In this document: piece after piece, positions 1 to 37,129 of the stretch
Position numbering within the stretch: position 1 is the stretch's first letter
Layout of the letters: each line of letters begins with the position of its first letter
Virus record (IMG/VR): IMGVR_UViG_2872174743_000010
Location: 1-37,129 of that record
Length of the DNA: 37,129 bases
Reading direction: 5' to 3' (one strand)
DNA from: a virus
Taxonomy: Duplodnaviria; Heunggongvirae; Uroviricota; Caudoviricetes
The notes under the pieces: model-generated
What the model was told of the DNA's origin: nothing
Database searches by the model: none
The model's input: the letters and a program-made list of their open reading frames with translations, nothing else
Program-made: the position numbers and the translations under genes

Positions 1-375
<375 letters not shown>

Positions 376-547
376 CAGCCAGCTTAATCAGAACCAGCTT
401 ACGCAATGGATTACCCACTTTAATTTCCATTGCTTTTGCCATTAGTTTCATGCTCATATATAGAAACCTCGTCTGGTGCCGAACCTTCCTCCGGATATAA
501 TCTGTGATTCCCCAATCAACAGAACCAGAGGAGGTTCGGCATAAACA

Positions 548-970
548 TCAATGCACAACGACAGAATCGTCGGACGACCCACCACCGCTGAAATGTGCTT
601 TCCGGTAAACGGCCTGAACTGCGTCATCATGCGCATCAATTGCCGTACTCAACGCTTCCTGCGCCGCCAGTAATGCACGGCGTTCCAGGGTATCGAAGAT
701 ACAGAGTCGGTGACGCAGCTCACGCGGAAGAATTGCCAGAACCGCAGGGATCAGTTTCTGAATTTTTTCCCTTTGCGCTTTCGTTTCACCTTTCAACCAA
801 CGGTGATAGATATTCTGCTGATTGTTCCAGTCCTTGCCTGGTACCAGAGGCAATTCGCCGCCCCCCTGCCGCAGATATTCTTCAGTAATTGCGTTAGCGA
901 CCCACGCCTGCCCTTTTTCGGCTGCCAGGGCTAACAGCACTGATTCGATGTGCTCATGCCTGATTTTCAT
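548..970 (-). CDS. YdaT-like prophage protein (CII-like regulator family)
   Basis: 140 aa ORF starting MKIRHEHIE... and ending ...AVVH, resembling Rac YdaT; lies directly downstream of the Cro-like gene with a 17 bp overlap. Confidence 0.6.
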   Translation of the reverse strand: MKIRHEHIESVLLALAAEKGQAWVANAITEEYLRQGGGELPLVPGKDWNNQQNIYHRWLKGETKAQREKIQKLIPAVLAILPRELRHRLCIFDTLERRALLAAQEALSTAIDAHDDAVQAVYRKAHFSGGGSSDDSVVVH

Positions 971-1182
971 GAATCACCTTCCCAGGTCGTTTTGCCTTAC
1001 GATATTCGTCATAAACTTTGGGGTCGTACTGAAGTTCCCCGCCAGATGCCTCTTGCAGGCGCATCGCGCGACCTTCAGGAACCAGTTCCCCCCATGCAGC
1101 AATGCTTGCCAGCCTAACTCCTGCGGCATTGGCAATGCTTTGTTTTGCTGCCAAAAAACGCTATAGCATCAATTTTCAACAT
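954..1182 (-). pseudogene. dicC: DicC/Cro-like repressor, apparently frameshifted after about codon 15
   Basis: Track ORF 954..1154 encodes ...AAGVRLASIAAWGELVPEGRAMRLQEASGGELQYDPKVYDEY..., DicC-like. An ATG near 1182 with an AAGGAG Shine-Dalgarno opens a different frame encoding MLKIDAIAFFGSKTK (a DicC-like N-terminus) that stops after about 22 codons. Confidence 0.5.
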
Positions 1183-1189
1183 ATCGAGC

Positions 1190-1209
1190 TCCTTAGATTT
1201 TCCTAAGGA
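1190..1209. promoter_or_regulatory. Palindromic operator candidate in the divergent dicC/dicA control region
   Basis: TCCTTAGATTTTCCTAAGGA is a near-perfect palindrome between the divergent repressor genes; related CCTAAG/CTTAGG motifs recur near 1228 and downstream of dicA (about 1740 and 1775). Confidence 0.4.
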
Positions 1210-1258
1210 AACTAGATCGTAGAGAAACCTAAGTCAAGAAAAATTAGAATTCCCTAAT

Positions 1259-1666
1259 ATGAAAAACGAAACCTTCGGTGCTCGCCTCTTACATAGGCGT
1301 AAAAAATTAAAACTGTCTCAGGCCGCATTAGGTAAGCTGGTCAAAGTGGCTCACGTAACAATTTCTCAATGGGAAAGAGATGAAACACAGCCGGCGGGGA
1401 AAAGATTATTCGCACTGAGCCAAGCGCTTCAGTGCTCACCGACTTGGCTTCTTTTTGGGGATGAAGATAAACAACCAGGCGAACCGATCCCGGATAATCA
1501 GCCAGCCATTCTGACAGAAGATCAAAAAGAGTTACTTCAACTGTTCGACGCACTGCCTGAGTCAGAGCAAAAGGCCCTGTTGTCAGAGATGCGTGCTCGA
1601 GTTGAAAATTTCAACAAACTTTTTGAAGAACTACTCAAAGCTCGCAAAAGAAGCGCAAACAAATAA
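1259..1666 (+). CDS. dicA: DicA-like HTH (XRE family) repressor
   Basis: 135 aa; contains ...ISQWERDETQPAGKRLFALSQALQCSPTWLLFGDEDKQP...NFNKLFEELLKARKR, close to Qin DicA as remembered. Confidence 0.85.
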   Translation: MKNETFGARLLHRRKKLKLSQAALGKLVKVAHVTISQWERDETQPAGKRLFALSQALQCSPTWLLFGDEDKQPGEPIPDNQPAILTEDQKELLQLFDALPESEQKALLSEMRARVENFNKLFEELLKARKRSANK

Positions 1667-1868
1667 TCCCCTTTTTTCTCCACACCCTGTAATAAAAAGC
1701 ACAAACTTTCAAACACTTGTGTTTTTTACATCAAAAAAACTTAGGTTTTTATACATAAAATCTTAACCCAACACCTTAGGTTATTCTAAATTTCATTCAT
1801 CAAGACACCGCACGGTGTTCTCAGCAAACAGTTCCGCTACCCCGGCGTTAAGGGGAAATGAGGTCAGC

Positions 1869-2021
1869 ATGGATACTATCGATCTTGGCAACAACGAATC
1901 CCTAGTGTGTGGCGTGTTTCCCAATCAGGACGGCACATTCACCGCCATGACGTATACCAAAAGCAAAACGTTTAAAACCGAAGCTGGCGCACGTCGCTGG
2001 CTTGCCAAAAATACCAGCTAA
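1869..2021 (+). CDS. ydfA: YdfA-like small prophage protein (DUF1391-like)
   Basis: From the internal Met: MDTIDLGNNESLVCGVFPNQDGTFTAMTYTKSKTFKTEAGARRWLAKNTS, resembling YdfA, which follows dicA in Qin. Confidence 0.65.
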   Translation: MDTIDLGNNESLVCGVFPNQDGTFTAMTYTKSKTFKTEAGARRWLAKNTS

Positions 2022-2204
2022 TCCATTTATTGGATTAATTCAATATTCTCGCTGTAGAGGTATAGCCGAGGCCACCAAAGCCCGGAGGTGGTGAAATAAA
2101 ACCGGGCACAACACGAAGGCGCATTTCCGGTATTCATAAAGAGTCGGTCTTGTCTGTGAAATTTAAATGGTGGGAGTGCGCTTCCGGTTGTAAATAACGA
2201 CATT

Positions 2205-2264
2205 GCTGTGTGAAGTACCAGTTGGCGGCATCGGTTTAATTGCTGGCTGATGTCCGCCCTTTTT
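2205..2264 (+). ncRNA. dicF: DicF-like sRNA candidate ending in an intrinsic terminator
   Basis: ...AGTTGGCGGCATCGGTTTAATTGCTGGCTGATGTCCGCCC followed by TTTTT; the stem (GGCGG..CCGCCC) and T-run sit where DicF sits in Qin and align with the 3' two thirds of DicF as remembered. The 5' region differs. Confidence 0.4.
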
Positions 2265-2265
2265 A

Positions 2266-2420
2266 AAGTGAATTTTGTGATGCGGTGAATGCGGCTAAGC
2301 GCACGCGGCACAGTTAAAAGTCATGTTAGTCCTTATTGGTTTGGGTGGGAAAGCCGACTGTAATTGTTAACTGGTTAACGTCACCTGGAGGCACTAGGCA
2401 CCGCATCACAAAATTCACTT
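2266..2420. repeat. Perfect 22-bp inverted repeat pair (2266-2287 and 2399-2420) enclosing 111 bp
   Basis: AAGTGAATTTTGTGATGCGGTG and its exact reverse complement CACCGCATCACAAAATTCACTT, anchored to the codons of the overlapping antisense ORFs. Confidence 0.85.
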
Positions 2421-2442
2421 CGGTGATGAAAGGAAAGAGAAA

Positions 2443-2655
2443 ATGTTGAATGTAGCTATTGAAAACCAGAACGGGTGGAATTATAATGCACCTGCACCTC
2501 ATAAAACGGGCGCCGGGATTAGCACCCCGAAAGTTACTCGAGCGCATAACCGCGCTGAAGCGGTTTTTTTTATGCGTAATGCACAGCCACATTCAAATTA
2601 TGGTGAGGCGTGCGGGGCAGCCGCAAGGCTGGCCGGGTTCTCGAGTGACCGGTAG
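2443..2655 (+). CDS. Hypothetical small protein (70 aa)
   Basis: ATG preceded by AGGAAAGAGAAA; no recognisable motif; overlaps the 5' extension of the Rha ORF. Confidence 0.25.
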   Translation: MLNVAIENQNGWNYNAPAPHKTGAGISTPKVTRAHNRAEAVFFMRNAQPHSNYGEACGAAARLAGFSSDR

Positions 2656-2737
2656 TGCTAACCCTGTGCGTCTCACCACCCATGAGATTAGCACCTCTGC
2701 TGGTGAGTTAATTAACTTATCACTTGAGGATGTCATT

Positions 2738-3283
2738 ATGGCTACTACCCTTTCTCACCCTGACGTAACCATCGAAAATGGTCGCGCCGTCACTACTTCT
2801 ATTTCGATTGCTGAGTTTTTTGGCAAGCAGCATCACCATGTTGTTCAAAAAATAGAATCCCTCGAATGTTCTGAACTATTTTTAACCAGCAACTTTTCGC
2901 GGGTTAAATTCGAACACCGCGGCAATTCTTATAACGCCTACCAAATCACCAAAAACGGCTTCGTTTTCCTGGTGATGGGCTTCACGGGCAAAAAAGCCGC
3001 CACATTCAAGGAAGCCTACATTGCTGAGTTCGACCGCATGGAGGCCGAACTGCGCCAGAATAACACCCCACCTGCTGACAAGATGATTCCGGGTGATGGT
3101 CGCACTCTGGTTGTTCACTTCGACAAATTCGGCAATGTCGAATTCACCGAAACCGTTCCTGATGGCGCACTGGTCTGTACCCTGGAGACTTTCCGGTTTT
3201 ATCTGGAAAAACAGGGCTGGACTCTTGTAAACCGGGGCGCAATTAAAAACATGACCGTAGAGCAGTTGCTTTCCTTAAAATAA
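2738..3283 (+). CDS. Rha-family phage regulatory protein
   Basis: From the Met at 2738 (GAGGA upstream): MATTLSHPDVTIENGRAVTTSISIAEFFGKQHHHVVQKIESL...NAYQITKNGFVFLVMGFTGKKAA, the conserved Rha N-terminal domain. Confidence 0.8.
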   Translation: MATTLSHPDVTIENGRAVTTSISIAEFFGKQHHHVVQKIESLECSELFLTSNFSRVKFEHRGNSYNAYQITKNGFVFLVMGFTGKKAATFKEAYIAEFDRMEAELRQNNTPPADKMIPGDGRTLVVHFDKFGNVEFTETVPDGALVCTLETFRFYLEKQGWTLVNRGAIKNMTVEQLLSLK

Positions 3284-3406
3284 AAATGGAGCTATGGATA
3301 TGAACCCCATGCTTGATTATTGTTTTACACCTGCCCTCAGGCTGAGGTAGCCTGAGTTTAACGGACACTCCTTCCTGAAATAGAATGGCATCAGAAGGAG
3401 CTAATA

Positions 3407-3680
3407 ATGAGCAGAAAAAACCAACGTTACTCTAAAGAGTTCAAAGCCGAAGCTGTCAGAACGGTTCTTGAAAATCAACTTTCGATCAGTGAAGGCGCTT
3501 CCCGATTATCCCTTCCTGAAGGCACTTTAGGACAATGGGTTACCGCCGCCAGAAAAGGGCTCGGTACTCCTGGTTCCCGCACGGTGGCTGAACTGGAATC
3601 TGAAATTCTGCAACTGCGTAAGGCGTTAAATGAAGCTCGCCTTGAGCGATATATATTAAAAAAAGCAACAGCGTATTTTG
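3407..3680 (+). pseudogene. IS600 OrfA, truncated at the IS66-family insertion point
   Basis: MSRKNQRYSKEFKAEAVRTVLENQLSISEGASRLSLPEGTLGQWV...ILKKATAYF; contains the A-rich slippery run TTAAAAAAAG; reading continues into the IS66 inverted repeat (GTAAGCG at 3681). Confidence 0.8.
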
Positions 3681-3766
3681 GTAAGCGTAAACTGACCGCC
3701 GTATGTAGCCATTAAGCCTGTATTGGTAACGTAGGTGCCCACCTTTTCAACTAGTGGACACCTGTT

Positions 3767-4186
3767 ATGGAACAGAAAGCATTATCTGCAGAACCCCGCA
3801 GATCATTTTCAAATGAGTTTAAACTTCAAATGGTTAAACTGGCTTCACAACCAGGAGCCTCTGTTGCCCGTATTGTCCGGGAACACGATATCAATGATAA
3901 CCTGCTGTTCAAATGGCTCAGGCTCTGGCAGAACGAAGGGCGCATATCGCGGCGTCTTCCGGTAACAACCTCTTCTGACACTGGCGTTGAATTATTACCT
4001 GTGGAGATAACGCCGGATGAGCCGAAAGAACCGGTGGCTGCTCTTACTCCGTCTTTATCTACTCAGACTACAGTTAGTGCCAGCTCCTGCAAGGTGGAGT
4101 TCCGTCACGGTAACATGACGCTGGAAAATCCTTCACCAGAGCTGCTCACAGTGTTGATCCGTGAACTGACCGGGTGGGGACGATAA
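3767..4186 (+). CDS. tnpA: IS66-family accessory protein TnpA
   Basis: 139 aa with ...FSNEFKLQMVKLASQPGASVARIVREHDINDNLLFKWLR..., the IS66 orf1 pattern; stop overlaps the next gene. Confidence 0.85.
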   Translation: MEQKALSAEPRRSFSNEFKLQMVKLASQPGASVARIVREHDINDNLLFKWLRLWQNEGRISRRLPVTTSSDTGVELLPVEITPDEPKEPVAALTPSLSTQTTVSASSCKVEFRHGNMTLENPSPELLTVLIRELTGWGR

Positions 4187-4533
4187 TCTCACTCCCGTCA
4201 GGCACCCGCATCTGGCTCGTTGCTGGGATAACCGATATGCGTAAGTCTTTCAACGGGCTGGGTGAACAGGTACAGCATGTGCTGAATGATAATCCCTTCT
4301 CCGGTCACCTGTTCATCTTCCGTGGCCGACGGGGTGACATGATTAAAATCCTGTGGGCTGATGCTGATGGTCTGTGCCTGTTCACCAGACGCCTGGAGGA
4401 AGGCCAGTTTATCTGGCCTGCTGTGCGTGACGGCAAGGTATCCATTACCCGCTCGCAACTGGCAATGCTCCTCGATAAGCTGGACTGGCGTCAGCCAAAA
4501 ACATCCCGCCTTAACGCACTGACAATGTTGTAA
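4174..4533 (+). CDS. tnpB: IS66-family TnpB (orf2)
   Basis: GTG start overlapping the tnpA end; ...GTRIWLVAGITDMRKSFNGLGEQV...GHLFIFRGRRGDMIKILWADADGLCLFTRRLEEGQFIWP. Confidence 0.85.
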   Translation: MGTIISLPSGTRIWLVAGITDMRKSFNGLGEQVQHVLNDNPFSGHLFIFRGRRGDMIKILWADADGLCLFTRRLEEGQFIWPAVRDGKVSITRSQLAMLLDKLDWRQPKTSRLNALTML

Positions 4534-4563
4534 AAATGTCATGGCCGGATTATAAAAACGGCC

Positions 4564-6156
4564 ATGAATCAAAAATACCTCATTCGCATTGCAGAACTGG
4601 AATGCCAGCTCCGTCAGAAAGACCAGCAACTGAGTCTGGTTGAAGAGACGGAGGCCTTCCTGCGCTCTGCACTGGCCCGCGCCGAAGAAAAGATCGAAGA
4701 AGATGAACGGGAAATAGAACATCTGCGGGCTCAGATAGAAAAACTGCGCCGGATGCTGTTCGGTACCCGTTCTGAAAAACTGCGTCGTGAAGTTGAACAG
4801 GCTGAGGCCCTGCTGAAACAACGCGAACAGGACAGTGATCGTTACAGTGGGCGGGAAGACGATCCGCAGGTTCCCCGCCAGTTGCGACAGTCTCGTCATC
4901 GTCGCCCGTTACCGGAGCATCTGCCCCGCGAAATAAATCGCCTGGAGCCAGAAGAAAGCTGTTGCCCGGAGTGTGGCGGTGAGCTGGATTATCTGGGGGA
5001 AGTCAGCGCAGAACAACTGGAACTGGTGAGCAGCGCTCTGAAAGTGATCCGCACAGAACGGGTAAAAAAAGCCTGTACAAAATGTGACTGCATCGTTGAA
5101 GCACCGGCACCATCCCGTCCGATAGAGCGTGGTATCGCGGGCCCGGGGTTACTTGCCCGCGTGTTAACGGGAAAATACTGCGAACACCTGCCACTGTATC
5201 GTCAGAGTGAAATTTTTGCCCGTCAGGGTGTCGAACTGAGCCGTGCATTACTCTCCAACTGGGTTGACGCGTGCTGCCAGTTAATGACGCCGCTGAATGA
5301 TGCTCTGTACCGTTATGTGATGAACAGCCGCAAAGTTCACACTGATGACACACCAGTAAAAGTGCTGGCACCGGGCAGGAAGAAGGCGAAAACAGGATAT
5401 ATCTGGACGTATGTCCGGGATGACAGGAATGCCGGTTCGCCAGAGCCTCCGGCGGTCTGGTTCGCCTACTCACCGGACCATCAGGGTAAACATCCGGAGC
5501 AGCACCTTAGTCCCTTCCGGGGTATCCTGCAGGCAGATGCGTTTAATGGTTACGATCGGCTGTTCAGTGCCGAACGAGAAGGCGGCGCGTTGACGGAAGC
5601 AGGATGCTGGGCTCATGCGCGGCGCAAAGTCCACGATGTATATATCAGTACCAAAAGCGCGACAGCGGAAGAAGCCCTGAAACTAATCGGTGAGCTGTAC
5701 GCCATCGAGCACGAAATACGCGGGTTGCCGGTGTCTGAACGCCTGGCGGTCAGGCAAATGCAGAGTAAACCGCTACTGACTTCCCTGTATAAGCTGATGC
5801 AGGAGAAAGAACAGACGTTATCGAAAAAATGCCGTCTGAGAGATGCGTTCCGGTATATCAGGAAGCACTGGGTTGCGTTGTGCAACTTCAGTGATGATGG
5901 TCTGGCTGAGGCGGATAATAATGCCGCGGAAAGAGCGCTTCGTGCAGTCTGTCTCGGAAAGAAAAACTTTATGTTCTTCGGCAGCGATCACGGTGGAGAG
6001 CGTGGTGCGCTACTGTACGGGCTGATCGGCACCTGCCGACTGAACGGTATCGATCCGGAAGCGTATCTGCGCTATATCCTGAGCGTACTGCCGGAATGGC
6101 CTTCCAACCGTGTTGACGAACTCCTGCCATGGAACGTAGCACTCACCAATAAATAA
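4564..6156 (+). CDS. tnpC: IS66-family transposase TnpC
   Basis: 530 aa; coiled-coil N-terminus, CCPECGG zinc motif, DDTPVKVL, WAHARRK, ADNNAAERALR and [15 protein letters not shown] motifs, all characteristic of IS66 transposases. Confidence 0.9.
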   Translation: MNQKYLIRIAELECQLRQKDQQLSLVEETEAFLRSALARAEEKIEEDEREIEHLRAQIEKLRRMLFGTRSEKLRREVEQAEALLKQREQDSDRYSGREDDPQVPRQLRQSRHRRPLPEHLPREINRLEPEESCCPECGGELDYLGEVSAEQLELVSSALKVIRTERVKKACTKCDCIVEAPAPSRPIERGIAGPGLLARVLTGKYCEHLPLYRQSEIFARQGVELSRALLSNWVDACCQLMTPLNDALYRYVMNSRKVHTDDTPVKVLAPGRKKAKTGYIWTYVRDDRNAGSPEPPAVWFAYSPDHQGKHPEQHLSPFRGILQADAFNGYDRLFSAEREGGALTEAGCWAHARRKVHDVYISTKSATAEEALKLIGELYAIEHEIRGLPVSERLAVRQMQSKPLLTSLYKLMQEKEQTLSKKCRLRDAFRYIRKHWVALCNFSDDGLAEADNNAAERALRAVCLGKKNFMFFGSDHGGERGALLYGLIGTCRLNGIDPEAYLRYILSVLPEWPSNRVDELLPWNVALTNK

Positions 6157-6249
6157 GCGTCAATACGGTGCTCCGTTGACGCCTGATATGACTTTCCGTG
6201 TCAAACCGGAATCTCTAATTTTGACGATTTTCTTTTTAGGTTTAATTCC

Positions 6250-6435
6250 CTGAGGGCGACGTAGCAGTAAATCCGACGGTGAATCACGCTGATATTCGCG
6301 GGTTGGATACCGCATTACAGAGGTCCGTCATATGAGCCTGCCACTTTCTTACGTCGCGAATCAGCTTTGTTCCGCCGTCGCCAAGCGCTAACGTGGGTTA
6401 CTCTTGTACCGGGCTACGTCGCCTTCAGGGAACTG
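6250..6435 (-). ncRNA. Candidate structured non-coding RNA (bridge-RNA-like) in the IS110-family non-coding end
   Basis: Non-coding stretch just downstream of the transposase stop with nested complementarity: CCCTGAGGGCGACGTAGC (about 6248-6265) pairs 17 of 18 with GCTACGTCGCCTTCAGGG (about 6413-6430); GCTGATATTCGCG (about 6288-6300) pairs with CGCGAATCAGC (about 6355-6365); repeated TACGTCGC motifs. Strand and ends are inferred, not shown. Confidence 0.3.
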
Positions 6436-6449
6436 GTTATTCTCATTTT

Positions 6450-7577
6450 TTATTTGTGACATTGTGGTTGTTGTGCGACAGACATTGCTATTCGGCCCAT
6501 ATCCCAGATAAAACCCGCCAGCTCACGTGCAACAGCAACAATTGTAATATTGACATTCTTTCCTTTGGCCTGAAGTTTTCGATACCTCTTACAGAGCCTG
6601 AGTTGAGCATCCCATGCTCTGTCAATGACGGGGCGGGGTAAATTTTCCTGCCTTTTTTGTATTGCCGGACTGATGCGTGCCGGATGACGGTAACTCCACG
6701 CTGCCTCGACCAATAGCTTTCTGGCATAGCTGTTTCCGGCTTTGGTAATGCTGCCCTGATGTCTGCTTCCACCCGATGAATATTCTGATGGCGTGATACC
6801 AAACCATGACATCAGTTGTCGTGGATGTTCAAAACGGGTCAGATCACCCAGTTCAGAAATTAATCCAACCGCAGTAATAAACTGAATCCCTCGCATGGCT
6901 TGCAGCGCCTCTACTACCGGATACAGCCTCCATTCGGTAACGGCCTCCTTCAGGGCGGATTCCAGCCGTTCACATTGTGCCTGCCGGTCTTCTATTGTAC
7001 GACGGTGTTCGTCAAAAGCTAATTGTCGCCAGGGACTTTCGAATGAGTATTTGCTGAGCCAGCGTCGGTGTGCAGGGCCCCAATCTGCTCGCCCGACATA
7101 ATGGACCCCATGAACCAGAAGAAACGATTTCAGACGTTGCCTTGCATGCCGTAAATCATCGCGGGCAGATGCCCATGCCCGGGCCAAATCCCGGAATGCC
7201 TCATCTTCAATGCCGGGTACGTAGACAGCAGAAAGATCTCCTGCACGCAGTGAACGCACAAGTCTGATGGCATCACGGCGATCGGTTTTAACCCGCTCCC
7301 CCGGTTTTTTCGGGATAAGTGAGGGGGCGCAGACCATGCAGTCAAAACCGGATTTCACCAGCCGACGATAAAGTCCATAACCACAGGGCCCCGCTTCATA
7401 AACGATACTGACCTGCGATGACTTTGACCTGAGACGTTTACAAAGATTCTGAATATCAGTAGGTGATGTGCCAATTTTACCCATCAGTTCAACAGGTTCT
7501 GAATTGATAGCATAAGCGACAGTAATCGATTCTTTGTGAACATCTAACCCGACGTACAATGTGTTATTGTTGTTCAT
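6450..7577 (-). CDS. IS110-family transposase/recombinase (DEDD type)
   Basis: Start at the Met of MNNNNTLYVGLDVHKESITVAYA (GGAGG-like RBS upstream); N-terminal RuvC-like DEDD region and C-terminal ...GSITKAGNSYARKLLVEAAW... serine-bearing domain typical of IS110/IS1111 transposases. Confidence 0.85.
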   Translation of the reverse strand: MNNNNTLYVGLDVHKESITVAYAINSEPVELMGKIGTSPTDIQNLCKRLRSKSSQVSIVYEAGPCGYGLYRRLVKSGFDCMVCAPSLIPKKPGERVKTDRRDAIRLVRSLRAGDLSAVYVPGIEDEAFRDLARAWASARDDLRHARQRLKSFLLVHGVHYVGRADWGPAHRRWLSKYSFESPWRQLAFDEHRRTIEDRQAQCERLESALKEAVTEWRLYPVVEALQAMRGIQFITAVGLISELGDLTRFEHPRQLMSWFGITPSEYSSGGSRHQGSITKAGNSYARKLLVEAAWSYRHPARISPAIQKRQENLPRPVIDRAWDAQLRLCKRYRKLQAKGKNVNITIVAVARELAGFIWDMGRIAMSVAQQPQCHK

Positions 7578-7779
7578 GCTGGCCTCCGTGGTGGAAATAC
7601 CGGGGGGTAGCAACAGCTCACCCATGCGGCTCTGACAACGATGTTAACCCGCGTTAAATATCCCACGTTGGCCAGCATCTGTCTCACGGAAAGTCATACT
7701 GCCTTACGTATTTTGCACAGGAGTCGCTGATAAATACGCGTTAATCGAACAATGGCGACAACAATTTCCCATTGAAGCG

Positions 7780-8598
7780 ATGTGTCAGGTATTTGGTGTA
7801 TCCAGGAGCGGTTATTACAACTGGGTACAGCATGAACCCTCAGACAGAAAACAAAGTGATGAGCGGCTAAAACTGGAGATTAAGGTGGCACATATCCGCA
7901 CTCGCGAAACATATGGAACCCGGCGGCTCCAGACGGAGCTGGCAGAGAATGGCATCATCGTTGGTCGTGACCGACTGGCACGTCTTCGTAAGGAGCTAAG
8001 GCTACGCTGTAAGCAGAAACGCAAGTTCAGAGCGACTACGAACCCGAACCACAATCTGCCAGTTGCGCCAAATCTGCTGAACCAGACGTTCGCTCCTACA
8101 GCACCAAATCAGGTCTGGGTGGCGGACCTGACGTATGTTGCCACACAGGAGGGATGGTTGTACCTCGCTGGCATCAAAGATGTTTATACGTGCGAAATTG
8201 TCGGCTACGCCATGGGAGAGCGCATGACAAAAGAGCTGACAGGTAAAGCCCTGTTTATGGCGCTCAGGAGCCAGCGCCCACCTGCCGGGTTAATCCACCA
8301 CTCTGATCGAGGTTCACAGTACTGCGCATACGATTACCGGGTCATACAGGAGCAGTCTGGTCTGAAAACATCAATGTCGCGTAAAGGTAACTGTTACGAC
8401 AACGCTCCGATGGAAAGCTTCTGGGGAACGCTGAAAAATGAGAGCCTGAGCCACTATCGTTTTAATAACCGGGATGAAGCCATCTCAGTAATACGGGAAT
8501 ACATTGAGATTTTCTACAATCGTCAGCGTCGTCACTCTCGTCTGGGGAATATCTCCCCGGCAGCCTTCAGGGAAAAATATCATCAGATGGCTGCTTAA
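7780..8598 (+). CDS. IS600 OrfB (DDE catalytic part)
   Basis: MCQVFGVSRSGYYNWV...VWVADLTYV...HHSDRGSQYCA...NCYDNAPMESFWGTLKNE..., the IS3-family integrase core; the orfB frame is open upstream from about 7648, as expected for an OrfAB fusion. Confidence 0.85.
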   Translation: MCQVFGVSRSGYYNWVQHEPSDRKQSDERLKLEIKVAHIRTRETYGTRRLQTELAENGIIVGRDRLARLRKELRLRCKQKRKFRATTNPNHNLPVAPNLLNQTFAPTAPNQVWVADLTYVATQEGWLYLAGIKDVYTCEIVGYAMGERMTKELTGKALFMALRSQRPPAGLIHHSDRGSQYCAYDYRVIQEQSGLKTSMSRKGNCYDNAPMESFWGTLKNESLSHYRFNNRDEAISVIREYIEIFYNRQRRHSRLGNISPAAFREKYHQMAA

Positions 8599-8977
8599 AA
8601 AAAGAACAAATGGTAGTGTCCGCTATTGCCAGTACACCTCAGGCAGACCATCAGTCATACCGGGATTAAAAAATGGCTGTGGAGAATCAGAAAAATTCTC
8701 CAGCAAAAAGGTGACCCGGATTTAATACAATGTGATTACCATCTCTGCAATAAACAGTTTTTACCTGAAAAAGCTTTTACTGGCGAGCTTATTTATATGC
8801 ATGGAAACATGATTGCCAGAAAGAAACGAAAATATTGCGGTGCAGCTTGTGCCGAAAAAGACAAGATGGCACACGAACTTTAATTAACTGAATATTCGAA
8901 ACTGAATTTATGCCAGCAATGGGGTAATGCTGCCAACTTACTGATTTAGTGTATGATGGTGATTTTAAGGTGCTTGC

Positions 8978-9253
8978 GTGGCTTCCATTTCCATCAGATG
9001 TCCTTCCTGCTCCGCTACTGAAGGCGTGGTGCGTAACGGCAAAAGCACTGCCGGACATCAGCGCTATCTCTGCTCTCATTGCCGTAAAACATGGCAACTA
9101 CAGTTCACTTACACCGCCTCTCAGCCCGGTACGCACCAGAAAATCATTGATATGGCCATGAATGGCGTCGGATGTCGCGCCAGTGCACGCATTATGGGCG
9201 TTGACCTCAACACGGTTTTCCGTCACTTAAAAAACTCAGGCCGCAGTCGGTAA
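8978..9253 (+). CDS. insA: IS1 InsA
   Basis: [43 protein letters not shown]... Confidence 0.9.
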
Positions 9254-9279
9254 CCTCGCGCATACAACCGGGCAGTGAT

Positions 9280-9571
9280 GTGATTGTCTGCGCTGAAATG
9301 GACGAACAGTGGGGCTACGTCGGTGCTAAATCACGTCAGCGCTGGCTGTTTTACGCGTATGACAGGATACGGAGGACGGTTGTGGCGCACGTCTTCGGTG
9401 AACGCACTCTGGCCACACTGGAGCGTCTTCTGAGCCTGCTGTCGGCCTTTGAGGTCGTGGTATGGATGACGGATGGCTGGCCGCTGTATGAATCACGCCT
9501 GAAGGGAAAGCTGCACGTTATCAGCAAGCGTTACACTCAGCGCATTGAGCGACATAATCTGAATCTGAGAC
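9280..9571 (+). pseudogene. insB: IS1 InsB, 3'-truncated by the IS66-family insertion
   Basis: InsB frame reads ...[14 protein letters not shown] and then continues into IS66 DNA (RKRTA, stop), whereas the intact copy at 25340-25843 continues [13 protein letters not shown]... Confidence 0.75.
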
Positions 9572-9642
9572 GTAAGCGTACAGCCTGAACCGTCTGGTCA
9601 GAATCTGACGAATTAGACAAAGTGGTGTCCACCAAATAAGTA

Positions 9643-10044
9643 GTGGGAACCAAAGTGTCAGATATGCAGAAAAATGTGAATCCCGGCAGGCGAAAAGGCT
9701 GCCCTAATTATCCTCCCGAATTTAAACAGCAGCTCGTTGCTGCCTCCTGTGAACCCGGGATATCCATCTCAAAACTTGCTCTTGAAAATGGCATTAACGC
9801 CAATCTGTTGTTCAAATGGCGACAACAATGGCGCGAGGGAAAGCTGCTATTACCTTCTTCAGAGAGCCCCCAGCTACTTCCTGTGACTCTCGATGCAGCT
9901 GCCGAACAGCCAGAATCGCTCGCAGAGGATCCGGAAACCCTCAGTATCAGCTGTGAGGTAACGTTCCGGCACGGGACGCTCCGCTTCAATGGCAATGTCA
10001 GCGAAAAGCTCCTGACTCTGCTGATACAGGAACTGAAGCGATGA
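9643..10044 (+). CDS. tnpA: IS66-family TnpA (copy 2)
   Basis: ...PEFKQQLVAASCEPGISISKLALENGINANLLFKWRQQWREG...; start uncertain (GTG at 9643 or ATG at 9664). Confidence 0.8.
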   Translation: MGTKVSDMQKNVNPGRRKGCPNYPPEFKQQLVAASCEPGISISKLALENGINANLLFKWRQQWREGKLLLPSSESPQLLPVTLDAAAEQPESLAEDPETLSISCEVTFRHGTLRFNGNVSEKLLTLLIQELKR

Positions 10045-10388
10045 TCCCGTTACCTTCCGGGACCAAAATTTGGCTGGTTGCCGGTATCACCGATATGAGA
10101 AATGGCTTCAACGGCCTGGCGGCAAAGGTGCAGACGACGCTGAAAGACGATCCGATGTCAGGTCACGTTTTTATCTTCCGTGGGCGTAATGGCAGTCAGG
10201 TAAAGCTCCTCTGGTCTACCGGCGATGGACTGTGTCTGCTGACCAAACGGCTGGAGCGCGGCCGCTTCGCCTGGCCGTCAGCCCGGGATGGCAAAGTGTT
10301 CCTCACACCGGCACAGCTGGCGATGCTCCTTGAAGGTATCGACTGGCGGCAGCCTAAAAGACTGCTTACGTCCCTGACTATGTTGTAA
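10041..10388 (+). CDS. tnpB: IS66-family TnpB (copy 2)
   Basis: MIPLPSGTKIWLVAGITDMRNGFNGLAAKV...; ATG overlaps the tnpA stop (ATGA). Confidence 0.85.
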   Translation: MIPLPSGTKIWLVAGITDMRNGFNGLAAKVQTTLKDDPMSGHVFIFRGRNGSQVKLLWSTGDGLCLLTKRLERGRFAWPSARDGKVFLTPAQLAMLLEGIDWRQPKRLLTSLTML

Positions 10389-10436
10389 GCCTCTTTATCC
10401 TGGTCGACGCTGAATGAGCCTGGTAATATACCCGGT

Positions 10437-11975
10437 ATGAGCAGCTCACTTCCTGACGATATCAATGCACTGAAACGTCTCCTTGCCGAACAGGAGGCGC
10501 TGAACCGTGCCCTGCTGGAAAAGCTGAACGAGCGTGAACGCGAAATAGACCATCTGCAGGCACAGCTGGATAAGCTGCGCCGGATGAACTTCGGCAGCCG
10601 CTCCGAAAAAGTCTCCCGTCGTATCGCACAGATGGAAGCTGACCTGAAGGCACTTCAGAAAGAAAGTGATACCCTTACCGGTCGGGTTGACGACCCGGCC
10701 GTGCAGCGCCCGCTGCGTCAAACCCGCACCCGCAAACCGTTCCCCGAATCACTCCCCCGCGATGAAAAACGGCTGCTGCCGGCAGCGTCATGCTGCCCGG
10801 AATGTGGAGGCTCACTGAGCTATCCGGGTGAGGATGCCGCCGAACAGCTGGAGTTGATGCGCAGCGTCTTCCGGGTTATCCGGACTGTACGTGAAAAGCA
10901 TGCCTGTACTCAGTGCGATGCCATCGTGCAGGCCCCCGCGCCTTCACGGCCCATCGAGCGGGGTATCGCAGGACCGGGGCTGCTGGCCCGCGTGCTGATC
11001 TCAAAGTATGCAGAGCACACCCCGCTGTACCGTCAGTCTGAAATGTACGGCCGCCAGGGCGTGGAGCTGAGTCGTTCACTGCTGTCGGGCTGGGTGGATG
11101 CATGCTGCCGGCTACTGTCACCGCTGGAAGAAGCGCTTCAGGATTATGTGCTGACTGACGGTAAGCTCCATGCTGATGACACGCCTGTCCCGGTGCTGTT
11201 GCCAGGCAATAAGAAAACGAAGACCGGGCGGTTATGGACCTACGTTCGTGACGACCGTAACGCCGGGTCAACGCTGGCGCCGGCGGTGTGGTTCGCTTAC
11301 AGCCCGGACAGAAAAGGCATCCATCCGCAGACCCATCTTGCGGGGTTCAGTGGTGTACTGCAGGCGGATGCATACGCCGGGTTCAACGAGCTGTACCGGG
11401 ATGGCCGGATAACGGAAGCCGCCTGTTGGGCTCACGCCCGCCGTAAAATCCACGATGTGCACGTTCGCACCCCGTCAGCCCTGACGGAGGAAGCGCTGAA
11501 ACGGATCGGCGAACTGTACGCCATCGAGGCAGAGATAAGGGGAATGACGGCGGAGCAGCGCCTTGCCGAACGTCAGTTGAAAACGAAACCGCTGCTGAAA
11601 TCCCTGGAAAGCTGGCTGCGTGAAAAGATGAAAACCCTGTCGCGACACTCAGAACTGGCGAAAGCGTTCGCATACGCCCTGAACCAGTGGCCGGCGCTGA
11701 CGTACTATGCAGATGATGGCTGGGCTGAGGCGGACAATAACATCGCTGAAAATGCGTTGCGGATGGTCAGTCTGGGCCGCAAAAACTACCTGTTCTTCGG
11801 TTCGGATCATGGAGGAGAGCGGGGAGCGCTGCTGTACAGCCTGATCGGGACGTGCAAACTGAACGGAGTGGAGCCAGAAAGCTACCTCCGCTATGTACTT
11901 GACGTCATAGCCGACTGGCCGATAAACCGGGTCGGCGAACTGCTCCCCTGGCGCGTAGCACTGCCGACTGAATAA
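10437..11975 (+). CDS. tnpC: IS66-family transposase TnpC (copy 2)
   Basis: 512 aa with the same motif set as copy 1 ([48 protein letters not shown]), but clearly diverged from it. Confidence 0.9.
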
Positions 11976-12012
11976 CACATCCCCGTCAATACGGTTCTTG
12001 CTGCACGCTTAC

Positions 12013-12910
12013 CATTGACGGGCGTGGTCTGGCTGGCGAGATCAGCAAGGAAACGGGTAAATCCCTGCGTGATAACGCTGAATACGTTAATCCCTGGGCG
12101 TCTCTGCATCGTGTTCAGCAATTCCGCTTCTTTGGTATTCCAGGGCGTCAGGCTTACCGTGAACTGCGGTTGTTGGCTGGTCAGGCGGCAAGGCAGCAGG
12201 GTGACAAAAAAGCAGGTGCGCCGGTACTGGATAACCCGCGCCTTGATGCCATCCTGGCTGCTGCTGATGCTGGCTGTTTTGCCACCTACATTATGAGGCA
12301 GGGCGGCGTGCTGGTTCCTCGCAAATATCACTTGATCAGAACCGCTTATGAAATCAATGAAGAGCCGACCGCCTATGGCGATCACGGTATTCGTATTTAT
12401 GGCATCTGGTCACCCATTGCAGAAGGCAAGATCTGCACTCATGCAGTGAAGTGGAAAATGGTTCGTAAAGCCGTTGACGTTCAGGAGGCGGCAGCCGACC
12501 AGGGCGCTTGCGCCCCTTGGACTCGTGGCAATAACTGTCCCCTTGCTGAAAATTTGAACCAACAGGAGAAAGATAAATCAGCTGATGGGAACCCCAGAAC
12601 GGACATTACCAGCATGGATGACAAGGAGTTGCACGATTACCTGCACAGTATGAGCAAAAAAGAGCGCCGGGAACTGGCAGCAAGGTTACGCCTGGTGAAA
12701 CCGAAACGGCGTAAAGACTACAAACAGCGAATTACAGACCATCAGCGACTGCAGCTCGTGTATGAGCTGAAGTCCAGAGGATTTGATGGCAGCGAGAAAG
12801 AGGTCGATTTACTCCTTCGCGGAGGCAGTATTCCGTCAGGAGCAGGCCTGCGTATCTTCTATCGGAACCAGCGTTTGCAGGAAGATGATCAGTGGCGGAA
12901 CCTGTATTAA
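12013..12910 (+). pseudogene. Phage replication protein fragment (P2 gpA-like C-terminal part), 5'-truncated by IS66 copy 2
   Basis: The reading frame is open from the first base after the IS66 end with no start codon ([17 protein letters not shown]...[13 protein letters not shown]... to stop at 12910); position and orientation fit the end of the P2/186 early operon. Identity to gpA is by context, not by recognised motif. Confidence 0.4.
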
Positions 12911-13002
12911 TTACGCGGGTTAACAATTCGTGCTCTTAATAATACCAGGCATATCAGGCTGATGAACGTAAAAAAACGTTTTACATCAGTAAGATTATCA
13001 TA

Positions 13003-13022
13003 TACTGTAAATATAAACAGTG
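13003..13022 (+). promoter_or_regulatory. LexA (SOS) box overlapping a -10-like hexamer
   Basis: TACTGTAAATATAAACAGTG is CTGT-N8-ACAG with an AT-rich spacer, a near-consensus LexA operator; TATACT immediately overlaps it; about 40 nt upstream of the first gene of the pair. Confidence 0.6.
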
Positions 13023-13063
13023 GTTATGCATGCAGTATTGCGTGTGGTGTCATAGGAGGAAAG

Positions 13064-13252
13064 ATGCAGGACTATTTTTTGGAGTCTTTGAAGCTCCAGC
13101 GCATTGATTTTTTTCTTAAGCTTGTAGCGGCTAGTGAGTGTAGTGATGAAGAGAAGGGGCTGGCTCTGCAGTGGGTTTCTGAATTGACTGATGAACTCAT
13201 GGCAAAAATCAGAACCCACGAATACAACCGCTCAATGGATGTCATCAGCTGA
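13064..13252 (+). CDS. Small protein, first gene of the LexA-controlled pair (possible Tum-like antirepressor part)
   Basis: 62 aa from the Met preceded by AGGAGG: MQDYFLESLKLQRIDFFLKLVAASECSDEEKGLALQWVSELTDELMAKIRTHEYNRSMDVIS; no motif recognised. Confidence 0.45.
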   Translation: MQDYFLESLKLQRIDFFLKLVAASECSDEEKGLALQWVSELTDELMAKIRTHEYNRSMDVIS

Positions 13253-13262
13253 GGTGACTTTT

Positions 13263-13496
13263 ATGCGCATTGAAATAATGATCGATAAAGAGCAGAAGAT
13301 TAGCCAGTCTACCCTGGACGCTCTTGAATCCGAGCTTTACCGCAATCTGCGCCCTCTGTATCCCAAAACGGTAATTCGTATCCGCAAAGGTAGCTCTAAC
13401 GGTGTGGAACTTACCGGATTGCAACTGGACGAAGAAAGAAAACAAGTGATGAAAATTATGCAGAAGGTGTGGGAAGACGACAGCTGGCTGCATTAA
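13263..13496 (+). CDS. DinI-like protein
   Basis: MRIEIMIDKEQKISQSTLDALESELYRNLRPLYPKTVIRIRKGSSNGVELTGLQLDEERKQVMKIMQKVWEDDSWLH, with the DinI pattern (MRIE..., ...WEDD.W); GAGGTGA upstream. Confidence 0.75.
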   Translation: MRIEIMIDKEQKISQSTLDALESELYRNLRPLYPKTVIRIRKGSSNGVELTGLQLDEERKQVMKIMQKVWEDDSWLH

Positions 13497-13631
13497 GAAA
13501 CGTTGCTGGCGTCTGAACTAGCTTCTGGCGTCAGCAAGGTTGAACAACGAGCCCTTGCGAGGCGTTAGCTCTGTAGTGCATGTCTATGCCGCATGAGATC
13601 GCATGATCGTTTGAGGATCGTTTTTGCTAAG

Positions 13632-13656
13632 GCCCGCCAGAACTGGCGGGCTTTTG
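13632..13656 (+). terminator. Intrinsic terminator candidate after the DinI-like gene
   Basis: GCCCGCCAG-AA-CTGGCGGGC followed by TTTTGCG. Confidence 0.5.
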
Positions 13657-13700
13657 CGTAGATCATGCAGGTGCATGAAAACCACTACATAAAGCGGGCA

Positions 13701-13719
13701 GGCGTGGCGGGGATACGAT
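13701..13719. other. cos-like site (19 nt)
   Basis: GGCGTGGCGGGGATACGAT; the first 13 nt and last 2 match the cohesive-end sequence of 186 as remembered (GGCGTGGCGGGGAAAGCAT), about 16 of 19; lies between the early and late blocks. Confidence 0.35.
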
Positions 13720-13788
13720 TGCGCGCTAGGTATAAGTGTGTAAAATAATTCCAAAATAAATCATCACTAATGAAGTGAGAGGGTAATA

Positions 13789-15438
13789 ATGTTAGTCAAG
13801 AAAAATAAAAATTATAGTTTATATTTTTTAATTACAAATAATCAACAGATATCTGATTCTGGTAATTATATAAAAATAGTCCCATCAAGAAGCGATTGGA
13901 ATGATTTTGGATATTTGAGTAGAGTCGAAATATCTATTTTTAATAAAAAAGAGTGTAAGGATATAATTTCACTGAATGGTTATATTGGTTTTTTGAATTC
14001 AGAGGAGGAACGAAATGGAAAAGCAGAACTGATAAGGCGAGTGAAAAAAAAGGAAGAATCTAATTTAAAGGATGAGGGGTTTAATGATTATTTTGTCATG
14101 CTTCAGGATATGAATAATTATCGAAGACTAGTAAGATTTTTTGGGGTGAATGAATCCAAATATATATTAAATTTCATTAATGATGTTGTTTCTAAGAAAA
14201 GTGACGCTAGTGCAGAGAATTTGAGGAAAAAAGCAATCTCTTCTGATATCTTTAATAAATCTTTCATTAGAGAGTCTGAGTCGTATTTTACTTTCAAAAA
14301 TGCAGGAACAGTTCTTTCCGGTATTCAATATGAGGAGTTGGGTAATTTATCACAGCACATCAAGATTAGCTATTCGAATAAAGTTAATGAAGAAGATGTA
14401 TCTTATGTTTTTAATTTTGATCACGAGCATGATTTACCAAAAAGAATTTCCATAATTATAGGCGAGAATGGTGTAGGAAAAAGCCAAACGCTTAGAGAAA
14501 TCGCATTGGCTGCGATTAAAGGAAAGGATAATTTGGTGGCTGTAGTTGATTCTAACGGTGTGAGCATTGAAGAACGAATTCAAATTAGTAGGCTCATTGC
14601 TTTTTCTCCAACAAATGAAAGTAAGTGTTCATTTCCAACCGATAAAAGAATAAAATCATTGATATGGTACAAAAGATTGACTTTAAATCGTGAATCAAAA
14701 TCCAAATTAAACTTGAATGATTTAATAGTGCAACTAGCGAGGAGTAACGACGCTATCGGCTATAATCAAAGGTGGAATATATTTGTTGATGCACTGAGTG
14801 TTCTAAATAGTAACAACGATTTAGTAATCAAATGTGGCGGTGAAAATTCACCATTTGTTAAATTAAATGAGCTTAATTCTCGAGGCGAAGAATCTAGACT
14901 ATCATTATATTCTGAAATTATTCTCTCTGGCGAGCCTTTGAGGCTTATTGAAAATAAATGTTACCCTTTGAGTAGTGGGGAAATATCGTTTATTAAGTTT
15001 TGTGTACAAGTTTGTTTGTATATTGAGAATGGGACTCTTCTATTAATAGATGAGCCAGAAACACATCTCCATCCTTCATTTATTAATAAATTTATGGCAT
15101 TGCTTGATAATTTATTAGAAAAGACAGGCTCTTCAGCTATCATAGCAACGCATTCGGTTTATCTTGTTCGGGAGGTTTTTAAGGAGCAAGTGACAATACT
15201 CAGAAGACGAGATGATGGGGTAATTGTTAGCGAAAAACCGAGATTGAGTACTTTTGGGGCGAATATAGGAAATATCTCATATTTTGTTTTCGGTGAGAGT
15301 GAACCAACTCAAATTTTAAATAAAGTAAAAAACAATATAATTGCAAAGAATATGTCTTGGGATGATGTTGAATCTAAATATAGCGAGGACTTATCACTTA
15401 ATGTATTAACTGCGTTGAGAAATGAAATGGGCAATTGA
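13789..15438 (+). CDS. ABC-type ATPase (AAA_21/AAA_15-like), Septu PtuA-like, with a ~215 aa N-terminal extension
   Basis: 549 aa; Walker A GENGVGKS (aa 225-232, nt 14461-14484), signature-like YPLSSGE (about aa 393-399), Walker B LLLIDEPE (aa 417-424), H-loop-like IIATHS (about aa 451-456); very AT-rich; GAGAGGG RBS. Confidence 0.7.
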   Translation: MLVKKNKNYSLYFLITNNQQISDSGNYIKIVPSRSDWNDFGYLSRVEISIFNKKECKDIISLNGYIGFLNSEEERNGKAELIRRVKKKEESNLKDEGFNDYFVMLQDMNNYRRLVRFFGVNESKYILNFINDVVSKKSDASAENLRKKAISSDIFNKSFIRESESYFTFKNAGTVLSGIQYEELGNLSQHIKISYSNKVNEEDVSYVFNFDHEHDLPKRISIIIGENGVGKSQTLREIALAAIKGKDNLVAVVDSNGVSIEERIQISRLIAFSPTNESKCSFPTDKRIKSLIWYKRLTLNRESKSKLNLNDLIVQLARSNDAIGYNQRWNIFVDALSVLNSNNDLVIKCGGENSPFVKLNELNSRGEESRLSLYSEIILSGEPLRLIENKCYPLSSGEISFIKFCVQVCLYIENGTLLLIDEPETHLHPSFINKFMALLDNLLEKTGSSAIIATHSVYLVREVFKEQVTILRRRDDGVIVSEKPRLSTFGANIGNISYFVFGESEPTQILNKVKNNIIAKNMSWDDVESKYSEDLSLNVLTALRNEMGN

Positions 15439-16303
15439 AATGAATAAATTAAAAAGACCTGTTTTTAAAGATTATTCTGCATTTAAAAAACTATCTGCAA
15501 ATAAGAGATTAAAACATCATTCTGTTCTGAATGGACAGGATACATTTATACTTAATGCATATAGATCGTACATAAAGAATAAAGGGTATCTTAATGTCAA
15601 TTCTTGTGGCGTATTGAGTAACAATATTGCTGAAGCTTTGAGATATTATTATAACAATCCCGCAAAGTGTTTATCTATAATTGATGATATAAGAGCAGCT
15701 AATTCTAACTCTCTATGTCCAATGTGTGGTTCAATGCATAGCGGGACTTTGGATCATGTTTTACCCAAGGAAAACTATCCAGAATTTTCTTTATTCACTA
15801 AGAATTTGGTTCCTGCTTGCAAATGTAATACTTTCAAAAGTACTACTATAGCTAATTCTGCAGGCCATCGGATGCTGCATCCATATTTTGATAATATATT
15901 AAAACAAAGATTAATATGTGCTAATTTTTCTAAATTAGGGCGAACACCTACAATTGATGTAAAAATCATAATTGACCCAATGTCACCAGAATATAACAAT
16001 GTTAAGTATCATCTTGATAATGTTGTTATCAAGAATAATATTAAGGGGTATTTGTCTGAACAATGGGAGTCGTTTTACTTATATCCTGAGCTTGTTATTA
16101 GAGGACTGAATAAGAGTCTTTCTACTTATAGCGATGTATATGAGTTGTTGACTCGCGAGTTGTTGCTGTTGGATGAAAAACATAAAGGTAAAAATAATTG
16201 GAATTCGGTTTTTGTAGCTGGGTTAATTCGACCTGATGTGATTAGGTGGATACTCTGTGAATTACATTTAGGTAACAGAAGTCCAGACGGTCGTCTCATA
16301 TGA
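15422..16303 (+). CDS. HNH endonuclease, Septu PtuB-like
   Basis: 293 aa; HNH core CPMCGSMHSGTLDHVLPKENYPEFSLFTKNLVPACKCN (aa 99-136); start overlaps the upstream stop by 17 nt (a second in-frame ATG sits 1 nt after the stop). Confidence 0.7.
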   Translation: MKWAIEMNKLKRPVFKDYSAFKKLSANKRLKHHSVLNGQDTFILNAYRSYIKNKGYLNVNSCGVLSNNIAEALRYYYNNPAKCLSIIDDIRAANSNSLCPMCGSMHSGTLDHVLPKENYPEFSLFTKNLVPACKCNTFKSTTIANSAGHRMLHPYFDNILKQRLICANFSKLGRTPTIDVKIIIDPMSPEYNNVKYHLDNVVIKNNIKGYLSEQWESFYLYPELVIRGLNKSLSTYSDVYELLTRELLLLDEKHKGKNNWNSVFVAGLIRPDVIRWILCELHLGNRSPDGRLI

Positions 16304-16410
16304 TTTTTTGCATCTTCAGCGTGTATCTGCACGCTGAAGAAATTCATAAAAACTGCTGCCTATTAATAAATTTTTTTAGCTGAGTTAAAGAACCTCATTT
16401 AGTGATTACG

Positions 16411-17445
16411 TTAAGTAGCTAGTTTATAACTATCAAATTTAACAATGTTATCACTTACCAATTTATTTATTTCCATCATTCTTTTTTGTAACGGTATTAA
16501 CTCGTTACGTACAAACACCAGGCTCGCCTTCTCCACATCCCCAAACCCCCCGACATTATTAGGCATAATCCCCATCATTTGCGGTGGCACACGATGCGCC
16601 GCCATCATGTCATCCCGGCTCACGTTCTTGATGTTCAGAAACTCATCCTTCGCCGCGACTTCTGACAACGGGATGATCTGAAGCCCGTCCTTTTTGCCGT
16701 TAGGCGAGTACATAAACAGATTGCGGAAGTTACCTGGTCCTTTGGCGCTTTTCATCGCATTGCGGAGGTTGTTCACATCCTCCTGGTTTTGCGCGGCATC
16801 GGTCATGTACATGATGAAGCCTGCATGACTGCCGTTAATGTAATACTATCGGCGGAACAGCGTGGCGGACTCGTTGAGCAGGGCTGACGGAATGGCAGAA
16901 AGGTAACCTGGCAGGCCGTAGATCTCTTGGTTGATGTCCGGTTCCATCAGATGAAAGATGCTTCCTTTCGTGAACTGATACGGCTGCGTGGTCATGCCGT
17001 ATTGCACAAACCAGTAGGTATCCAGGTCTAATCCGCGTCGGGTGTATTTTGCCAGAGCAGGCTCAAGAGCGATGACCTCTCCGAACCGGTTTGTGCGTTT
17101 CTCCAGGTAAGCGTTACCAAATACCAGATAATCCTGCACAAAACGTGAAAAAGCCTGCTGGCTGAGCAGCGGGTGAGGGATGTAGGTACTGATCAGAATG
17201 TTGCATTTCACCGCAATTGGTGAACTGTGATGCACGGCGGCGCGGAAGGTGCGCGCCAGTCCGTCAAAACTCACTGGCGGCTCATACCAGCGATCTGTCT
17301 GTACGCATTCCACATAGTCCAGTAGTTCACGGCGGTCCAGAACCGGAACGGGATCGCCGAAGCTGAATGCTTCGGCTGAAGTCTGGTTTTTATGCTGGGT
17401 CTGTTTCGTCGCCGCAGCGCGGTTCTTCTTACTCTTTCCCATCAA
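16411..17445 (-). pseudogene. Q: Portal protein (P2 gpQ-like) interrupted by an in-frame TAG
   Basis: Track ORFs 16846..17445 and 16411..16812 are in the same frame; protein reads ...ATLFRR-stop-YYINGSHAGFIMYMTDAAQ...; the TAG is at 16846-16848 on the minus strand. Confidence 0.8.
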
Positions 17446-19208
17446 AAAATCTCCACAATATTGCTGGTATTGGCGGACTCGCCCTGCAGCGGTTCGTTAA
17501 ACAGTGCGTGCATTGTTGCCCAGGCCAGATCGGCATGGCTGGCTTCTTCGCTGCGGCTGGCTTCATAGGTCGGGCGGTTGCCGCTGGCGGTGGTGGCGCG
17601 ACGGATTGCCATGAATGACTGCGCAATGTCGGTGTGCCCGGCGTCAAACTCAAGACGGCGGTGGCTGATAATGTCGTAGGCCTTGAGTACCAGGGCGTTT
17701 TTAACGTTGGGGTTGTAGACAAACTCCCGGACGGCAGGAAAAAACGCTTTCACGTTCTCGTAAACCCCGTGACCAACGCCGGTTGAGTCGATGCCGATAT
17801 AGGTCACGTTGTACTGTTCAGTCAGTTTTTTGATGGCGTAAGCCTGGGCGCGAAAGTCCATTCCGCGCCACTGGTGACGCTCAAGAATGCGGAACTTACC
17901 GCCTGGCACGGCTGGCGGTGCCACCACCACGCATCCGGCGCTGTCGCCGTTCTGCGTACCTTTTGCCGGGTCATAACCGATCCACACTTCGCGCCAGCCA
18001 AACGGGCGCAGGGCCAGTGCATGAAAGTCGGTCCAGACTTCCCAGCTGTCCACCATGCACGCCTGCAATTCGCTGAGCGGGAACACGGACGCGAGATCGT
18101 CCACGAACTCGCACATCAGCAGGTTCTGGTATTCGTCAGGGCTGTACTCCATGCGCAACTGGTCAAGGTCGAACAGGTTACAGGCGCCGCGCACCGCATC
18201 TTCCACGGTGACTATCTGGCGGTATTGCCCGTCTGCGCACAGCAGGCCGGGGGCCAGATTGCTGTGGGACAGGTCGATGTCCACCTTGTCAGCTTTGTTG
18301 CGCCCACGGTTGAACAGCGCACCGGACCAGAACGGATAAGCACTGTGGGTCAGACTGGATGGTGTGGAAAAATAGGTCTGCCGCCATTTCTTGTGAATAG
18401 CCATACCAGAAGCCACTTTGCGTAGCTCCTGAAATTTCGGTATCCAGAAATATTCATCCAGATACAGGTTACCGTGATAACTCTGGGCAGTGCGGGCATT
18501 GGTGCCGAGGAAATACAGTGTGGCCCCGTTGGGAAGCACCATCGGATCGCCTTTCAGCTCCACCTCCACTTCTTTGGCAAAGTCGATGATGTACTGTTTG
18601 AAGACGTGGGCCTGTGCCTTACTGGCAGAAAGGAAAATCTGGTTACGTCCGGTAAGCAGGGCGTCAATCAGGGCTTCACGGGCAAAATAGAAGGTCGCGC
18701 CGATCTGGCGTGACTTCAGCAGGTTGCGGATGCGGTTGGTTTTTCCGGCTTCCCACCAGTGGCGCTGGTAGTTGAACATGGAGGAATGGAAATTTTTTTC
18801 CAGCTTCTCAATCTGGTCATCGGTGAAAACATTCTTTTCAGGCTGACGGCGTGGGCCTTTGTTGCGGTTGGCGACGTTAGGGTTTAAGTCGGCTTCGTTG
18901 CCGCCATTGTTAAACTTGCCGATCCGCGCGTGGCGCTCAGACTGGCGCGCCAGCAGGTCAATATCTTTGAAATCTTTCCCTTCTTTGTGCTCCTTCATGA
19001 TGAGCTGGCAGTAGCGTGCGGCGGTGGTGAGCTGCATCTGATCCAGAGGCCCATAGTCACCCCACTTGTCGCGTTTTTTCCAGCTGTAAACGGTTGCAAC
19101 TTTCTCGCCCAGCATTTCAGCAATGCGGGCTACGCGGTATCCCTGAAAGTACAGCAGCATGGCCTGCCGACGGGGATCGAGATCTGCGGGTGTCAGTGTG
19201 GTGTTCAT
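17442..19208 (-). CDS. P: Terminase large (ATPase) subunit, P2 gpP-like
   Basis: 588 aa; collinear with P2 gpP as remembered; start overlaps the portal gene. Confidence 0.9.
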   Translation of the reverse strand: MNTTLTPADLDPRRQAMLLYFQGYRVARIAEMLGEKVATVYSWKKRDKWGDYGPLDQMQLTTAARYCQLIMKEHKEGKDFKDIDLLARQSERHARIGKFNNGGNEADLNPNVANRNKGPRRQPEKNVFTDDQIEKLEKNFHSSMFNYQRHWWEAGKTNRIRNLLKSRQIGATFYFAREALIDALLTGRNQIFLSASKAQAHVFKQYIIDFAKEVEVELKGDPMVLPNGATLYFLGTNARTAQSYHGNLYLDEYFWIPKFQELRKVASGMAIHKKWRQTYFSTPSSLTHSAYPFWSGALFNRGRNKADKVDIDLSHSNLAPGLLCADGQYRQIVTVEDAVRGACNLFDLDQLRMEYSPDEYQNLLMCEFVDDLASVFPLSELQACMVDSWEVWTDFHALALRPFGWREVWIGYDPAKGTQNGDSAGCVVVAPPAVPGGKFRILERHQWRGMDFRAQAYAIKKLTEQYNVTYIGIDSTGVGHGVYENVKAFFPAVREFVYNPNVKNALVLKAYDIISHRRLEFDAGHTDIAQSFMAIRRATTASGNRPTYEASRSEEASHADLAWATMHALFNEPLQGESANTSNIVEIF

Positions 19209-19254
19209 GGCACAAACCTACAGCCTTGAATGAAGGCTTTCCCCGCCTGCGGTT

Positions 19255-19272
19255 TGTGTGGTTGTCGGTACA
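19255..19272. promoter_or_regulatory. TGT-N12-ACA element in the divergent P/O promoter region (Ogr/B-type late activator site)
   Basis: TGTGTGGTTGTCGGTACA in the 142-bp spacer between the divergent terminase and scaffold genes. Confidence 0.4.
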
Positions 19273-19350
19273 AATACCGCGCATTGTTTCACTGCCCCTA
19301 TCACCGCAACCATAAGGCTCCAGTAAGTTTTTTCTAACGGAGCACGGCTC

Positions 19351-20184
19351 ATGACAGTGAAAGCAAAGCGTTTTCGCATCGGGGTGGAAGGTGCCACCAC
19401 CGACGGACGCGAAATCCAGCGTGAATGGCTGGAACAGATGGCAGCCAGCTATAACCCGGCGGTGTATACCGCGCTGATTAACCTTGAGCACATCAAGTCT
19501 TATCTGCCGGACAGCACCTTTAACCGCTACGGCAAGGTGACGGCGCTGTTTGCTGAAGAAATCACGGAAGGTCCGCTGGCAGGCAAGATGGCGCTGTATG
19601 CTGACGTTGAGCCAACGGAGTCCCTGGTGGAACTGGTGAAAAAAGGCCAGAAATTATTCACCTCTATGGAAGTCAGCCCGAAGTTCGCTGATACGGGCAA
19701 AGCCTACCTGGTCGGCCTGGCTGCCACTGATGACCCTGCCAGTCTGGGCACTGAAATGCTGACATTCAGCGCCAGTGCAGCCCATAACCCGCTGGCAAAC
19801 CGCAAGCAGAATCCCGCCAATCTCTTTACCGCCGCAGAGGAAACGGTGATCGAACTGGAAGAAGTCCAGGACGACAAACCGTCCCTGTTTGCCCGCGTCA
19901 CGGCGCTGTTTACCAAAAAAGAGCAGTCCGATGACGCCCGGTTCTCTGATGTGCATAAGGCCGTGGAGCTGGTCGCCACTGAGCAGCAGAACCTGAGCGC
20001 ACGCACCGAAAAATCCCTGTCTGAGCAGGAAGAACGCCTGTCTGAGCTGGAGACTGCCCTGCAGGCACAGCAAACCGCCTTTAACGAACTGGTGGACAAG
20101 CTGAGTCATGAAGACAGCCGCCAGGACTACCGCCAGCGTGCAACAGGCGGTAACGCCCCCGCTGACACTCTGACCAATTGCTGA
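19351..20184 (+). CDS. O: Capsid scaffolding protein, P2 gpO-like
   Basis: 277 aa, MTVKAKRFRIGVEGATTDGREIQREWL..., acidic coiled-coil C-terminus; synteny P-O-N. Confidence 0.85.
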   Translation: MTVKAKRFRIGVEGATTDGREIQREWLEQMAASYNPAVYTALINLEHIKSYLPDSTFNRYGKVTALFAEEITEGPLAGKMALYADVEPTESLVELVKKGQKLFTSMEVSPKFADTGKAYLVGLAATDDPASLGTEMLTFSASAAHNPLANRKQNPANLFTAAEETVIELEEVQDDKPSLFARVTALFTKKEQSDDARFSDVHKAVELVATEQQNLSARTEKSLSEQEERLSELETALQAQQTAFNELVDKLSHEDSRQDYRQRATGGNAPADTLTNC

Positions 20185-20200
20185 TGGAGCACAAAACCTG

Positions 20201-21259
20201 ATGAAGAAGAATACCCGCTTTGCTTTTAACGCTTACCTGCAGCAACTGGCGCGTCTGAACGGTGTGGCAGTTGAAGAACTGTCCAGCAAGTTCACCGTAG
20301 AGCCGTCCGTGCAGCAGACGCTGGAAGACCAGATCCAGCAGTCCGCCGCTTTCCTGACTCTGATTAACGTCACGCCAGTGACTGAGCAGTCCGGTCAGCT
20401 GCTGGGGTTGGGAGTTGGCAGCACCATTGCCGGAACCACTGATACCACTGCGAAAGAGCGTGAACCTGTCGATCCGACGCTGATGGTCGATGTGGAATAT
20501 AAATGCGAGCAGACCAACTTTGACACGGTGCTGACCTACGCGAAGCTGGACCTGTGGGCGAAGTTTCAGGATTTTCAGGTGCGTATCCGTGACGCCATCG
20601 TGAAACGTCAGGCACTGGACCGCATCATGATCGGCTTTAATGGCGTGAAGCGTGCGAAAACCTCCAACCGTAGCGAAAACCCGCTGCTGCAGGATGTGAA
20701 TAAAGGCTGGCTGCAGAAAATCCGTGAGGATGCACCGGATCACGTCATGGGCAGCACCACCACGGGCGGTGAAACCACACCGGGCGCAGTGAAAGTCGGG
20801 AAAGGTGGCGAATATGCCAACCTGGACGCCGTGGTGATGGATGCCGTCAATGAGCTTATCGACGTGGTCTACCAGGACGATGACGATCTGGTGGTGATTT
20901 GCGGTCGTGAACTGCTGTCTGACAAGTATTTCCCGCTGGTCAACAAAGAGCAGGAAAACAGTGAAAAACTGGCTGCCGATATGATCATCAGTCAGAAACG
21001 CATGGGTGGCCTGCAGGCCGTGCGTGCGCCGTTCTTCCCGCCGAATGCGCTGCTGATCACCCGTCTGGATAACCTGTCCATCTACTGGCAGGAAGACACC
21101 CGCCGCCGTTCAGTTATCGACAACCCGAAACGTGACCGGATTGAAAACTTTGAATCCGTTAACGAAGCCTATGTGGTTGAGGACTACCGCTGCGCCGCAC
21201 TGGTGGAAAACATCCAGATTAGTGATTTCAGCGCCGCCGCAGCCGAAACCGGAGCGTAA
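20201..21259 (+). CDS. N: Major capsid protein, P2 gpN-like
   Basis: 352 aa; ...TRFAFNAYLQQLARLNGV...KFTVEPSVQQTL...IMIGFNGVKRAKTS...VKVGKGGEYANLDAVVMDA..., highly similar to P2 N as remembered. Confidence 0.9.
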   Translation: MKKNTRFAFNAYLQQLARLNGVAVEELSSKFTVEPSVQQTLEDQIQQSAAFLTLINVTPVTEQSGQLLGLGVGSTIAGTTDTTAKEREPVDPTLMVDVEYKCEQTNFDTVLTYAKLDLWAKFQDFQVRIRDAIVKRQALDRIMIGFNGVKRAKTSNRSENPLLQDVNKGWLQKIREDAPDHVMGSTTTGGETTPGAVKVGKGGEYANLDAVVMDAVNELIDVVYQDDDDLVVICGRELLSDKYFPLVNKEQENSEKLAADMIISQKRMGGLQAVRAPFFPPNALLITRLDNLSIYWQEDTRRRSVIDNPKRDRIENFESVNEAYVVEDYRCAALVENIQISDFSAAAAETGA

Positions 21260-21262
21260 TCC

Positions 21263-21913
21263 ATGAGCCTGAGTCCCGCACGGCAGCATCGCCTGCGCGT
21301 TCAGGCTGAACAGGCCGCCCGTGAGGGTGGCAGTGTTCGCCACGCATCGGGCTATGACCTGATGCTGCTGCAACTGGCGGAAGACCGCCGCCGTCTCAAG
21401 GGCGTTCAGTCCACGGTCAAAAAAGCGGAAATCAAAGTGGAGCTGCTGCCGAAGTACGCCGCCTGGGCGGAGGGTGTCCTGGCTGCCGGAGGCGCTCAAC
21501 AGGATGACGTGCTGATGTACGTGATGTTGTGGCGCATTGATGCCGGAGATTATGCCGGGGCGCTGGAGATCTGGCGTCATGCCCTGCGTCATGGATGGGT
21601 GATGCCGCTGGGCAACCGCAACGTGCAGACCGTGCTGACAGAGGAAATGGCAGATGCAGCGCAGAGCGCAATGCTTGCCGCCACCGGCTTTGATGCCGAT
21701 CTGTTGCTGCAGACGCTGGAGCTGACAGACGGTCTGGATATGCCGGACCAGTCACGGGCACGTCTGCATAAAGCGATTGGCGCGGTCCTGAGTGAAAGCA
21801 ATCCGGCTTCCGCCCTTAATCATCTCAACCATGCGTTACAGCTCGATCCCCGCTGTGGCGTGAAAAAAGACAAACAGCAGCTGGAGCGCAGACTGCGCAA
21901 TGACAGCCGCTGA
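21263..21913 (+). CDS. M: Terminase small (endonuclease) subunit, P2 gpM-like
   Basis: 216 aa directly after N; synteny and size. Confidence 0.75.
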   Translation: MSLSPARQHRLRVQAEQAAREGGSVRHASGYDLMLLQLAEDRRRLKGVQSTVKKAEIKVELLPKYAAWAEGVLAAGGAQQDDVLMYVMLWRIDAGDYAGALEIWRHALRHGWVMPLGNRNVQTVLTEEMADAAQSAMLAATGFDADLLLQTLELTDGLDMPDQSRARLHKAIGAVLSESNPASALNHLNHALQLDPRCGVKKDKQQLERRLRNDSR

Positions 21914-22008
21914 CAGAACGTGCCCCCGCGCACGGGCGGCACGGGGTGGCGAAAGGCACAGCCACATCAAAACCCCGTCCACCGCCCTTTATTTCAGGAG
22001 AAAGCAGC

Positions 22009-22455
22009 ATGAAGTTTGTTGCGCCAGAACAGGCACCGGAACAGGCGGAAATCATTAGAAATACGCCGTTCTGGCCTGATGTGGACCTGTCGGAGTTTCG
22101 CAGTGTCATGCGCACTGACGGCACGGTGACGCAGCCGCGTTTAAAGTAGGTTGCACTGTCGGCAATTTCGGAGGTTAACGCAGAGCTGTATGAATTTCGC
22201 AGACGCCAGCAGATGCTGGGGTATGCGTCGGAACAGCTGGACGGGAAAAGTGAGCGCATTCAGCACTATTTCAACGCGGTTTACTGCTGGGCTCGCGCCA
22301 TGCTCAACGAACGTTTCCAGGACTATGACGCCACGGCATCCGGTGCGAAGCGGGGCGAAGAACTGGCGGAAGCAAGCGGTGATTTGTGGCGTGACGCCCG
22401 CTGGGCCATCAGCCGGGTGCAGGACGCGCCGCACTGCACAGTGGAGCTTATCTGA
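22009..22455 (+). pseudogene. L: Head completion protein (P2 gpL-like) interrupted by an in-frame TAG
   Basis: MKFVAPEQAPEQAEIIRNTPFWPDVDL...TQPRLK-stop(TAG 22147-22149)-VALSAISEVNAELYEFRRRQQMLGYASEQ...; the two parts share one frame and together align with gpL. Confidence 0.75.
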
Positions 22456-22658
22456 TGAAAGTGCGTGCGCATCAGTATGACACGGTGGACGCGCTTTGCT
22501 GGCGTCATTACGGGCGCACGCAGGGTGTCACGGAGCAGGTACTGAAGGCAAATCCGGGGCTTGCCGAATACGGCCCCTTTGTACCTCACGGGCTGCAGGT
22601 GGAGCTGCCGGACATTCCGACCACCACCACCGTGCAGACCGTCCAGCTATGGGACTGA
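22455..22658 (+). CDS. X: Tail protein X (P2 gpX-like)
   Basis: 67 aa, MKVRAHQYDTVDALCWRHYGRT...; ATG overlaps the gpL stop. Confidence 0.8.
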   Translation: MKVRAHQYDTVDALCWRHYGRTQGVTEQVLKANPGLAEYGPFVPHGLQVELPDIPTTTTVQTVQLWD

Positions 22659-22661
22659 ATT

Positions 22662-22877
22662 ATGACGCTTGAGCGAATCAGCGCCTTTATCACGTATTGC
22701 ATCGCCGTCGTGCTGGCCTGGCTGGGCGATTTGTCCATCAAGGATGCCTCAACGCTGGGCGGCCTGATGATTGGTGTGCTGATGCTGGCTATCAACTGGT
22801 ACTACAAACACAAAGCCTACCAGCTTCTGCGCGACGGGCAGATCTCGCGGGAGGACTATGAATCCATCAATCGTTAA
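22662..22877 (+). CDS. Holin (small, two predicted TM helices)
   Basis: 71 aa, hydrophobic segments ISAFITYCIAVVLAWLG and LGGLMIGVLMLAINWYY, charged C-terminus; immediately upstream of the endolysin. Confidence 0.6.
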   Translation: MTLERISAFITYCIAVVLAWLGDLSIKDASTLGGLMIGVLMLAINWYYKHKAYQLLRDGQISREDYESINR

Positions 22878-23370
22878 ACGCTGCCTTGTCGGGGCCGTGC
22901 TGGCTATTGCTGCCACGCTGCCGGGTTTTCAGCAGCTTCACACCTCCGTGGAGGGACTGAAACTGATTGCCGATTACGAAGGTTGTCGTCTGCAGCCGTA
23001 TCAGTGCAGCGCGGGTGTCTGGACCGACGGTATTGGTAATACGTCGGGCGTCATTCCCGGCAAAACCATTACGGAGCGACAGGCAGCAGAAGGGCTGATC
23101 TCCAACGTGCTGCGTGTGGAGCGGGCGCTTGAAAGGTGTGTGAAGCAACAGCCGCCGCAGAAGGTGTATGACGCTGCGGTGTCGTTTGCCTTCAACGTGG
23201 GTACGGGCAATGCCTGCAGTTCCACGCTGGTGAAATTGCTCAATCAGCGGCGCTGGGCGGATGCGTGCCGACAGTTGCCGCGCTGGGTTTATGTGAAAGG
23301 TGTTTTTAATCAGGGGCTGGATAACCGCCGTGCGCGGGAGATGGCCTGGTGTTTACAGGGAGCAAACTGA
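22858..23370 (+). CDS. Endolysin (lysozyme), probably with an N-terminal signal-anchor-release segment
   Basis: 170 aa; N-terminal KRCLVGAVLAIAATLPGF followed by a lysozyme-like domain (...EGCRLQPYQCSAGVWTDGIGNT...). Confidence 0.8.
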   Translation: MNPSIVKRCLVGAVLAIAATLPGFQQLHTSVEGLKLIADYEGCRLQPYQCSAGVWTDGIGNTSGVIPGKTITERQAAEGLISNVLRVERALERCVKQQPPQKVYDAAVSFAFNVGTGNACSSTLVKLLNQRRWADACRQLPRWVYVKGVFNQGLDNRRAREMAWCLQGAN

Positions 23371-23371
23371 A

Positions 23372-23749
23372 ATGAAAAAGAAATTAATCAGCGGGCTGTT
23401 TCTGATGTTATGGATGGCGCTGTTAATCGCAGCAATAGTGTATCCGCAGGGGATTTTTCCGGTACTGGCAGCGTCCGGCGTTTGGGTAGCCTGTTTACTG
23501 ACATGGGCGGTAATTCCGGTAGCACTGGCTTCGTTAATTAAGAATGGCCCGCTCTGGCAGGAGTTGAGGGCATCTTTACTGAAGACAATTACCCGAAAAG
23601 AAAACGTATTTATCAGCTGGGTGATACGATTGCTGATTGTCGTCAGTCTCGCCTGGACGGGGTGGGCCATTACCCTGGTCTTTTATCTGCTGACCGTTAT
23701 TGCCTTCTGGATCACCCGTAATCAGATGGCGCAACAGGTAGCCGCATGA
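23372..23749 (+). CDS. LysA-like membrane protein
   Basis: From the Met at 23372: MKKKLISGLFLMLWMALLIAAIVYP..., with several TM segments; sits in the P2 lysA position. Confidence 0.5.
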   Translation: MKKKLISGLFLMLWMALLIAAIVYPQGIFPVLAASGVWVACLLTWAVIPVALASLIKNGPLWQELRASLLKTITRKENVFISWVIRLLIVVSLAWTGWAITLVFYLLTVIAFWITRNQMAQQVAA

Positions 23750-24174
23750 ACCGGTTGCTGCTGGTTGTGCTGGCGTTATTATTGGCGGCGCTGGGCTGGC
23801 AGACGTGGCGGCTGGCTGATGCCAGCCAGACCATCAGCACGCAGGCAGACGAGCTGCAGAGCAAAAGCCAGGCACTGGCAAAGAGCAACAGCCAGCTTAT
23901 CAGCCTGTCCATTCTGACTGAAACCAATAACCGGGAGCAGGCGCGGCTCTATGCCGAAGCAGAACAGACCAGTGTACTGCTGAGACAACGACAACGCCGG
24001 ATTGAGGAACTGAAACGTGAGAACGAGGATTTACGTCGCTGGGCTGATACTCCTTTGCCTGCTGACATTATCCGGCTGCGGGAACGTCCGGCACTCACCG
24101 GAGGTGCAGCTTACCGTCAGTGGTTGTCCGCGAGTGACGCCGTGTCGGCTGGAGCAGGCAGCGCCGCGCACTAA
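23746..24174 (+). CDS. LysB-like inner-membrane spanin
   Basis: 142 aa, N-terminal TM (LLLVVLALLLAALGW) then coiled-coil; P2 lysB position. Confidence 0.65.
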   Translation: MNRLLLVVLALLLAALGWQTWRLADASQTISTQADELQSKSQALAKSNSQLISLSILTETNNREQARLYAEAEQTSVLLRQRQRRIEELKRENEDLRRWADTPLPADIIRLRERPALTGGAAYRQWLSASDAVSAGAGSAAH

Positions 24175-24307
24175 CGGTGATCTGAATGCGTTGCTGGATG
24201 AAACGGAGGCCGCCTGGGCGGTCTGTGCAGACAAAGTGGACATGATTATTGCGTGTCAGGAGCGAAATAGTGAACAAACCACAATCCCTGCGCCACGCCC
24301 TCAATAA
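24017..24307 (+). CDS. LysC-like outer-membrane spanin lipoprotein, embedded out of frame in lysB
   Basis: Lipobox LTLSGC followed by a proline-rich short protein; overlapping +1 frame within and beyond lysB, as in P2 lysC. Confidence 0.55.
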   Translation: MRTRIYVAGLILLCLLTLSGCGNVRHSPEVQLTVSGCPRVTPCRLEQAAPRTNGDLNALLDETEAAWAVCADKVDMIIACQERNSEQTTIPAPRPQ

Positions 24308-24701
24308 AGCAGTGCCTTATGTCCGTAATAACCCGGACAAACTGCATCTGTTTGTGGATAACGGTTCGCTGGTTGCCTCCGGGGCTAGCTCCATGTCATG
24401 GGAGTACCGCTACACCCTGAACGTGGTGATTGAAGATTTCAGCGGCGACCAGAATCTGCTGATGGCCCCGGTTTTGCTGTGGCTGCGGGATAACCAGCCC
24501 GATGCGATCAATAACCCGGCGTTACGGGAAAAGCTATTCACCTTTGAGGTGGATATTCTGCGCAACGATGTCTGTGATATCAGCCTTAACCTGCAACTGA
24601 CGGAGCGTGTGCTGGTCAGCACTGACGGCAGTGTGTCGAACGTTGAAGCGGTAGCGGAACCTGATGAACCTGAAGAAATGTGGACGGTGAAACGTGGCTG
24701 A
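24270..24701 (+). CDS. R: Tail completion protein R (P2 gpR-like)
   Basis: ...LHLFVDNGSLVASGASSMSWEYRYTLNVVIEDFSGDQNLLMAPVLLWLRDNQPD...; GTG start 7 nt after AGGAG. Confidence 0.75.
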   Translation: MNKPQSLRHALNKAVPYVRNNPDKLHLFVDNGSLVASGASSMSWEYRYTLNVVIEDFSGDQNLLMAPVLLWLRDNQPDAINNPALREKLFTFEVDILRNDVCDISLNLQLTERVLVSTDGSVSNVEAVAEPDEPEEMWTVKRG

Positions 24702-25095
24702 ATTGCAGAAGGTGGACGACTGGCTGAGTGCATTATTGGCGAATCTGGAGCCAGCCGCAAGAAGCCGCATGATGCGCCAGCTGGCGCAGGAACTGCGCCG
24801 GACACAGCAGCAGAACATCAGGATGCAGCGCAATCCAGATGGCAGCAGTTATGAGCCGCGCAGGGTAACAGCACGCAGCAAAAAGGGGCGCATCAAACGT
24901 CAGATGTTTACAAAGCTGCGCACCACAAAATACCTGAAAACTGCAGCCAGCGCCGATTCTGCCAGCGTACAGTTTGAAGGTAGGGTGCAGCGCATTGCCC
25001 GTATTCACCATTACGGCTTGAGTGATCGCGTCAGTCGAAAAGGTATTTATACCATCTATGCGAAAAGGCAGTTATTAGGTTTTAATGTCCGGTAA
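24694..25095 (+). pseudogene. S: Tail completion protein S (P2 gpS-like), C-terminus cut by IS1
   Basis: 133 aa frame runs into the IS1 left end (stop supplied by GGTAATGC); P2 gpS is longer as remembered. Confidence 0.65.
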
Positions 25096-25145
25096 TGCTG
25101 CCAACTTACTGATTTAGTGTATGATGGTGATTTTAAGGTGCTTGC

Positions 25146-25421
25146 GTGGCTTCCATTTCCATCAGATGTCCTTCCTGCTCCGCTATTGAAGGCGTGGTGC
25201 GTAACGGCAAAAGCACTGCCGGACATCAGCGCTATCTCTGCTCTCATTGCCGTAAAACATGGCAACTACAGTTCACTTACACCGCCTCTCAGCCCGGTAC
25301 GCACCAGAAAATCATTGATATGGCCATGAATGGCGTCGGATGTCGCGCCAGTGCACGCATTATGGGCGTTGGCCTCAACACGGTTTTACGTCACTTAAAA
25401 AACTCAGGCCGCAGTCGGTAA
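25146..25421 (+). CDS. insA: IS1 InsA
   Basis: [43 protein letters not shown]... Confidence 0.9.
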
Positions 25422-25843
25422 CCTCGCGCATACAACCGGGCAGTGATGTGATTGTCTGCGCTGAAATGGACGAACAGTGGGGCTACGTCGGTGCTAAATC
25501 ACGTCAGCGCTGGCTGTTTTACGCGTATGACAGGATACGGAGGACGGTTGTGGCGCACGTCTTCGGTGAACGCACTCTGGCCACACTGGAGCGTCTTCTG
25601 AGCCTGCTGTCGGCCTTTGAGGTCGTGGTATGGATGACGGATGGCTGGCCGCTGTATGAATCACGCCTGAAGGGAAAGCTGCACGTTATCAGCAAGCGTT
25701 ACACTCAGCGCATTGAGCGACATAATCTGAATCTGAGACAACATCTGGCAAGGCTGGGACGGAAGTCACTGTCGTTCTCAAAATCGGTGGAGCTGCATGA
25801 CAAGGTCATCGGGCATTATCTGAACATAAAACACTATCAGTAA
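25340..25843 (+). CDS. insB: IS1 InsB frame (expressed as InsAB' by frameshifting)
   Basis: ...[45 protein letters not shown]...HYLNIKHYQ; full-length, unlike the copy at 9280. Confidence 0.85.
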
Positions 25844-25858
25844 GTTGGCAGCATTACC

Positions 25859-26390
25859 ATGCAGCCCTCACAATATAGTTAAAAGCGACATTTCGTGGGC
25901 GTGTTTCATTCGCACCTGCAGGTTTAGTCGTTGCCGCAACAACACCACCCTCTGTAATAGCCGGGTTGGGAATTGGGTAATTATCGAAGTCAATGGCCGG
26001 AGACAGGGGCGTGATTTGTTTTAAAATCGTGGTGCCTGTAAAACTTTCCAGAGTCTGGTCGTTAGTTCGTGAAGTCCAGATTCCCCAATAGTGGTTATGA
26101 CTGACAATCGCACCGTCCTGAAGCGTTAATAATCCCCTTCCGTTATCCACTCCACGTCCGTCATCCCAGCCACGAATAAACTCACCGCGTAAATCAGGCA
26201 ATTTATTTGTCGGGTAAGCCTTTGCCAGTTCCGGGTATTCTTCAGCAGAAAAAGCCGCACCATTGCATTTCAGCCAGCCTGTCGGCGGAGTGGCTGAAGG
26301 CCACGGAACAGGCACACCAACAGGTAATGCAGAGCCTTCTCCCAAACCAACGTTTAAGAAAATGCAGAGATAATGGCTAACTGGCATCAT
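25859..26390 (-). pseudogene. Orphan tail-fibre variable C-terminal segment (tail-collar-type), cut at its 3' end by IS1
   Basis: ...GWLKCNGAAFSAEEYPELAKAYPTNKLPDLRGEFIRGWDDGRGVD..., a phage tail-collar/fibre-tip motif; frame enters the IS1 right end; 5' end abuts the invertase crossover site. Confidence 0.6.
26337..26362. promoter_or_regulatory. Candidate Pin/Gin-type recombination crossover site
   Basis: TTCTCCCAAACCAACGTTTAAGAAAA shows the TTC...AAACC-NN-GGTTT...GAA dyad pattern of hix/gix/pix sites; lies inside the fibre segment about 55 bp upstream of pin; no second copy found. Confidence 0.45.
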
Positions 26391-26417
26391 CCCCGGTTTT
26401 TATTCAGGGGATTGATC

Positions 26418-26984
26418 ATGCTTATTGGCTATGTACGCGTGTCAACAAATGACCAGAACACCGATTTGCAACGTAATGCACTGAACTGCGCGGGATGTGA
26501 GCGGATTTTTGAGGATAAAATCAGTGGCACTAAGCCCGACAGACCGGGGCTTAAAAAACTGCTCAGGACACTATCGGCAGGAGACACGCTGGTTGTCTGG
26601 AAGCTGGACAGACTGGGACGCAGTATGCGGCATCTTGTTACGCTGATAGAAGAGTTGCGCCAGCGTGGTGTGAATTTCCGAAGCCTGACTGACAGTATTG
26701 ATACCAGTACCCCAATGGGCCGTTTCTTTTTTCACGTCATGGGGGCTCTGGCTGAAATGGAACGTGAACTGATAGTTGAACGTACCAGAGCAGGGCTGGC
26801 TGCAGCTCGTGCCAAAGGCAGAGTAGGTGGACTCCGTCCTAAGTTGACCACCGAACAGTGGGCACAGATTGGACGTTTACTCGAGGCCGGAGAATCAAGA
26901 CAGCGTATTGCACTGATTTTTGATGTGGGCGTTTCTACCATTTATAGAAAATTTCCGGCGAATGAGAGCAATGAATCGCCCTGA
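26418..26984 (+). CDS. pin: Serine DNA invertase (Pin/Gin/Hin/Cin family)
   Basis: MLIGYVRVSTNDQNTDLQRNAL...GDTLVVWKLDRLGRSMRHL...GALAEMERELIVERT..., near-identical in pattern to e14 Pin as remembered; C-terminal HTH. Confidence 0.9.
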   Translation: MLIGYVRVSTNDQNTDLQRNALNCAGCERIFEDKISGTKPDRPGLKKLLRTLSAGDTLVVWKLDRLGRSMRHLVTLIEELRQRGVNFRSLTDSIDTSTPMGRFFFHVMGALAEMERELIVERTRAGLAAARAKGRVGGLRPKLTTEQWAQIGRLLEAGESRQRIALIFDVGVSTIYRKFPANESNESP

Positions 26985-27032
26985 GTCAGTATTATTTTGA
27001 TTTTTCCTGTAAGCGGACAAATACCGTCATTT

Positions 27033-27050
27033 TGTGTGAATAACGACACA
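27033..27050. promoter_or_regulatory. TGT-N12-ACA element upstream of FI (Ogr/B-type late promoter activator site)
   Basis: TGTGTGAATAACGACACA about 80-95 bp upstream of the FI start codon. Confidence 0.4.
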
Positions 27051-27126
27051 ACTGCGCTTAGCTGTTTGTCAGGCACAATCACTTCAACATAGGGCGAAGC
27101 CTAATCCAATCAGGAGGTTCGCCACT

Positions 27127-28299
27127 ATGGCTCAGGATTACCACCACGGGGTGCGCGTTGTTGAAGTCAACGAAGGCACCCGATCCATTACCACGGTGAG
27201 CACCGCCATCGTGGGTATGGTCTGCACGGGCGATGATGCCGATGCAAAAATGTTTCCTCTTAATAAACCTGTGCTGATCACTGATGTGCTGACCGCCAGC
27301 GGTAAAGCGGGTGAGTCTGGCACGCTGGCCCGTTCGCTGGATGCCATCGCTGACCAGGCAAAACCCGTGACCGTTGTTGTGCGTGTGCCGCAGGGTGAAA
27401 CGGAAGAAGAAACCACAACCAATATCATTGGCGCAGTGACCGCCGAGGGTAAAAAAACAGGTATGAAAGCCCTGTTATCTGCCCAGTCACAGCTCGGCGT
27501 TAAACCGCGCATTCTCGGCGTGCCAGGTCACGACACGAAGGCGGTAGCTACTGAGTTGCTGAGCGTGGCGCAAAGCCTGCGTGGATTTGCTTACCTGTCA
27601 GCGTATGGTTGCAAGACGGTGCAGGAAGCAATCACTTACCGTGAAAACTTCAGTCAGCGTGAAGGAATGCTGATCTGGCCCGACTTTACTGGCTGGGACA
27701 CGGTGCTGAATGCCGAAGCAACGGCTTATGCCACCGCCCGTGCGCTCGGTCTGCGCGCTAAAATTGATGAGCAGACCGGATGGCACAAAAGCCTGTCCAA
27801 CGTGGGCGTGAACGGTGTCACCGGAATTTCTGCTGATGTGTTCTGGGATCTGCAGAACCCGGCAACCGATGCAGGTCTGCTTAACCAGAACGATATCACC
27901 ACGCTTATCCGCAAAGACGGTTTCCGCTTCTGGGGTTCCCGCTGTCTGAGCGATGATCCGCTCTTTGCCTTCGAAAACTACACCCGCACGGCGCAGGTGC
28001 TGATGGACACGATGGCAGAAGCGCACATGTGGGCGGTGGACAAACCGCTGAACCCGTCGCTGGCCCGCGACATTATCGAAGGTATCCGCGCCAAAATGCG
28101 TAGCCTGGTCAGTCAGGGCTATCTCATTGGTGGTGATTGCTGGCTGGACGAGTCGGTGAACGATAAAGACACGCTGAAAGCCGGGAAACTCACCATCGAT
28201 TACGACTACACGCCAGTGCCGCCACTTGAAAACCTGATGCTGCGTCAGCGCATCACCGATCAGTACCTGGTGAATTTCTCCAGCCAGGTCAGCGCGTAA
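27127..28299 (+). CDS. FI: Tail sheath protein (P2 gpFI-like)
   Basis: 390 aa, [32 protein letters not shown]...; GGAGG RBS. Confidence 0.9.
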
Positions 28300-28308
28300 G
28301 GGGACAAC

Positions 28309-28824
28309 ATGGCTTTACCACGCAAATTAAAACACCTGAACCTGTTTAACGACGGGAACAACTGGCAGGGGATCGTTGAGTCGCTGACGCTGCCGAAATT
28401 CACCCGCAAATATGAGAAGTATCGCGGCGGCGGTATGCCCGGAGCGGTGGATGTGGATCTGGGACTGGATGACAGTGCACTGGATACAGAATTTTCCATT
28501 GGTGGTACTGAACTGCTGCTGTTTAAGCAGATGGGCAAAGCCACGGTGGATGGCATCCAGCTGCGCTTTACCGGCTCTATTCAGCGTGATGATACCGGGG
28601 AAGTGCAGGCCGTGGAGCTTGTGGTGCGTGGACGTCACAAAGAAGTAGATTCCGGCGAGTGGAAGACGGGCGAAAGCAACACTACCAAAGTGACCAGTAC
28701 CAACAGCTACGCGAAGCTGACCATCAATGGTGAGGTGCTCTATGAAGTGGACCTGATCAACATGGTGGAAATTGTGGACGGTGTGGACCTGATGGAAGCG
28801 CACCGCAACGCCCTCGGCCTCTGA
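28309..28824 (+). CDS. FII: Tail tube protein (P2 gpFII-like)
   Basis: 171 aa, MALPRKLKHLNLFNDGNNWQGIVESLTLPKFT... Confidence 0.9.
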   Translation: MALPRKLKHLNLFNDGNNWQGIVESLTLPKFTRKYEKYRGGGMPGAVDVDLGLDDSALDTEFSIGGTELLLFKQMGKATVDGIQLRFTGSIQRDDTGEVQAVELVVRGRHKEVDSGEWKTGESNTTKVTSTNSYAKLTINGEVLYEVDLINMVEIVDGVDLMEAHRNALGL

Positions 28825-28878
28825 TGTATCTGAACGGCGCGGAATGCCGCGCCAGAACCTAATTTACAGGACAACAAA

Positions 28879-29181
28879 ATGAGCGATAAGCAGACTGAAA
28901 AGACCATTCAACTGGATACTCCCATCATGCGCGGTAAAACAGAAATTACCGAAATTGTGTTGCGTAAACCGCAGTCCGGTGCGCTGCGCGGCACACGCCT
29001 GCAGGCCATTATGGATATGGATGTGAACGCGATGATGACCGTGATCCCCCGCATCTCCAGTCCGGCACTGACTGCACAGGAAATTGCAGAGATGGACCCG
29101 GCAGATCTCACTGCCATGTCGGTTGAGGTTGTCACTTTTTTGTTGAAGAAGTCGGTGCTTGCCGGTTTACCGACAGCCTGA
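28879..29181 (+). CDS. E: Tail assembly chaperone gpE
   Basis: 100 aa, MSDKQTEKTIQLDTPIMRGKTEITEIVLRKPQSGALRGTRLQ... Confidence 0.8.
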   Translation: MSDKQTEKTIQLDTPIMRGKTEITEIVLRKPQSGALRGTRLQAIMDMDVNAMMTVIPRISSPALTAQEIAEMDPADLTAMSVEVVTFLLKKSVLAGLPTA

Positions 29182-29315
29182 CGGTTGACGATCTGGTGGC
29201 TGATATCGCCACCATCTTTCACTGGCCGCCATCCGTTACTGACGTTATGCCGCTGACCGAAGTGCTGGAATGGCGGGATAAAGCGATTCAGAGAAGCGGG
29301 GCCAGCCATGAGTGA
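28879..29315 (+). CDS. gpE+E' fusion via programmed -1 frameshift at T TTT TTG (about 29136-29142)
   Basis: Slippery heptamer TTTTTTG near the end of E; the -1 frame then reads VEEVGACRFTDSLTVDDLVADIATIFHWPPSVTDVMPLTEVLEWRDKAIQRSGASHE and stops overlapping the T start, as in P2 E/E'. Confidence 0.6.
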
Positions 29316-32300
29316 CAATAACCTGCGTCTGCAGGTGATTCTTAATGCGGTTGACAAACTCACCCGCCCATTTCGATCCGCGCAGGCCAGTTCAAGAGAA
29401 CTGGCTGCTGCTGTCAAAAAATCCCGCGATGCAATAAAGCAGCTTGATCAGGCCGGGAGCAGTCTGGACAGCTTCCGAAAGCTGCAGGCAGAAAATCAGA
29501 AATTAGGCGACAGGCTGAACTATGCCCGCCAGCGTGCAAATTTGCTCAGTCAGGAACTGGGAGCGATGGGGCCGCCTTCGCAACGTCAGGTTGTTGCTCT
29601 GGGCCGTCAACGGCTGGCTGTTCAGCGCCTGGAAGAACGCCAGAAAAAGCTGCAGCAGCAGACGGCGCTTGTGCGTGCAGAACTTTATCGTGCTGGTATT
29701 TCAGCTAATGATGGCGCCAGTGCGACGGCCCGCATTACCCGTGAAACGATGCGTTATAACAGGCAGCTTTCTGAGCAGGAAGCGAGGTTACGACGTGTCG
29801 GGGAGCAACAGCGAAAAATGCACGCCGCCCGGGGGGCTTACGCCAGGCGTCTTGAGGTAAGGGATCGTATTGCAGGTGCCGGAGCCACCACCACGGCTGC
29901 AGGGCTGGCAATGGGCGCACCAGTGATGGCGGCAGTAAAAAGCTATACCAGCATGGAAGATGCCATGAAAGGTGTGGCAAAGCAGGTCAATGGTCTGCGT
30001 GACGATAATGGCAACCGCACTGCGCGTTTTTACGAAATGCAGGGTGCCATCAAGGCTGCCAGCGAACAGTTGCCGATGGAAAACGGTGCTGTGGACTTCG
30101 CCGCACTGGTTGAAGGTGGTGCGCGCATGAACGTCGCAAACCCTGACGACAGCTGGGAAGACCAGAAACGTGACCTGCTGGCCTTCGCCAGCACGGCGGC
30201 AAAGGCGGCAACAGCCTTTGAACTGCCAGCGGATGAACTGTCAGAAAGTCTGGGGAAAATCGCCCAGCTCTACAAAATCCCTACCCGCAATATTGAGCAG
30301 CTCGGTGATGCGCTGAACTATCTGGATGATAACGCCATGTCGAAAGGGGCGGACATCATTGATGTCATGCAACGCCTGGGCGGTGTGGCTGACCGTCTGG
30401 ATTATCGTAAAGCGGCGGCGCTGGGTTCCACCTTCCTGACACTCGGCGCTGCGCCTGAGGTTGCAGCCAGTGCAGCAAACGCGATGGTGCGTGAATTGTC
30501 CATTGCCACCATGCAAAGCAAGAGTTTCTTTGAAGGGATGAATCTGCTGAAACTCAATCCAGAAGTGATTGAAAAGCAGATGACGAAGGATGCGATGGGA
30601 ACTATCCAGCGGGTGCTGGAGAAGGTGAATGCGCTGCCACAGGATAAGCGCCTGTCTGCCATGACCATGTTGTTTGGTAAAGAGTTTGGCGATGACGCAG
30701 CGAAACTGGCAAACAACCTGCCGGAACTTCAGCGCCAGTTAAAACTGACTGCGGGCAATGATGCGCTCGGTTCCATGCAGAAAGAATCCGACATCAACAA
30801 GGATTCACTTTCTGCTCAGTGGTTGCTGGTCAAAACCGGAGCACAGAACACCTTCAGCAGCCTGGGGGAAACGCTGCGCCAGCCGCTGATGGATATTCTG
30901 TACACGGTGAAAAGCGTCACGGGGGCGTTGCGTCGCTGGGTGGAAGCTAACCCGGAACTGACGGGCACTCTGATGAAAGTAGCCGCTGTGGTAGCTGCCG
31001 TTACCGTGGGCCTCGGCACCTTAGAGGTGGCGCTGGCTGCAGTGCTGGGGCCGCTGGCAGTCATCCGTCTGGGATTCTCTGTGCTGGGTATCAAAACGTT
31101 ACCTTCCGTTACGGCAGCAGTAACCCGAACCAGCAACGCGTTGTCCTGGCTGGCTGGCGCACCACTGGCACTGCTGCGACGCGGGCTTGCTTCATCGGGC
31201 AACGCTGCAGGTTTACTTACTGCGCCGTTGTCGTCTTTGCGCCGCACGGCATCACTGACGGGAAATGTCCTGAAAACTGTAGCAGGTGCGCCGGTTGCAC
31301 TTTTGCGGGTCTGGATTATCCGGTTTACGTGCGGTTGCTGTGATGTTTATGAATCCACTGGCGGTACTACGCGGCGGACTGGCTGCCACAGGCACGGTGC
31401 TGCGTATGCTCGCATCCGGTCCACTGGCGATGCTGCGCGTTGCCCTGTATGCCGTCTCTGGTCTGTTAGGTGCTCTGCTCAGTCTGATAGGTCTTGTGGT
31501 TACTGCACTGGCGGGTGTGGCGCTGGTTGTCTGGAAATACTGGCAGCCCATCACCACATTTCTCGGTGGCGTGGTGGAAGGATTCAAAGCGGCGGCAGGT
31601 CCTGTCAGTGCCGCGTTCGAACCGCTTAAGCCTGTGTTCCAGTGGATTGGCGACAAAGTACAGGCGCTGTGGGGCTGGTTTACTGATCTGCTGACGCCCG
31701 TTAAGTCGACCTCTGCCGAACTGCAGAGTGCAGCGGCAATGGGGCGACGATTCGGGGAGGCTCTGGCGGAAGGGCTGAATATGGTCATGCATCCGCTGGA
31801 CTCCCTGAAATCCGGCGTTTCCTGGTTGCTGGAGAAACTTGGCATTGTCAGTAAAGAGGCCGCAAAGGCGAAACTGCCGGAAAGCGTGACGCGTCAGCAA
31901 CCTGCGACGGTGAATGCAGACGGTAAAGTGATGATGCCATCGGGTGGTTTTCCGTCATGGGGATATGGCTTTGCGGGGATGTATGACAGCGGCGGGTATA
32001 TCCCGCGCGGGCAGTTTGGCATCGTCGGTGAAAACGGGCCGGAAATTGTTAACGGCCCGGCAAATGTGACCAGCCGGAGAAATACAGCTGCACTGGCTGC
32101 CGTTGTTGCCGGAATGATGGGTGTTGCTGCTACGCCAGCAGAGCTTCCACCGTTGCACCCTTTGGCACTTCCCGCGAAAGGCGGTGAAGCGATGGTGAGT
32201 CGTGCAGCCACTGTGCCGCCCGTTCAACGGATTGAGGCACCGATGCAGATCATCATTCAAACGCAGCCAGGACAAAGTGCGCAGGATATTGCGCGGAAGG

Positions 32301-32386
32301 TGGCCCGCCAGCTTGATGAACGTGAACGCAGGCTGAAGGCAAAAGCCAGGAGTAACTACAGCGATCAGGGGGGATACGACGCATGA
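29308..32386 (+). pseudogene. T: Tail tape measure protein (P2 gpT-like), frameshifted near 31309
   Basis: Frame 1 (29308 onward) and frame 2 (ORF 31286..32386) together give one collinear tape-measure protein with repeated ...PLA.LR.G... motifs; the frames switch at a G-run (TTGCGGGTCTGG) around 31306-31312. Confidence 0.7.
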
Positions 32387-32868
32387 TGATGGTGCTGGGA
32401 TTGTACGTGTTTATGCTGCGCACCGTGCCGTATCAGGAGCTGCAGTATCAACGCAGCTGGCGACATGCGGCAAACAGCCGGGTAAACCGACGCCCGTCAA
32501 CGCAGTTTCTGGGACCGGACAACGACATGCTGACGCTTTCTGGTGTTCTTATGCCGGAGGTAACGGGCGGCAGGCTGTCGTTGCTGGCTCTGGAGCAGAT
32601 GGCAGAACAGGGAAAAGCATGGCCCCTGATTGAAGGCAGCGGCACGATTTACGGCATGTATGTGATTGAGGGACTGAATCAGACTAAAACGGAGTTTTTC
32701 CGCGACGGTATGCCGCGCCGGATTGAGTTCACCCTGTCGCTAAAACGCGTGGATGAATCCCTGTCCGATATGTTCGGTGATCTCAGTGCGCAACTGAATA
32801 ATCTGCAGGGAACGGCAACATCTGCCTTAAGCGATATCAGTAAAACGGTGGGAGGGCTGCTGTCGTGA
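32383..32868 (+). CDS. U: Tail protein U (P2 gpU-like)
   Basis: 161 aa; start overlaps the T stop; synteny T-U-D. Confidence 0.8.
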   Translation: MMMVLGLYVFMLRTVPYQELQYQRSWRHAANSRVNRRPSTQFLGPDNDMLTLSGVLMPEVTGGRLSLLALEQMAEQGKAWPLIEGSGTIYGMYVIEGLNQTKTEFFRDGMPRRIEFTLSLKRVDESLSDMFGDLSAQLNNLQGTATSALSDISKTVGGLLS

Positions 32869-33965
32869 ATTTCAGCTCTGAACTGCTTAACAAAGGCAAC
32901 AAAACTCCGGCATTCAGCATCAGTATTGAAGGCAGGGATATCACCACTGTGCTGGACAACCGCCTGATGGGGCTGACGCTGACGGATAACCGGGGCTTTG
33001 AGGCGGACCAGCTTGATCTGGAGCTGGACGACGCCGATGGAAAAATCGTGCTGCCGCGCCGTGGGGCTGTCATTACGCTGGCGCTGGGCTGGAAGGGACA
33101 GCCGCTTTTCCCGAAAGGGGCATTCACGGTGGACGAGATTGAACACACTGGCGCACCGGATCGCCTGACTATCCGGGCGCGAAGTGCTGATTTTCGTGAA
33201 ACGCTGAATACCCGCCGTGAAAAGTCGTGGCACAAGACCACCGTTGGGGAAGTGGTGAAGGAAATAGCTGCGCGGCACAAACTGAAGATGGCATTGGGTG
33301 AAGACTTGTCGGATAAACTCGTGGAGCATATAGACCAGACTAATGAGAGTGACGGCAGTTTTTTGATGCGGCTGGCGCGCCAGTACGGTGCTATTGCGTC
33401 GGTGAAAAATGGCAATCTGTTATTCATCCGGCAGGGGCAGGGTAAAAGCGCCAGCGGTAAACCACTACCGGTGATCACTATCACACGCAAGGACGGCGAC
33501 AGTCACCGCTTTACCCTGGCAGATCGCGGAGCTTACACGGGCGTCATTGCCAGCTGGTTGCATACCCGCGAACCCGCGAAGAAAGAAAGCACCACTGTGA
33601 AGCGTAAGCGCAGGACTAAGAAGCAGAAGAAAGAGCCGGAAGCGAAGCAGGGCGATTACCTGGTGGGTACGGATGAAAACGTGCTGGTACTTAATCGCAC
33701 TTATGCCAACCGGAGCAACGCCGAACGGGCAGCGAAAATGCAGTGGGAACGCCTGCAACGCGGCGTTGCATCATTCTCGCTACAACTGGCGGAAGGGCGG
33801 GCAGATCTCTACACAGAAATGCCTGTGAAGGTCAGTGGCTTTAAACAGCCGATAGATGATGCGGAATGGACCATTACGACTCTGACGCATACTGTCAGCC
33901 CGGATAACGGTTTTACGACCAGTCTGGAGCTTGAAGTGAGGATTGATGATTTCGAAATGGAATGA
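32865..33965 (+). CDS. D: Tail/late-control protein D (P2 gpD-like)
   Basis: 366 aa, ...DITTVLDNRLMGLTLTDNRGFEADQLDLELDDADGKIVLPRRGAVITLALGWKG... Confidence 0.85.
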   Translation: MNFSSELLNKGNKTPAFSISIEGRDITTVLDNRLMGLTLTDNRGFEADQLDLELDDADGKIVLPRRGAVITLALGWKGQPLFPKGAFTVDEIEHTGAPDRLTIRARSADFRETLNTRREKSWHKTTVGEVVKEIAARHKLKMALGEDLSDKLVEHIDQTNESDGSFLMRLARQYGAIASVKNGNLLFIRQGQGKSASGKPLPVITITRKDGDSHRFTLADRGAYTGVIASWLHTREPAKKESTTVKRKRRTKKQKKEPEAKQGDYLVGTDENVLVLNRTYANRSNAERAAKMQWERLQRGVASFSLQLAEGRADLYTEMPVKVSGFKQPIDDAEWTITTLTHTVSPDNGFTTSLELEVRIDDFEME

Positions 33966-34055
33966 TTCTTCGCAATGGAGAACTTTTAAGTTTGCAAAAT
34001 GGAATAATGCGGTATCATTATTGTGAATTTAGCAAAAATGGGGAGAACTCGAAAA

Positions 34056-34274
34056 ATGATGATTTGCCCACTGTGTGGAAGTGCCGCCCATACTCGCAGC
34101 AGTTTTCAGGTATCTTCATTGACCAAAGAGCGTTACAACCAGTGCCAGAACATTAACTGCAGCCATACTTTTGTTACCCATGAAACTTTTGTTCGTTCGA
34201 TTGCAACGCCAAAAGAGTCAAATCCGGTTCAGCCGCATCCAATGAAATCAGGACAGGTGGCGCTCTCTCTTTGA
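34056..34274 (+). CDS. ogr: Ogr-family zinc-finger late transcription activator
   Basis: MMICPLCGSAAHTRSSFQVSSLTKERYNQCQNINCSHTFVTHE..., the C-x2-C...C-x4-C pattern of P2 Ogr; GGGGAGAA RBS; the first of two adjacent ATGs is chosen. Confidence 0.8.
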   Translation: MMICPLCGSAAHTRSSFQVSSLTKERYNQCQNINCSHTFVTHETFVRSIATPKESNPVQPHPMKSGQVALSL

Positions 34275-34350
34275 CGCTGCCGCCATTTTGTCGCCATCGT
34301 TAAAAAACAGTGCTTCTAACATCATGATTTTAAAAGGCATAAATTTCAGA

Positions 34351-34397
34351 CAACAAAAAACCCATCAACCTTGAACCGAAATGGCGGGGTTGATGGG
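34351..34397 (-). terminator. Intrinsic terminator candidate on the minus strand (downstream of ybjL)
   Basis: CCCATCAACC ... GGTTGATGGG stem with a 17-nt loop; on the minus strand it is followed by TTTTTTGTTG. Confidence 0.45.
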
Positions 34398-34509
34398 CTC
34401 CACAAAATGGGGACATCAAAGAAAAGCAGTGGCACTAATTAAGACTGATGCCCTGCGGAAAAGTTCTGCGGTTGTGCAAAAAAATTTCATTTTCAGGGCA
34501 ACTTCAGTT

Positions 34510-36195
34510 TTATCCTAATCCTGGCCATACCATGACGATGATTGTCCCTGCCAGCGTCAGCAGGACGTTGGCGATTGCGTAGGTGCCCGCATAGCCCAGC
34601 GCAGGGATGTTACTGCGAGCTGTATCACTGATGATCTCCATTGCCGGCGCGCAGGTGCGTGCGCCCATCATTGCGCCGAACAACAGTGCGCGGTTCATTC
34701 GCAATACATAAGCACCGAACAAGAAACAGATAACCACGGGCACAAGACTGACAATTAATCCGGCAATCAACATCTGACCGCCAATCGCGGCCAGGCCGTT
34801 ATTAATACCGCTACCGGCGCTCAGACCAACGCCTGCCATAAACACCATCAAGCCGAACTCTTTCACCATGCTTAATGCACCTTGCGGAATGTAACCGAAG
34901 GTCGGGTGGTTAGCACGCATAAAGCCCAGCATAATTCCGGCGAATAACAACCCGGCAGCGTTCCCCATGCCGAAACTGAATGTGCTGAACTGGAAGGTGA
35001 TCATCCCGATCATCAGCCCAATAACAAAGAAGGCGCAAAATGCCAGCAGGTCAGTGACCTGGCTGTGAATCGAGATAAAGCCGATGCGATCGGCAATGGT
35101 TTTTACGCGACGGGCATCACCGCTGACTTGTAAAACGTCACCTTTGTTAAGCACGACGTTGTCATCTATCGGCATCTCAATCTGGCTACGAATGACGCGG
35201 TTAAGGAAGCAACCGTGATCGGTCAACTTCAGTTGTGCGAGACGTTTACCTACAGCGTTATGGTTTTTAACGACCACTTCTTCAGTGACGATACGCATGT
35301 CGAGAAGGTCACGATCGAAAACTTCTTTACCGTTACGGAAGCTGGGATCGAGTCGGGCATGGGCGTCGGGATAGCCTACCAACGCTATTTCATCGCCCAT
35401 TTGTAGCACGGCATCACCGTCTGGATTTGCCAGAATCCCGTTACGTCGAATACGTTCAATGTAGCAGCCGGTTTGTCGATAAATACCCAGTTCACGCAGA
35501 TTTTTGCCGTCGGTCCAGGCCACCAGCTCCGGGCCGACGCGATAGGCGCGGATCACCGGTAAATAAACCTTACGGTTGGCATCAGTGTCCAGGCCACGTT
35601 CGCGGGCGATTTGCTGGGCGCTGGTCTGTAAGTCCTGATGCTGCAATTTCGGCAAGTAACGCGCACCAACAATCAAACTCACCAGACCGATTAAATAGGT
35701 TAAGGCATACCCGAGGCTCAGATTATCCAGTGCCAGTGAGAGCTGCCTGCTTTCCATGCCGGAATGACGCAGTGTATCGCCAGCACCGACCAGAACCGGT
35801 GTCGACGTCATAGAGCCTGCTAACATACCGGCCGTCAGGCCAATATCCCAGCCAAACAGCTTACCTAACCCTAAGGCGATCACCAGCGCACTGCCAACCA
35901 TCACCAGTGCTAACATTAGGTAATTTTTCCCATCGCGAAAAAAAATGGAAAAAAAGTTCGGTCCGGCTTCGACCCCGACGCAGAAAATAAACAGCATAAA
36001 GCCAAGATTAAGCGCATCGGTGTTAATGCTGAAATGTTGTTGGCCTAATAACAGCGATACGACTAAAACGCCAATGGAATTACCCAGTTGGATCGAACCA
36101 AGTCGTAACTTTCCGAGACATAGCCCAAGCGCGAGGACCACAAATAATAACAGAATGTAATTCCCATTTAACAATTCGGCGACGTTTATATTCAC
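34510..36195 (-). CDS. ybjL: Putative transporter YbjL (AAE-family duplicated permease with TrkA_C domains)
   Basis: 561 aa, [44 protein letters not shown]..., matches E. coli YbjL as remembered. Confidence 0.9.
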
Positions 36196-36464
36196 GGAGG
36201 CTAACTTCTTGTTTACTAGTAAGCTGTTGAAAGAAATGGTAATTTACGATAATGTTTTTTACCAGAATTCAGGGCGCAGATTCATTCAGCGCACCTAAAC
36301 GATAGTAAAGTAACAATGTATTTTACTAGTGTAATCACATTAGGTATCAACGGCTATATGAATTGCGTTGGCCTATATTAGCATGGAATGCGAAGCGGCT
36401 TTATCTTACTGAACGCCACACTGGCGAAAAATGTGTTCGATAGACGCAGTGTCAGGAGGAACGA

Positions 36465-36842
36465 GTGAAACATAAACAACGTTGGGCAGGGGCAATCTGC
36501 TGTTTTGTCCTCTTCATTGTGGTGTGCCTTTTTCTGGCGACGTACATGAAAGGCGCTTTTCGGGCTGCCGGGCATCCTGAAATCGGCTTGCTGTTTTTCA
36601 TTCTTCCTGGAGCAGTTGCCAGTTTCTTTTCACAGCGTAGAGAAGTCCTGAAACCTCTATTTGGCGCAATGCTGGCGGCACCCTGTTCAATGCTCATTAT
36701 GCGGCTGTTTTTTTCACCGACGCGCTCATTCTGGCAAGAGCTGGCATGGTTACTAAGCGCGGTGTTCTGGTGTGCGCTGGGGGCACTGTGTTTCTTATTT
36801 ATCAGTAGTTTGTTTAAACCACAGCACAGAAAAAATCAGTAA
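36465..36842 (+). CDS. ybjM: Inner membrane protein YbjM
   Basis: 125 aa, strongly hydrophobic (four predicted TM helices); located between ybjL and grxA as in E. coli. Confidence 0.85.
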   Translation: MKHKQRWAGAICCFVLFIVVCLFLATYMKGAFRAAGHPEIGLLFFILPGAVASFFSQRREVLKPLFGAMLAAPCSMLIMRLFFSPTRSFWQELAWLLSAVFWCALGALCFLFISSLFKPQHRKNQ

Positions 36843-36871
36843 AGCCCTCAACGCGAGGGCTTGTCAGACGA

Positions 36872-37129
36872 TCAGGCGTCCAGATTTTCTTTCACCCATG
36901 CAGCAAAATCGGTATAGCCGCCGATATGTTGCTGATCGACAAAAATCTGCGGCACGGTTTCTACGGGTTTACCTGCCTTTTGTGGTAGATCTTCTTTAGT
37001 GATCCCTTCCGCACGAATATCTACATACTGATACTGAAAATCATCGCGTTCATTGCTCAATTTCTCAGCCAGATCTTTTGCACGCACACAGTAAGGGCAA
37101 CCCGAACGACCAAAAATAACGGTTTGCAT
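36872..37129 (-). CDS. grxA: Glutaredoxin 1
   Basis: MQTVIFGRSGCPYCVRAKDLAEKL... with the CPYC active site; starts at the last base of the window. Confidence 0.95.
   Translation of the reverse strand: MQTVIFGRSGCPYCVRAKDLAEKLSNERDDFQYQYVDIRAEGITKEDLPQKAGKPVETVPQIFVDQQHIGGYTDFAAWVKENLDA

Follow-up and report, generated by a model that had tools for sequence, protein, structure and literature searches.

The slot and its surroundings

The window, by which we mean the whole 37,129-nucleotide stretch of viral DNA that was analysed, carries near its left end a DicA-like repressor gene of the HTH_3/CI type (1259-1666, + strand; Pfam HTH_3, 7.8e-14) followed by a DUF1391, YdfA-like gene (1869-2021, + strand; Pfam DUF1391, 7.9e-30), while a DicC/P22-Cro-like gene (950-1183, - strand) and a YdaT-family gene lie on the strand opposite to the repressor. 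The DicC/P22-Cro-like gene contains a 1-nt insertion (AAAGCATTGCC, as against AAAGCTTGCC in four related loci) that shifts the frame after codon 15 relative to K-12 dicC and those four loci; the gene is likely a pseudogene, or else the insertion is a sequencing error. The cro-like genes of loci L001 and L147 belong to a different gene family and comparison with them is uninformative. Downstream of the DUF1391 gene come the element considered here (2170-2264, + strand), a conserved leader (2266-2420, + strand) and then isrK (63.8 bits) and C4 antisense RNA (78.6 bits) within 2494-2683, directly upstream of a Rha-family regulator gene (2738-3283; Phage_pRha, E 2.9e-26). The isrK-C4-Rha trio resembles the P1 c4-ant or Gifsy-1 isrK-type module and follows the sRNA in other loci as well (L001, L008, L027, L073 and L111).

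About 140 nt 3' of the Rha gene an IS cluster begins (~3400-9600), comprising an IS3-type orfA fragment (3407-3715), IS66-family genes (3767-6156) and others, and because these elements cut off the rest of the early-left operon neither kilR nor recE is present in the window. The repeats at 7707-8641, 8918-9571 and 25091-25858 have counterparts in IS copies of other loci. With its frameshifted cro/dicC-like gene and IS-truncated operon the prophage remnant is decaying. A P2-like prophage (~10000-34000, with late control D and ogr-type genes) adjoins rybB (34352-34430, - strand; Rfam, 105 bits) and ybjL/ybjM/grxA, so that the window holds two unrelated prophage elements, this one and the remnant with the DicF slot. 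The chromosomal end (ybjL-ybjM-grxA, rybB) is 99.7% identical to E. coli, and contig L086 matches the left part of the window at about 99.6%, with IS-associated rearrangements; the host belongs to the E. coli/Shigella type.

The element itself is 95 nt long, as delimited by alignment with the 98-nt sRNA KilS of K-12 (b4833), and all of its features lie on the + strand. In the MFE fold of 2170-2264 (-32.5 kcal/mol, z -2.07) two 5' stem-loops (2171-2186 and 2187-2201) are followed by a single-stranded seed/linker (2202-2223), assigned from alignments to RprA and KilS and from predicted pairing with yncL and csgD, and then by a terminator hairpin and U-tail. The intrinsic terminator is of the DicF type, a GC-rich 13-bp hairpin (2224-2259) with T5 at 2260-2264; it is strong (-20.3 kcal/mol, hairpin plus T5) and was also picked by the terminator scan and by alignment to the Rfam DicF model. 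In terms of letters GTGTGAAGTACCAG occupies 2208-2221 and TTGGCGGCATCGGTTTAATTGCTGGCTGATGTCCGCCC 2222-2259, with T5 directly 3'. The seed, AUUGCUGUGUG (2202-2212), has the same letters as RprA nt 60-70 and KilS; 3' of it come a U-to-A change at 2213 and, at about 2217-2220, four inserted nucleotides typical of the window type. The seed could be masked by a predicted self-hairpin, which is weak (about -3.5 kcal/mol). Across 16 variants 96% of cells in the stem are conserved and 2 pairs are altered on both sides; covariation gives the hairpin thin support, with 8 pairs comparable since the hairpin types differ in register.

A coding explanation was rejected, the + strand over the element having no ORF of at least 30 aa; the antisense 94-aa ORF (2027-2311) matched no Pfam family. 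A search inside the window for sites complementary to the window-specific linker or loop returned self-matches only. The motif GAGTGCGCTTCC(G/A)GTTGT, which is the first stem-loop of KilS-type RNAs (window 2172-2190; L005 about 3737-3757; L260 2459-2478), recurs ~130 nt 5' of K-12 DicF as well as in phage cassettes, that of mEp390 among them, and is a conserved element in the operon leader. The GAGTGCGCTTCCGGTTGT motif, from the region of the 5' stem-loop and RNase E site, is seen again in Qin, mEp390 and other loci.

Beyond the T-run lies a leader that hardly varies in any of the DicF/KilS loci; it contains a 22-bp long-range duplex (2266-2287 with 2398-2420) enclosing about 110 nt (MFE -60.8 kcal/mol, z -4.75), and has a partial, sub-threshold Rfam STnc100 match (30.7 bits vs 47). 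Judged from the predicted fold, the duplex is likely an RNase III site for read-through transcripts; in Qin, RNase III generates the 72-nt DicF 3' end (PMC5069750), and probably does so at this duplex.

Relation to KilS and DicF

In E. coli genomes, related DNA was found in prophages of the Rac type, where it lies in a gap without annotation ahead of kilR or a Rha-family gene; the homologous gap in K-12 Rac holds the annotated ncRNA kilS (b4833). In a six-way alignment the flanks of the window element match the K-12 Qin (dicF) and Rac (kilS) loci base for base, so that its homology to these loci is not due to chance. The same alignment establishes that ~170 nt of upstream sequence are common to the window and Rac and absent from Qin, and that the leader 3' of the T-run is almost invariant in all loci, with several versions of the hairpin preceding it. 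Identity between the window and K-12 KilS extends to 85 of 103 aligned columns (82.5%) and to 42 of 43 (97.7%) in the first 43 nt; the two RNAs have identical 3' stem arms, and in the window the linker is 4 nt longer and the loop 8 nt shorter. By alignment, 2170-2264 is a variant of KilS, an sRNA of the K-12 Rac prophage, and not a novel DicF derivative. 

Both RNAs sit after a DUF1391 gene and have in common two 5' stem-loops, the RNase E site sequence, the UGCUGUGUG seed, the U-tail and the downstream leader. Besides the U-to-A change and insertion 3' of the seed and the shorter loop, the window differs from KilS by a T-to-G change at promoter position -12, by upstream immunity genes that are of the DicA/DicC type, with no sieB, rather than of the RacR/YdaS type, and by isrK-C4-Rha rather than kilR downstream. 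In place of the location typical of KilS, the sieB-kilR gap and kilR 5' UTR, we find here isrK, C4, the Rha-family gene and then IS elements; of the seven window-type copies whose flanks reach far enough, six have Rha downstream and one has kilR.

KilS was predicted by RIL-seq and confirmed by northern blot as an RNA from the sieB-kilR intergenic region (Bar et al. 2021, PMC8175672). It is detected in wild type cells, is missing in an hfq deletion and builds up in stationary phase, and its sole reported partner in RIL-seq chimeras is yncL (PMC8175672); the TSS has been placed at 1418502, the 3' end at 1418405 and an internal RNase E site at 1418471 (PMC8175672, supplement file 6). Neither DicF nor RprA is mentioned in that study, which in the literature searched is the only one to name KilS. 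Since one of the two published northern probes (probe 2, AGGACTACACACAGCAATGTCGTTATTTAC; PMC8175672, supplement file 3) spans the RprA-like stretch described below, the evidence for KilS could be confounded in part by RprA. The two RNAs are close in size (106 nt for RprA, 98 nt for KilS) and cross-hybridisation of probe 2 is possible; probe 1, directed to the loop, should be specific.

The sequence at the KilS TSS and cleavage sites is conserved in the window, apart from the -12 substitution. A putative extended -10 (TGtGAAATT, 2155-2163, + strand) is assigned from its position relative to the TSS-equivalent G2170 and belongs to a KilS-type internal promoter, the region of which is nearly invariant in 36 copies; the -12 base is T in K-12 and G in the window, and most window-type copies carry the same change. 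From the K-12 TSS data we infer that such a promoter may be active here. The RNase E-equivalent site falls between 2200 and 2201 (+ strand), that is between ACGA and CAUUG, in surrounding sequence identical to that of K-12 KilS.

The first-pass annotation had described the element as a DicF-like sRNA with a divergent 5' region, and a good part of that description is borne out. An sRNA gene does lie in the DicF slot and shares the DicF-type terminator scaffold, based in both cases on GGCGG/CCGCC. The proposed dicA-ydfA-dicF position agrees with the DicA-like repressor and DUF1391/YdfA gene upstream and with flanks that align with the Qin dicF locus: a GC-rich hairpin and U-run are found 3' of the DUF1391 gene and 5' of the RNase III leader, giving the same order as in Qin of repressor, DUF1391 gene, sRNA and conserved RNase III leader. 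The difference from DicF in the 5' part is also precisely the one described, UUUCUGGUGACG being replaced by CAUUGCUGUGUGAAGUACCAGU. What has to be corrected is the identity: the RNA is, by the alignments above, a KilS allele, and its divergent 5' region is not arbitrary but homologous to RprA, as set out below. DicF is processed from a ydfABC-dicF transcript (PMC5069750; bioRxiv 10.1101/2023.04.14.536235), and the biogenesis logic, a terminator plus RNase E processing, is probably the same for the window RNA.

A whole-window Rfam scan at curated thresholds found RybB, C4 and isrK and did not find DicF. In a permissive scan of 531 nt (1950-2480) the DicF model aligned at 2209-2259 with 28.6 bits and E 3e-4, a value that we estimate would become about 0.02 when scaled to the whole window. 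The terminator-proximal alignment with DicF that had been proposed is thus recovered from one end of the model to the other, but below the gathering score of 48. On the same model K-12 DicF scores 76.7 bits, an L001 hybrid 54.7, and K-12 KilS 39.1, which is also below threshold. The hairpin in the window is 74% identical to that of DicF, and nothing in the element corresponds to the 5' end of DicF.

In order to judge whether the element could nevertheless be a functional, diverged DicF orthologue that blocks division by pairing with the ftsZ ribosome-binding site, one must consider the regions through which DicF pairs. The 5' region had been taken as the pairing region of DicF; it is indeed divergent here, but DicF represses ftsZ by pairing its RBS with the loop ACUCCGU (with CGGAG) and with the 3' stem (PMC5069750). 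The window loop is UUUAAUUGCU, without CUCCG, so that the ACUCCGU anti-ftsZ motif is missing, and since the 5' seed UUUCUGGUGACG (xylR, pykA) is missing as well, both DicF pairing modules are absent and a different target set is expected. While RNAduplex-type pairing recovered the known DicF-ftsZ duplex, the best contact of the window RNA with the ftsZ initiation region amounts to -2.0 kcal/mol (z +0.9) through the U-tail and leaves the RBS uncovered, in a test of low power. Because the cofold test is insensitive even for DicF, the proven DicF-ftsZ pair itself giving z -0.4, the case against ftsZ pairing rests on the absent anti-SD motif. From the sequence, ftsZ, xylR and pykA are not expected to be targets. 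A DicF orthologue would account for the shared genomic slot, the full-length model alignment and the intermediate forms such as L001 that pass the DicF threshold, yet with a score so far short of gathering level and both pairing modules gone we regard it as very improbable.

An RprA-like module and its predicted partners

RprA (Rfam RF00034) is an Rcs-controlled core sRNA of enterobacteria, while DicF (Rfam RF00039) belongs to the Qin prophage and, unlike the 5' module in the window, is itself without RprA similarity. A permissive Rfam scan of K-12 KilS gave a partial RprA match via AUUGCUGUGUGUAGUC (28.1 bits, E 0.36; gathering score 70), and since this match is insignificant alone the homology was tested by independent alignment. 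Aligned directly, K-12 rprA and KilS share an identical run of 16 nt and are similar from the 5' end of KilS on. In local alignments to K-12 RprA the KilS types score 25-28 (RprA 23-85) and the window 19 (RprA 23-74), against a shuffle null of about 8.5 +/- 1.5 (8.4 +/- 1.4 for the window) with a maximum of 16, so that the KilS score and the window score were each reached by 0 of 1000 shuffles; the score of DicF, 7, was reached by 963 of 1000. Between 1950 and 2480 of the window, RprA had no Rfam match up to E 10, the threshold being 70 bits. On the basis of these alignments the KilS-type 5' module is homologous to RprA and carries the validated RprA seed. In the literature searched, which took in few subscription journals, we found no report of a relationship between KilS and RprA or between KilS and DicF.

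The RprA seed, nt 60-75 (AUUGCUGUGUGUAGUC), is kept at 16 of 16 positions in KilS and at the first 11 of 16 in the window, in each case directly 5' of the terminator. RprA resembles KilS and the window RNA in having AUUGCUGUGUG(UAGUC) as its seed, of which the window lacks the last part, in placing it immediately before a terminator with a processing site just 5' of it, in its partner yncL, which is reported for KilS and predicted for the window RNA, and in predicted pairing with csgD site Ib. By comparison with RprA the window RNA lacks the 5' hairpin (nt 1-32), keeps the rpoS-pairing stretch only in part, and has a different terminator, a different promoter and a prophage location; the sequence upstream of it is unrelated to the rprA promoter, and an RcsB-dependent promoter or a ydiK-ydiL locus is very unlikely, given that location. 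RprA60-105, termed a 'highly conserved region', is sufficient for csgD repression (PMC3465796), and pairing of RprA GCUG with csgD CAGC(-87..-90) was proven by means of compensatory mutations (PMC3465796). The KilS RNase E site, between ACGA and CAUUGCUG, coincides with the position that matches the 5' end of RprA60-105. Finally, yncL is one of the RprA targets that TRIC-seq and RIL-seq both recover (bioRxiv 10.1101/2025.09.11.675593).

Pairing was gauged by the cofold ddG (duplex minus monomers) relative to 60 shuffled targets, a crude measure that was applied to K-12 targets rather than to those of the window's host; it replaced RNAduplex-type pairing, which neglects intramolecular structure, is noisy with large loops and was used qualitatively only. 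At the yncL stop/3'UTR site (GCACGCAGCA) values of -11.9 (z -4.8), -12.2 (z -4.5) and -13.0 (z -5.0) were obtained for RprA60-105, short KilS and the short window form, respectively, compared with -4.9 (z -0.3) for DicF. The corresponding values at csgD site Ib (ACUACACACAGCAG) are -10.8 (z -2.7), -12.8 (z -3.4; 0/60) and -8.1 (z -2.1; 4/60), with -4.1 (z +0.4) for DicF. RprA, KilS and the window RNA are thus predicted to pair at one yncL site and at RprA's csgD site, and DicF at neither. The window-specific ACCAGUU is predicted to add 7 bp with GGCUGGU of yncL, and the U-to-A change at 2213 to introduce one A.A mismatch against csgD and weaken that pairing. For the rpoS leader we obtained -23.2 with RprA, -8.6 with full-length KilS and -12.0 (z about -2.3) with the full-length window RNA; by the same measure the short KilS and window forms gave no significant pairing there.

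Taken together, the homology, the structure and the complementarity above shuffled controls lead us to favour, with a probability of about 60%, a KilS variant made up of a DicF-type terminator and an RprA-homologous 5' seed part, pairing in trans with RprA-type targets. As the pairing region is copied from RprA, the window RNA probably acts on RprA targets and not on ftsZ. The steps of its biogenesis are drawn from K-12 KilS and DicF, and expression, processing, Hfq binding and regulation in the window strain would follow their pattern. Transcription would start at about G2170, from the internal promoter of the KilS type, or from a repressor-controlled early-left promoter upstream of ydfA, and a transcript reading in from the DicA-like/ydfA-like side could be processed into the sRNA. 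An intrinsic terminator hairpin with a U-tail is the usual Hfq-binding module, and termination at 2224-2264 would supply such a 3' end. Cleavage by RNase E at about 2200/2201 would leave a form of roughly 64 nt with AUUGCUGUGUG exposed at its 5' end, resembling processed RprA60-105, which with the help of Hfq may pair through its seed with RprA-type targets such as the yncL stop/3'UTR site and csgD site Ib; the full-length RNA might pair weakly with the rpoS leader. The T-to-G change at -12, the hairpin that may mask the seed, the decaying prophage and the csgD mismatch would argue against activity of this particular copy.

A seed identical to that of RprA might also be read as belonging to a decoy or competitor for RprA's targets, sponges or Hfq, one that shifts the host RprA regulon without repressing mRNAs. 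Prophage anti-sRNAs and mimics are known (AgvB, AsxR; PMC4104026), and StxS, an sRNA of a Shiga-toxin phage, acts at the rpoS leader site used by RprA, DsrA and ArcZ (PMC7547250). Like the RNA proposed here, StxS is a prophage sRNA arising by early termination and RNase E processing (PMC7547250), but its sequence is unrelated, its locus is PR'-tR' and it converges on the target site without RprA sequence. A decoy for RprA itself needs complementarity to RprA rather than identity, and identity with the RprA seed predicts shared targets, so that we give this reading very little credence.

Seed cassettes in temperate phages

When the invariant leader served as the anchor of a scan, matches came from at least 120 phage contigs and from 19 genome loci, which belong to Escherichia coli, E. 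albertii, E. ruysiae and Shigella flexneri. Among the matches listed, the 5' types within the 75 nt upstream of the anchor are those of DicF, KilS and the window along with CCAUGUUGAUUACC and CCAUGUGUAGUC. They occur joined to several types of hairpin, recombinants included: L001 joins a KilS 5' part to a DicF-like hairpin and lies above the DicF threshold, and by way of such intermediate forms the DicF and KilS families are connected. Mostly the DicF type is paired with dicB, the KilS type with kilR and the window type with Rha downstream, with exceptions. The exact allele of the window is rare, with 100% matches in 5 of 5,426 complete E. coli genomes and no feature annotated there, and it recurs nearly unchanged in 22 phage contigs (one polymorphic base) and in Shigella flexneri SFBU1023. 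In L006 (E. albertii) and L043 (a phage contig) a DicF-type 5' end UUUUCUGGUGAUUC precedes a hairpin that is very short (GGCGGAAACGGAUAUCCGCCC), giving a minimal scaffold; an Rfam sok antitoxin match lies nearby in L006 (250-425).

The 16-mer of the RprA seed occurs at no fewer than 120 loci in phage contigs, as opposed to 2 for the reversed-sequence control 16-mer. Among the matches listed, 127 occurrences represent 98 distinct contexts, and only five look like host rprA; in most of the listed contexts TT(T)G comes next to the seed, then a GC-rich hairpin of another sequence and a T-run, and a DicA/CI-type repressor gene lies within 2.5 kb of the seed in the majority. Cultured phages with such a seed cassette include Eeyore, Flotzy, LLS and mEp390, and related flanks occur in phages of Klebsiella, Salmonella, Shigella, Cronobacter and Citrobacter. 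The cassette of mEp390 and Eeyore follows the repressor gene on the same strand at a distance of 250-650 nt, which is the DicF/KilS slot. None of the records listed carries an RNA annotation at the seed cassette.

Could the element act in cis only, as a tL-type terminator or attenuator limiting read-through into isrK/C4/Rha, with the RNA a by-product that is possibly not made at all? All family hairpins are strong terminators by folding, and hairpin and T-run are kept in every member while the loop and upstream sequence vary, as is the pattern for terminators; the element lies inside an operon leader, directly before the conserved RNase III-type duplex, in a decaying prophage and with an altered -12 promoter base. 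On the other hand, the K-12 homologue is a discrete, Hfq-dependent RNA with yncL chimeras (PMC8175672), complementarity to two RprA targets exceeds that of shuffled controls, and almost every KilS-type variant retains UGCUGUGUG, as do at least 120 phage cassettes whose flanks and terminators are otherwise unrelated, a conservation of the seed that terminator function fails to explain. A purely cis-acting element is on balance unlikely but a serious rival all the same, and a terminator role in cis is compatible with a role in trans.

Beyond the KilS variant with its RprA-type pairing, we put forward tentatively, and with somewhat less assurance, a more general reading in which the 'DicF slot' is a general sRNA cassette that combines a terminator scaffold with exchangeable seeds, the RprA-seed class (KilS, the window allele and cassettes such as those of mEp390, Eeyore, Flotzy and LLS) is widespread among them, and temperate phages of Enterobacteriaceae systematically tap the RprA regulon. 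Included in this tentative proposal is a common layout of lambdoid early-left operons, in which a CI-type repressor is followed by small ORFs, by the sRNA and its terminator and finally by early genes. The window allele would then be a re-tuned one, with one additional mismatch to csgD and 7 additional bp to yncL. Were the proposal correct, the part of the RprA regulon that is tapped would be csgD/curli, yncL and perhaps rpoS.

For annotation, the consequence is that the label be corrected from DicF to a KilS-family sRNA, for which filamentation via ftsZ is not expected. Three sRNAs that the literature searched treats separately are now linked, KilS appearing as an RprA-like seed module on a DicF-type scaffold, and cassettes with the RprA seed emerge as frequent among temperate phages of enterobacteria, where they share one conserved position. 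Provided that the seeds are active, csgD, and with it curli and biofilm control, would come under the influence of prophages independently of the Rcs signal, as would other RprA targets. This would offer a concrete mechanism for the effects of Rac on biofilm formation reported in PMC4632033, although the link to Rac is speculation.

Follow-up and report, generated by a model that had tools for sequence, protein, structure and literature searches.

The perfect 22-bp inverted repeat that follows the DicF-like sRNA of this prophage is helix P1, which closes an RNA domain of about 155 nt on the + strand. It lies in the window, by which we mean the whole 37,129-nt stretch of the viral record IMGVR_UViG_2872174743_000010. 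Judged by covariance-model matches, the window type is a divergent, operon-embedded variant of STnc100 and not a separate family, because a related copy with a long P1, from Pseudescherichia, passes the Rfam threshold. We consider it probable, though well short of certain, that the whole account given here holds, namely that the repeat is P1 of an STnc100-like domain, that it folds in read-through transcripts, and that RNase III cuts both arms, with the consequences described below.

The arms of the repeat, AAGTGAATTTTGTGATGCGGTG (2266–2287) and CACCGCATCACAAAATTCACTT (2399–2420), are complementary at 22 of 22 positions and lie 111 nt apart. The repeat stops at 22 bp, the flanking bases being A (2265) and C (2421). 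An earlier, sequence-only reading of this DNA had reported perfect 22-bp inverted repeats bracketing 111 bp, which proved exact on recheck, and had judged such a repeat unlikely to arise by chance, in agreement with our finding of zero 22-mer matches in 100 dinucleotide-preserving shuffles of the window. When up to three mismatches were allowed, just the two arms matched the 22-mer in the 37-kb window.

The repeat starts one base past the T-run (2260–2264) of a terminator-like hairpin (2227–2254). Hairpin and T-run make up the intrinsic terminator of a DicF-like sRNA that lies on the + strand directly upstream of the element (2209–2264). The DicF-like sequence (2209–2259) matched the Rfam DicF family with 28.6 bits (E 4.6e-4), which is below the gathering score of 48. 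On the other side, an SD-like AAGGAAAGAG and the ATG (2443) of a downstream ORF occupy positions 2429–2445 of the + strand, placing the ATG 22 nt past the stem, and the Rha-type ORF lies farther downstream than the ORF starting at 2443. The setting first described, after a DicF-like terminator and before an ORF upstream of rha, was correct, with the proviso that the DicF-like match is sub-threshold. The order of the operon is a dicA-like repressor, a ydfA-like ORF, a long hairpin, the DicF-like sRNA with its terminator, the element, and the isrK/C4/rha genes. There was no promoter-like site in the element or just before its start and no terminator within 110 nt downstream of it. We infer that the element belongs to the + strand transcript of a repressor-controlled early operon.

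Structure prediction for the repeat region, one of the checks proposed with the sequence-only reading, placed the stem in every predicted fold. The 5′ arm of P1 (2266–2287, +), an extended closing helix, is the perfect complement of 2399–2420 and covaries in other genera. It is followed by the junction AAU (2288–2290, +), part of a GUGAAU motif, which forms invariant alignment columns across the superfamily. Next comes P2 (2291–2306, +), a GCGGC/GC(A)CGC hairpin with the pentaloop UAAGC, identified by RNAalifold and pair counts, and then pseudoknot strand A, CAGUUAA (2311–2317, +), pairing with 2367–2373, with complementarity at this fixed position in 27 representatives. A variable region followed by a CCG/GCGG-type junction (2318–2355, +) corresponds to a variable hairpin in relatives, and its length and sequence differ among the Qin, Rac, P1-like and STnc100-type copies. 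Hairpin B (2356–2382, +; strands 2356–2363 and 2375–2382) showed double-sided changes in seven of its eight pairs, and its 2364–2374 loop, in the interior of the hairpin on the + strand, bears pseudoknot strand A′ (2367–2373). P5 (2384–2398, +) has the sequence CCUGG-AGGCA-CUAGG, a nearly invariant motif in which the middle pair changes from G-C to U-A, and the P5 loop is invariant except in weak matches. The 3′ arm of P1 (2399–2420, +), the perfect complement of 2266–2287, completes the domain.

The same plan was shared by the 27 representatives: P1 ending in GGUG/CACC, AAU, P2 (5 bp, a single bulge and the loop UNNGC), strand A, a variable hairpin, hairpin B, UCA, P5 (CC.GG-AGGCA-CC.GG), and the 3′ strand of P1. 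In all 27, strand A′ in the loop of hairpin B and strand A form an H-type pseudoknot. The earlier description of the repeat had overlooked that its 111-nt interior is itself conserved as an STnc100-class RNA with a pseudoknot.

The comparison of copies was based on viral contigs, which were scanned for the exact 3′ motif TCACCNGGAGGCACNNGGCAC; this gave 120 loci, of which 26 diverse representatives were taken. In an unfitted MAFFT alignment of 27 diverse copies, P1, P2 and P5 were 97.1% paired, compared with 82.8% in shuffled and at most 48% in slid controls, and nine pairs had changed on both sides. A covariance model made from the 27-copy alignment found one copy in the window (2275–2411) and 86 more in 60 loci. 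In the model-fitted alignment, 84 distinct sequences were 92.7% paired versus 73.3% when shuffled, with double changes in 20 of the 26 pairs. P2, for example, switches between CCCCC/GG.GGG and the GCGGC/GC.CGC of the window type, both sides being changed in three of the five pairs. The pseudoknot had been left out of the model. Across 72 distinct combinations, which included 46 different sequences of strand A, it scored 6.28 against a null of 4.15 ± 0.13, and none of 1000 permutations scored as high; the distinct sequences are related, so that this permutation figure, like the binomial figure below, overstates their independence.

The arms follow the same rules. A helix of 19–22 bp is kept with different arm sequences in the CAACAGACCTTGCAATGCAGTG / CACTGCATTGCAAGGTCTGTTG lineage, and likewise in Citrobacter (..GCAGGCTTTAAGGTGCGGTG), Klebsiella (ACAGGCTTTGCAATACGGTG) and C. 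braakii (AAAACGAATTTTGTAGTGCGGTG). In 24 distinct long-arm pairs we counted 473 Watson–Crick, 33 G·U and 6 A·C pairs, where an A·C on the + strand is a G·U on the opposite strand (binomial p 1.4e-5, with kinship inflating the independence). The arms of the Qin copy have three differences, each of them a G·U on the strand of dicF and dicB, and one G·U pair of helix B was conserved in 58 of the 84 sequences. Because the arms covary and the G·U bias falls on one strand, a protein-binding site or a transposon end is excluded as the cause of their conservation; on this comparative evidence, the arms are conserved as RNA. An RNA of the minus strand was considered and rejected: its fold had the lower z-score (−7.07 versus −4.49 for the + strand), but the conserved G·U pairs and the orientation of the operon favor the + strand.

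It is scarcely credible, given these patterns, that the arms work as DNA, bound by protein as an operator pair or in some other way with a 133-bp loop. In favor of such a pair are the two copies of one 22-bp site, inverted relative to each other, and the GTTAAC-type palindromes of the interior. However, the two arms were the only matches in the window, with no related site near the repressor gene or the repressor-controlled promoters, and other lineages swap both arms jointly for unrelated, still complementary sequences. Such joint replacement is expected from RNA pairing and not from a conserved protein site. The GTTAAC loop, in turn, covaries with strand A as a pseudoknot. Paired operators had been one of three readings first offered for the repeat, together with a long RNA stem or RNase III site and a miniature inverted-repeat element; the conservation obeys RNA pairing rules, and of the three it is the RNA stem that stood.

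The search for further copies of the repeat, which found none elsewhere in the window, showed the element to be widespread in E. coli prophages, and conservation in related prophages, on which the sequence-only reading had made its case depend, was observed. By megablast, the 155-bp element was present in 4577 of 5426 complete E. coli genomes (84%), at a median of 2 and a maximum of 9 places per genome. It is present in lambdoid phages and in phages D6 and P7, and, minus the outer 15 bp of each arm, on non-mobilizable plasmids of ≈90 kb, which are P1-like phage-plasmids. In E. coli K-12 it occurs twice, between sieB and kilR (upstream of kilR) in Rac, and in Qin, where it fills the spacer from the dicF terminator to the dicB start codon. 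In the Qin spacer the element keeps its relative position, with a 5′ arm one base off that of the window; this copy differs in its cargo, dicB and not the isrK-C4-rha module, and also in the variable region and in the 5′ half of helix B. A pattern scan with one genome per species found sequences of this type in Escherichia, Shigella, Citrobacter, Klebsiella, Raoultella, Enterobacter and Pseudescherichia, while matches in unrelated MAGs may be contamination and others without the 3′ motif look like chance.

A mobile element could also be perfectly bounded and multicopy, and the perfect 22-bp terminal inverted repeats, the length of ≈155 bp, the many copies and the occurrence on plasmids are what would speak for a miniature inverted-repeat element inserted after the DicF-like terminator. 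We give this reading almost no weight. There is no target-site duplication, the flanks being TTTTTA and CGGTGA (...CCCTTTTTA and CGGTGATG...), and the same is true of the Qin and Rac copies. The same terminator T-run was always upstream in the long-P1 E. coli-type copies sampled from 10,260 E. coli places, the remaining contexts were phage operons, and no empty site was seen. The plasmid copies are those of the P1-like phage-plasmids, which lack the outer arms; the mismatches in the arms are strand-asymmetric G·U, and the interior contains conserved helices and a pseudoknot. A similar comparison applies to the ERIC/IRU palindromic repeats, which share with the element a length of ≈125–155 bp, terminal inverted repeats, multiple copies and transcription, and there is presumably a resemblance to the ERIC end (GTGAATCCCC). 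The element, in contrast, has no target duplication, keeps a fixed neighbor, occurs in phage operons only, and shows strand-specific G·U pairs and a pseudoknot.

Besides the DicF-like match, Rfam STnc100 (RF02076) was the sole family to match the region 1990–2760 at E up to 10. The match (window 2271–2412) scored 30.7 bits, with E 9.6e-5 for the 771 nt searched and 4.6e-3 for the whole window, did not reach the gathering score of 47, and spans model positions 21–154 only. Two other copies scored higher, the long-P1 relative from Pseudescherichia (L128) passing with 47.8 bits and a Shigella copy reaching 43.1. A combined covariance model gave the window copy 95 bits, a score obtained with that copy in the training set. 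No known ribozyme, riboswitch or tRNA matched at E up to 10 (1990–2760), and ARAGORN found neighboring tRNAs and not the element. The HK022 put antiterminator was also considered and, compared by description, rejected: put is ≈70 nt long with two stem-loops and lies upstream of terminators, whereas the element is ≈155 nt, has a closing helix and a pseudoknot, and lies downstream.

The likeness to STnc100 is in the 5′ domain, with P1 ending in GGUG/CACC, AAU, P2 with a UNNGC loop, hairpin B, and UCACC-GGG-AGGCA-CCC-GGCACC. This secondary structure is common to the window type and bona fide STnc100 members, and compensatory changes link the two. Both are also prophage-borne, multicopy and confined to Enterobacteriaceae. 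Unlike STnc100, the window copy has neither the 3′ single-stranded tail and terminator (model positions ≈155–206) nor its own promoter, and its P1 is ≈22 bp, compared with 7–10 bp in free-standing STnc100. The pseudoknot is apparently absent from the Rfam STnc100 consensus line. The location differs as well: the window copy is in an early operon after a DicF-like sRNA, whereas STnc100 is found in the late region near Q, stx and lysis genes or in tRNA arrays. PasD has been reported as an STnc100 relative, and the literature places STnc100 and PasD near Q, stx and lysis genes. EHEC EDL933 has 11 annotated, expressed STnc100 copies, one of which was seen on a Northern blot. The match links early-operon spacers with this multicopy late-region sRNA family. 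Some free-standing copies were observed to have −35/−10-like hexamers ending just before P1, as seen by eye without scoring.

When 112 distinct elements were sorted by the length of P1, two modes appeared. Of the 70 elements whose P1 is 10 bp or shorter, 58 had a terminator downstream; of the 38 whose P1 is 16 bp or longer, none had one. The short-P1 copies are ordinary STnc100 genes, consisting of the core, a tail of ≈25–40 nt and the terminator. They often occur in tandem arrays and adjoin tRNA genes on the same strand; one contig had four of them beside tRNA-Lys and tRNA-Met, another contig had five or six copies, and a further copy comes after the Met-Arg-Arg tRNA set characteristic of Stx phages. 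The long-P1 copies have no tail, and an SD and an ORF follow ≈15–45 nt downstream, the ORFs being dicB, kilR, the MLNVAIENQ.../isrK-C4-rha module, small hydrophobic peptides or a LuxR-type protein. In almost all long-P1 copies of the E. coli type, a DicF-like sRNA accompanies the element. A simple rule can be put forward: a short P1 goes with a terminator in stand-alone copies, whereas in embedded copies P1 is long and the terminator is missing. Embedding does not require a long P1, however, because the P1-like phage and plasmid copies sit in operons with only a 9-bp P1. In phage P7, for example, the C1-controlled Op(ban) operon carries such a copy, with tRNA genes on one side and terB on the other. 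In one Shigella prophage, an unrelated inverted repeat of ≈20 bp occupies the same place, right after the DicF-like terminator. Because an unrelated stem fills this place, the long stem after the DicF-like terminator seems itself to be under selection.

A role for such a stem is suggested by DicF processing in E. coli K-12. According to two later papers that cite Faubladier et al. (1990), DicF exists in a 53-nt form, which stops at the intrinsic terminator, and a 72-nt form, whose 3′ end depends on RNase III, both sizes stemming from the 1990 mapping. Counted from the annotated 5′ end of K-12 DicF, nucleotide 72 falls on the thirteenth of the 22 nt of the 5′ arm (...AAGUGAAUUUUGU|GAUGUGGUG), and the cut could lie 0–5 nt further in, still within the arm, if terminated DicF keeps part of its U-tail. 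The reported RNase III cut 3′ of DicF is now placed in a defined 22-bp helix. The main texts of Altuvia 2018 and Gordon 2017 do not mention this site in the K-12 stem. RNase III takes up ≈22 bp of duplex, its cuts leave 3′ overhangs of 2 nt, and the pairs between these cuts in vivo usually include a G-C. The window arms, with 22 of 22 uninterrupted Watson–Crick pairs, are long enough for the enzyme, which needs about two helical turns (≈20–22 bp), and at the predicted site, uncertain by a few nt, the pairs between the cuts would be G2277-C2409 and U2278-A2408. Cutting of the stem by RNase III is supported by homology to the K-12 Qin copy. The first of the three initial readings, a long RNA stem such as an RNase III site, is borne out by the compensatory changes, by the G·U bias, and by the position of the Qin RNase III-dependent DicF end as relayed in those later papers.

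The better-known RNase III cut in K-12 is in a hairpin upstream of dicF and yields a 190-nt DicF precursor. By folding, the counterpart in the window is the long upstream hairpin at 2108–2191 (+), the position of which matches that of the K-12 hairpin. In these predicted folds, the DicF-like RNA is flanked by two long helices. Transcripts spanning dicF and dicB exist in K-12. Read-through of the DicF-like terminator in the window prophage would similarly give transcripts that fold the P1 helix. RNase III would then cut both arms ≈13 bp from the base, at the predicted positions 2278/2279 and 2409/2410, leaving a 2-nt 3′ overhang. This cut would give the DicF-like RNA an alternative 3′ end, extended by 19 nt, and would release a 131-nt pseudoknotted core (2279–2409), in which the 9 bp left of P1 equal the length found in stand-alone genes. 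The downstream message would gain a 5′-monophosphate end, AAAAUUCACUU..., 33 nt before the ATG, and its fate would be uncoupled from that of the upstream RNA. Cleavage in the window prophage, its exact sites, the effects on downstream expression and any function of the core are all inferred here.

Stems of this kind are well known. In T7 early mRNA, the λ N leader and the 16S/23S stalks, a helix of ≈20 bp flanks a functional RNA or lies between cistrons, and a staggered double cut by RNase III separates the products. In the λ N leader, the cut is just upstream of an SD and alters how a regulator encoded in an early-left operon is translated. The window helix differs in that it encloses a pseudoknotted RNA of ≈130 nt from an sRNA family, and not rRNA or a simple loop, and in that its cleavage is predicted here.

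A serious rival, to which we assign a low probability, is that the domain, cut by RNase III or intact, acts only in cis as the leader of the gene downstream, which is often toxic. It might do so through protection of the 5′ end, exclusion of Rho from an untranslated gap of ≈175 nt, easier or harder ribosome access as in the λ N leader, or riboswitch-like sensing of a ligand or factor. The long-P1 copies, always ≈15–45 nt before an SD and ORF and without terminators, fit a leader well; so do the genes that follow (dicB, kilR, the antirepressor module, terB and the small hydrophobic peptides), the near-invariant junction and loops, which suggest a specific binding partner, and the known need of kilR expression for NusG-assisted termination upstream. 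However, the SD is outside the stem, and the same core occurs elsewhere without a cis target, namely in free-standing, terminator-bearing sRNA genes and in arrays beside tRNA genes. In addition, no riboswitch family matched at E up to 10, and an RNase III-dependent end has been reported, as relayed by the papers cited above, inside the homologous K-12 stem.

A closing helix that RNase III would cut is our preferred reading of the stem. The repeat itself is explained as P1, and the RNA that it encloses holds the greater interest, since cleavage by RNase III would not by itself account for an interior that keeps a pseudoknot and a near-invariant junction and loops across genera. Judged from this conservation, the core probably binds some partner. 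A broader proposal is possible, although we would lean against it at present: the spacer after DicF-type sRNAs, including the dicF-dicB spacer and the kilR leader, would be a gene of its own for an STnc100-class RNA of ≈130 nt, excised by RNase III through its ≈22-bp stalk in the manner of rRNA. The near-invariant GUGAAU, UNNGC and UCACC-GGG-AGGCA-CCC-GGCAC would bind a conserved host factor, and together with the free-standing copies beside phage tRNAs these RNAs would form a widespread class of enterobacterial phage RNA, probably trans-acting.

Should the excised core be stable, K-12 itself would have two unannotated members of the class. DicF, DicB and KilR are among the best-studied prophage inhibitors of cell division, and their expression in K-12 depends on RNase III, RNase E, Rho and NusG. 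With such a stable core, toxic prophage genes (dicB, kilR and the antirepressors) would be under an extra RNA layer of regulation. The literature on the K-12 dicF-dicB spacer, in the portions accessible to us, describes the processing event only and not a conserved structured RNA, and neither for this spacer nor for the kilR leader did the literature that we searched describe such an RNA.

Helix B of the window copy has two adjacent mismatched pairs, 2359x2379 and 2360x2378, because a Rac-type 5′ half (CUGUAA) has been joined to a Qin-type 3′ half (UUAACG). The same chimera is present in the closest relatives of the window copy. The mismatches may mean that the core is weakened or impaired in the window lineage, despite its perfect P1. 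They would also suit a relic, i.e., an STnc100-type sRNA gene captured at a module junction of the lambdoid early operon and carried along as a hitch-hiker or recombination linker, its stem and core now without function. Sequence similarity between prophages stops at the 3′ arm, with different cargo beyond it, and in some degraded prophages truncated 3′ halves precede dicB, both of which a relic would account for. We regard it as improbable, in view of the compensatory changes that preserve the long P1, P2, B, P5 and the pseudoknot across Escherichia, Citrobacter, Klebsiella, Raoultella and Enterobacter, of the selection at the RNA level shown by the G·U bias, and of the presence of the element in most complete E. 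coli genomes.

Several further pairings and motifs near the element were considered. A long-range pairing of 2157–2183 with 2297–2323 (70% complementary) was rejected, since folding pairs the upstream segment locally, within the counterpart of the known 5′ RNase III site. By eye, the seed of K-12 DicF, GGUGACGUU, is complementary to AACGUCACC in the element; the DicF-like RNA of the window does not have this seed. The letters GCCCGGAGG...CCGGGCAC at ≈2078–2110, together with a Shigella locus in which a core directly precedes a DicF-like tail, had hinted at another, degenerate STnc100-like core ahead of the DicF-like RNA in the window; the covariance model, run with its filters off, found nothing there.

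An imperfect hairpin of about 84 nt (window positions 2108–2191; −32.6 kcal/mol, z −2.75) lies 5′ of the DicF-like RNA, the sub-threshold sRNA match with its terminator (2209–2259) that directly precedes the element, a structured + strand RNA domain at 2266–2420 closed by the 22-bp helix P1. Because of this hairpin on its upstream side, the DicF-like RNA is situated between two long helices. By position, the hairpin is the counterpart of the one in E. coli K-12 that is cut by RNase III to generate the 190-nt DicF precursor.

A locus from Shigella flexneri (L161 5335–5620) contains sequences resembling both DicF and STnc100, the RNA family to which the element is related below threshold. There, immediately 3′ of an STnc100-like core whose P1 is short, came a tail and terminator with almost the same sequence as those of the DicF-like RNA of the Rac prophage. 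Since this core runs straight into a DicF-like tail and terminator, DicF-like sRNAs may represent the "tail" half of STnc100-type genes. The same locus has an unrelated inverted repeat of about 20 bp (ACAAAACAGAGAAGA...TCTTCTCTGTTTTGT) directly 3′ of the terminator and 5′ of the next ORF. By eye, the DicF seed segment GGUGACGUU of the K-12 Qin prophage (L004 8433–8441) was complementary to AACGUCACC (8595–8603) in the Qin element, a site made up of the 3′ strand of helix B (an internal hairpin) and the invariant UCACC. The DicF-like RNA of the window itself lacks this complementarity.

Genes for STnc100 were found in tandem arrays of 3–6 copies spaced about 250–480 bp apart (L012 2265–3380; L091 4349–5513 and 8357–8555; L022; L024; L041), often less than 1 kb from phage tRNA genes and on the same strand; one array contained isrI (L091 5220–5316). 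In phage P7 (L165, record positions 70972–75040), the element belongs to the C1-controlled Op(ban) operon, with the order tRNA-Asn, tRNA-Thr, element, terB, two small ORFs, tRNA-Ile and ban. In a Salmonella P1-like plasmid, the element has tRNA-Ser on one side and a small ORF with a hydrophobic product on the other; a weak second copy was detected (L003 2656–2779; 31.6 bits).

In the window copy, helix B (2356–2382) contains two adjacent mismatches, U2359×C2379 and G2360×A2378. It looks like a recombinant of a Rac-type 5′ half (CUGUAA) and a Qin-type 3′ half (UUAACG), and the copies most closely related to it elsewhere in E. coli have the same arrangement. At two loci (L072 and L114), dicB genes had only the 3′ half of the element on their 5′ side, fused to unrelated DNA; these junctions are end points of deletion or recombination within the element.

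On its 3′ side, the element adjoins an antirepressor module resembling P1 immI or Gifsy-1 (2459–3283). This comprises a strong sigma70-like promoter (2459–2487; TTGAAA-17-TATAAT, 11/12), isrK with its terminator (isrK 2494–2570, 63.8 bits), the C4 antisense RNA (2596–2683, 78.6 bits) and a Rha-type ORF 3′ of C4, conserved from near an ATG at 2739. The order element, isrK, C4 is identical in Citrobacter braakii (L162). The small ORF listed in the sequence-only reading (70 aa; 2443–2655) turned out to overlap both isrK and C4. For an E. coli prophage that is nearly identical here (L164 6178–7020), the RefSeq entry has a 280-aa "Rha family" protein beginning at this ORF's ATG, in a frame spanning both RNA genes. 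Either the frame is changed in the window or the RefSeq annotation is over-extended, and the internal ATG at 2739 may be the real Rha start.

IS3-family OrfA-like ORFs are present at the left edge (1–339, − strand) and at 3407–3715 (+), and an IS66-type trio (3767–4186, 4174–4533 and 4564–6156, all +) adjoins rha on its 3′ side, all named by reading their translations; the early-left arm of the prophage therefore appears to have been truncated through IS insertions. An AfaR match at 3667–3759 (−) was sub-threshold (43 bits against a gathering score of 100). The RybB sRNA gene at 34352–34430 (−, 105 bits) identifies the right part of the window as core chromosome.

What the first reader, a model, noticed from the sequence alone, without database searches (positions are those of the whole stretch)
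3343..8641. Three-deep nested insertion sequences: IS110-family inside IS66-family inside IS600
IS600 OrfA reads straight into the IS66 inverted repeat at 3681, and the IS600 orfB frame resumes at about 7716. The IS66 element with its IS110 passenger is flanked by the 8-bp direct repeat GTATTTTG (3673-3680 and 7708-7715), so the IS66 insertion event is directly documented; the IS110 element then sits inside the IS66 right end. The insertion lies about 20 bp downstream of the IS600 frameshift window.
Basis: seen in the sequence. Interest (0 to 1): 0.5.

Follow-up and report, generated by a model that had tools for sequence, protein, structure and literature searches.

The report
Three nested insertion sequences, one RNA-guided
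Three mobile elements really are nested here (ISSso6 inside an IS66-family element inside IS600), which is ordinary for Shigella-like genomes; the new point is that the innermost element probably landed in the tip of its host's end repeat because its own guide RNA matches that sequence.

Summary

- **IS600 (3343-8641).** It carries a 3-bp duplication GGC. Removing 3681-7715 gives 1264 bp that match annotated IS600 copies in one piece at 99.8%.
- **IS66-family element (3681-7707).** It is ISEc23-like, with an 8-bp duplication GTATTTTG. Without its passenger it is 2506 bp and gap-free against an empty copy (99.76%).
- **ISSso6 (about 6183-7704, minus strand).** It does not lie just "in the right end". 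It sits inside the IS66 right inverted repeat, 3 bp from the tip, at a CT core.

ISSso6 is an IS1111-type element. It has 14-bp subterminal inverted repeats, a DEDD transposase and a 3' non-coding RNA. Three empty/filled site pairs give the same junction. Two RNA segments pair with ACGTAAG^CGCTAACG, and the IS66 tip GTAAG^CGTCAACG is a near match. In about 45 elements (several ISSso6 copies plus relatives, mostly Burkholderiaceae) these segments covary with the flanks (0/5000 permutations).

The third layer is therefore most likely RNA-guided targeting rather than chance. This parallels IS4321/IS5075 in Tn21 ends.

It remains unknown whether IS66 entered IS600 before or after acquiring ISSso6. 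Overall this is a new member of a known kind, of modest interest.

The parts
3340..3342 (.). Left copy of the 3-bp target duplication GGC made by IS600.
   Evidence: The empty site with a single GGC is contiguous in EIEC prophages.
3343..3680 (+). IS600 left part: left inverted repeat, orfA start at 3407, and A7G frameshift motif at 3658-3665. orfA now runs on to 3715, inside IS66.
   Evidence: NCBIfam IS3 family match on the OrfA fragment.
3673..3680 (.). Left copy of the 8-bp target duplication GTATTTTG made by the IS66-family element (these bases are IS600 sequence).
3681..6182 (+). IS66-family element (ISEc23-like), left repeat through the inner part of the right repeat. Left repeat GTAAGCGTAAACTGACC... 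at 3681. tnpA 3767-4186, tnpB 4174/4183-4533, tnpC 4564-6156. The right repeat is interrupted after ...CCGTTGACG(C).
   Evidence: Pfam HTH_Tnp_1, TnpB_IS66 and DDE_Tnp_IS66. NCBIfam IS66 transposase 448 bits. Restored 2506 bp = 99.76% gap-free against empty copy L102.
6183..7704 (-). ISSso6 (IS110 superfamily, IS1111 type). Body 6185-7702 with CT core copies at 6183-6184 and 7703-7704. One extra C at 6182/6183 relative to other copies. Canonical insert size is 1520 bp.
   Evidence: Named by RefSeq annotation. Junctions defined by three empty/filled pairs. Extra C shown.
6187..6200 (.). Subterminal inverted repeat at the ISSso6 right end (TATGACTTTCCGTG on the + strand).
   Evidence: pair I16, 14 nt, 100% complementary. 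Conserved in relatives.
7685..7698 (.). Subterminal inverted repeat at the ISSso6 left end (CACGGAAAGTCATA on the + strand).
6450..7577 (-). ISSso6 transposase, 375 aa and intact. It has the DEDD domain and Transposase_20 domain, and is identical to the protein encoded in L002 and L011.
   Evidence: Pfam PF01548 and PF02371. NCBIfam NF033542 'IS110 family RNA-guided transposase', 274 bits against a cut-off of 140. Identity shown.
6243..6435 (-). Structured non-coding RNA downstream of the transposase gene (candidate seekRNA / bridge-type guide RNA). The closing stem pairs 6413-6435 with 6243-6265.
   Evidence: Single-sequence fold -79 kcal/mol, z = -5.5. Consensus structure over 24 relatives: 97.6% of cells paired and 10 compensatory pairs, against 33-42% paired when partners are slid.
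6383..6393 (-). Guide 1 (RNA 5'-CGUUAGCGCUU, 9-nt loop core UUAGCGCUU). It is complementary to the core plus right target flank AAG^CGCTAA(CG).
   Evidence: Perfect 11-nt match to the chromosomal site in L009. Homologous loop position covaries with the flank in relatives.
6348..6354 (-). Guide 2 (RNA 5'-ACGUAAG). It is identical to the left target flank plus core, so it pairs with the bottom strand CTTACGT.
   Evidence: GTAAG precedes every ISSso6 copy examined.
6289..6295 (-). Conserved RNA segment AUAUCAG, identical to the ISSso6 right-end tip ...CATATCAG. Candidate donor-end guide (inferred).
   Evidence: Invariant in nearly all relatives. Matches the right-end sequence.
6264..6269 (-). Conserved RNA segment UACUGC, complementary to the ISSso6 left-end tip GCAGTA. 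Candidate donor-end guide (inferred).
7705..7707 (+). Outermost 3 bp (TAC) of the IS66 right inverted repeat, separated from the rest of that repeat by ISSso6.
   Evidence: The empty right end reads ...GACGCTTAC.
7708..7715 (.). Right copy of the 8-bp target duplication GTATTTTG.
7716..8641 (+). IS600 right part: the rest of the orfA/orfB overlap, orfB (open frame to 8598), and the right inverted repeat.
   Evidence: NCBIfam IS3 family transposase 334 bits.
8642..8644 (.). Right copy of the 3-bp duplication GGC.

Best explanation
Three insertion events are stacked.

1. IS600 (IS3 family) inserted between the rha and ydaE genes of a prophage and duplicated GGC.
2. A 2506-bp ISEc23-like IS66-family element inserted 15 bp downstream of the IS600 frameshift motif and duplicated GTATTTTG. 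This separates orfA from orfB by 4 kb, so this IS600 copy can no longer make its fused transposase. Its ends remain intact.
3. ISSso6 inserted at a CT dinucleotide 3 bp from the outer tip of the IS66 right inverted repeat. ISSso6 is an IS1111-type member of the IS110 superfamily.

Step 3 is not a random hit. ISSso6 encodes a structured RNA of about 190 nt downstream of its DEDD transposase gene. An internal loop of that RNA carries two short guides that together specify 5'-ACGTAAG^CGCTAACG-3' (written in ISSso6 orientation). The conserved tip of IS66-family repeats, GTAAG^CGTCAACG, is a near match.

By analogy with ISEc11 and IS621, the transposase-RNA complex is inferred to pair a circular ISSso6 copy with this site and recombine at the shared 2-bp core. 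All but 5 bp of the IS66 right repeat is left 1.5 kb inside the composite, which probably cripples that IS66 copy.

**Shown:** the anatomy, the junctions, the empty sites, and the guide/target covariation.
**Inferred:** RNA expression, the circular intermediate, and the order of steps 2 and 3.
For: **Nest anatomy and restoration**
-.

**Same ISSso6 junction at independent sites** (target-CT-[IS]-CT-TAC)
- ISEc23, which is 91% diverged from the window's IS66 (L003 against empty L004).
- A conserved chromosomal hokC-nhaA intergenic site (L009 against empty L021).
- A 155-bp IS66 remnant near CP4-44 that has no transposase genes. It is empty in K-12 and filled in EIEC strain VL40.
- All fetched copies have GTAAG on the left-end side and nearly all have CG(C/T)(T/C)AAC-like sequence on the right-end side.

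**IS1111-type hallmarks**
- 14-bp perfect subterminal inverted repeats.
- The long non-coding region lies downstream of the transposase gene.
- PF01548 plus PF02371, and NCBIfam 'IS110 family RNA-guided transposase'.

**Guide RNA**
- An 11-nt perfect match between the non-coding region and the L009 target.
- In 45 elements with distinct targets (six of them ISSso6 copies in enterobacteria that share one guide RNA; the rest relatives from a scan that returned mostly Burkholderiaceae), the two loop segments match their own flanks better than the flanks of other elements. Diagonal mean 12.0 nt against 9.4 nt, 0 of 5000 permutations.
- The guides lie on opposite strands of an internal loop bounded by covariation-supported stems.

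**Literature**
- This architecture (a top-strand match lying 5' of a bottom-strand match, overlapping in the target) is the one shown experimentally for IS1111-family seekRNAs (PMC11187229).
Against: - The IS66 right-repeat tip is not a perfect match. The 9-nt guide-1 core gives 7 Watson-Crick pairs, one rG:dT wobble and one A:C mismatch. The perfect site is the chromosomal one in L009.
- The IS66 left-repeat tip (GTAAGCGTAAACT) matches almost as well, yet it is unoccupied here and in every locus examined. This is unexplained.
- Two sites (L006 sopA, L007/L008) match guide 1 poorly.
- There is no expression or transposition data for ISSso6.
- The extra C at the junction is not predicted by a clean core exchange.
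- The order of layers 2 and 3 cannot be deduced from the duplications.
Confidence: 0.85

Rival explanations
1. The IS66-family element already carried ISSso6 and the 4-kb composite transposed as one unit into IS600. In that case layer 3 predates layer 2. The IS66 transposase would have used the hybrid right end ...GTCATACTGCCTTAC, which keeps only 5 bp of the original repeat.
For: - Composites of 4026-4052 bp with proper 8-bp duplications occur at other loci: TATTGGTA in pdxK (L002) and GAGAAAAG (L003).
- The rare extra-C junction variant of the window is shared with a composite at a different right flank (ypjA, L018). About 35 other IS66-context copies lack it.
- No IS600::IS66 intermediate without ISSso6 was found.
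Against: - The duplications are equally expected if ISSso6 arrived after IS66.
- ISSso6 demonstrably enters IS66 right-repeat tips on its own, including a remnant that cannot transpose and a 91%-diverged family member.
- Nothing shows that an IS66 transposase can use an end retaining 5 bp of its repeat.
- Shigella chromosomes, where an intermediate would most likely be found, are not in the searchable collections.
Confidence: 0.25
2. The third layer is an untargeted, chance insertion in an IS-rich genome, as is usual for nested IS in Shigella.
For: - The window is crowded with IS elements: IS600, two IS66-family elements and two IS1 copies.
- Nested IS are commonplace in Shigella and EIEC. This rests on general knowledge, not on a test here.
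Against: - The junction is identical to the base pair at four or more independent sites, including non-IS DNA.
- The element carries guide segments complementary to that junction.
Confidence: 0.03
3. The arrangement is an assembly artefact, produced by collapse or chimeric joining of repeated IS copies.
For: All three elements are multicopy repeats, and such repeats are prone to misassembly.
Against: - Both outer layers have exact target duplications at their termini.
- Each excision restores a sequence that exists uninterrupted elsewhere.
- A chimeric join would not produce matched duplications at two nested levels.
Confidence: 0.01

Closest known systems
IS4321 / IS5075 (IS1111 family), which insert at one position in the 38-bp terminal inverted repeats of Tn21-family transposons
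   Same: - An IS1111-type element with subterminal inverted repeats.
- It inserts in one orientation at a fixed position inside the terminal inverted repeat of another mobile element.
- It makes no conventional target duplication.
- The target is cited in PMC11187229.
   Different: - The host here is the tip of an IS66-family insertion sequence repeat, not a Tn3-family transposon end.
- The guides and the transposase lineage differ.
- The IS66 tip is a near-cognate match to the guides, not a perfect one.
ISEc11 and its seekRNA (Siddiquee et al. 2024, PMC11187229)
   Same: - An IS1111-type element from EIEC/Shigella.
- The 3' non-coding region encodes an RNA with a top-strand match lying 5' of a bottom-strand match, overlapping at the insertion point.
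- The ends could form a junction promoter. In ISSso6, TTGACA in the right end lies 17 nt from CAGTAT in the left end across a circle junction (inferred).
   Different: - The target differs: GTGAAAATACTG for ISEc11.
- The ISSso6 transposase is 375 aa against 339 aa, and is only about 17-25% identical to the elements shown in the part of that paper's identity matrix that was retrieved.
- ISSso6 has no experimental data.
IS621 bridge RNA (IS110 group)
   Same: - A DEDD recombinase.
- A 2-bp CT core shared by donor and target.
- Guide segments on opposite strands of an internal RNA loop.
- A second conserved module whose segments match the element's own ends.
   Different: - The RNA lies downstream of the gene rather than upstream.
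- Subterminal inverted repeats are present.
- The comparison with IS621 rests on my recollection of the published model and on the IS110/IS1111 contrast in PMC11187229. It was not tested here.
Ordinary nested IS in Shigella/EIEC genomes and pINV plasmids
   Same: IS600, IS66-family elements, IS1 and ISSso6 pile into each other repeatedly. L105 in S. dysenteriae pINV is a four-element pile.
   Different: None for the two outer layers. Only the innermost layer has a sequence-programmed explanation.

Membership tests
IS600 (IS3 family) | About 1264 bp with terminal inverted repeats beginning TGAGG. | tested here: met
   Restored length 1264 bp, 100% coverage at 99.8% to annotated IS600.
IS600 (IS3 family) | 3-bp target duplication. 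| tested here: met
   GGC on both sides. The empty site with a single GGC is contiguous elsewhere.
IS600 (IS3 family) | orfA and orfB joined by a -1 frameshift at an A-rich slippery motif, with a DDE (rve) transposase. | tested here: met
   A7G at 3658-3665. orfB matches the NCBIfam IS3 transposase model at 334 bits. Database copies are annotated with a programmed frameshift. In this copy the two frames are physically separated.
IS66 family | Three genes: tnpA, tnpB and tnpC (DDE_Tnp_IS66). | tested here: met
   Pfam and NCBIfam matches above cut-off for tnpB and tnpC. tnpA passes Pfam HTH_Tnp_1 and NF047595.
IS66 family | Terminal inverted repeats beginning GTAAGCG, and an 8-bp target duplication. 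| tested here: met
   Left repeat at 3681. The restored right repeat is ...GACGCTTAC. Duplication GTATTTTG. The same repeat tips occur on the second IS66-family element at 9572-12012.
IS110 superfamily | Transposase with an N-terminal DEDD (RuvC-like) domain and a C-terminal Transposase_20 domain carrying the G..P....SG motif. | tested here: met
   PF01548 and PF02371. NF033542 at 274 bits against a cut-off of 140. GITPSEYSSG is read directly in the ORF.
IS1111 type (within IS110) | Subterminal inverted repeats a few bases in from each end. | tested here: met
   14-nt perfect pair at 6187-6200 and 7685-7698. Conserved in relatives.
IS1111 type (within IS110) | The long non-coding region lies downstream of the transposase gene. 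| tested here: met
   267 nt downstream against 125 nt upstream. The criterion comes from PMC11187229.
IS1111 type (within IS110) | The transposase clusters with the IS1111 clade in a phylogeny, with a typical length of 330-350 aa. | not tested
   No tree was built. At 375 aa the protein is longer than the typical range quoted in PMC11187229.
IS1111 type (within IS110) | Site-specific insertion in one orientation, with no duplication beyond the shared core. | tested here: met
   Three empty/filled pairs give the same junction, with only CT repeated.
seekRNA / bridge-RNA guided recombination | [quoted passage not shown] | tested here: met
   CGUUAGCGCUU and ACGUAAG against ACGTAAG^CGCTAACG.
seekRNA / bridge-RNA guided recombination | The guides covary with the target among relatives (programmability). 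| tested here: met
   Cognate matches exceed non-cognate matches in 0 of 5000 permutations over 45 elements. An anchored alignment shows the variable loop segments tracking the flanks. Caveat: related elements are not independent.
seekRNA / bridge-RNA guided recombination | The RNA is expressed, binds the transposase and is required for transposition. | not testable with these tools
   Shown only for ISEc11, ISPa11, ISKpn4, ISPst6 and ISEc21 (PMC11187229). Rfam 15 has no family that matches this region at the gathering threshold.

The most novel reading that the evidence does not exclude
ISSso6 may be an RNA-guided insertion sequence whose guide has been selected to recognise the conserved terminal repeat of IS66-family elements. 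Other insertion sequences would then serve it as harmless landing pads.

The hybrid right end it creates may still be usable by the IS66 transposase, so that ISSso6 also hitch-hikes as part of a 4-kb composite. The rare extra-C junction variant shared by two different loci would be a trace of such composite movement.
Probability: 0.15. Interest if true: 0.6.

Novelty: new member of a known kind. Interest (0 to 1): 0.3.

Why it matters
**For annotation.** This is a clean worked example of peeling three IS layers apart. It also shows that the IS600 copy, and probably the IS66 copy, are disabled, whereas ISSso6 has an intact transposase gene, ends and guide region.

**For biology.**
- ISSso6 gains a defined target (ACGTAAG^CGCTAACG), a CT core, exact ends and a candidate guide RNA. 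I found no paper that describes any of these.
- It adds a second case, after IS4321/IS5075 in Tn21 ends, of an IS1111-type element aimed at another mobile element's terminal repeat.
- The set of relatives found (mostly Burkholderiaceae), which share one RNA scaffold but carry many different guides, is a ready-made natural dataset for the pairing rules of 3'-encoded guide RNAs.

None of this changes how such systems are understood.

Tried and rejected
- **Rfam scan.** A gathering-threshold scan of the whole window found only RybB, C4 and isrK, and nothing in the ISSso6 non-coding region.
- **ISEc11 reference locus.** I tried to fetch it for a direct comparison, but the accession is not in the collections.
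- **pINV ospE2-virF site.** I tested whether this ISSso6 site is a decayed IS66 end. No TnpC remnant or significant nucleotide match was found, only about 30 bp of resemblance to an IS66 right repeat. This is left open.
- **Natural retargeting in E. coli.** I looked among relatives that are 95.6% identical in the transposase gene (L017, L019). Both copies are truncated at or near the guide region, so no flank test was possible.
- **IS600::IS66 intermediate without ISSso6.** I searched for one to order the events. None was found in E. coli genomes or plasmids. S. dysenteriae pINV has a different junction 24 bp upstream in a diverged IS600-like element.
- **ISSso6 end as a mimic of the IS66 repeat.** I considered that it might preserve composite mobility. 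The similarity (TGAC...CCGT) is weak and I do not rely on it.
- **AUAUCAGCGU as a target guide.** I considered this segment of the RNA. It is conserved regardless of target, so it fits an end-recognition or scaffold role instead.

Full report
**1. The observation**

The region was read directly and the ORFs were listed.

IS600:
- IS600 starts at 3343 (TGAGGTAGCCTGAGTTTAACGGACAC) and ends at 8641 (...GTGTCCGCTATTGCCAGTACACCTCA).
- GGC lies immediately outside each end.

IS66-family element:
- At 3681 the sequence switches to GTAAGCGTAAACTGACCGCC, a typical IS66-family repeat.
- At 7707 it ends ...CTGCCTTAC.
- The octamer GTATTTTG abuts both points, at 3673-3680 and 7708-7715.

Restoration tests:
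- Deleting 3681-7715 leaves 1264 bp. These align in one piece, full length, at 99.8% to copies annotated 'IS3-like element IS600 family transposase' in EIEC and Shigella plasmids.
- Joining the outer flanks with one GGC removed gives a 678/678 contiguous match (99.7%) between rha and ydaE in prophages of several EIEC chromosomes.

Both outer layers are therefore documented by target duplications and by existing empty sites.

Effect on IS600:
- OrfA now reads into the IS66 repeat. It is 102 aa, against 100 aa when restored.
- The insertion point is 15 bp downstream of the A7G slippery motif (3658-3665).

**2. The middle layer**

- Genes tnpA (3767-4186), tnpB (to 4533) and tnpC (4564-6156) match the IS66-family models of Pfam and NCBIfam.
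- The element is about 91% identical to ISEc23 over the composite. It is 99.6% identical to unnamed 'IS66 family' copies in EIEC and Shigella.
- Removing 6183-7703 leaves 2506 bp. These align without a gap at 99.76% to an empty copy in a Shigella boydii plasmid, whose right end reads ...CCGTTGACGCTTAC.

**3. The innermost layer: exact position**

RefSeq annotators call the minus-strand gene 'IS110-like element ISSso6 family transposase'.

An empty ISEc23 (L004...GTTGACGCTTAC|flank) was compared with a filled one (L003). The insert lies inside the right inverted repeat: GTTGACG-CT-[GATATGACTTTCCGTG ... CACGGAAAGTCATACTGC-CT]-TAC. Only CT is repeated, and only TAC (or CTTAC counting the core) remains outside.

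The same junction was found at two further independent empty/filled pairs:
- A conserved chromosomal site between hokC and nhaA. It is empty as CCCGTTAGCG-CTTAC-AGCC in L021 and filled in L009.
- A 155-bp IS66 remnant beside CP4-44 that has no transposase genes. It is empty in K-12 (L104) and filled in EIEC strain VL40 (L103).

In every ISSso6 copy fetched, the left-end side is preceded by GTAAG. In nearly all, the right-end side is followed by CG(C/T)(T/C)AAC-like sequence.

The canonical insert is 1520 bp. The window's copy has one extra C (GACGCCTGATATG). Among about 35 copies in IS66 context, only one other shares this variant, at the ypjA locus of strain FDAARGOS_943.

**4. What kind of element ISSso6 is**

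- It has 14-nt perfect subterminal inverted repeats, at 6187-6200 and 7685-7698.
- It has a 375-aa transposase with DEDD_Tnp_IS110 and Transposase_20 domains. This matches NCBIfam 'IS110 family RNA-guided transposase' at 274 bits, against a cut-off of 140.
- The transposase is identical to the protein in other intact copies.
- It has 267 nt of non-coding sequence downstream of the gene and only about 125 nt upstream.

According to Siddiquee et al. 2024 (PMC11187229), these are the hallmarks of the IS1111 type. In that type, the 3' non-coding region encodes a seekRNA. [quoted passage not shown]

**5. The guide RNA**

Fold:
- The minus strand of 6240-6440 folds at -79 kcal/mol, z = -5.5.
- It is closed by a long stem, also seen as inverted repeat I2.

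Guide segments, written in ISSso6 orientation:
- CGTTAGCGCTT (window 6383-6393) is the exact complement of AAG^CGCTAACG. That is the L009 chromosomal target, core included.
- ACGTAAG (6348-6354), 33 nt downstream, equals the left flank plus core.
- Together they specify ACGTAAG^CGCTAACG.
- The IS66 right-repeat tip GTAAG^CGTCAACG gives 7 Watson-Crick pairs, one rG:dT wobble and one mismatch with the 9-nt loop core of the first guide. It fully matches GTAAG of the second.
- In the window the adjacent duplicated bases happen to extend the second match to 7 of 7.

Relatives:
- A scan of one genome per species found no closer relatives than elements with 71-81% identical transposases. All but one of the 80 kept loci are from Burkholderiaceae; the other is a Variovorax contig.
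- They share the same ends, AG(G/T)CAGTATGAC ... GTCATATCA(G/A), and the same subterminal repeats.
- Their non-coding regions share a strongly conserved scaffold.
- Two short segments differ from element to element and track that element's own flanks.
- For 45 elements with distinct targets, six of which are ISSso6 copies that share one guide RNA, cognate guide/flank matches exceed non-cognate ones in 0 of 5000 permutations. Related elements are not independent, so this is not a strict probability.

Consensus structure over 24 sequences:
- The two variable segments lie on opposite strands of an internal loop between two stems.
- 97.6% of cells are paired and 10 of 51 pairs show compensatory changes.
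- When partners are slid, only 33-42% of cells pair.

The 3' half of the RNA is nearly invariant. It contains AUAUCAG, identical to the right-end tip, and UACUGC, complementary to the left-end tip. I read these as end-recognition segments. That reading is an inference.

**6. Mechanism proposed**

- By analogy with ISEc11, ISSso6 would excise as a circle. The circle junction would read TTGACA-17 nt-CAGTAT, a plausible promoter (inferred).
- The RNA-transposase complex would pair with GTAAG^CG..AAC sites and recombine at the CT/AG core.
- The outermost bases of IS66-family repeats are GTAAGCGT at all four IS66-family ends in this window. These elements therefore present near-cognate targets wherever they go.
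- ISSso6 sits in at least three different IS66-type right ends: the window's IS66 type, ISEc23, and the remnant near CP4-44.

Open points:
- The equally similar left repeat is never occupied in the loci I saw.
- Two sites (sopA, and the CaiF/GrlA-adjacent site) fit the first guide poorly.

**7. Order of events**

- The 8-bp duplication proves an IS66 transposition into IS600. It would look the same whether or not ISSso6 was aboard.
- Composites with proper duplications occur at other loci, and the extra-C variant is shared between two loci. Both hint at composite movement.
- The remnant case proves that ISSso6 can arrive on its own.
- No intermediate was found in the searchable collections, which lack Shigella chromosomes.
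- I give sequential insertion about three to one over composite transposition.

**8. Consequences for the three copies**

- **IS600.** The ends are intact, but orfA and orfB are split. It could be mobilised only in trans, as a 5.3-kb unit.
- **IS66.** The genes and the left repeat are intact. The right repeat is split 3-5 bp from its tip, so the copy is probably immobile.
- **ISSso6.** The gene, ends and guide region are intact. The extra base at its right-end flank might hinder excision, because flanking target bases are required for circle formation in ISEc11 (PMC11187229).

**9. Novelty**

- Nested IS in Shigella and EIEC are routine, and each gene here is already annotated in many genomes.
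- ISSso6 appears in only six papers in the searchable library. One was checked in its text, and another lists it only in supplementary sequence and identity tables. The remaining titles and abstracts concern IS mapping or resistance surveys.
- A combined search for IS1111, IS66 and inverted repeat returned six papers, none of whose titles or abstracts concern this association.
- The target, core, ends and guide RNA of ISSso6, and its habit of landing in IS66 repeat tips, therefore appear to be undescribed.
- They fit an established mechanism and an established precedent (IS4321/IS5075 in Tn21 ends).

Verdict: observation confirmed, interpretation supported and sharpened, a new member of a known kind, modest interest.

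Noticed in passing
window 8923-12012: An IS1 copy is cut off after 649 bp at 9571. It is 99.5% identical to a second IS1 at 25091-25739. A second, different IS66-family element (9572-12012, tips GTAAGCGTACAG / GTAAGCGTGCAG) abuts it. That element has no matching 8-bp duplication (tctgagac against cattgacg), so a rearrangement or deletion followed. Neither of its tips carries ISSso6.
   Followed up: partly
window 6182-6183: There is one extra C at the junction between the ISSso6 right end and the IS66 repeat (GACGCCTGATATG against GACGCTGATATG). Among about 35 copies in IS66 context, judged mostly from match lengths, it is shared only with the composite in the ypjA locus of E. coli FDAARGOS_943 (L018). 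It extends the repeat flanking ISSso6 from AG to AGG. Its origin is unexplained.
   Followed up: partly
L001 4854-5260 and L005 4956-5360 (EIEC pINV plasmids); window equivalent 6381-6393: There is a 205-bp tandem duplication of the ISSso6 segment running from the right end to the first guide. The duplication junction, CCAAGCG-CT-GATATGAC, lies in the DNA that encodes that guide. This DNA necessarily resembles the target (CCAAGCGCTAACG, 2 mismatches). It looks like self-targeted recombination.
   Followed up: partly
L105 (S. dysenteriae pINV, NZ_CP026833.1 25800-34800): This is a four-element pile. A diverged IS600-like left part is joined to the same IS66 left repeat 24 bp upstream of the window's junction. 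That IS66 is split by another, inverted IS66-family element. ISSso6 is again in the right-repeat tip. An inverted IS600 right end abuts the IS600-like left end.
   Followed up: partly
L017 1501-2836 and about 17 other STEC chromosomes (hits H132-H148): This is a relative of ISSso6 that is 95.6% identical over the left end and the gene. Its first guide differs (TGTTAGCGTCTGG against CGTTAGCGCTTGG). In the one copy inspected (L017) the element is truncated beside the guide region; the other hits stop at the same query position. In L019 an IS66-family element lies beside a truncated copy of this relative, which may be the reverse nesting.
   Followed up: partly
window 2494-2683 and 34352-34430: Rfam finds isrK and the C4 antisense RNA just upstream of the rha/ant-like ORF (2459-3283), which is a P1/P7-type prophage immunity region. 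It also finds the chromosomal sRNA gene rybB on the minus strand. The nest therefore sits in a prophage on a chromosome, not on pINV.
   Followed up: no
L022-L101 (genome contigs): The closest transposase relatives of ISSso6 outside E. coli and Shigella (71-81% aa identity) are in Paraburkholderia, Caballeronia, Cupriavidus, Mycetohabitans and one Variovorax contig. No nearer relatives were found in other enterobacterial species representatives. This suggests ISSso6 reached Shigella and EIEC by transfer from Betaproteobacteria.
   Followed up: partly
L010-L015 (pINV, ospE2-virF interval): In Shigella sonnei, S. boydii, S. dysenteriae and EIEC invasion plasmids, an ISSso6 copy sits about 370-500 bp upstream of virF. 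Its flank is GTAAG^CGTTAACCGAATG, which resembles an IS66-type repeat tip. No IS66 gene remnant was detectable beside it.
   Followed up: partly

What the first reader, a model, noticed from the sequence alone, without database searches (positions are those of the whole stretch)
6201..6449. Structured non-coding end of an IS110-family element: candidate bridge-type guide RNA
IS110-family recombinases use an element-encoded structured RNA (bridge RNA) to specify target and donor. Here about 250 bp of non-coding DNA lies between the transposase stop (6450) and the element boundary. It contains nested inverted repeats (a 17 of 18 long-range stem at about 6248-6265 / 6413-6430, and an inner stem at about 6288-6300 / 6355-6365) and repeated TACGTCGC motifs, more structure than a plain terminator needs. 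The element is itself inserted in the terminal region of an IS66-family element, so the RNA loops would be expected to match that target.
Basis: partly seen in the sequence, partly recalled or inferred. Interest (0 to 1): 0.7.

Follow-up and report, generated by a model that had tools for sequence, protein, structure and literature searches.

The report
Guide RNA gene of insertion sequence ISSso6
The structured non-coding tail of this mobile element (ISSso6) encodes the guide ("bridge" or "seek") RNA that tells its recombinase where to insert, here the tip of another mobile element; this class of RNA is already described, and a 2024 paper already predicted one for this element.

Summary
The element is ISSso6: 6185-7702 on the minus strand, with tnp at 6450-7577. 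It sits 3 bp plus a 2-bp core from the tip of the right inverted repeat of an IS66-family element (3681-7707).

The 265-nt stretch downstream of tnp holds a ~190-nt RNA (6245-6437, minus strand). A covariance model built from 24 relatives finds the same RNA downstream of tnp, on the same strand, in 75 of 80 homologous loci, down to ~50% protein identity. Of its 47 base pairs, 36 show compensatory changes.

One internal loop carries two hypervariable segments:
- 6382-6392 is complementary to the top strand of the core plus right target.
- 6345-6355 is identical to the top strand of the left target plus core.

Across relatives each RNA matches its own flanks: 4.0 of 5 versus 1.46 in permutations, and 3.0 of 4 versus 1.48 (0 of 20,000 permutations each). 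ISSso6 is programmed for GTA-AG-CGCTA. The IS66 tip, GTA-AG-CGTCA, is a near-cognate site.

A second loop carries AUAUCAG, which equals the element's right end plus core.

Durrant et al. 2024 (Supplementary Table 5) already list ISSso6 with a bridge RNA detected in its right end. Expression and function were not testable here.

The parts
6185..7702 (-). ISSso6, an IS110-family element of the IS1111 type, without the duplicated core
   Evidence: Named by RefSeq annotation of near-identical copies. Ends fixed by comparing empty and occupied sites, L005 versus L002, and by uninterrupted IS66 ends in L006 and L008.
6183..6184 (.). Core dinucleotide copy at the right-end junction (CT on the plus strand, AG in tnp orientation)
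   Evidence: The empty site GCG-CT-TAC becomes GCG-CT|GATATG...ACTGC|CT-TAC when occupied. The window carries one extra C just outside it, at 6182/6183.
7703..7704 (.). Core dinucleotide copy at the left-end junction
   Evidence: It is followed by TAC (7705-7707), the last 3 bp of the IS66 right inverted repeat.
6450..7577 (-). tnp, the DEDD recombinase (375 aa), intact
   Evidence: ORF. Pfam PF01548 and PF02371. NCBIfam NF033542 'IS110 family RNA-guided transposase', 274 bits. Distant match to the IS621 and ISCro4 structures in the Tnp domain.
6245..6437 (-). Core of the guide RNA (bridge/seekRNA)
   Evidence: Covariance model R1 scores 204 bits (E = 1.5e-56) on the minus strand and 31.8 bits on the plus strand. 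Homologous hits lie downstream of tnp in 75 of 80 loci. 36 of 47 pairs show compensatory change.
6413..6433 (-). P1 closing stem, 5' strand
6245..6265 (-). P1 closing stem, 3' strand
6382..6392 (-). Right-target guide (RNA 5'-GUUAGCGCUUG-3'). [quoted passage not shown] It is the 5' strand of the target-binding internal loop.
   Evidence: Hypervariable in the family alignment. Perfect complement of the hokC-nhaA site. Own-flank match 4.0 of 5 versus 1.46 permuted, 0 of 20,000.
6356..6381 (-). P5/P6 hairpin capping the target-binding loop
   Evidence: 7 of 8 pairs with compensatory change (helix 6).
6345..6355 (-). Left-target guide (RNA 5'-GACGUAAGAAA-3'). ACGUAAG equals the top strand of the left target plus core, so it pairs with the bottom strand. 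It is the 3' strand of the target-binding loop.
   Evidence: Left flanks are ...ACGTA-AG in the window and GTA-AG at all E. coli sites. Own-flank match 3.0 of 4 versus 1.48 permuted, 0 of 20,000.
6393..6396 (-). P4, 5' strand (pairs with 6341-6344); closes the target-binding loop
   Evidence: Compensatory CCGC/GCGG, CCAC/GUGG and CCUC/GAGG.
6289..6296 (-). Right-end (left-donor) guide candidate, AAUAUCAG. AUAUCAG equals right-end bases ATATC plus the core AG.
   Evidence: ATATCAG is invariant in the 24 close relatives. In clades whose right end is CATGAG-AG the RNA reads CAUCAGAG or GAUGAGAG.
6298..6313 (-). P7 hairpin, between the two strands of the putative donor-binding loop
   Evidence: Helix 7: 99.6% of cells paired, 1 pair with compensatory change.
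6314..6322 (-). 5' strand of the putative donor-binding loop (CUCUGUAAU); weak left-end guide
   Evidence: In the L065 clade the aligned bases UCUGUCU are the exact reverse complement of core plus left end, AG-ACAGA. In ISSso6 only CUGU faces GCAG.
6328..6333 (-). 3' strand of a third hypervariable internal loop, between P2 and P3. Its partner strand is 6404-6409.
   Evidence: Variable. No match to flanks. Weak resemblance to the left subterminal repeat, 2 of 500 permutations. Role unknown.
6187..6200 (.). Right subterminal inverted repeat (RNA sense CACGGAAAGTCATA)
   Evidence: The interior of the repeat changes together in the left and right ends across relatives.
7685..7698 (.). Left subterminal inverted repeat (TATGACTTTCCGTG in tnp orientation)
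6199..6204 (-). TTGACA, a candidate -35 box of a promoter formed only when the ends are joined in a circle
   Evidence: In the joined ends it lies 17 nt upstream of CAGTAT (7696-7701). TTGAC precedes the right repeat in most relatives listed; one distant clade has TTGAA. No sigma-70-like promoter lies inside the non-coding end. Function is inferred.
3681..7707 (+). Host IS66-family element whose right inverted-repeat tip is the ISSso6 target
   Evidence: tnpC at 4564-6156 with Pfam IS66 domains. 8-bp duplication GTATTTTG. Uninterrupted right ends read ...CCGTTGACGCTTAC.

Best explanation
Region 6185-6449, read on the minus strand, is the 3' non-coding end of ISSso6. It encodes the element's guide RNA, called bridge RNA by Durrant et al. 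and seekRNA by Siddiquee et al. The RNA is about 190 nt (6245-6437).

Proposed mechanism (inferred unless marked otherwise):
- The RNA is most likely made as the tail of the tnp transcript. That transcript would be driven by a promoter formed when the two ends are joined in the excised circle (TTGACA in the right end, 17 nt, CAGTAT in the left end). The RNA is then bound by the DEDD recombinase.
- A long closing stem (P1) holds a multi-loop scaffold.
- One internal loop is the target-binding loop. [quoted passage not shown] The two guides overlap at the core.
- Together they specify about 10 bp, 5'-GTA-AG-CGCTA-3'. This is shown by the sequence and by co-variation across relatives.
- The tip of IS66-family inverted repeats (GTAAGCGTCA or GTAAGCGTTA) is a near-cognate site. 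This explains why the element sits 3 bp plus the core from the IS66 end.
- A second loop, flanking hairpin P7, carries AUAUCAG. This equals the element's right end plus core, and it probably holds the donor.
- Recombination at the shared core inserts the circle with no duplication other than the core.
For: Element identity and boundaries.

Recombinase family.

Conserved RNA:
- Model R1 finds it downstream of tnp on the same strand in 75 of 80 loci whose recombinases are 48-81% identical.
- 96.8% of cells are paired, versus 79.3% in shuffles and 35-45% when the partners are slid.
- 36 of 47 pairs have compensatory changes. In an independent MAFFT/RNAalifold analysis of 24 close relatives, 14 of 47 do.

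Strand: 246 G.U cells versus 40 A.C cells, giving 96.8% paired on the sense strand and 89.8% on the antisense strand. The model scores 204 bits on the minus strand and 32 bits on the plus strand.

Guides:
- The two loop strands are the most variable parts of the alignment.
- Each element's own flanks fit its own guides. Right-target bases 1-5 match at 0.87, 0.84, 0.82, 0.84 and 0.63; bases 6-7 are at chance. Left-target bases 1-3 match at 1.0, 0.93 and 0.71.
- No permutation out of 20,000 reached the observed score on either side.
- ISSso6 sites in E. coli: hokC-nhaA GTA-AG-CGCTA (perfect); IS66 tips, an IS3 remnant and a transketolase gene GTA-AG-CGT(C/T)A.

Donor: AUAUCAG equals the right end plus core, and it changes together with the right end in distant clades.

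Literature:
- In IS1111-type elements the essential RNA lies downstream of tnp, and the top-strand match lies 5' of the bottom-strand match (PMC11187229). That is the order seen here.
- Durrant et al. list 'ISSso6 | RE | IS1111' under 'Detected Bridge RNA End' (PMC11208160, Supplementary Table 5).
Against: - There is no transcript, processing or protein-binding evidence for this RNA; none can be obtained with these tools.
- Rfam 15 has no matching family, and the published bridge-RNA models could not be run.
- A guide for the left end is not clear in ISSso6. The aligned segment pairs with only 3 Watson-Crick pairs plus one wobble, and its core-facing bases (AA) cannot pair with AG.
- The IS66 site in the window is not a perfect match: one wobble and one mismatch. 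An extra C at 6182/6183 also puts the right flank out of register with the guide.
- One pair of E. coli copies (L090, L092) sits at a site that fits only the left guide.
- The pair counts come from an alignment fitted to the model.
Confidence: 0.9

Rival explanations
1. The structure is an ordinary 3' untranslated feature of the tnp mRNA, such as a terminator or stabilising stem-loops, or a set of DNA-level repeats bound by the recombinase. It has no guide function.
For: No internal promoter was found, so the region is probably the tail of the tnp transcript. Long stems stabilise 3' ends. The subterminal repeats nearby are DNA sites.
Against: A terminator does not need about 190 nt with seven covarying helices conserved down to ~50% protein identity. 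It also cannot explain why the two loop strands are hypervariable and match each element's own left and right flanks. No run of U follows P1 on the minus strand, and no terminator-like site on the minus strand was found in 6185-6449. The excess of G.U over A.C points to RNA pairing, not DNA.
Confidence: 0.04
2. The functional RNA is read from the plus strand, for example an antisense regulator of the tnp 3' end or of the IS66 tnpC transcript reading into ISSso6.
For: The plus strand also folds well (z = -4.1), because the stems are near-palindromic. Transcription from the IS66 tnpC gene (4564-6156) could read into 6185-6449.
Against: G.U pairs outnumber A.C by 246 to 40, so the helices are better on the tnp-sense strand: 96.8% versus 89.8% paired. 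The order of the guides (top-strand match first) and their sense fit the IS1111-type RNAs shown experimentally to be read in the tnp direction (PMC11187229). The IS66 context is absent from most copies.
Confidence: 0.03
3. The RNA gene is real, but this particular copy is immobilised. The extra base at the right junction and the imperfect IS66 target would prevent the guide from recognising the flanks, which IS1111-type elements need in order to excise. This reading is compatible with the main explanation; it concerns this copy only.
For: The window has GACGC-C-CT|GATATG where the empty site predicts GACG-CT|GATATG. With the extra base, right-target bases 1-5 fit the guide at 1 of 5 positions. 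[quoted passage not shown]
Against: tnp is intact. The whole non-coding end is identical to copies at four other sites (L002, L003, L004, L091). The tolerance of this family to flank mismatches is unknown.
Confidence: 0.3

Closest known systems
IS1111-type seekRNA (ISEc11, ISPa11, ISKpn4, ISPst6; Siddiquee et al. 2024, PMC11187229)
   Same: - The RNA is encoded in the long non-coding region downstream of a DEDD transposase.
- The element has subterminal inverted repeats, 14-15 bp here.
- There is no target duplication beyond the shared core.
[quoted passage not shown]
- Guides are naturally 'reprogrammed' between relatives.
- There is no internal promoter, and a promoter is formed at the circle junction.
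- The element targets a repeat of another mobile element, as IS4321/IS5075 target Tn21-family ends.
   Different: - The ISSso6 recombinase is longer (375 aa, against 330-350 for the compact IS1111 group). It is only about 20-25% identical to the transposases it is compared with in that paper's identity table.
- The RNA was not studied experimentally there; ISSso6 appears only in their protein set.
- The conserved RNA here is about 190 nt with extra loops, against the 82-96 nt minimal seekRNAs.
IS621 bridge RNA (Durrant et al. 2024, PMC11208160; Hiraizumi et al. 2024, PMC11208158)
   Same: - The RNA is bispecific: one internal loop carries a left and a right target guide that both include the core, and a second loop matches the element's own ends.
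- The recombinase has a RuvC-like DEDD domain and a Tnp domain with the G--P----SG motif.
- Recombination occurs at a 2-nt core, CT on the window's plus strand.
   Different: - The RNA is at the right end, not the left.
- The order of guides within the target loop is reversed.
- The right-target guide also covers left-target base 1.
- The repeats are long subterminal ones rather than 2-3 bp.
- The left-end guide is unclear.
- In several relatives only the first core base is shared by both junctions.
- Protein similarity to IS621 is detectable only in the Tnp domain (E = 2e-5).
Predicted IS1111-group bridge RNAs of ISfinder elements (Durrant et al. 2024, Fig. 6 and Supplementary Table 5; for example ISCARN28, ISAzs32, ISPa11)
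   Same: ISSso6 itself is listed: 'Detected Bridge RNA End: RE; group IS1111'. This is the same object as the finding.
   Different: The text held here gives only the end in which an RNA was detected. The guide assignments, the target (the IS66 repeat tip) and the structure worked out here are not in that text. The figures could not be read.

Membership tests
IS110-family (IS1111-type) bridge RNA / seekRNA | Encoded in a non-coding end of an element with a DEDD (RuvC-like plus Tnp domain) IS110-family recombinase | tested here: met
   Pfam PF01548 and PF02371. NCBIfam NF033542 at 274 bits against a 140 cut-off. Tnp-domain match to IS621, PDB 8WT6.
IS110-family (IS1111-type) bridge RNA / seekRNA | The long non-coding region and the RNA lie downstream of tnp (right end), on the tnp strand | tested here: met
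   265 nt downstream (6185-6449) against about 125 nt upstream (7578-7702). Model hits are downstream and on the same strand in 75 of 80 loci. G.U to A.C ratio is 246:40.
IS110-family (IS1111-type) bridge RNA / seekRNA | Conserved secondary structure supported by covariation | tested here: met
   36 of 47 pairs with compensatory change; 96.8% paired against 79.3% shuffled and 35-45% slid. 14 of 47 in the unfitted alignment.
IS110-family (IS1111-type) bridge RNA / seekRNA | An internal loop with two guides complementary to opposite strands of the target, overlapping at the core | tested here: met
   6382-6392 and 6345-6355 flank hairpin P5/P6. Perfect for GTA-AG-CGCTA at hokC-nhaA. One wobble plus one mismatch for the IS66 tip.
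IS110-family (IS1111-type) bridge RNA / seekRNA | Guides co-vary with the insertion sites of related elements (natural reprogramming) | tested here: met
   Permutation tests: right side 4.0 of 5 versus 1.46 +/- 0.17; left side 3.04 of 4 versus 1.48 +/- 0.17; 0 of 20,000 each.
IS110-family (IS1111-type) bridge RNA / seekRNA | Top-strand match 5' of bottom-strand match (IS1111 order, reversed relative to the IS110 type) | tested here: met
   The right-target guide precedes the left-target guide on the RNA in all 77 aligned hits. The rule is from PMC11187229.
IS110-family (IS1111-type) bridge RNA / seekRNA | A donor-binding loop complementary to both ends of the element around the core | tested here: inconclusive
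   The right-end guide AUAUCAG is met and co-varies with the right end. The left-end guide is perfect in the L065 clade but weak in ISSso6, where CUGU faces GCAG and there is no core pairing.
IS110-family (IS1111-type) bridge RNA / seekRNA | Subterminal inverted repeats of 7-17 bp (IS1111 group) | tested here: met
   14-15 bp, 6187-6200 and 7685-7698. They lie 5 nt (left) and 2 nt (right) from the core.
IS110-family (IS1111-type) bridge RNA / seekRNA | Insertion without target duplication other than the shared core | tested here: met
   Empty site L005 against occupied L002: only CT (AG) is present at both junctions.
IS110-family (IS1111-type) bridge RNA / seekRNA | The RNA is expressed, binds the recombinase and is required for circle formation and transposition | not testable with these tools
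   Needs RNA sequencing, co-purification and transposition assays. Only a candidate junction promoter can be read from the sequence.
IS110-family (IS1111-type) bridge RNA / seekRNA | Match to the published bridge-RNA covariance models | not testable with these tools
   The models are not available here, and Rfam 15 has no hit. The authors' own table reports a detection in the right end of ISSso6.

The most novel reading that the evidence does not exclude
The ISSso6 clade may use a variant of the bridge-RNA scheme. Three features set it apart from IS621.
- The left end is not read by a core-pairing guide.
- In several relatives only a single base is shared by the two junctions: the left junction always has AG, while the right junction follows the guide and has AA or AG.
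- A third hypervariable internal loop (6328-6333 / 6404-6409) matches neither target nor flanks.

Donor recognition could then rest mainly on the covarying subterminal repeats and on the guide reading the target-derived flanks, as in the seekRNA model. The third loop would have an unknown specificity role.
Probability: 0.2. Interest if true: 0.5.

Novelty: already known. Interest (0 to 1): 0.3.

Why it matters
It shows that raw sequence alone was enough to spot a genuine RNA-guided recombination module. It also gives a concrete, testable guide map for ISSso6: the target is GTA-AG-CGCTA, and the guides lie at 6382-6392 and 6345-6355.

That map explains why this element repeatedly lands in the tips of IS66-family repeats in E. 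coli and Shigella. The 75-locus family alignment offers natural examples of guide reprogramming that could help when engineering IS1111-type recombinases. For genome biology the result is confirmatory, not surprising.

Tried and rejected
- Rfam 15, at gathering and at permissive thresholds, gave nothing relevant in 6100-7800.
It is a 77% match and conflicts with covarying helices. RNAalifold helix 8 (UGAU/GUCG) shows no covariation and is not relied on.
- I first took CTTAC at 7703-7707 as part of the element, because all copies share it. The empty site showed it is target DNA.
- UCAUAUGAC (6326-6334), which resembles the right end, was considered as a donor guide. I dropped it because that patch varies while the right end does not.
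- UACUGC (6264-6269) is the reverse complement of left-end GCAGTA. It remains only an alternative, because it does not follow left-end changes in L049, L052 or L036.
- The third variable loop was tested against the flanks and both ends. It has no flank signal and only a weak link to the left end.
- L089, a 95.6% identical relative whose match to ISSso6 stops about 185 bp short of the right end, turned out to be a truncated relic, not a reprogrammed element.
- The two extra GTAAGCGTTA sites in the window lie inside ORFs. They are not IS66 ends.
- The upstream leader shows no significant structure.

Full report
**What is at the coordinates**

The minus strand of 6450-7577 encodes an intact 375-aa recombinase. 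It has the two Pfam domains of IS110-family transposases (PF01548 and PF02371). It scores 274 bits against NCBIfam NF033542, 'IS110 family RNA-guided transposase', whose cut-off is 140. Its only solved relatives are the IS621 and ISCro4 recombinases, matched in the Tnp domain only. Near-identical DNA in complete E. coli genomes is annotated 'IS110-like element ISSso6 family transposase'. Forty-one of 5,426 genomes hold a near-complete copy.

**Boundaries and context**

Five copies with different flanks were compared with an empty site between hokC and nhaA. The empty locus L005 reads ...CCCGTTAGCG-CT-TACAGCC.... The occupied locus L002 reads ...GTTAGCG-CT|GATATGAC...CATACTGC|CT-TACAGCC.... The element is therefore 6185-7702, with only the dinucleotide CT (AG in tnp orientation) present at both junctions.

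Uninterrupted IS66-family right ends read ...CCGTTGACG-CT-TAC (L006 and L008). ISSso6 thus sits 3 bp plus the core from the tip of the IS66 right inverted repeat. The host IS66 element (3681-7707) has its own 8-bp duplication, GTATTTTG, and itself splits an IS3-family element.

ISSso6 has 14-15 bp subterminal inverted repeats at 6187-6200 and 7685-7698. The non-coding stretch after the stop codon is 6185-6449, 265 nt.

**Checking the observation**

The long inverted repeat is real: 20 nt at 95% complementarity, 6246-6265 / 6413-6432. Both strands fold far better than shuffles (z = -4.6 and -4.1). The TACGTCGC repeats are real as well. The proposed inner stem is a weak 77% match and does not survive comparative analysis. 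The upstream leader is not notably structured.

**A conserved RNA**

Eighty loci encoding relatives of the recombinase (48-81% identity; Burkholderiaceae, Rhodanobacter, Rokubacteria, Desulfosarcina, rhizobia and others) were fetched. Their downstream regions align over about 190 nt. RNAalifold gives a long closing stem with nested helices.

A covariance model built from 24 sequences finds the RNA downstream of tnp on the same strand in 75 of the 80 loci. Scores range from 221 down to 53 bits. The window scores 204 bits at 6245-6437 on the minus strand and 32 bits on the plus strand.

On the 77-hit alignment (66 distinct rows), 96.8% of cells are paired. The figure is 79.3% when partners are shuffled and 35-45% when they are slid. 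Thirty-six of the 47 pairs show changes on both sides. That alignment is fitted to the model, but the unfitted 24-sequence alignment already shows 14 compensated pairs. G.U pairs outnumber A.C pairs by 246 to 40, which favours the tnp-sense strand.

**The target guides**

The internal loop between helices P4 and P5 has two strands that are the most variable parts of the family alignment.

In ISSso6 the 5' strand is GUUAGCGCUUG (6392-6382). Its reverse complement, AAGCGCTAA, is exactly the hokC-nhaA site from the base before the core onward. The 3' strand is GACGUAAGAAA (6355-6345). ACGTAAG is the left flank plus core in the window, and GTAAG is shared by all E. coli sites.

The two guides read opposite strands and overlap at the core and one adjacent base. 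The top-strand match comes first. That is the order Siddiquee et al. found for IS1111-type seekRNAs, and the reverse of the IS110 type (PMC11187229).

**Natural reprogramming as a test**

For each relative, the ends were located from the subterminal repeats, using one offset rule for every locus: the core lies 5 nt before ATG on the left and 3 nt after CAT on the right. I then asked whether each RNA fits its own flanks better than other elements' flanks.

With one site per distinct guide, right-target bases 1-5 match 4.0 of 5, against 1.46 +/- 0.17 in permutations. Left-target bases 1-4 match 3.04 of 4, against 1.48 +/- 0.17. No permutation out of 20,000 reached the observed value in either test.

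The per-position profile is sharp:
- Right side: 0.87, 0.84, 0.82, 0.84, 0.63, then chance.
- Left side: 1.0, 0.93, 0.71, then chance.

The family therefore reads about 10 bp: 3 bases, the 2-base core, then 5 bases. For ISSso6 this is GTA-AG-CGCTA.

The IS66 tips GTA-AG-CGTCA and GTA-AG-CGTTA are near-cognate, with a G.T wobble and, in the first case, one A.C mismatch. Other E. coli sites (an IS3 remnant, a transketolase gene) read CGTTA. One pair of copies (L090, L092) fits only on the left side.

**The donor side**

The segment 3' of hairpin P7 reads AAUAUCAG (6296-6289). ATATC plus AG is the right end plus core, and ATATCAG is invariant in the 24 close relatives. In clades whose right end is ...CATGAG-AG the RNA reads CAUCAGAG or GAUGAGAG at the aligned place. 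This behaves like the left-donor guide of a bridge RNA.

The opposite strand of that loop is the exact reverse complement of core plus left end in the L065 clade: UCUGUCU against AG-ACAGA. In ISSso6 only CUGU can face GCAG, and the core-facing bases cannot pair. An alternative, UACUGC near the 3' end, complements GCAGTA but does not follow left-end changes in relatives. I leave the left-end guide unresolved.

**Expression (inferred)**

No sigma-70-like promoter lies in the non-coding end on the minus strand. When the ends are joined, a perfect TTGACA in the right end lies 17 nt from CAGTAT in the left end. TTGAC precedes the right repeat in most relatives listed, although one distant clade has TTGAA. 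This fits the junction promoter described for ISEc11 and ISEc21, with the RNA derived from the tnp transcript (PMC11187229). None of this can be shown with these tools.

**Comparison with what is known**

Every testable defining feature of an IS1111-type bridge RNA or seekRNA is met, except a clear left-end guide. Durrant et al. 2024 list 'ISSso6 | Detected Bridge RNA End: RE | IS1111' in Supplementary Table 5. Siddiquee et al. included its transposase in their phylogeny only. RefSeq now names such proteins 'RNA-guided transposase'.

What is added here:
- the explicit structure;
- the guide coordinates;
- the 10-bp target rule;
- the identification of the IS66 repeat tip as a near-cognate target;
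- a family-wide statistical test.

**Residual oddities**

- The window copy has one extra C between the IS66 DNA and the core (6182/6183). This shifts the right flank out of register with the guide and might hinder excision.
- In several relatives the left junction has AG while the right junction and the guide have AA, so only one base is truly shared.
- A third hypervariable loop (6328-6333 / 6404-6409) matches nothing tested.

These leave room for a modest mechanistic variant but do not change the verdict.

Noticed in passing
window 3407-8598: Three nested insertion sequences. An IS3-family element (orfA 3407-3715, orfB 7780-8598) is split by an IS66-family element (3681-7707, 8-bp duplication GTATTTTG). 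That element in turn carries ISSso6 in the tip of its right inverted repeat.
   Followed up: yes
window 6182-6184: This copy has one extra C between the IS66 DNA and the core (GACGC-C-CT|GATATG; the empty site predicts GACG-CT). Locus L001 instead has a base change in the core. The extra base puts the right flank out of register with the RNA guide and may hinder excision.
   Followed up: partly
window 17107-17116 (+), 20227-20236 (-), 3681-3690 (+): Unoccupied near-cognate ISSso6 targets. Two GTAAGCGTTA sites lie inside ORFs and differ from the programmed site by one wobble only. The left tip of the IS66 element reads GTAAGCGTAA.
   Followed up: partly
loci L016, L018, L020, L023, L022, L026, L052, L075, L083, L084: The second core position behaves asymmetrically. 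The left junction and the left-target guide always have AG. The right junction follows the right-target guide and reads AA. Only the first A is shared by both junctions in these elements.
   Followed up: partly
window 6328-6333 and 6404-6409; the same loop in all relatives: A third internal loop, between helices P2 and P3, is hypervariable across relatives. It matches neither flank and shows only a weak resemblance to the left subterminal repeat (2 of 500 permutations).
   Followed up: partly
L074:2549-2741 and L074:2927-3119: A Desulfosarcina genome bin has two identical copies of the RNA 378 nt apart downstream of one transposase gene.
   Followed up: no
L090 and L092 (E. coli chromosomes): A 98.3% identical ISSso6 variant sits at GTA-AG-TGAAT. 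This fits the left guide but not the right one. It is either an off-target insertion or a later rearrangement.
   Followed up: partly
L089 (E. coli JNEC-KY202): A 95.6% identical relative is cut off inside the RNA, just after helix P5, by another insertion. RefSeq annotates its gene as 'IS110 family RNA-guided transposase' (frameshifted).
   Followed up: yes
window 2494-2683 and 34352-34430: Rfam hits unrelated to the finding: isrK (2494-2570, +), C4 antisense RNA (2596-2683, +) and RybB (34352-34430, -).
   Followed up: no
window about 8978-12012: IS1-like ORFs (8978-9588) are followed by a second, different IS66-family element (ORFs 9643-11975). Its right end, ...GCACGCTTAC, is a poorer match to the ISSso6 guide and is unoccupied.
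   Followed up: partly

Follow-up and report, generated by a model that had tools for sequence, protein, structure and literature searches.

Elements of the IS110 family normally lack terminal inverted repeats, and one that appears to be bounded by a long, perfect repeat inside the end of another insertion sequence raises the question of which bases belong to which element. Such an arrangement is found in the window analyzed here, that is, the whole 37,129-nucleotide stretch of a Caudoviricetes record (IMGVR_UViG_2872174743_000010). A sequence-only reading of the locus had left the choice between entry of the element into the loop of an older palindrome in an IS66 right end and subterminal repeats of an IS1111-like subgroup member. 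We conclude, with a probability of roughly 90%, that the 14-bp repeat represents the subterminal inverted repeats (sTIRs) of ISSso6 (IS110 family, IS1111 group), which has entered an IS66-family element at a point 5 bp inside the tip of the right terminal repeat. ISSso6 is a catalogued RNA-guided insertion sequence, and thus a known kind of element rather than a new one.

The placement in an IS66 right end was confirmed by the limits of the host element, which carries GTAAGCG at its left end, is flanked on both sides by the 8-bp duplication GTATTTTG (3673-3680 and 7708-7715), and, with the ISSso6 insert subtracted, measures about 2507 bp. The insert divides the right terminal repeat into an inner part that reaches 6181 and a tip, TAC, at 7705-7707. 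The host features, with genes assigned by Pfam, are as follows.

3681-7707, plus strand: host IS66-family element (Pfam; left end GTAAGCG at 3681)
3767-4186, plus strand: IS66 tnpA
4174-4533, plus strand: IS66 tnpB
4564-6156, plus strand: IS66 tnpC

The identification of an IS110-family element between the arms likewise stood. A minus-strand gene encodes a transposase with an N-terminal DEDD (RuvC-like) domain (PF01548, E = 2.7e-11) and a C-terminal Transposase_20 domain (PF02371, E = 8.5e-24), and its translation contains GITPSEYSSG, which fits the IS110-family motif G--P----SG. All 375 of 375 residues are identical to the published ISSso6 protein (source data of Siddiquee et al. 2024), and the DNA is 99.2-99.9% identical to annotated ISSso6 copies from Shigella and E. 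coli plasmids and chromosomes. The PGAP label reads "IS110-like element ISSso6 family transposase," and Supplementary Table 5 of Durrant et al. 2024 holds the entry "ISSso6 RE IS1111," that is, IS1111 group with the RNA predicted in the right end. The name goes back to an element of Shigella sonnei, and ISfinder assigns it to the IS110 family, IS1111 group.

The perfect 14-bp inverted repeat itself is real, with TATGACTTTCCGTG at 6187-6200 as had been reported, and its reverse complement CACGGAAAGTCATA at 7685-7698, one base away from the earlier placement at 7686-7699. With one mismatch allowed, the arms occur only these two times in the 37-kb window, and the chance expectation for 14-bp repeat matches is 0.01 based on dinucleotide shuffles. 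The repeat is nevertheless not the boundary of the element. Limits were set by comparing empty with filled sites and by the junctions of 12 copies, with the PGAP annotation also used. The empty site reads ...ACG-CT-TAC and the filled site ...ACG-CT-[GA...CTGC]-CT-TAC; because CT alone is common to both, there is no target duplication, and because no context departs from GA and CTGC, both belong to the element. The limits proposed from the sequence alone (6201-7685 and 6187-7699) are therefore both wrong, and the true ones (6185-7702 plus one copy of the core, 1520 bp) are listed below together with the components of the two ends. The transposase gene lies on the minus strand, so that the left end of the element is at 7702 and the right end at 6185.

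6185-7702, minus strand: ISSso6, 1518 bp, or 1520 bp with one shared copy of the CT core (6183-6184 or 7703-7704)
6183-6184, no strand: core CT (AG on the transposase strand) at the junction of the right end and the IS66 body, the 2-nt overlap of empty and filled sites
6185-6186, no strand: right-end 2-nt extension, GA on the plus strand (TC on the transposase strand), in all copies and all 20 relatives
6187-6200, no strand: right-end sTIR arm, TATGACTTTCCGTG on the plus strand, kept in relatives
6450-7577, minus strand: transposase/recombinase gene, 375 aa, ATG at 7577, DEDD (RuvC-like) N-terminal and Transposase_20 C-terminal domains
7685-7698, no strand: left-end sTIR arm, CACGGAAAGTCATA on the plus strand, kept in relatives
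7699-7702, no strand: left-end 4-nt extension, CTGC on the plus strand (GCAG on the transposase strand), in all copies, NCAG in relatives
7703-7704, no strand: core CT at the junction of the left end and the IS66 tip, from the comparison of empty and filled sites

On the transposase strand, the layout is GTA-AG / GCAG-TATGACTTTCCGTG ... transposase ... guide RNA ... CACGGAAAGTCATA-TC / AG-CGTCAAC.

If the element had instead entered the loop of an existing palindrome, the arms would be IS66 sequence and the element would span 6201-7684. This reading draws on the direct contact of the arms with IS66 sequence and on the fact that palindromic repeats, such as REP sequences, are known targets of IS110/IS1111 relatives. 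However, an uninterrupted IS66 copy with 99.5% identity ends in ...CCGTTGACGCTTAC, with no TATGAC.../...GTCATA, and the ends of ISEc43, IS682, and ISEc23 are the same. The absence of a palindrome from the 99.5%-identical copy refutes its prior existence and supports the subterminal repeat, and the arms moreover accompany the element to non-IS66 sites and are kept in distant relatives with unrelated flanks. We regard the loop reading as having practically no chance of being correct.

Scarcely more probable is the reading in which the arms are true terminal inverted repeats of an element at 6187-7698 and the CTG that indeed directly flanks it in the window (6183-6185 and 7699-7701) would be a 3-bp target duplication. 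The observed empty site reads ...ACGCTTAC and not ...ACGCTGCCTTAC, an empty site with a CTG core was absent from 5,426 E. coli genomes, and both the invariance of GA and CTGC and the restriction of the shared sequence to CT speak against it. A CTG core with the empty site ...CGCTGCCTTAC was also our first working idea, dropped since no such uninterrupted sequence occurred in these genomes; real empty sites read ...CGCTTAC.

Subterminal repeats that travel with ISSso6 are borne out by its other copies. Both arms and both extensions (GA and CTGC) were present in 12/12 fetched ISSso6 copies, distributed over at least six unrelated target contexts: IS66 right ends with four different outer flanks, an ISEc43 left end, the ospE2-virF region, a sopA pseudogene, the dnaJ-nhaA region, and one other site. 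Orientation relative to GTAAG/CG... was the same in all of them, and the targets seen were GTA-AG-CGT[C/A/T]AA (IS66-type repeats), GTA-AG-CGCTAA (dnaJ-nhaA), and GTA-AG-CGCTGG. The canonical filled junction, ...GTTGACG-CT-GATATGAC, matched at 100% in 14 listed Shigella/E. coli plasmids. Among relatives whose transposases are 62-81% identical (from Paraburkholderia, Caballeronia, Cupriavidus, Lysobacterales, and Solimonas), TATGACT... repeats recur in different flanks and again carry NCAG and TC extensions, with the first base of the left extension varying (G/T/A-CAG). Two further candidates were set aside: a 95.7% variant (H144-H149) considered as a reprogrammed element is a copy truncated at its right end, and a copy thought to share the context of the window (H110) adjoins fimbrial genes and has the canonical junction.

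The copy in the window departs from the canonical junction by a single base.

6182, no strand: extra C (6182 or 6183, indistinguishable), making the insert 1521 bp here and 1520 bp elsewhere

The junction without the extra C (...GTTGACGCTGATATGAC...) was found at 100% in the 14 listed Shigella/E. coli plasmids and also in L098, while the extra C was seen only in the window and in L006. An IS66 variant naturally ending in ...GACGCCTTAC was considered as the source and rejected, as no such uninterrupted end was found and the same IS66 with ISSso6 usually has no extra C; in the 5,426 E. coli genomes searched, the hypothetical extra-C empty site was as absent as the CTG-core one. With the extra C, in-register pairing with the guide described below falls from 7/8 to 4/8. 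Among other micro-variants of the junction, L097 has GG for AG, and L053 has one base more than L051. In such variants the flank no longer lines up with the guide, which could lock single copies in place; for the one-base junction variant, the prediction is impaired excision.

The choice of target can probably be traced to the region between the stop codon of the transposase gene and the right-end repeat, which is predicted to encode a structured guide RNA with the following parts.

6242-6436, minus strand: structured 3' non-coding RNA scaffold (seekRNA / bridge RNA), predicted, conserved
6383-6391, minus strand: guide segment 1, RNA 5'-UUAGCGCUU-3', on the 5' strand of an 11x11-nt internal loop (covariation)
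6348-6354, minus strand: guide segment 2, RNA 5'-ACGUAAG-3' (conserved part GUAAG), on the 3' strand of the same 11x11 loop (covariation)

Folding of the RNA region gave a minimum free energy of -88 kcal/mol (z = -5.0), and the scaffold is conserved across 17-20 relatives, with compensatory changes in 13/47 consensus pairs. No Rfam 15 family matched at E<=1 when 6000-7900 was scanned. Within the conserved scaffold, the alignment of relatives shows two hypervariable patches, which lie on opposite strands of one internal loop whose closing stems show compensatory changes. Guide segment 1, in the first patch, is complementary to the transposase-sense strand of the core and right target (AGCG[T/C]NAA), while guide segment 2, in the second, is identical to the left target and core (GTA-AG) and would pair with the bottom strand.

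Both patches follow the flanks of their own elements. In a fixed register, patch 1 scored 4.53/6 against its own right flank and 2.50/6 against non-self flanks, and patch 2 scored 3.33/5 against its own left flank and 1.55/5 against non-self flanks, with 0/20,000 permutations in each case; two relatives (L014 and L062) had poor patch 1 scores in this register. Among the contexts of ISSso6, the dnaJ-nhaA target GTA-AG-CGCTAA pairs with the guide at 8/8 Watson-Crick positions, and the context GTA-AG-TGAATG (L093/L094) matches the guide on its left side only. Taken from sequence and covariation, the guide would specify GTAAGCG[C/T]TAA, the tip of IS66-family terminal repeats, and ISSso6 probably sits in IS66 ends because its guide matches their outer bases.

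Segments that would read the donor are less well marked. The candidates AUAUCAG and UACUGC are conserved, but neither covaries with the left extension at its variable first base. A match of AUAUGAC (around 6327-6333) to the donor was discarded, as it falls in a third variable patch that tracks neither targets nor repeats; AUAUCAGCGU (around 6286-6295) was a further apparent match, to the right junction, and AUAUCAG is invariant.

By analogy with ISEc11, ISPa11, ISKpn4, and IS621, the DEDD recombinase would bind this guide RNA, and the element would excise as a circle with abutted ends CACGGAAAGTCATA-TCAGGCAG-TATGACTTTCCGTG (14-8-14). The predicted circle junction is ...GTCATATC-AG-GCAGTATGAC..., also given as ...CACGGAAAGTCATATC-AG-GCAGTATGACTTTCCGTG.... 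The RNA would then align the circle junction with the target GTAAGCG[C/T]TAA, with strand exchange at the core, and the repeats would mark the donor ends that flank the 8-bp crossover region. The right end carries an additional signal:

6199-6204, minus strand: outward-facing TTGACA (-35-like), overlapping the right-end repeat (sequence inspection)

TTGAC is kept in 20/20 relatives, and in the circle TTGACA would lie 17 nt upstream of CAGTAT in the left end, a putative junction promoter of the kind known from ISEc11.

The main value of these results is a correction: the repeat is an expected feature of the family, with the actual ends of the element found 2 and 4 bases, and a 2-nt core, beyond its arms. 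Where annotation pipelines or readers use the repeat as the boundary, ends are misplaced and the remaining IS66 repeat is misjudged. The relatives further amount to a natural reprogramming series, with about 15 targets accompanied by matching changes in the two loop segments, which independently supports the seekRNA / bridge RNA model for the deep-branching ISSso6 clade. The guide would also account for the frequent occurrence of ISSso6 in IS66 ends on the virulence plasmids of Shigella and enteroinvasive E. coli. More tentatively, and with somewhat less than even odds, ISSso6 may be specialized on the terminal repeats of IS66-family elements, with a guide matched to GTAAGCG[C/T]TAA so that the repeat is split 5 bp from the tip and IS66::ISSso6 composites arise at several sites (at least four different outer flanks were found), with micro-variants that could lock copies. 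If so, the element would either hitch-hike on IS66 transposition or repeatedly disable IS66 ends. No published statement of GTAAGCG[C/T]TAA as the target of ISSso6 was found in the literature searched.

Most properties of ISSso6 agree with those of the IS1111 group. In addition to the IS110-family domains and motif, its 14-bp, perfect arms fall within the 7-17 bp (usually 11-13 bp, perfect or near-perfect) of IS1111 subterminal repeats. The group has a longer non-coding region downstream of the transposase gene, with the right end longer than the left, and ISSso6 has 265 nt downstream and 125 nt upstream. Insertion is site- and orientation-specific without target-site duplication. As far as can be read from the sequence, the downstream region would encode an IS1111-type seekRNA with two covarying segments in the expected order: the segment matching the top strand precedes the one matching the bottom strand (5' to 3') and both segments include the core, as in IS1111-type seekRNAs, where the two matches take this order and overlap in the target (Siddiquee et al. 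2024, PMC11187229). The extensions differ, as IS1111-family elements have 7 bp on the left and 3 bp on the right, occasionally 6 and 3 (10 or 9 in total), whereas the GCAG (4) and TC (2) of ISSso6 with the 2-nt core give 6+2 or 4+4, that is, 8 bp between the arms in the circle.

This 8-bp spacer is one reason to consider that ISSso6 and its Burkholderiaceae relatives, with the same mechanism, form a sister lineage outside the IS1111 family in the sense of Partridge, Hall, and Siddiquee, with long repeats and a downstream guide RNA shared ancestrally or convergently. The transposase points in the same direction, with 375 aa compared with 330-350 aa in the IS1111 family and about 17%-25% identity to the IS1111-type transposases in the matrix of Siddiquee et al., and the published tree contains exceptions to the rules on non-coding regions and repeats. 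However, the ISfinder group label tabulated by Durrant et al. 2024 is IS1111, with the RNA in the right end, and the 14-bp repeat, downstream non-coding region, and guide order are all of the IS1111 type; we therefore consider a separate lineage unlikely, though a serious candidate, and retain ISSso6 in the IS1111 group.

Insertion into the terminal repeat of another mobile element has precedents. The 38-bp terminal repeats of Tn21-family transposons receive IS4321 and IS5075 (IS1111 family) at one fixed position (Partridge and Hall 2003, as cited in later work), and these elements resemble ISSso6 in subterminal repeats, in site- and orientation-specific insertion into the terminal repeat of another element, and in the lack of a target duplication. 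They differ in their host, which is other than the IS66 ends (GTAAGCG...) used by ISSso6, in extensions of 10 versus 8 bp in total, and in distantly related transposases, about 22% identical in the published matrix. ISEc21 (IS110 family) also has a natural target inside another insertion sequence, in this case a conserved sequence within IS3-family transposase genes; unlike ISSso6, it has a coding-region target, an upstream non-coding region, and no long repeats.

The bridge RNA of IS621 (IS110 group; Durrant et al. 2024, Hiraizumi et al. 2024) shares with ISSso6 a DEDD recombinase and a structured RNA with two guide segments in an internal loop; around a 2-nt core (CT on one strand), one segment reads the left target half and the other the right, on opposite strands. 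IS621 differs in having its RNA upstream of the recombinase, the reverse guide order, and repeats of no more than 2-3 bp. Its bridge RNA has two internal loops, for target and donor, while in ISSso6 a loop resembling the target-binding one shows covariation and the donor segments are candidates only. ISEc11 (IS1111 family) is the experimental seekRNA model (Siddiquee et al. 2024, PMC11187229; Prosseda et al. 2006) and was our initial guess for the identity of the element, which was rejected on length (1443 versus 1520 bp), transposase (339 versus 375 aa), and target (GTGAAAATACTG versus GTAAGCG[C/T]TAA). ISEc11 and ISSso6 have in common their subterminal repeats, a downstream guide RNA with the same guide order, an outward -35 in the right end that would suit a junction promoter, and an occurrence on pINV-type plasmids.

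The 14-bp inverted repeat is present and perfect, although its second arm lies at 7685–7698, one base away from the 7686–7699 of the sequence-only reading. With one mismatch tolerated, the arm sequence occurs only twice in the 37-kb window (chance expectation 0.01, dinucleotide shuffles). Inside the arms, on the minus strand, is an open reading frame with DEDD_Tnp_IS110 (PF01548) and Transposase_20 (PF02371) domains, whose start was placed at 7577, where the first ATG preceded by a Shine-Dalgarno motif lies.

6187–6200, plus strand: inverted repeat arm at the right end, TATGACTTTCCGTG
7685–7698, plus strand: inverted repeat arm at the left end, CACGGAAAGTCATA, the exact reverse complement of TATGACTTTCCGTG
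6450–7577, minus strand: transposase gene, 375 aa

The transposase equals that of ISSso6 at every residue (sequence from the source data of Siddiquee et al. 2024), and the same DNA is labelled "IS110-like element ISSso6 family transposase" in public records. Judged by this identity, the element is ISSso6 and hence already known. In the leader 5' of the transposase start, minus-strand segments 7576–7612 and 7642–7678 are predicted to pair (AUGCUGGCC with GGCCAGCAU; leader fold −47.4 kcal/mol, z = −2.2), which would hide the start codon along with some of the Shine-Dalgarno sequence and could dampen translation.

The sequence-only reading offered two limits for the element, namely 6201–7685 if it had inserted into a pre-existing palindrome of the IS66 right end, and 6187–7699 if the repeats were subterminal, as in IS1111-like elements. 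The alignment it proposed, of uninterrupted IS66 copies and other copies of the element, was run, and showed that the arms travel with ISSso6 and that the palindrome is absent from IS66. For junction comparison we fetched 12 further ISSso6 copies (L-numbers denote fetched loci).

Sites of the fetched ISSso6 copies
L006, L097, L098: right end of the same IS66 type as in the window, with three more outer flanks
L001: left end of an ISEc43-type IS66 element
L002–L005: pINV ospE2-virF region
L092: sopA pseudogene
L095: dnaJ-nhaA intergenic region
L093, L094: one other chromosomal site

Both arms were found in all 12 copies, as were the GA beyond the 6187 arm and the CTGC beyond the 7698 arm. An uninterrupted IS66 copy (L011), 99.5% identical to that of the window, terminates in ...CCGTTGACGCTTAC, a terminus common to ISEc43, IS682, and ISEc23, and no part of a palindrome was found in any of these ends. 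A pre-existing IS66 palindrome is thereby refuted, since uninterrupted ends lack it and the arms accompany the element in all contexts; the subterminal-repeat reading is right, with arms and extensions constant in 12/12 copies. The canonical filled site reads ...CCGTTGACG-CT-[GA TATGAC...GTCATA CTGC]-CT-TAC, a junction whose 60-nt sequence recurs with 100% identity in 14 Shigella/E. coli plasmids among the matches listed, and its insert is 1520 bp long. Because empty and filled sites have only the CT dinucleotide in common, there is no target duplication. Neither proposed pair of limits survives this comparison: ISSso6 in the window is 6185–7702 plus one CT (6183–6184 or 7703–7704).

Upstream of ISSso6 lie tnpA, tnpB, and tnpC of an IS66-family element, whose left end, GTAAGCG, begins at 3681 and whose right end, ...CTTAC, stops at 7707. 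A perfect 8-bp duplication, GTATTTTG, is found on both sides (3673–3680 and 7708–7715). Based on the end positions and this duplication, the IS66 element spans 3681–7707 and holds ISSso6 within its right terminal repeat. It sits in turn between orfA (3407–3715) and orfB (7780–8598) of an IS3-family element, labelled IS600 in a related record (H118, a database match). As read from the DNA, this is a three-level nest of ISSso6 in an IS66-family element in an IS3-family element.

The 265 nt from the transposase stop codon to the right end fold at −88 kcal/mol (z = −5.0 vs shuffles), and an RNA in the right end of ISSso6 has been predicted (Durrant et al. 2024). Aligning the 3' non-coding regions of 20 relatives revealed a highly conserved scaffold with hypervariable patches, two of which correspond to the element's own flanks and core (CT on the plus strand, AG on the transposase strand).

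6383–6391: patch 1 (guide segment 1), RNA UUAGCGCUU, antiparallel complement of its own element's core and right flank on the transposase-sense strand
6348–6354: patch 2 (guide segment 2), RNA ACGUAAG, same sequence as the left flank and core

With the alignment register fixed and core positions left out, patch 1 scored 4.53/6 on self versus 2.50/6 on non-self flanks and patch 2 3.33/5 versus 1.55/5; in neither case was the self score reached in 20,000 permutations. RNAalifold (16 sequences) placed the patches facing each other across one 11x11-nt internal loop, with compensatory changes at 13 of 47 consensus pairs. Along the RNA, the segment matching the top strand is 5' of the one matching the bottom strand, with the core common to both, an order and overlap also reported for IS1111-type seekRNAs (Siddiquee et al. 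2024, PMC11187229). Two conserved candidate donor segments are AUAUCAG (right end plus core) and UACUGC (reverse complement of the left end's first six bases, GCAGUA); in the relatives' alignment the latter showed no covariation with the left extension's first base, which varies. A third hypervariable patch on the minus strand (about 6327–6337, AUAUGA in the window; alignment columns about 108–113) follows phylogeny rather than targets, repeats, or extensions.

Together the guides specify GTAAG and AGCG[C/T]TAA, and thus a joint target GTAAGCG[C/T]TAA. IS66-family terminal repeats start GTAAGCGT[C/A/T]AA and pair with the guides at 7–8 of 8 positions, a match that accounts for where ISSso6 sits. 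At the dnaJ-nhaA site, GTAAGCGCTAA, all 8 of 8 positions form Watson-Crick pairs. IS66 ends were not named as an ISSso6 target in the literature collection searched. IS66-type ends ...ACGCTTAC without ISSso6 occur in the window at 3681 (the left end of the very copy bearing ISSso6), 9572, 12012, 17107, and 20236, and since these five stay empty, occupancy is far below saturation. The window, L006, L097, and L098 have ISSso6 in the same place of the same IS66 type, with outer flanks gtattttg, cattaaac, ggaacatc, and ttactttt; either the two elements move together even though the end repeat is split, or IS66 copies have received ISSso6 insertions more than once.

The window junction, ...GTTGACG-C-CT-GA..., has one C (6182 or 6183) more than the canonical one. 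Of the fetched copies, L006 (E. coli FDAARGOS_943 chromosome) alone has it too, and 5,426 E. coli genomes contained no IS66 end bearing this C without the insertion. The extra base shifts the right flank relative to guide segment 1, lowering in-register pairing from 7/8 to 4/8. As excision has been published to need the correct target sequence flanking the donor, weaker excision of the window copy is predicted, and by this analogy the extra C may impair it. Other copies are also irregular. L097 (E. coli C311 chromosome) has GG where the core AG is expected at the right junction, transposase strand. L093 and L094 (E. coli chromosomes), beside genes for a CaiF/GrlA-family regulator and a porin, have a frameshifted transposase gene, a right flank unlike the guide (AG-TGAATG), and a left flank matching it (GTA-AG), reflecting either off-target insertion or later deletion beside the element. 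In a 95.7% identical IS110-family variant on STEC chromosomes (L096 and matches H144–H149), the ISSso6 match breaks off within the non-coding region near window position 6370, beside fragments of another insertion sequence, and the right-end arm was not found.

When one genome per species was searched, 80 loci with relatives came up, among them elements at 62–81% transposase identity in Paraburkholderia, Caballeronia, Cupriavidus, Lysobacterales, and Solimonas. Read on the transposase strand, their repeats start TATGACT..., the left extension is NCAG preceded by AG, and the right extension is TC followed by AG or AA; beyond extensions and core, the flanks are unrelated. Across these relatives, then, the inverted repeat is a lineage feature. 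Four copies of one relative (L018, L022, L024, L027) have their own common target, GCGG[A/T]AG|AATACCA[A/G]CGCAC. Several relatives have AG at the left junction and AA at the right, a pattern that would be compatible with a cut between the core bases if the target core were AA; at the right junction, L053 reads TC-AG-ACGCTT versus TC-AA-CGCTT in L051, the same element. In L046 (Paraburkholderia humisilvae), an internal non-coding deletion has removed most of the guide-RNA 5' domain, both guide patches included. A direct repeat, AACCTGG...AACCTGG, flanks this relative, which may be non-autonomous.

By analogy with ISEc11, ISPa11, ISKpn4, and IS621, the recombinase would bind the 3' guide RNA, and ISSso6 would leave as a circle with junction CACGGAAAGTCATA-TCAGGCAG-TATGACTTTCCGTG, in which the 14-bp arms would stand on each side of an 8-bp crossover region holding the AG/CT core, where recombination with the target would take place. 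TTGACA is present at 6199–6204 on the minus strand, with TTGAC kept in all relatives, and the circle junction would set it, perfect, 17 nt upstream of CAGTAT, a putative arrangement similar to the demonstrated junction promoter of ISEc11.

The inverted repeat belongs to a catalogued element and was known before; what this analysis adds is modest, namely a target rule, a natural series of covarying relatives, and the junction variants. ISSso6 resembles the IS1111 group, to which ISfinder assigns it in the table of Durrant et al. 2024, in repeat length, downstream RNA, guide order, lack of duplication, and site specificity. However, its extensions are 6+2 (or 4+4; total 8 bp) rather than 7+3 or 6+3, and its transposase has 375 rather than 330–350 aa and is only about 17–25% identical to IS1111-type transposases (published matrix). 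Like ISSso6, ISEc21, found in IS3 transposase genes, is one insertion sequence targeting another, and the nearest behavioural analogue is IS4321/IS5075, which occupies terminal repeats of Tn21-family transposons.

Follow-up and report, generated by a model that had tools for sequence, protein, structure and literature searches.

The window analyzed here, a stretch of 37,129 nucleotides, carries an IS66-family element with IS1 on its left side and a gpA-like phage replication gene on its right side, and the question raised by this locus is how one element came to join these two flanks. A preliminary description of the sequence had proposed an IS-mediated deletion or inversion, rather than a simple insertion, that removed the early/immunity region of the prophage. 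The window matches CP026834.1 over 21650/21650 and 10970/10970 nt and UYIT01000003.1 over 10633/10633 nt (100% identity in each case), and its assignment to Shigella was based on the species given in NCBI protein names ("Shigella dysenteriae" and "Shigella boydii").

An ISEc22 copy with unequal flanks

The element, hereafter copy b, is a complete ISEc22 of the IS66 family located on the plus strand at positions 9572-12012 (2441 bp); the span originally given for it, 9564-12020, does contain the element and also includes both 8-bp flanks. It showed 99.7% identity over 2441/2441 bp to many independent entries annotated as "IS66-like element ISEc22" in E. coli genomes, found on chromosomes and plasmids and in many contexts. 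Its termini, GTAAGCGTACAGCC... and ...GCTGCACGCTTAC, form imperfect terminal inverted repeats, and the element boundaries were identical across all ISEc22 copies retrieved. Copy b contains three consecutive open reading frames on the plus strand, all scoring above the NCBIfam cut-offs, by which it belongs to the IS66 family: tnpA (9643-10044; NF047595, 97.4 bits, cut-off 74) and tnpB (10041-10388; NF033819, 119.9 bits, cut-off 50), both coding for IS66 accessory proteins, and tnpC (10437-11975; NF033517, 465 bits, cut-off 180), coding for a DDE transposase of 512 aa. Copy b thus shares with ISEc22 the three IS66 reading frames, the GTAAGCG... termini and the 99.7% identity. A length of 2454 bp has been given for ISEc22 (PMC5001619), whereas the copies studied here measure 2439-2442 bp. 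The other IS66-family element of the window (3681-7707), which had been counted as a first copy of the same element, turned out to be a different one with its own intact duplication. Recombination between these two elements within the window was considered and rejected, since they are only about 70% alike, and this only in patches.

The left flank of copy b corresponds to the first 649 of the 768 bp of IS1 (8923-9571, plus strand), comprising the left inverted repeat, insA and most of insB, and it is cut by ISEc22. Identity to the complete IS1 of the window (25091-25858) begins at 8923 and stops exactly at 9571, the last 119 bp being absent. The left half-site of the insertion into IS1, read directly, is TCTGAGAC (9564-9571, plus strand). 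The right flank is the last 898 nt of gpA (12013-12910, plus strand), which codes for codons 507-804 and the stop codon of a 186-type replication endonuclease. This fragment lacks a start codon and matches no Pfam domain by itself, and it is 99.6-99.7% identical and colinear with nt 1518-2415 of the 2415-nt gene in the intact prophage of E. coli UPEC-245U. In the full-length protein of 804 aa, the Pfam domain Phage_GPA spans residues 188-510, which places the break at the end of the catalytic domain. The fragment begins with CATTGACG (12013-12020, plus strand), the right half-site of the original insertion into gpA; intact gpA contains this octamer once at the insertion position (9001-9008 of the reference locus). 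The description of the flanks as IS1 and a replication gene was therefore correct, and on re-inspection the 8-mers TCTGAGAC and CATTGACG did indeed differ, leaving copy b without an 8-bp direct target duplication. This absence is significant because other ISEc22 copies are flanked by perfect 8-bp duplications, both in the same genomes (5 loci) and in sister genomes; matching flanks are the norm for ISEc22, and copy b departs from it.

Searches with the junctions themselves were also carried out. Megablast of positions 8600-13600 against E. coli complete genomes gave no record in which ISEc22 adjoins gpA at this position; the best matches were chance IS1/IS66 neighbours. Exact-pattern scans of one-genome-per-species contigs found neither the IS1–ISEc22 nor the ISEc22–gpA junction, which means that this strain does not represent its species in that collection. 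The junction open reading frame gave no exact record in its 102-aa form with a GTG start, and its 96-aa ATG form has an exact match on record.

Partner half-sites and the early half of the prophage

Both missing partner half-sites were found on other ISEc22 copies, and it follows that copy b is a normal member of the ISEc22 family whose flanks were exchanged after insertion. Four copies, named here by their left and right flanks, carry cyclically permuted half-sites that form a closed cycle: copy a, gpA–ybgS (CATTGACG and ACTTAACT); copy b, IS1–gpA (TCTGAGAC and CATTGACG), in the window; copy c, zitB–tail (ACTTAACT and GATTTTGC); and copy d, tail–IS1 (GATTTTGC and TCTGAGAC). All four junctions are present on contig UYIT01000003.1. 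In CP026834.1, the reciprocal junctions gpA–ybgS and tail–IS1 carry the complementary half-sites; for copy c, direct readings come from UYIT01000003.1 and three sister genomes, its presence in CP026834.1 being only implied. The NCTC assembly is interrupted within copy b. Each pair of half-sites rejoins to uninterrupted natural sequence, namely gpA, IS1, the zitB-ybgS region and a DUF4376 gene. The outer flanks of the rejoined IS1 match those of a complete copy in sister genomes; the rejoined zitB-ybgS sequence occurs in 5426/5426 E. coli genomes (at least 99% identity in 3673 of them, and 100% among the matches listed), and the rejoined DUF4376 gene is found at 100% identity in 9 genomes. Variation among the ISEc22 copies amounts to 11 sites in total, and comparison of these 11 variable columns revealed no mappable crossover point or chimeric pattern.

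The two pieces of sequence that the preliminary description had suggested searching for elsewhere in the genome were both located. The remaining 119 bp of IS1 adjoin the right end of copy d, preceded by TCTGAGAC. The early region of the prophage lies at 4298482-4305832 of CP026834.1 and comprises int', CI, apl, cII', dam and the first 1525 nt of gpA. Lying 17.7 kb to the left of the first base of the window and oriented alike, it ends in CATTGACG against copy a. The early/immunity region has consequently not been removed: the prophage is split in two, and its early half was moved by about 30 kb and not deleted. A homologue search with the truncated 455-aa gpA fragment yielded only full-length cluster representatives. 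The genes previously listed as missing (int, C, cox, B and A) were those of P2, and the region found, like that of the locus with intact gpA, is instead of the 186 type within the P2 family, with a CI repressor (PF07022/PF16452), CII (PF06892) and a Dam methylase followed by A.

In CP026834.1 the two halves of gpA are separated by 29.75 kb, and between them is a 24.9-kb stretch containing ybgS-gal-mod-ybhA and part of a lambdoid prophage. The order along the chromosome of the window is zitB, a forward ISEc22, the rest of the lambdoid prophage in inverted orientation, a reverse ISEc22, a block from ipaH and pgl to rcdA, int', CI and the 5' part of gpA, and a forward ISEc22; then follow ybgS-aroG-gpmA-gal-mod-ybhA, the left part of the lambdoid prophage and the 5' part of IS1, another forward ISEc22, and the 3' part of gpA up to ogr-rybB-ybjL. 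Both the order of the blocks and their strands are consistent with the arrangement in the E. coli reference, zitB-ybgS-aroG-gpmA-gal-mod-ybhA-pgl-ybhD.

The intact counterpart of this prophage, a coliphage 186/P2-family prophage located at rybB-ybjL in UPEC-245U (NZ_CP049845.1), is colinear with positions 12013-25090 and 26337-37129 of the window (99.6-99.8% identity) and has the same attR flank (ogr followed by rybB, ybjL, ybjM and grxA). In contrast to it, the prophage of the window is dead, with gpA split and the portal gene broken; IS1 takes the place of about 4.6 kb of genes in the tail/baseplate region, and IS911 interrupts cII and other early genes.

Earlier states and the proposed route of rearrangement

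Comparison with strains carrying the intact prophage, also proposed beforehand, was made on about 25 related genomes and pointed to an insertion followed by exchanges between ISEc22 copies. The gpA gene is intact in CP000036.1 (which we take to be S. boydii Sb227), CP162080.1, CP162059.1 and CP068090.1. In five sister genomes (CP026807.1, CP045784.1, PSSQ01000001.1, CP026840.1 and CP026825.1), ISEc22 interrupts gpA at the identical position with a perfect duplication (CATTGACG/CATTGACG). Because these genomes carry this duplication, the starting event at gpA was a simple insertion, contrary to what had been supposed. The ISEc22 copy in the tail gene is flanked by a perfect GATTTTGC duplication in CP026842.1. 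Both hybrids, zitB–tail and tail–ybgS, are found in CP026832.1; tail–ybgS occurs together with the unrecombined gpA–gpA copy in CP026807.1, PSSQ01000001.1 and CP026840.1, and zitB–tail together with gpA–gpA in CP026825.1. The intermediate state, with zitB–tail, tail–ybgS and gpA–gpA, was thus assembled piecewise from several genomes. As for IS1, the same copy is complete in sister genomes, between ydaE and a gene for a 147-aa protein, and in PSSQ01000001.1 it is complete and free of ISEc22. Among the genomes retrieved, no example of the unrecombined zitB–ybgS insertion was found.

From these data, copy b is very probably a recombinant ISEc22 generated by exchanges among ISEc22 copies after simple insertion. 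Its left end and flank would derive from an ISEc22 in the IS1 beside ydaE, in the lambdoid prophage, and its right end and flank from the ISEc22 in gpA of the 186-type prophage at rybB/ybjL, which had the normal CATTGACG duplication. The proposed starting point is a chromosome with four ISEc22 insertions, in the zitB/ybgS intergenic region (ACTTAACT), IS1 (TCTGAGAC), the DUF4376 tail-fibre-assembly gene (GATTTTGC) and gpA (CATTGACG), in which three reciprocal exchanges would have swapped the flanks of the 2.4-kb ISEc22 repeats. The most economical route would be three successive inversions between inverted copies. In the first, the zitB/ybgS copy and the tail copy would have given zitB–tail and tail–ybgS; the second and third, involving the gpA and IS1 copies, would have given gpA–ybgS, tail–IS1 and IS1–gpA. 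In a search over signed block orders, the shortest inversion-only path had three inversions, and two of the three shortest paths passed via the intermediate seen in sister genomes. The last two exchanges and their order are deduced, because neither an IS1-borne ISEc22 flanked by TCTGAGAC at both ends nor a second intermediate (tail–gpA, IS1–ybgS or gpA–IS1) was found among the genomes retrieved. The exchanges were presumably brought about by host homologous recombination of the RecA type and not driven by transposase. Of the two events named in the preliminary description, inversion agrees with this route, as does its view that an IS-mediated rearrangement underlies the missing duplication; there was no deletion, and the inversion was not a single one.

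Several other origins of copy b were weighed. Removal of attL, int, the immunity region and the 5' half of gpA through a deletion mediated by ISEc22 or IS1 would be in keeping with the lack of the early region within the window and with the different flanks of copy b, and an IS-associated deletion did occur elsewhere in the same prophage, at the IS1 at 25091. However, CP026834.1 retains in the same chromosome the early genes from int' to the 5' part of gpA as well as the last 119 bp of IS1, and nothing has been lost from the DNA on the left side of the junction (the zitB-ybhA region, whose usual distance to the prophage is about 90 kb); all this makes a deletion extremely improbable. No more credible is the entry into gpA of a compound transposon (ISEc22, 24.9 kb, ISEc22) that would have created the CATTGACG duplication as it inserted. 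A 29.75-kb unit does lie between direct CATTGACG repeats with two ISEc22 in direct orientation, but a single ISEc22 occupies the same nucleotide with the same duplication in sister genomes. Furthermore, PSSQ01000001.1 has the segment elsewhere and its IS1 uninterrupted, so the gpA site was occupied before the segment arrived, and the donor junctions zitB–tail and tail–IS1 are reciprocal products that transposition does not leave behind.

Two further routes are each unlikely, although less so than the preceding ones. After the first inversion, the direct ISEc22 copies at tail–ybgS and in IS1 might have recombined to release a 27-kb circle, which then re-integrated at the ISEc22 in gpA; such a circle would hold one ISEc22 and the segment from ybgS to the 5' part of IS1. 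This route predicts identical final junctions and order with an equal number of exchanges, and the segment has no known essential gene; yet a non-replicating circle would have to survive until re-integrated, inversion-only paths are equally long, and no genome without the segment was seen among the related genomes sampled. Of similarly low probability is the formation of IS1–gpA and tail–IS1 together by one intramolecular replicative transposition of ISEc22 into IS1, which would produce an inversion and a new IS copy without an earlier simple insertion in IS1. The lack of a doubly flanked IS1 insertion among the genomes retrieved speaks for this event, as do the empty IS1 of the closest sister genome and the presence of the predicted products, a copy of the 8-bp target beside each of two inverted IS copies. 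Nevertheless, all the other ISEc22 copies examined had inserted simply, each with a direct 8-bp duplication. In addition, the two sites that took part in the first exchange (giving zitB–tail and tail–ybgS) are each represented by their two half-sites, CP026842.1 shows ISEc22 at the tail site as a plain insertion, and the sample behind the missing precursor comprises only about 25 related genomes. The transposition chemistry of the IS66 family is poorly characterised, and to our knowledge no replicative cointegrate pathway has been established for it; such a one-step origin, if true, would provide evidence from nature that the IS66 family has a replicative pathway that forms inversions. Successive exchanges between ISEc22 copies remain the preferred explanation of copy b.

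Implications and comparison with other IS-mediated rearrangements

Although of little importance beyond bookkeeping, this locus illustrates that in an IS-rich genome a missing target duplication beside a truncated prophage should not be taken as a deletion: the immunity/replication half that seems lost persists 30 kb away in the chromosome. It also provides a worked example in which 8-bp half-sites, followed across IS copies and sister genomes, lead to a three-step history of rearrangement in Shigella. A further exchange could remove the 29.75-kb segment bracketed by ISEc22, which carries gal, mod, aroG and gpmA, or relocate it once more.

Rearrangements between IS copies such as this one are of an already known kind, and ordinary for Shigella. 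As in other IS-mediated inversions and translocations of this genus, dispersed identical IS provide portable homology and the breakpoints fall at IS copies; some Shigella lineages show an enrichment of the IS66 family. Hybrid ("orphan") target-site duplications are a routine tracer of recombination between copies of elements such as IS26, IS1 and IS481, and the logic is the same here: a copy with unequal left and right duplications has arisen by exchange, and its partner holds the complementary pair. The usual case is a single swapped pair, whereas here a closed cycle of four members implies three exchanges. A previous survey, in which S. boydii was represented by just three genomes and S. dysenteriae by two, described ISs that enter a locus and later take part in rearrangements (Seferbekova et al., 2021; PMC8072062). 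Compared with that survey, the exchanges described here were traced nucleotide by nucleotide through the swapped 8-bp half-sites, and the ancestral and intermediate states were obtained from sister genomes.

Copy b of ISEc22 and its genomic setting

The IS66-family element under study, copy b of ISEc22, begins with GTAAGCGTACAGCC at 9572 and ends with GCTGCACGCTTAC at 12012 (window 8400-12600 read), a length of 2441 bp; the coordinates of the preliminary description (9564-12020) took in both 8-bp flanks beyond the element. Copy b was 99.7% identical over its full length to many elements annotated as ISEc22, which lie in unrelated settings on E. coli chromosomes and plasmids, and contained three ORFs above the NCBIfam cut-offs for IS66 TnpA, TnpB and TnpC. 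On its left, IS1 matches the complete copy at 25091-25858 without a break from 8923 to exactly 9571 (649 of 768 bp kept). On its right, the sequence from 12013 is colinear with the 3'-terminal 898 nt of gpA, the 2415-nt replication endonuclease gene, as found in an intact prophage of E. coli UPEC-245U (99.6-99.7% identity). The flanking 8-mers, TCTGAGAC on the left and CATTGACG on the right, do not match. Flank reading and alignments thus confirmed that copy b joins IS1 to a gpA-like gene with differing 8-bp flanks. Copy b is a normal ISEc22, matching duplications being the sole family feature that it lacks.

The prophage, previously called P2-type, has a 186-type gene set (CI, apl, cII, dam, A); its integration site adjoins rybB, between rcdA and ybjL. 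At its right end the window holds the native attR side, with ogr, RybB sRNA (105 bits; 34352-34430, minus strand, directly outside ogr), ybjL, ybjM and grxA; UPEC-245U has its prophage at this site too. Left of IS1, rcdA would be expected as the attL neighbour; the DNA there belongs instead to a lambdoid prophage (ydaT, cro, a dicA-like repressor, ydfA, rha, IS600, ydaE) that in this lineage lies between ybhA and pgl, ~90 kb off on the E. coli map. The window was 100% identical to chromosome CP026834.1 (21650/21650 and 10970/10970 nt; base 1 corresponds to position 4323573) and to contig UYIT01000003.1 of GCA_900618175.1 (10633/10633 nt), which ends inside copy b and whose proteins are labelled Shigella dysenteriae. 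Organism labels are NCBI protein names, and the sample comprised the genomes returned by exact-protein look-ups, about 25.

A closed cycle of half-sites

A look-up of the ISEc22 transposase gave further copies on the same contig, and the 8 bp on both sides were read for every copy. Several other copies had perfect duplications (GTTAATAT, GCTGATGC, CTTTGTTT, ACTCATCA, GCTAATCA), and four copies, a to d, formed a closed cycle of half-sites. Copy b has TCTGAGAC with the IS1 5' part on its left and CATTGACG with the gpA 3' part on its right. Copy a (CP026834.1 4305833-4308273, within the locus 4298482-4311849, L051) has CATTGACG and the gpA 5' part on the left, and ACTTAACT and ybgS on the right. 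Copy c has ACTTAACT and zitB on the left, and GATTTTGC and tail genes on the right. Copy d (CP026834.1 4197957-4200397, locus L066) has GATTTTGC with the DUF4376 tail-fibre-assembly ("tail") gene, ipaH and pgl on the left, and on the right TCTGAGAC followed by the 119 bp that the IS1 at copy b lacks, which start with AACATCTGGCAAGG. The flanks of copies a and d were taken from CP026834.1 itself, those of copy c from UYIT01000003.1 and three sister genomes. The search for the rest of IS1 and for the gpA 5' part, suggested earlier, therefore located them at copies d and a, respectively.

The region upstream of copy a contains int in two pieces, another IS, CI, apl, cII in truncated form, IS911, dam and the 5' 1525 nt of gpA, whose truncated product ends in KYISKNIDGKRTA*. 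The gpA halves of CP026834.1 are 29,752 bp apart in the same orientation. The DNA between them consists of two copies of ISEc22 plus 24,870 bp with ybgS-aroG-gpmA-galMKTE-modFE-acrZ-modABC-ybhA, the left portion of the lambdoid prophage and the IS1 5' part.

Judged by sequence comparison, the half-sites pair up as the original sequences at four of four sites. Intact gpA has a single CATTGACG precisely at the break point. The 119-bp IS1 piece at copy d is followed by TGGAATCGGAAGAG, the outer flank that sister genomes show for the complete IS1 after ydaE; on the left, the window's IS1 shares its flank with those complete copies. The composite from zitB through one copy of ACTTAACT to ybgS matched 5426/5426 complete E. 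coli genomes, at least 99% in 3673 and 100% among the matches listed; the composite DUF4376 sequence had a 100% match in nine E. coli genomes. Since both partner half-sites were found, the missing duplication of copy b is explained.

Order and mechanism of the exchanges

Comparison with strains having the intact prophage, as had been recommended, revealed intact gpA (804 aa, without ISEc22) in four relatives, CP000036.1 (which we take to be S. boydii Sb227), CP162080.1, CP162059.1 and CP068090.1. In five sister genomes (CP026807.1, CP045784.1, PSSQ01000001.1, CP026840.1 and CP026825.1) gpA carries ISEc22 at the same nucleotide and with a perfect CATTGACG duplication; these gpA-gpA genomes were 99.94% identical to the window across the next 15.9 kb. 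CP026842.1 has the tail-gene copy with GATTTTGC on both sides. The hybrid pair zitB-tail and tail-ybgS, pieced together from several genomes, occurs in genomes still in the gpA-gpA state: tail-ybgS in CP026807.1, PSSQ01000001.1 and CP026840.1, and zitB-tail in CP026825.1; CP026832.1 has both hybrids. PSSQ01000001.1 has a complete IS1 after ydaE, free of ISEc22. By these states, ISEc22 entered gpA in an ordinary insertion, against the earlier reading "rather than a simple insertion", and the exchange between the zitB/ybgS and tail copies came first. The junction at copy b arose later, after ISEc22 entered IS1.

The region was coded as signed blocks, A0 (up to zitB), A1 (ybgS to IS1 5'), A2 (IS1 3' to tail), A3 (rest of tail, ipaH, pgl to gpA 5') and A4 (gpA 3' onwards), with orientations checked against the E. 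coli reference order. The ancestral order is A0 I> A1 I> A2 <I A3 I> A4, and the observed one A0 I> -A2 <I A3 I> A1 I> A4. By breadth-first search, the shortest inversion-only route took three inversions between inverted copies; of three routes of this length, two include the state that sister genomes show. Exchange between the zitB/ybgS and tail copies would have produced zitB-tail and tail-ybgS, and two further inversions would have ended in the IS1-gpA junction. We infer host homologous recombination as the agent from the reciprocal, conservative pattern; with just 11 variable positions among the ISEc22 copies, the crossovers are unmappable.

The preliminary description had proposed an IS-mediated deletion or inversion. 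Inversion stands, as part of a three-step chain, whereas plain deletion between IS1 and gpA is refuted: the early region, the gpA 5' part and the IS1 3' part are all present in CP026834.1. Such a deletion would also have had to take out the ~90 kb between the lambdoid site and the prophage. Alternatively, in place of the last two inversions, a circle of ISEc22 and A1 could have been excised and then re-integrated into the gpA copy, a route as short as the inversion-only one. The last step may also have been a one-step replicative intramolecular transposition into IS1, in keeping with the finding that, among about 25 genomes, none had the precursor with ISEc22 in IS1 between matching half-sites. 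The 29.75-kb unit bracketed by CATTGACG looks like a compound transposon; this look is coincidental, because the gpA site is already occupied in relatives.

Other features and comparison with Shigella chromosomes

The companion element ("copy 1", 3681-7707) is not ISEc22 but a different IS66-family element, ~70% alike in patches only, of about 2515 bp without its insert. It sits in IS600 with a perfect 8-bp GTATTTTG duplication (3673-3680 and 7708-7715), and is a recent simple insertion, because IS600 is uninterrupted at this place in PSSQ01000001.1. An IS110-family element (about 6187-7698; transposase 6450-7625, minus strand, NF033542, 273.7 bits) with 14-bp inverted ends TATGACTTTCCGTG / CACGGAAAGTCATA is nested in its right terminal repeat, making a triple nesting. 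Upstream of the rha-family gene of the lambdoid remnant lie isrK (2494-2570, 63.8 bits) and C4 antisense RNA (2596-2683, 78.6 bits); a perfect 22-bp inverted repeat comes just before them, at 2266-2287 / 2399-2420.

The complete IS1 at 25091-25858 has unmatched flanks (TTAATGTCC and ATGCAGCCC), stands where the intact prophage of UPEC-245U has ~4.6 kb of genes from the tail/baseplate region. After it comes a 495-bp part of the tail-fibre invertible segment, in inverted orientation. Here the prophage did undergo an IS-associated deletion. The portal gene (Q; 16411-17445, minus strand) is split into two ORFs (133 and 199 aa) versus one 343-aa gene in UPEC-245U, and the tape-measure ORF has 773 aa versus 1025 aa, even though the two are colinear at the DNA level. 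Like the split gpA, both changes are signs of prophage decay. Downstream of gpA, in the P2-family variable region, a two-gene cargo (13789-16303; an AAA ATPase and a gene annotated as HNH endonuclease in UPEC-245U) matches the PADLOC candidate defence system PDC-M01A/B and, more weakly, PtuA of Septu; the full-length region occurs in only 3/5426 complete E. coli genomes.

Four other Shigella genomes have a further ISEc22 copy with unmatched flanks (CGTCTCCATTC and CGTTGAAATTTTG) beside this lambdoid remnant (about 205-2646 of loci L020, L021, L024 and L028); ISEc22-mediated exchanges are therefore recurrent in the group. The ydaT...ydaE-IS1-147aa block of the lambdoid prophage has opposite orientations relative to int'-IS911-ybhA in Shigella loci L019/L039 and L026/L044, which suggests that one more inversion took place independently of ISEc22, possibly between copies of IS911.

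This kind of event is already known. ISs integrate into a locus and later join in rearrangements, and IS66 is among the lineage-specific expansions (Seferbekova et al., PMC8072062). The case of copy b represents well-documented behaviour of IS-rich Shigella chromosomes.

What the first reader, a model, noticed from the sequence alone, without database searches (positions are those of the whole stretch)
12981..13496. SOS-controlled two-gene module ending in a DinI-like protein (Tum-type antirepressor arrangement)
A near-consensus LexA box (CTGT-N8-ACAG at 13005-13020) overlaps a -10-like TATACT and precedes a 62-aa ORF and a DinI-like ORF with good ribosome-binding sites, followed by a terminator. 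In phage 186 a LexA-repressed operon at this position encodes the Tum antirepressor, whose C-terminal part is DinI-like. This prophage therefore looks 186-like (SOS-inducible) rather than P2-like (non-inducible), and the pair may be a split or two-component Tum.
Basis: partly seen in the sequence, partly recalled or inferred. Interest (0 to 1): 0.5.

Follow-up and report, generated by a model that had tools for sequence, protein, structure and literature searches.

The report
LexA-controlled split Tum antirepressor operon
This is the already-known DNA-damage switch of Fels-2/186-type prophages, a LexA-repressed promoter driving a small antirepressor gene and a DinI-like gene, sitting here in a prophage copy that is broken and can no longer respond to it.

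Summary
A strong LexA box lies at 13003-13022 (17 of 20 to consensus, heterology index about 4.4, by far the best site in the window). It overlaps the -10 region. A 62-aa ORF (13064-13252) and a 77-aa DinI-family ORF (13263-13496) follow, then a terminator.

The PsP3 record annotates the same arrangement as tumA/tumB. Lemire et al. 2011 state that Fels-2 and PSP3 have tum split by a stop codon, with the upstream gene being the antirepressor.

The Phollow paper (2025) deleted 'tum' of E. coli HS prophage DuoHS. Its primers match this window exactly at the borders of ORF1, and the deleted protein is 61/62 identical to ORF1. That mutant, and a lexA(Ind-) strain, do not induce with mitomycin C.

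ORF1 is a remote homologue of the N-terminal part of 186 Tum (HMM E 6e-6, hhalign E 3e-5).

One caveat: this copy is defective. An IS66 element cuts gene A at 12013, the window holds no int/CI/apl/cII, and the portal gene has a stop codon.

Side finding: Fels-2-type promoters carry a colicin-like double LexA operator, and the window's second box is weakened.

The parts
12980..12985 (+). -35 hexamer TTTACA of the tum-type promoter
   Evidence: It is invariant in 8 diverged Fels-2-type promoters while the spacer diverges. It corresponds to the annotated -35 TTCACA of 186 p95.
13001..13008 (+). -10 region, either TATACT (13001-13006, 15-nt spacer) or TACTGT (13003-13008, 17-nt spacer, the p95 equivalent)
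   Evidence: TATACTGTA is invariant in 8 relatives. The 186 record places the p95 -10 on the first six bases of the LexA box. The generic scan found no canonical promoter.
13003..13022 (+). LexA box 1, TACTGTAAATATAAACAGTG
   Evidence: It matches the consensus at 17/20 and is unique in the window, with 0 of 100 shuffles producing such a site. Its heterology index is 4.3-4.5 against 13.0 for the next best site. Each of 9 related loci has exactly one CTGT-N8-ACAG, always between gene A and tum/ORF1.
13018..13037 (+). Weakened second LexA-like box (core GTGG-N8-GCAG sharing G13020 with box 1), a colicin-type double operator
   Evidence: Box 2 is conserved in 8 relatives, 7 of which have ACAG. The Fels-2 operator is 34/37 identical to colicin-like bacteriocin promoters. 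Its heterology index is 7.0-11.5 in relatives and 13.5 here.
13054..13059 (+). Ribosome-binding site AGGAGG of ORF1
   Evidence: Read directly from the sequence. AGGAGG is invariant in 8 relatives.
13064..13252 (+). ORF1, 62 aa, the TumA-type antirepressor ('tum' of DuoHS, STM2728 of Fels-2)
   Evidence: It hits phrog_698 at E 3.6e-38. It has remote homology to the 186 Tum N-terminal part. It is 61/62 identical to ECHS_RS04495, the gene deleted as tum in PMC12055606; the deletion primers match window 13044-13066 and 13250-13272.
13263..13496 (+). ORF2, 77 aa, a DinI-like protein (TumB type)
   Evidence: It hits Pfam PF06183 at E 6.6e-23. It is 41% identical to 186 Tum 71-145, 78% to PsP3 TumB and 100% to the Fels-2 DinI family protein. 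It matches PDB 1GHH DinI at E 2.7e-6.
13499..13541 (+). Stable hairpin directly after ORF2, without a U tract
   Evidence: RNA fold of 13490-13670, z-score -4.1. Its function was not shown.
13629..13656 (+). Intrinsic terminator (stem 13632-13639/13644-13651, loop GAAC, then UUUU)
   Evidence: RNA fold. The segment 13578-13726 is 94.6% identical to the region behind the orf97-like gene of Fels-2 and DuoHS.

Best explanation
This is the SOS induction operon of a Fels-2-type (Felsduovirus-like, 186-related) P2-family prophage, in the 'split Tum' form.

In undamaged cells LexA sits on the box at 13003-13022, which covers the -10 region, and keeps the promoter off. In relatives a second overlapping box probably adds a second LexA dimer.

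DNA damage activates RecA and LexA cleaves itself. A bicistronic mRNA is then made that ends at the terminator near 13650.

- **ORF1 (62 aa)** is the antirepressor. By analogy with 186 Tum it binds the 186-type CI repressor of this phage lineage and takes it off its operators, which starts lytic growth.
- **ORF2 (77 aa)** is a DinI-like protein. It most likely binds RecA filaments and tunes the SOS signal.

In this window the module is intact, but the element it belongs to is a remnant with no CI, int, apl or cII, a truncated gene A and a nonsense codon in the portal gene. Here the operon can only act in trans on a related co-resident prophage, act on RecA, or do nothing.

**Shown:** the sequence features, the homologies, and the genetic requirement for the 61/62-identical gene and for cleavable LexA in E. 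coli HS.

**Inferred:** LexA binding at this copy, ORF1-CI contact, and the role of ORF2.
For: **LexA box.** The statistics are. The box and the promoter layout are conserved in 9 related loci from several Peduoviridae genera whose flanks do not align.

**186 and PsP3 records.** The 186 record has p95, LexA site and tum at the same place. The PsP3 record annotates tumA as 'similar to 5' end 186 tum; UV induction of prophage' and tumB as 'similar to dinI and 3' end of 186 tum'.

**Literature.** Lemire 2011 states that Fels-2 and PSP3 have tum split by a stop codon, with the upstream gene the antirepressor and the downstream gene the DinI homologue. [quoted passage not shown] The deletion primers and locus tag identify the deleted gene as the ORF1 homologue, and the deletion leaves the DinI-like gene in place.

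**Homology.** ORF1 relates to the Tum N-terminal part by the reciprocal PHROG hits and by hhalign at E 3.3e-5. ORF2 is in the DinI family. The CI of DuoHS is a 186 CI homologue, 33% identical, E 7e-38. ESSI-2-type phages carry a LexA box plus an ORF1-like gene without any DinI gene, which fits ORF1 being the autonomous antirepressor.
Against: - Pairwise BLASTP finds no similarity between ORF1 and 186 Tum or PsP3 TumA. The homology rests on profile methods, and the hhalign probability is only 72% with shallow alignments.
- No biochemical data exist for ORF1-type proteins binding CI. The antirepressor mechanism is transferred from 186 Tum.
- The statement about PSP3 is a personal communication cited second hand, and I could not read Bunny et al. 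2002.
- No canonical sigma-70 promoter was detected by the generic scan.
- In this window there is no CI to act on, so function in this copy is unproven.
Confidence: 0.88

Rival explanations
1. The module is a decaying, functionless leftover. The operon is intact only because the prophage was inactivated recently, and it plays no role in the present host.
For: - Gene A is cut by IS66 at 12013 and no int, CI, apl or cII lies within the 12 kb upstream.
- The portal gene has a nonsense codon.
- This junction occurs in none of 5426 complete E. coli genomes.
- The remaining prophage DNA is 99.6% identical to an intact prophage, so the decay is recent.
- The window is the only one of 8 compared promoters with the A-to-G change in box 2.
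Against: Both ORFs, both ribosome-binding sites, box 1 and the terminator are unchanged compared with functional relatives. Up to 4 copies of this module occur per E. coli genome, so a co-resident target CI is plausible. A DinI-like protein needs no phage partner.
Confidence: 0.4
2. ORF2, the DinI-like protein, is the real effector and ORF1 is only an accessory or leader peptide. The operon would then be mainly a RecA/SOS modulator rather than an antirepressor switch.
For: ORF2 is the only product with a curated family assignment. RefSeq and phage annotations name only it and call ORF1 hypothetical. The DinI-like part is kept in fused form in 186, and internal starts give free DinI-like products that 'modulate SOS induction'.
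Against: An in-frame deletion of only the ORF1 homologue abolishes induction in E. coli HS. ESSI-2-type phages have ORF1-like genes with a LexA box and no DinI gene. In PSP3 the upstream gene is reported to carry the antirepressor activity.
Confidence: 0.06
3. The LexA-like box is a chance AT-rich palindrome and the operon is not SOS controlled.
For: CTGT-N8-ACAG alone is expected 0.55 times in a window of this size.
Against: The 20-mer score is far outside both the random and the window background. The box is conserved at the same place in 9 loci whose flanks have diverged. A lexA(Ind-) host cannot induce DuoHS, whose promoter is identical through the -35, the -10 and box 1.
Confidence: 0.02

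Closest known systems
tum of E. coli HS prophage DuoHS (ECHS_RS04495) with the adjacent DinI-like gene ECHS_RS04500; also STM2728 and STM2726.1 of Salmonella phage Fels-2
   Same: The operon is the same. The promoter, box 1, the ribosome-binding sites and the gene order are identical. ORF1 is 61/62 identical to the HS protein and 98% to Fels-2. ORF2 is 100% identical to the Fels-2 protein. The chromosomal site next to ybjL is also the same.
   Different: - The window's box 2 has two changes relative to HS, including A13032G.
- The orf97-like gene that follows in Fels-2 and HS is missing here.
- The cargo downstream differs; here it is a PDC-M01/Septu-like pair.
- The window's prophage lacks its left half.
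tumA/tumB of Salmonella phage PsP3
   Same: A LexA box overlaps the -10. A roughly 60-aa upstream gene is followed after a stop codon by a 77-aa DinI-like gene, and the position is right after gene A. ORF2 is 78% identical to TumB.
   Different: ORF1 and TumA belong to different PHROG families (698 versus 1993) and show no BLASTP similarity. PsP3 has a single LexA box and a 20-nt leader, against 41 nt here.
Tum of coliphage 186 (p95 SOS operon)
   Same: The element has the same position in the genome, a LexA operator on the -10, an N-terminal part that is remotely homologous to ORF1, a C-terminal part that is 41% identical to ORF2, and a target repressor of the same family.
   Different: In 186 the two parts are one 146-aa polypeptide with internal starts, there is a single LexA box, and orf97 follows. 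Here there are two separate genes with a 10-nt gap.
Double SOS operators of colicin operons
   Same: Relatives of this promoter carry two LexA cores sharing one base. The Fels-2 sequence is 34/37 identical to colicin-like bacteriocin promoters, and box 2 is 100% identical. PMC2994835 describes such operators as binding two LexA dimers.
   Different: In colicin promoters the boxes lie just downstream of the -10, whereas here box 1 covers it. The window's own box 2 is weakened, with a heterology index of 13.5.
dinI-antirepressor operons of Gifsy prophages (GfoA, GfhA, GftA)
   Same: They are LexA-controlled operons pairing a small antirepressor with a DinI homologue.
   Different: The gene order is reversed, the antirepressors are unrelated in sequence, and the repressors targeted belong to another family.

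Membership tests
186-type Tum SOS operon (LexA-controlled antirepressor of P2-family phages) | LexA operator overlapping the promoter, located between replication gene A and the antirepressor gene | tested here: met
186-type Tum SOS operon (LexA-controlled antirepressor of P2-family phages) | Antirepressor part homologous to the N-terminal half of 186 Tum | tested here: met
   Met by profile methods only. 186 Tum residues 1-70 hit phrog_698 at E 5.9e-6, in register. ORF1 hits phrog_8554 at 2.4e-8 and phrog_1993 at 2e-3. The hhalign comparison gives E 3.3e-5 at 72% probability. BLASTP is negative.
186-type Tum SOS operon (LexA-controlled antirepressor of P2-family phages) | DinI-like part homologous to the C-terminal half of Tum | tested here: met
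   41% identity over 75 residues, E 3e-24.
186-type Tum SOS operon (LexA-controlled antirepressor of P2-family phages) | Single fused 146-aa polypeptide | tested here: not met
   A stop codon at 13250-13252 and a 10-nt gap separate the two ORFs. This is the split tumA/tumB form known from PsP3 and Fels-2.
186-type Tum SOS operon (LexA-controlled antirepressor of P2-family phages) | Cognate 186-type CI repressor in the same element | tested here: not met
   CI is absent from the window, where homology to intact prophages starts only at 12013 inside gene A. It is present in intact relatives; DuoHS CI is 33% identical to 186 CI.
186-type Tum SOS operon (LexA-controlled antirepressor of P2-family phages) | The protein binds CI and prevents operator binding, and is required for SOS induction | not testable with these tools
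   Genetic requirement is published for the 61/62-identical gene of E. coli HS. Biochemistry exists only for 186 Tum (Shearwin 1998, as cited).
DinI family (Pfam PF06183) | Score above the Pfam gathering threshold over the full domain | tested here: met
   81.3 bits against a cut-off of 24.2, covering profile positions 1-63 of 63.
Chromosomal DinI equivalog (NCBIfam NF007893) | Score above the curated equivalog cut-off of 111 bits | tested here: not met
   42.7 bits. ORF2 is DinI-like, not the host DinI.
E. coli-type LexA (SOS) box | 20-bp site scoring within the range of proven boxes and above background | tested here: met
   Heterology index 4.3-4.5 against 0.6-12.8 for 18 proven sites, and 0 of 100 random sequences reach it.
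Colicin-type double SOS operator | Two LexA cores overlapping by one base, both within the score range of functional boxes | tested here: inconclusive
   The geometry is present. Box 2 scores 7.0-11.5 in relatives, while colicin box 2 scores 6.2-8.6. It scores 13.5 in the window, just outside the range of proven sites.

The most novel reading that the evidence does not exclude
The Fels-2-type tum promoter uses a colicin-type double LexA operator. Two overlapping boxes are conserved across at least four Peduoviridae genera, and the Fels-2 sequence is 34/37 identical to colicin operators. That would suggest exchange of a ready-made 'late SOS' operator between Col plasmids and P2-family phages. 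It would also give these prophages a high, delayed induction threshold. In this window box 2 is weakened (A13032G) in an orphaned operon, so the remnant might express a trans-acting antirepressor and DinI-like protein earlier in the SOS response than intact relatives do, and so influence co-resident prophages. I could not establish whether the double operator has been described before for these phages.
Probability: 0.3. Interest if true: 0.35.

Novelty: already known. Interest (0 to 1): 0.12.

Why it matters
It matters little as a discovery. The split Tum operon is annotated in PsP3, discussed in the literature for Fels-2 and PSP3, and validated genetically in E. coli HS.

It is useful for annotation. 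The 62-aa gene is still labelled 'hypothetical protein' in RefSeq and in most phage records, although it occurs in 1146 of 5426 complete E. coli genomes. It can be named a TumA-type SOS antirepressor.

The analysis also shows that this copy belongs to a dead prophage, so the presence of the module should not be read as inducibility.

The colicin-like double operator is a modest lead on how the induction threshold is set.

Tried and rejected
- **BLASTP.** Pairwise comparison of ORF1 with 186 Tum and with PsP3 TumA gave no alignment. Homology needed profile methods.
- **Generic scans.** The sigma-70 scan found no promoter in 12800-13900. The terminator scan missed the hairpin at 13632-13651 and instead flagged a weak hairpin inside the ORF1/ORF2 junction. 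I relied on comparison with p95 and on RNA folding instead.
- **Core motif.** CTGT-N8-ACAG alone is not statistically meaningful.
- **Family and structure libraries.**
  - Pfam, NCBIfam and PADLOC have nothing for ORF1.
  - There is no solved structure for ORF1 or the Tum N-terminal part.
  - There is no Rfam family in 12850-13800.
- **Literature.** Bunny et al. 2002 (PMC151935) is not held. A full-text search for the box 2 string found no paper.
- **Long reading frame.** I considered the 96-aa frame starting at 12962, which two phage records annotate in its 97-98-aa form. I rejected it because it would start upstream of the -35, and because close relatives differ by single-base indels in the A-run at 12970-12976.
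- **Searches not run.** I did not run the large protein database searches or structure prediction, because the identity of the module was settled without them.

Full report
**What is there**

The region reads as the first-stage reader described.
- A -35-like TTTACA lies at 12980-12985.
- The sequence TATACTGTAAATATAAACAGTG spans 13001-13022, with the LexA core CTGT-N8-ACAG at 13005-13020.
- An AGGAGG ribosome-binding site lies at 13054-13059.
- A 62-aa ORF runs from ATG 13064 to the stop at 13250-13252.
- A GAGG site follows, then a 77-aa ORF at 13263-13496.

The 96-aa frame that starts at 12962 is not credible. It would begin upstream of the promoter. Close relatives also differ by single-base indels in the A-run at 12970-12976.

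**Is the LexA box more than chance?**

The 16-bp core alone is not significant: 0.55 matches are expected in the window. The 20-mer is. It has 17 of 20 matches to TACTGTATATATATACAGTA, it is the only such site in the window, and none appeared in 100 shuffles.

I built a matrix from 18 E. coli SOS boxes listed in Table 4 of PMC3009722.
- The heterology index of the window's site is 4.3-4.5.
- The proven sites score 0.6-12.8 when left out one at a time.
- The next best site in the window scores 13.0.
- No random sequence out of 100 reached the observed value.

This matrix is not the original Lewis matrix, so the numbers are comparable in scale only.

Conservation gives a stronger argument. Each of nine related loci has exactly one CTGT-N8-ACAG, always between gene A and the tum-like gene. 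The nine loci were:
- phage 186
- PsP3
- Fels-2
- two intact E. coli prophages
- ESSI2_ev015
- ESSI-2
- Yersinia MHG75
- Erwinia EtG

All share the layout TT(T/C)ACA, then 17-18 nt, then TACTGT. That is how the 186 record annotates the mapped p95 promoter and its LexA site.

**The two proteins**

ORF2 is a DinI-family protein.
- It matches Pfam PF06183 at E 6.6e-23.
- It is 41% identical to residues 71-145 of 186 Tum.
- It is 78% identical to PsP3 TumB and 100% identical to the Fels-2 DinI family protein.
- It is related to the solved DinI structure 1GHH.
- It is below the NCBIfam equivalog cut-off for host DinI.

ORF1 has no Pfam, NCBIfam or PADLOC match and belongs to phrog_698, which has no known function. 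BLASTP sees no similarity to 186 Tum or PsP3 TumA. Profile methods do.
- The first 70 residues of 186 Tum hit phrog_698 in register at E 5.9e-6.
- ORF1 hits phrog_1993, the PsP3 TumA family, at 2e-3.
- Both ORF1 and 186 Tum hit phrog_8554, at 2.4e-8 and 3.4e-12.
- An hhalign comparison of small alignments of the two groups aligns residues 5-47 with 5-48 at E 3.3e-5 and 72% probability.

The shared pattern is LxE...(Q/E)R(I/V)...(K/R)L.A...C....(K/R).(L/I)AL..(V/I/L).E. The ESSI-2-type proteins bridge the two groups.

**What is already known**

The PsP3 GenBank record annotates tumA as 'similar to 5' end 186 tum; UV induction of prophage'. It annotates tumB as 'similar to dinI and 3' end of 186 tum'.

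Lemire et al. [quoted passage not shown] They cite Bunny et al. 2002 and a personal communication for this.

The Phollow paper (PMC12055606) shows that E. coli HS carrying a delta-tum prophage DuoHS, or a lexA(Ind-) allele, does not lyse or make virions after mitomycin C.
- Its supplementary primer table gives locus tag ECHS_RS04495.
- It also gives primers whose sequences match window 13044-13066 and 13250-13272 without mismatch.
- The deleted gene is therefore the ORF1 homologue, from start to stop codon, with the DinI-like gene left in place.
- ECHS_RS04495 differs from ORF1 at one residue. The promoter is identical through the -35, the -10 and box 1.
- The CI of DuoHS is a homologue of 186 CI, 33% identical, E 7e-38.

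The module is common. It occurs in 1146 of 5426 complete E. coli genomes and in 56 phage records, mostly from Klebsiella, Escherichia and Salmonella. ORF1 is almost always labelled hypothetical.

**Arrangements in the family**

| Arrangement | Examples |
|---|---|
| Fused Tum | 186, Yersinia MHG75, Erwinia EtG |
| Split, with a TumA-type upstream gene | PsP3 |
| Split, with an ORF1-type upstream gene | Fels-2, DuoHS, SEN8, 500465-1, ST437-OXA245phi4.1, MLG42, this window |
| ORF1-type gene alone behind a LexA box, no DinI gene | ESSI2_ev015, ESSI-2 |

The last arrangement fits the view that the small upstream protein is the autonomous antirepressor and the DinI part is an accessory.

**Mechanism**

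- LexA on box 1 blocks the -10. This step is inferred here, and it is supported by p95 and by the lexA(Ind-) phenotype.
- RecA-stimulated LexA cleavage releases transcription of ORF1 and ORF2.
- ORF1 inactivates the 186-type CI by binding. This is shown biochemically only for 186 Tum and genetically for the DuoHS gene.
- ORF2 binds RecA filaments and tunes the SOS signal. This is inferred from DinI and from the 186 record's note that truncated Tum forms 'modulate SOS induction'.
- Transcription ends at a GC hairpin plus UUUU at 13629-13656.

That terminator segment corresponds to the one behind the orf97-like gene of Fels-2 and DuoHS. The orf97-like gene itself is missing here, replaced by 83 nt at 13495-13577.

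**The caveat for this copy**

Homology to an intact prophage (UPEC-245U, 99.6% identity) begins at 12013, inside gene A at about codon 505.
- To the left lie an IS66 element and then further insertion sequences of the IS1, IS3, IS110 and IS66 families, plus remnants of a lambdoid prophage.
- No int, CI, apl, cII or dam is present in the window.
- The portal gene has a stop codon at 16846-16848.
- The IS66/gene A junction is found in none of the 5426 complete E. coli genomes.

So the lineage is SOS-inducible, but this element cannot produce phage and has no repressor of its own in the window. The operon can act only in trans or on RecA, or it is an inert recent remnant.

**Side finding**

In Fels-2-type promoters a second LexA-like core follows box 1 and shares one base with it (GT[G/A]G-N8-ACAG).
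- In an alignment of eight diverged promoters, the -35, TATACTGTA, box 1, box 2 and the ribosome-binding site are conserved while the spacer and leader diverge.
- A 44-nt query from Fels-2 matched 1190 plasmid records, mostly small mobilizable ones.
- In both hits I inspected, the match lies in the promoter of a colicin-like bacteriocin gene. The operator there is 34/37 identical to the Fels-2 operator, and box 2 is 100% identical.

Box 2 heterology index by promoter:

| Promoter | Box 2 heterology index |
|---|---|
| Colicin-like bacteriocin promoters | 6.2-8.6 |
| Phage relatives | 7.0-11.5 |
| This window | 13.5 |

The window alone has ACAG changed to GCAG, at 13032. The 186, PsP3 and ESSI-2 types have a single box. 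I could not establish whether this double operator has been described for these phages.

**Verdict**

It is already known, so the interest is low. The useful additions are the firm identification of the 'hypothetical' 62-aa gene as the experimentally validated tum of this lineage, the finding that the prophage copy here is defective, and the colicin-like double operator.

Noticed in passing
window 13018-13037; L001 3118-3137; L005 19573-19592; L011 1218-1237; L012 1218-1237: A second LexA-like box overlaps box 1 by one core base, giving a colicin-type double SOS operator. It is conserved in 8 Fels-2-type promoters, and the Fels-2 sequence is 34/37 identical to colicin-like bacteriocin promoters. 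In the window it is weakened by A13032G (heterology index 13.5 against 7.0-11.5 in relatives).
   Followed up: partly
window 1-12012, with the junction at 12013: The P2-family prophage is truncated inside replication gene A by an IS66 element. The 12 kb to the left is a mosaic of IS3-, IS66-, IS110- and IS1-family elements and lambdoid remnants (YdaT-like gene, HTH repressor, Rha/Ash gene). No complete E. coli genome in the collection has this junction.
   Followed up: partly
window 16846-16848 (- strand), within the portal gene at 16411-17442: The portal (Q) gene has an internal stop at codon 199, further evidence that the prophage is defective.
   Followed up: partly
window 13789-16303: An AAA_21-type ATPase (549 aa) and an HNH endonuclease (293 aa) match the PADLOC candidate defence system PDC-M01 and, more weakly, Septu PtuA. 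They sit in the variable cargo site between tum and the portal gene. Fels-2 and E. coli HS carry different genes there.
   Followed up: partly
window 13495-13577: The orf97-like gene that follows tum in 186, EtG, Fels-2 and DuoHS is absent and replaced by 83 nt. The terminator segment behind it (13578-13726) is retained.
   Followed up: partly
window 2494-2570 and 2596-2683 (+): Rfam matches to isrK (63.8 bits) and C4 antisense RNA (78.6 bits) overlap the start of a Rha/Ash-family ORF (2459-3283). This looks like a P1 c4-ant or Gifsy-1 isrK-type antirepressor control module in the lambdoid remnant.
   Followed up: no
window 34352-34430 (-) and 34510-36195 (-): The RybB sRNA and ybjL lie at the right end, so the prophage occupies the same rcdA/ybjL chromosomal site as DuoHS of E. 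coli HS and the UPEC-245U prophage.
   Followed up: partly
L006 860-1113; L007 863-1125: ESSI2_ev015 and Cronobacter phage ESSI-2 have a LexA box and an ORF1-like gene (70-74 aa) but no DinI-like gene. In ESSI-2 the ORF is not annotated at all.
   Followed up: partly
L014 299-589; L016 296-589: Phage records 500465-1 and ST437-OXA245phi4.1 annotate the ORF1 homologue as 97-98 aa, starting upstream of the promoter. This is probably an over-extended gene call.
   Followed up: partly
window 22229: An 18-nt in-frame deletion relative to the UPEC-245U prophage, at the position of its head completion gene. It is the only indel in 13 kb of 99.6% identity.
   Followed up: no
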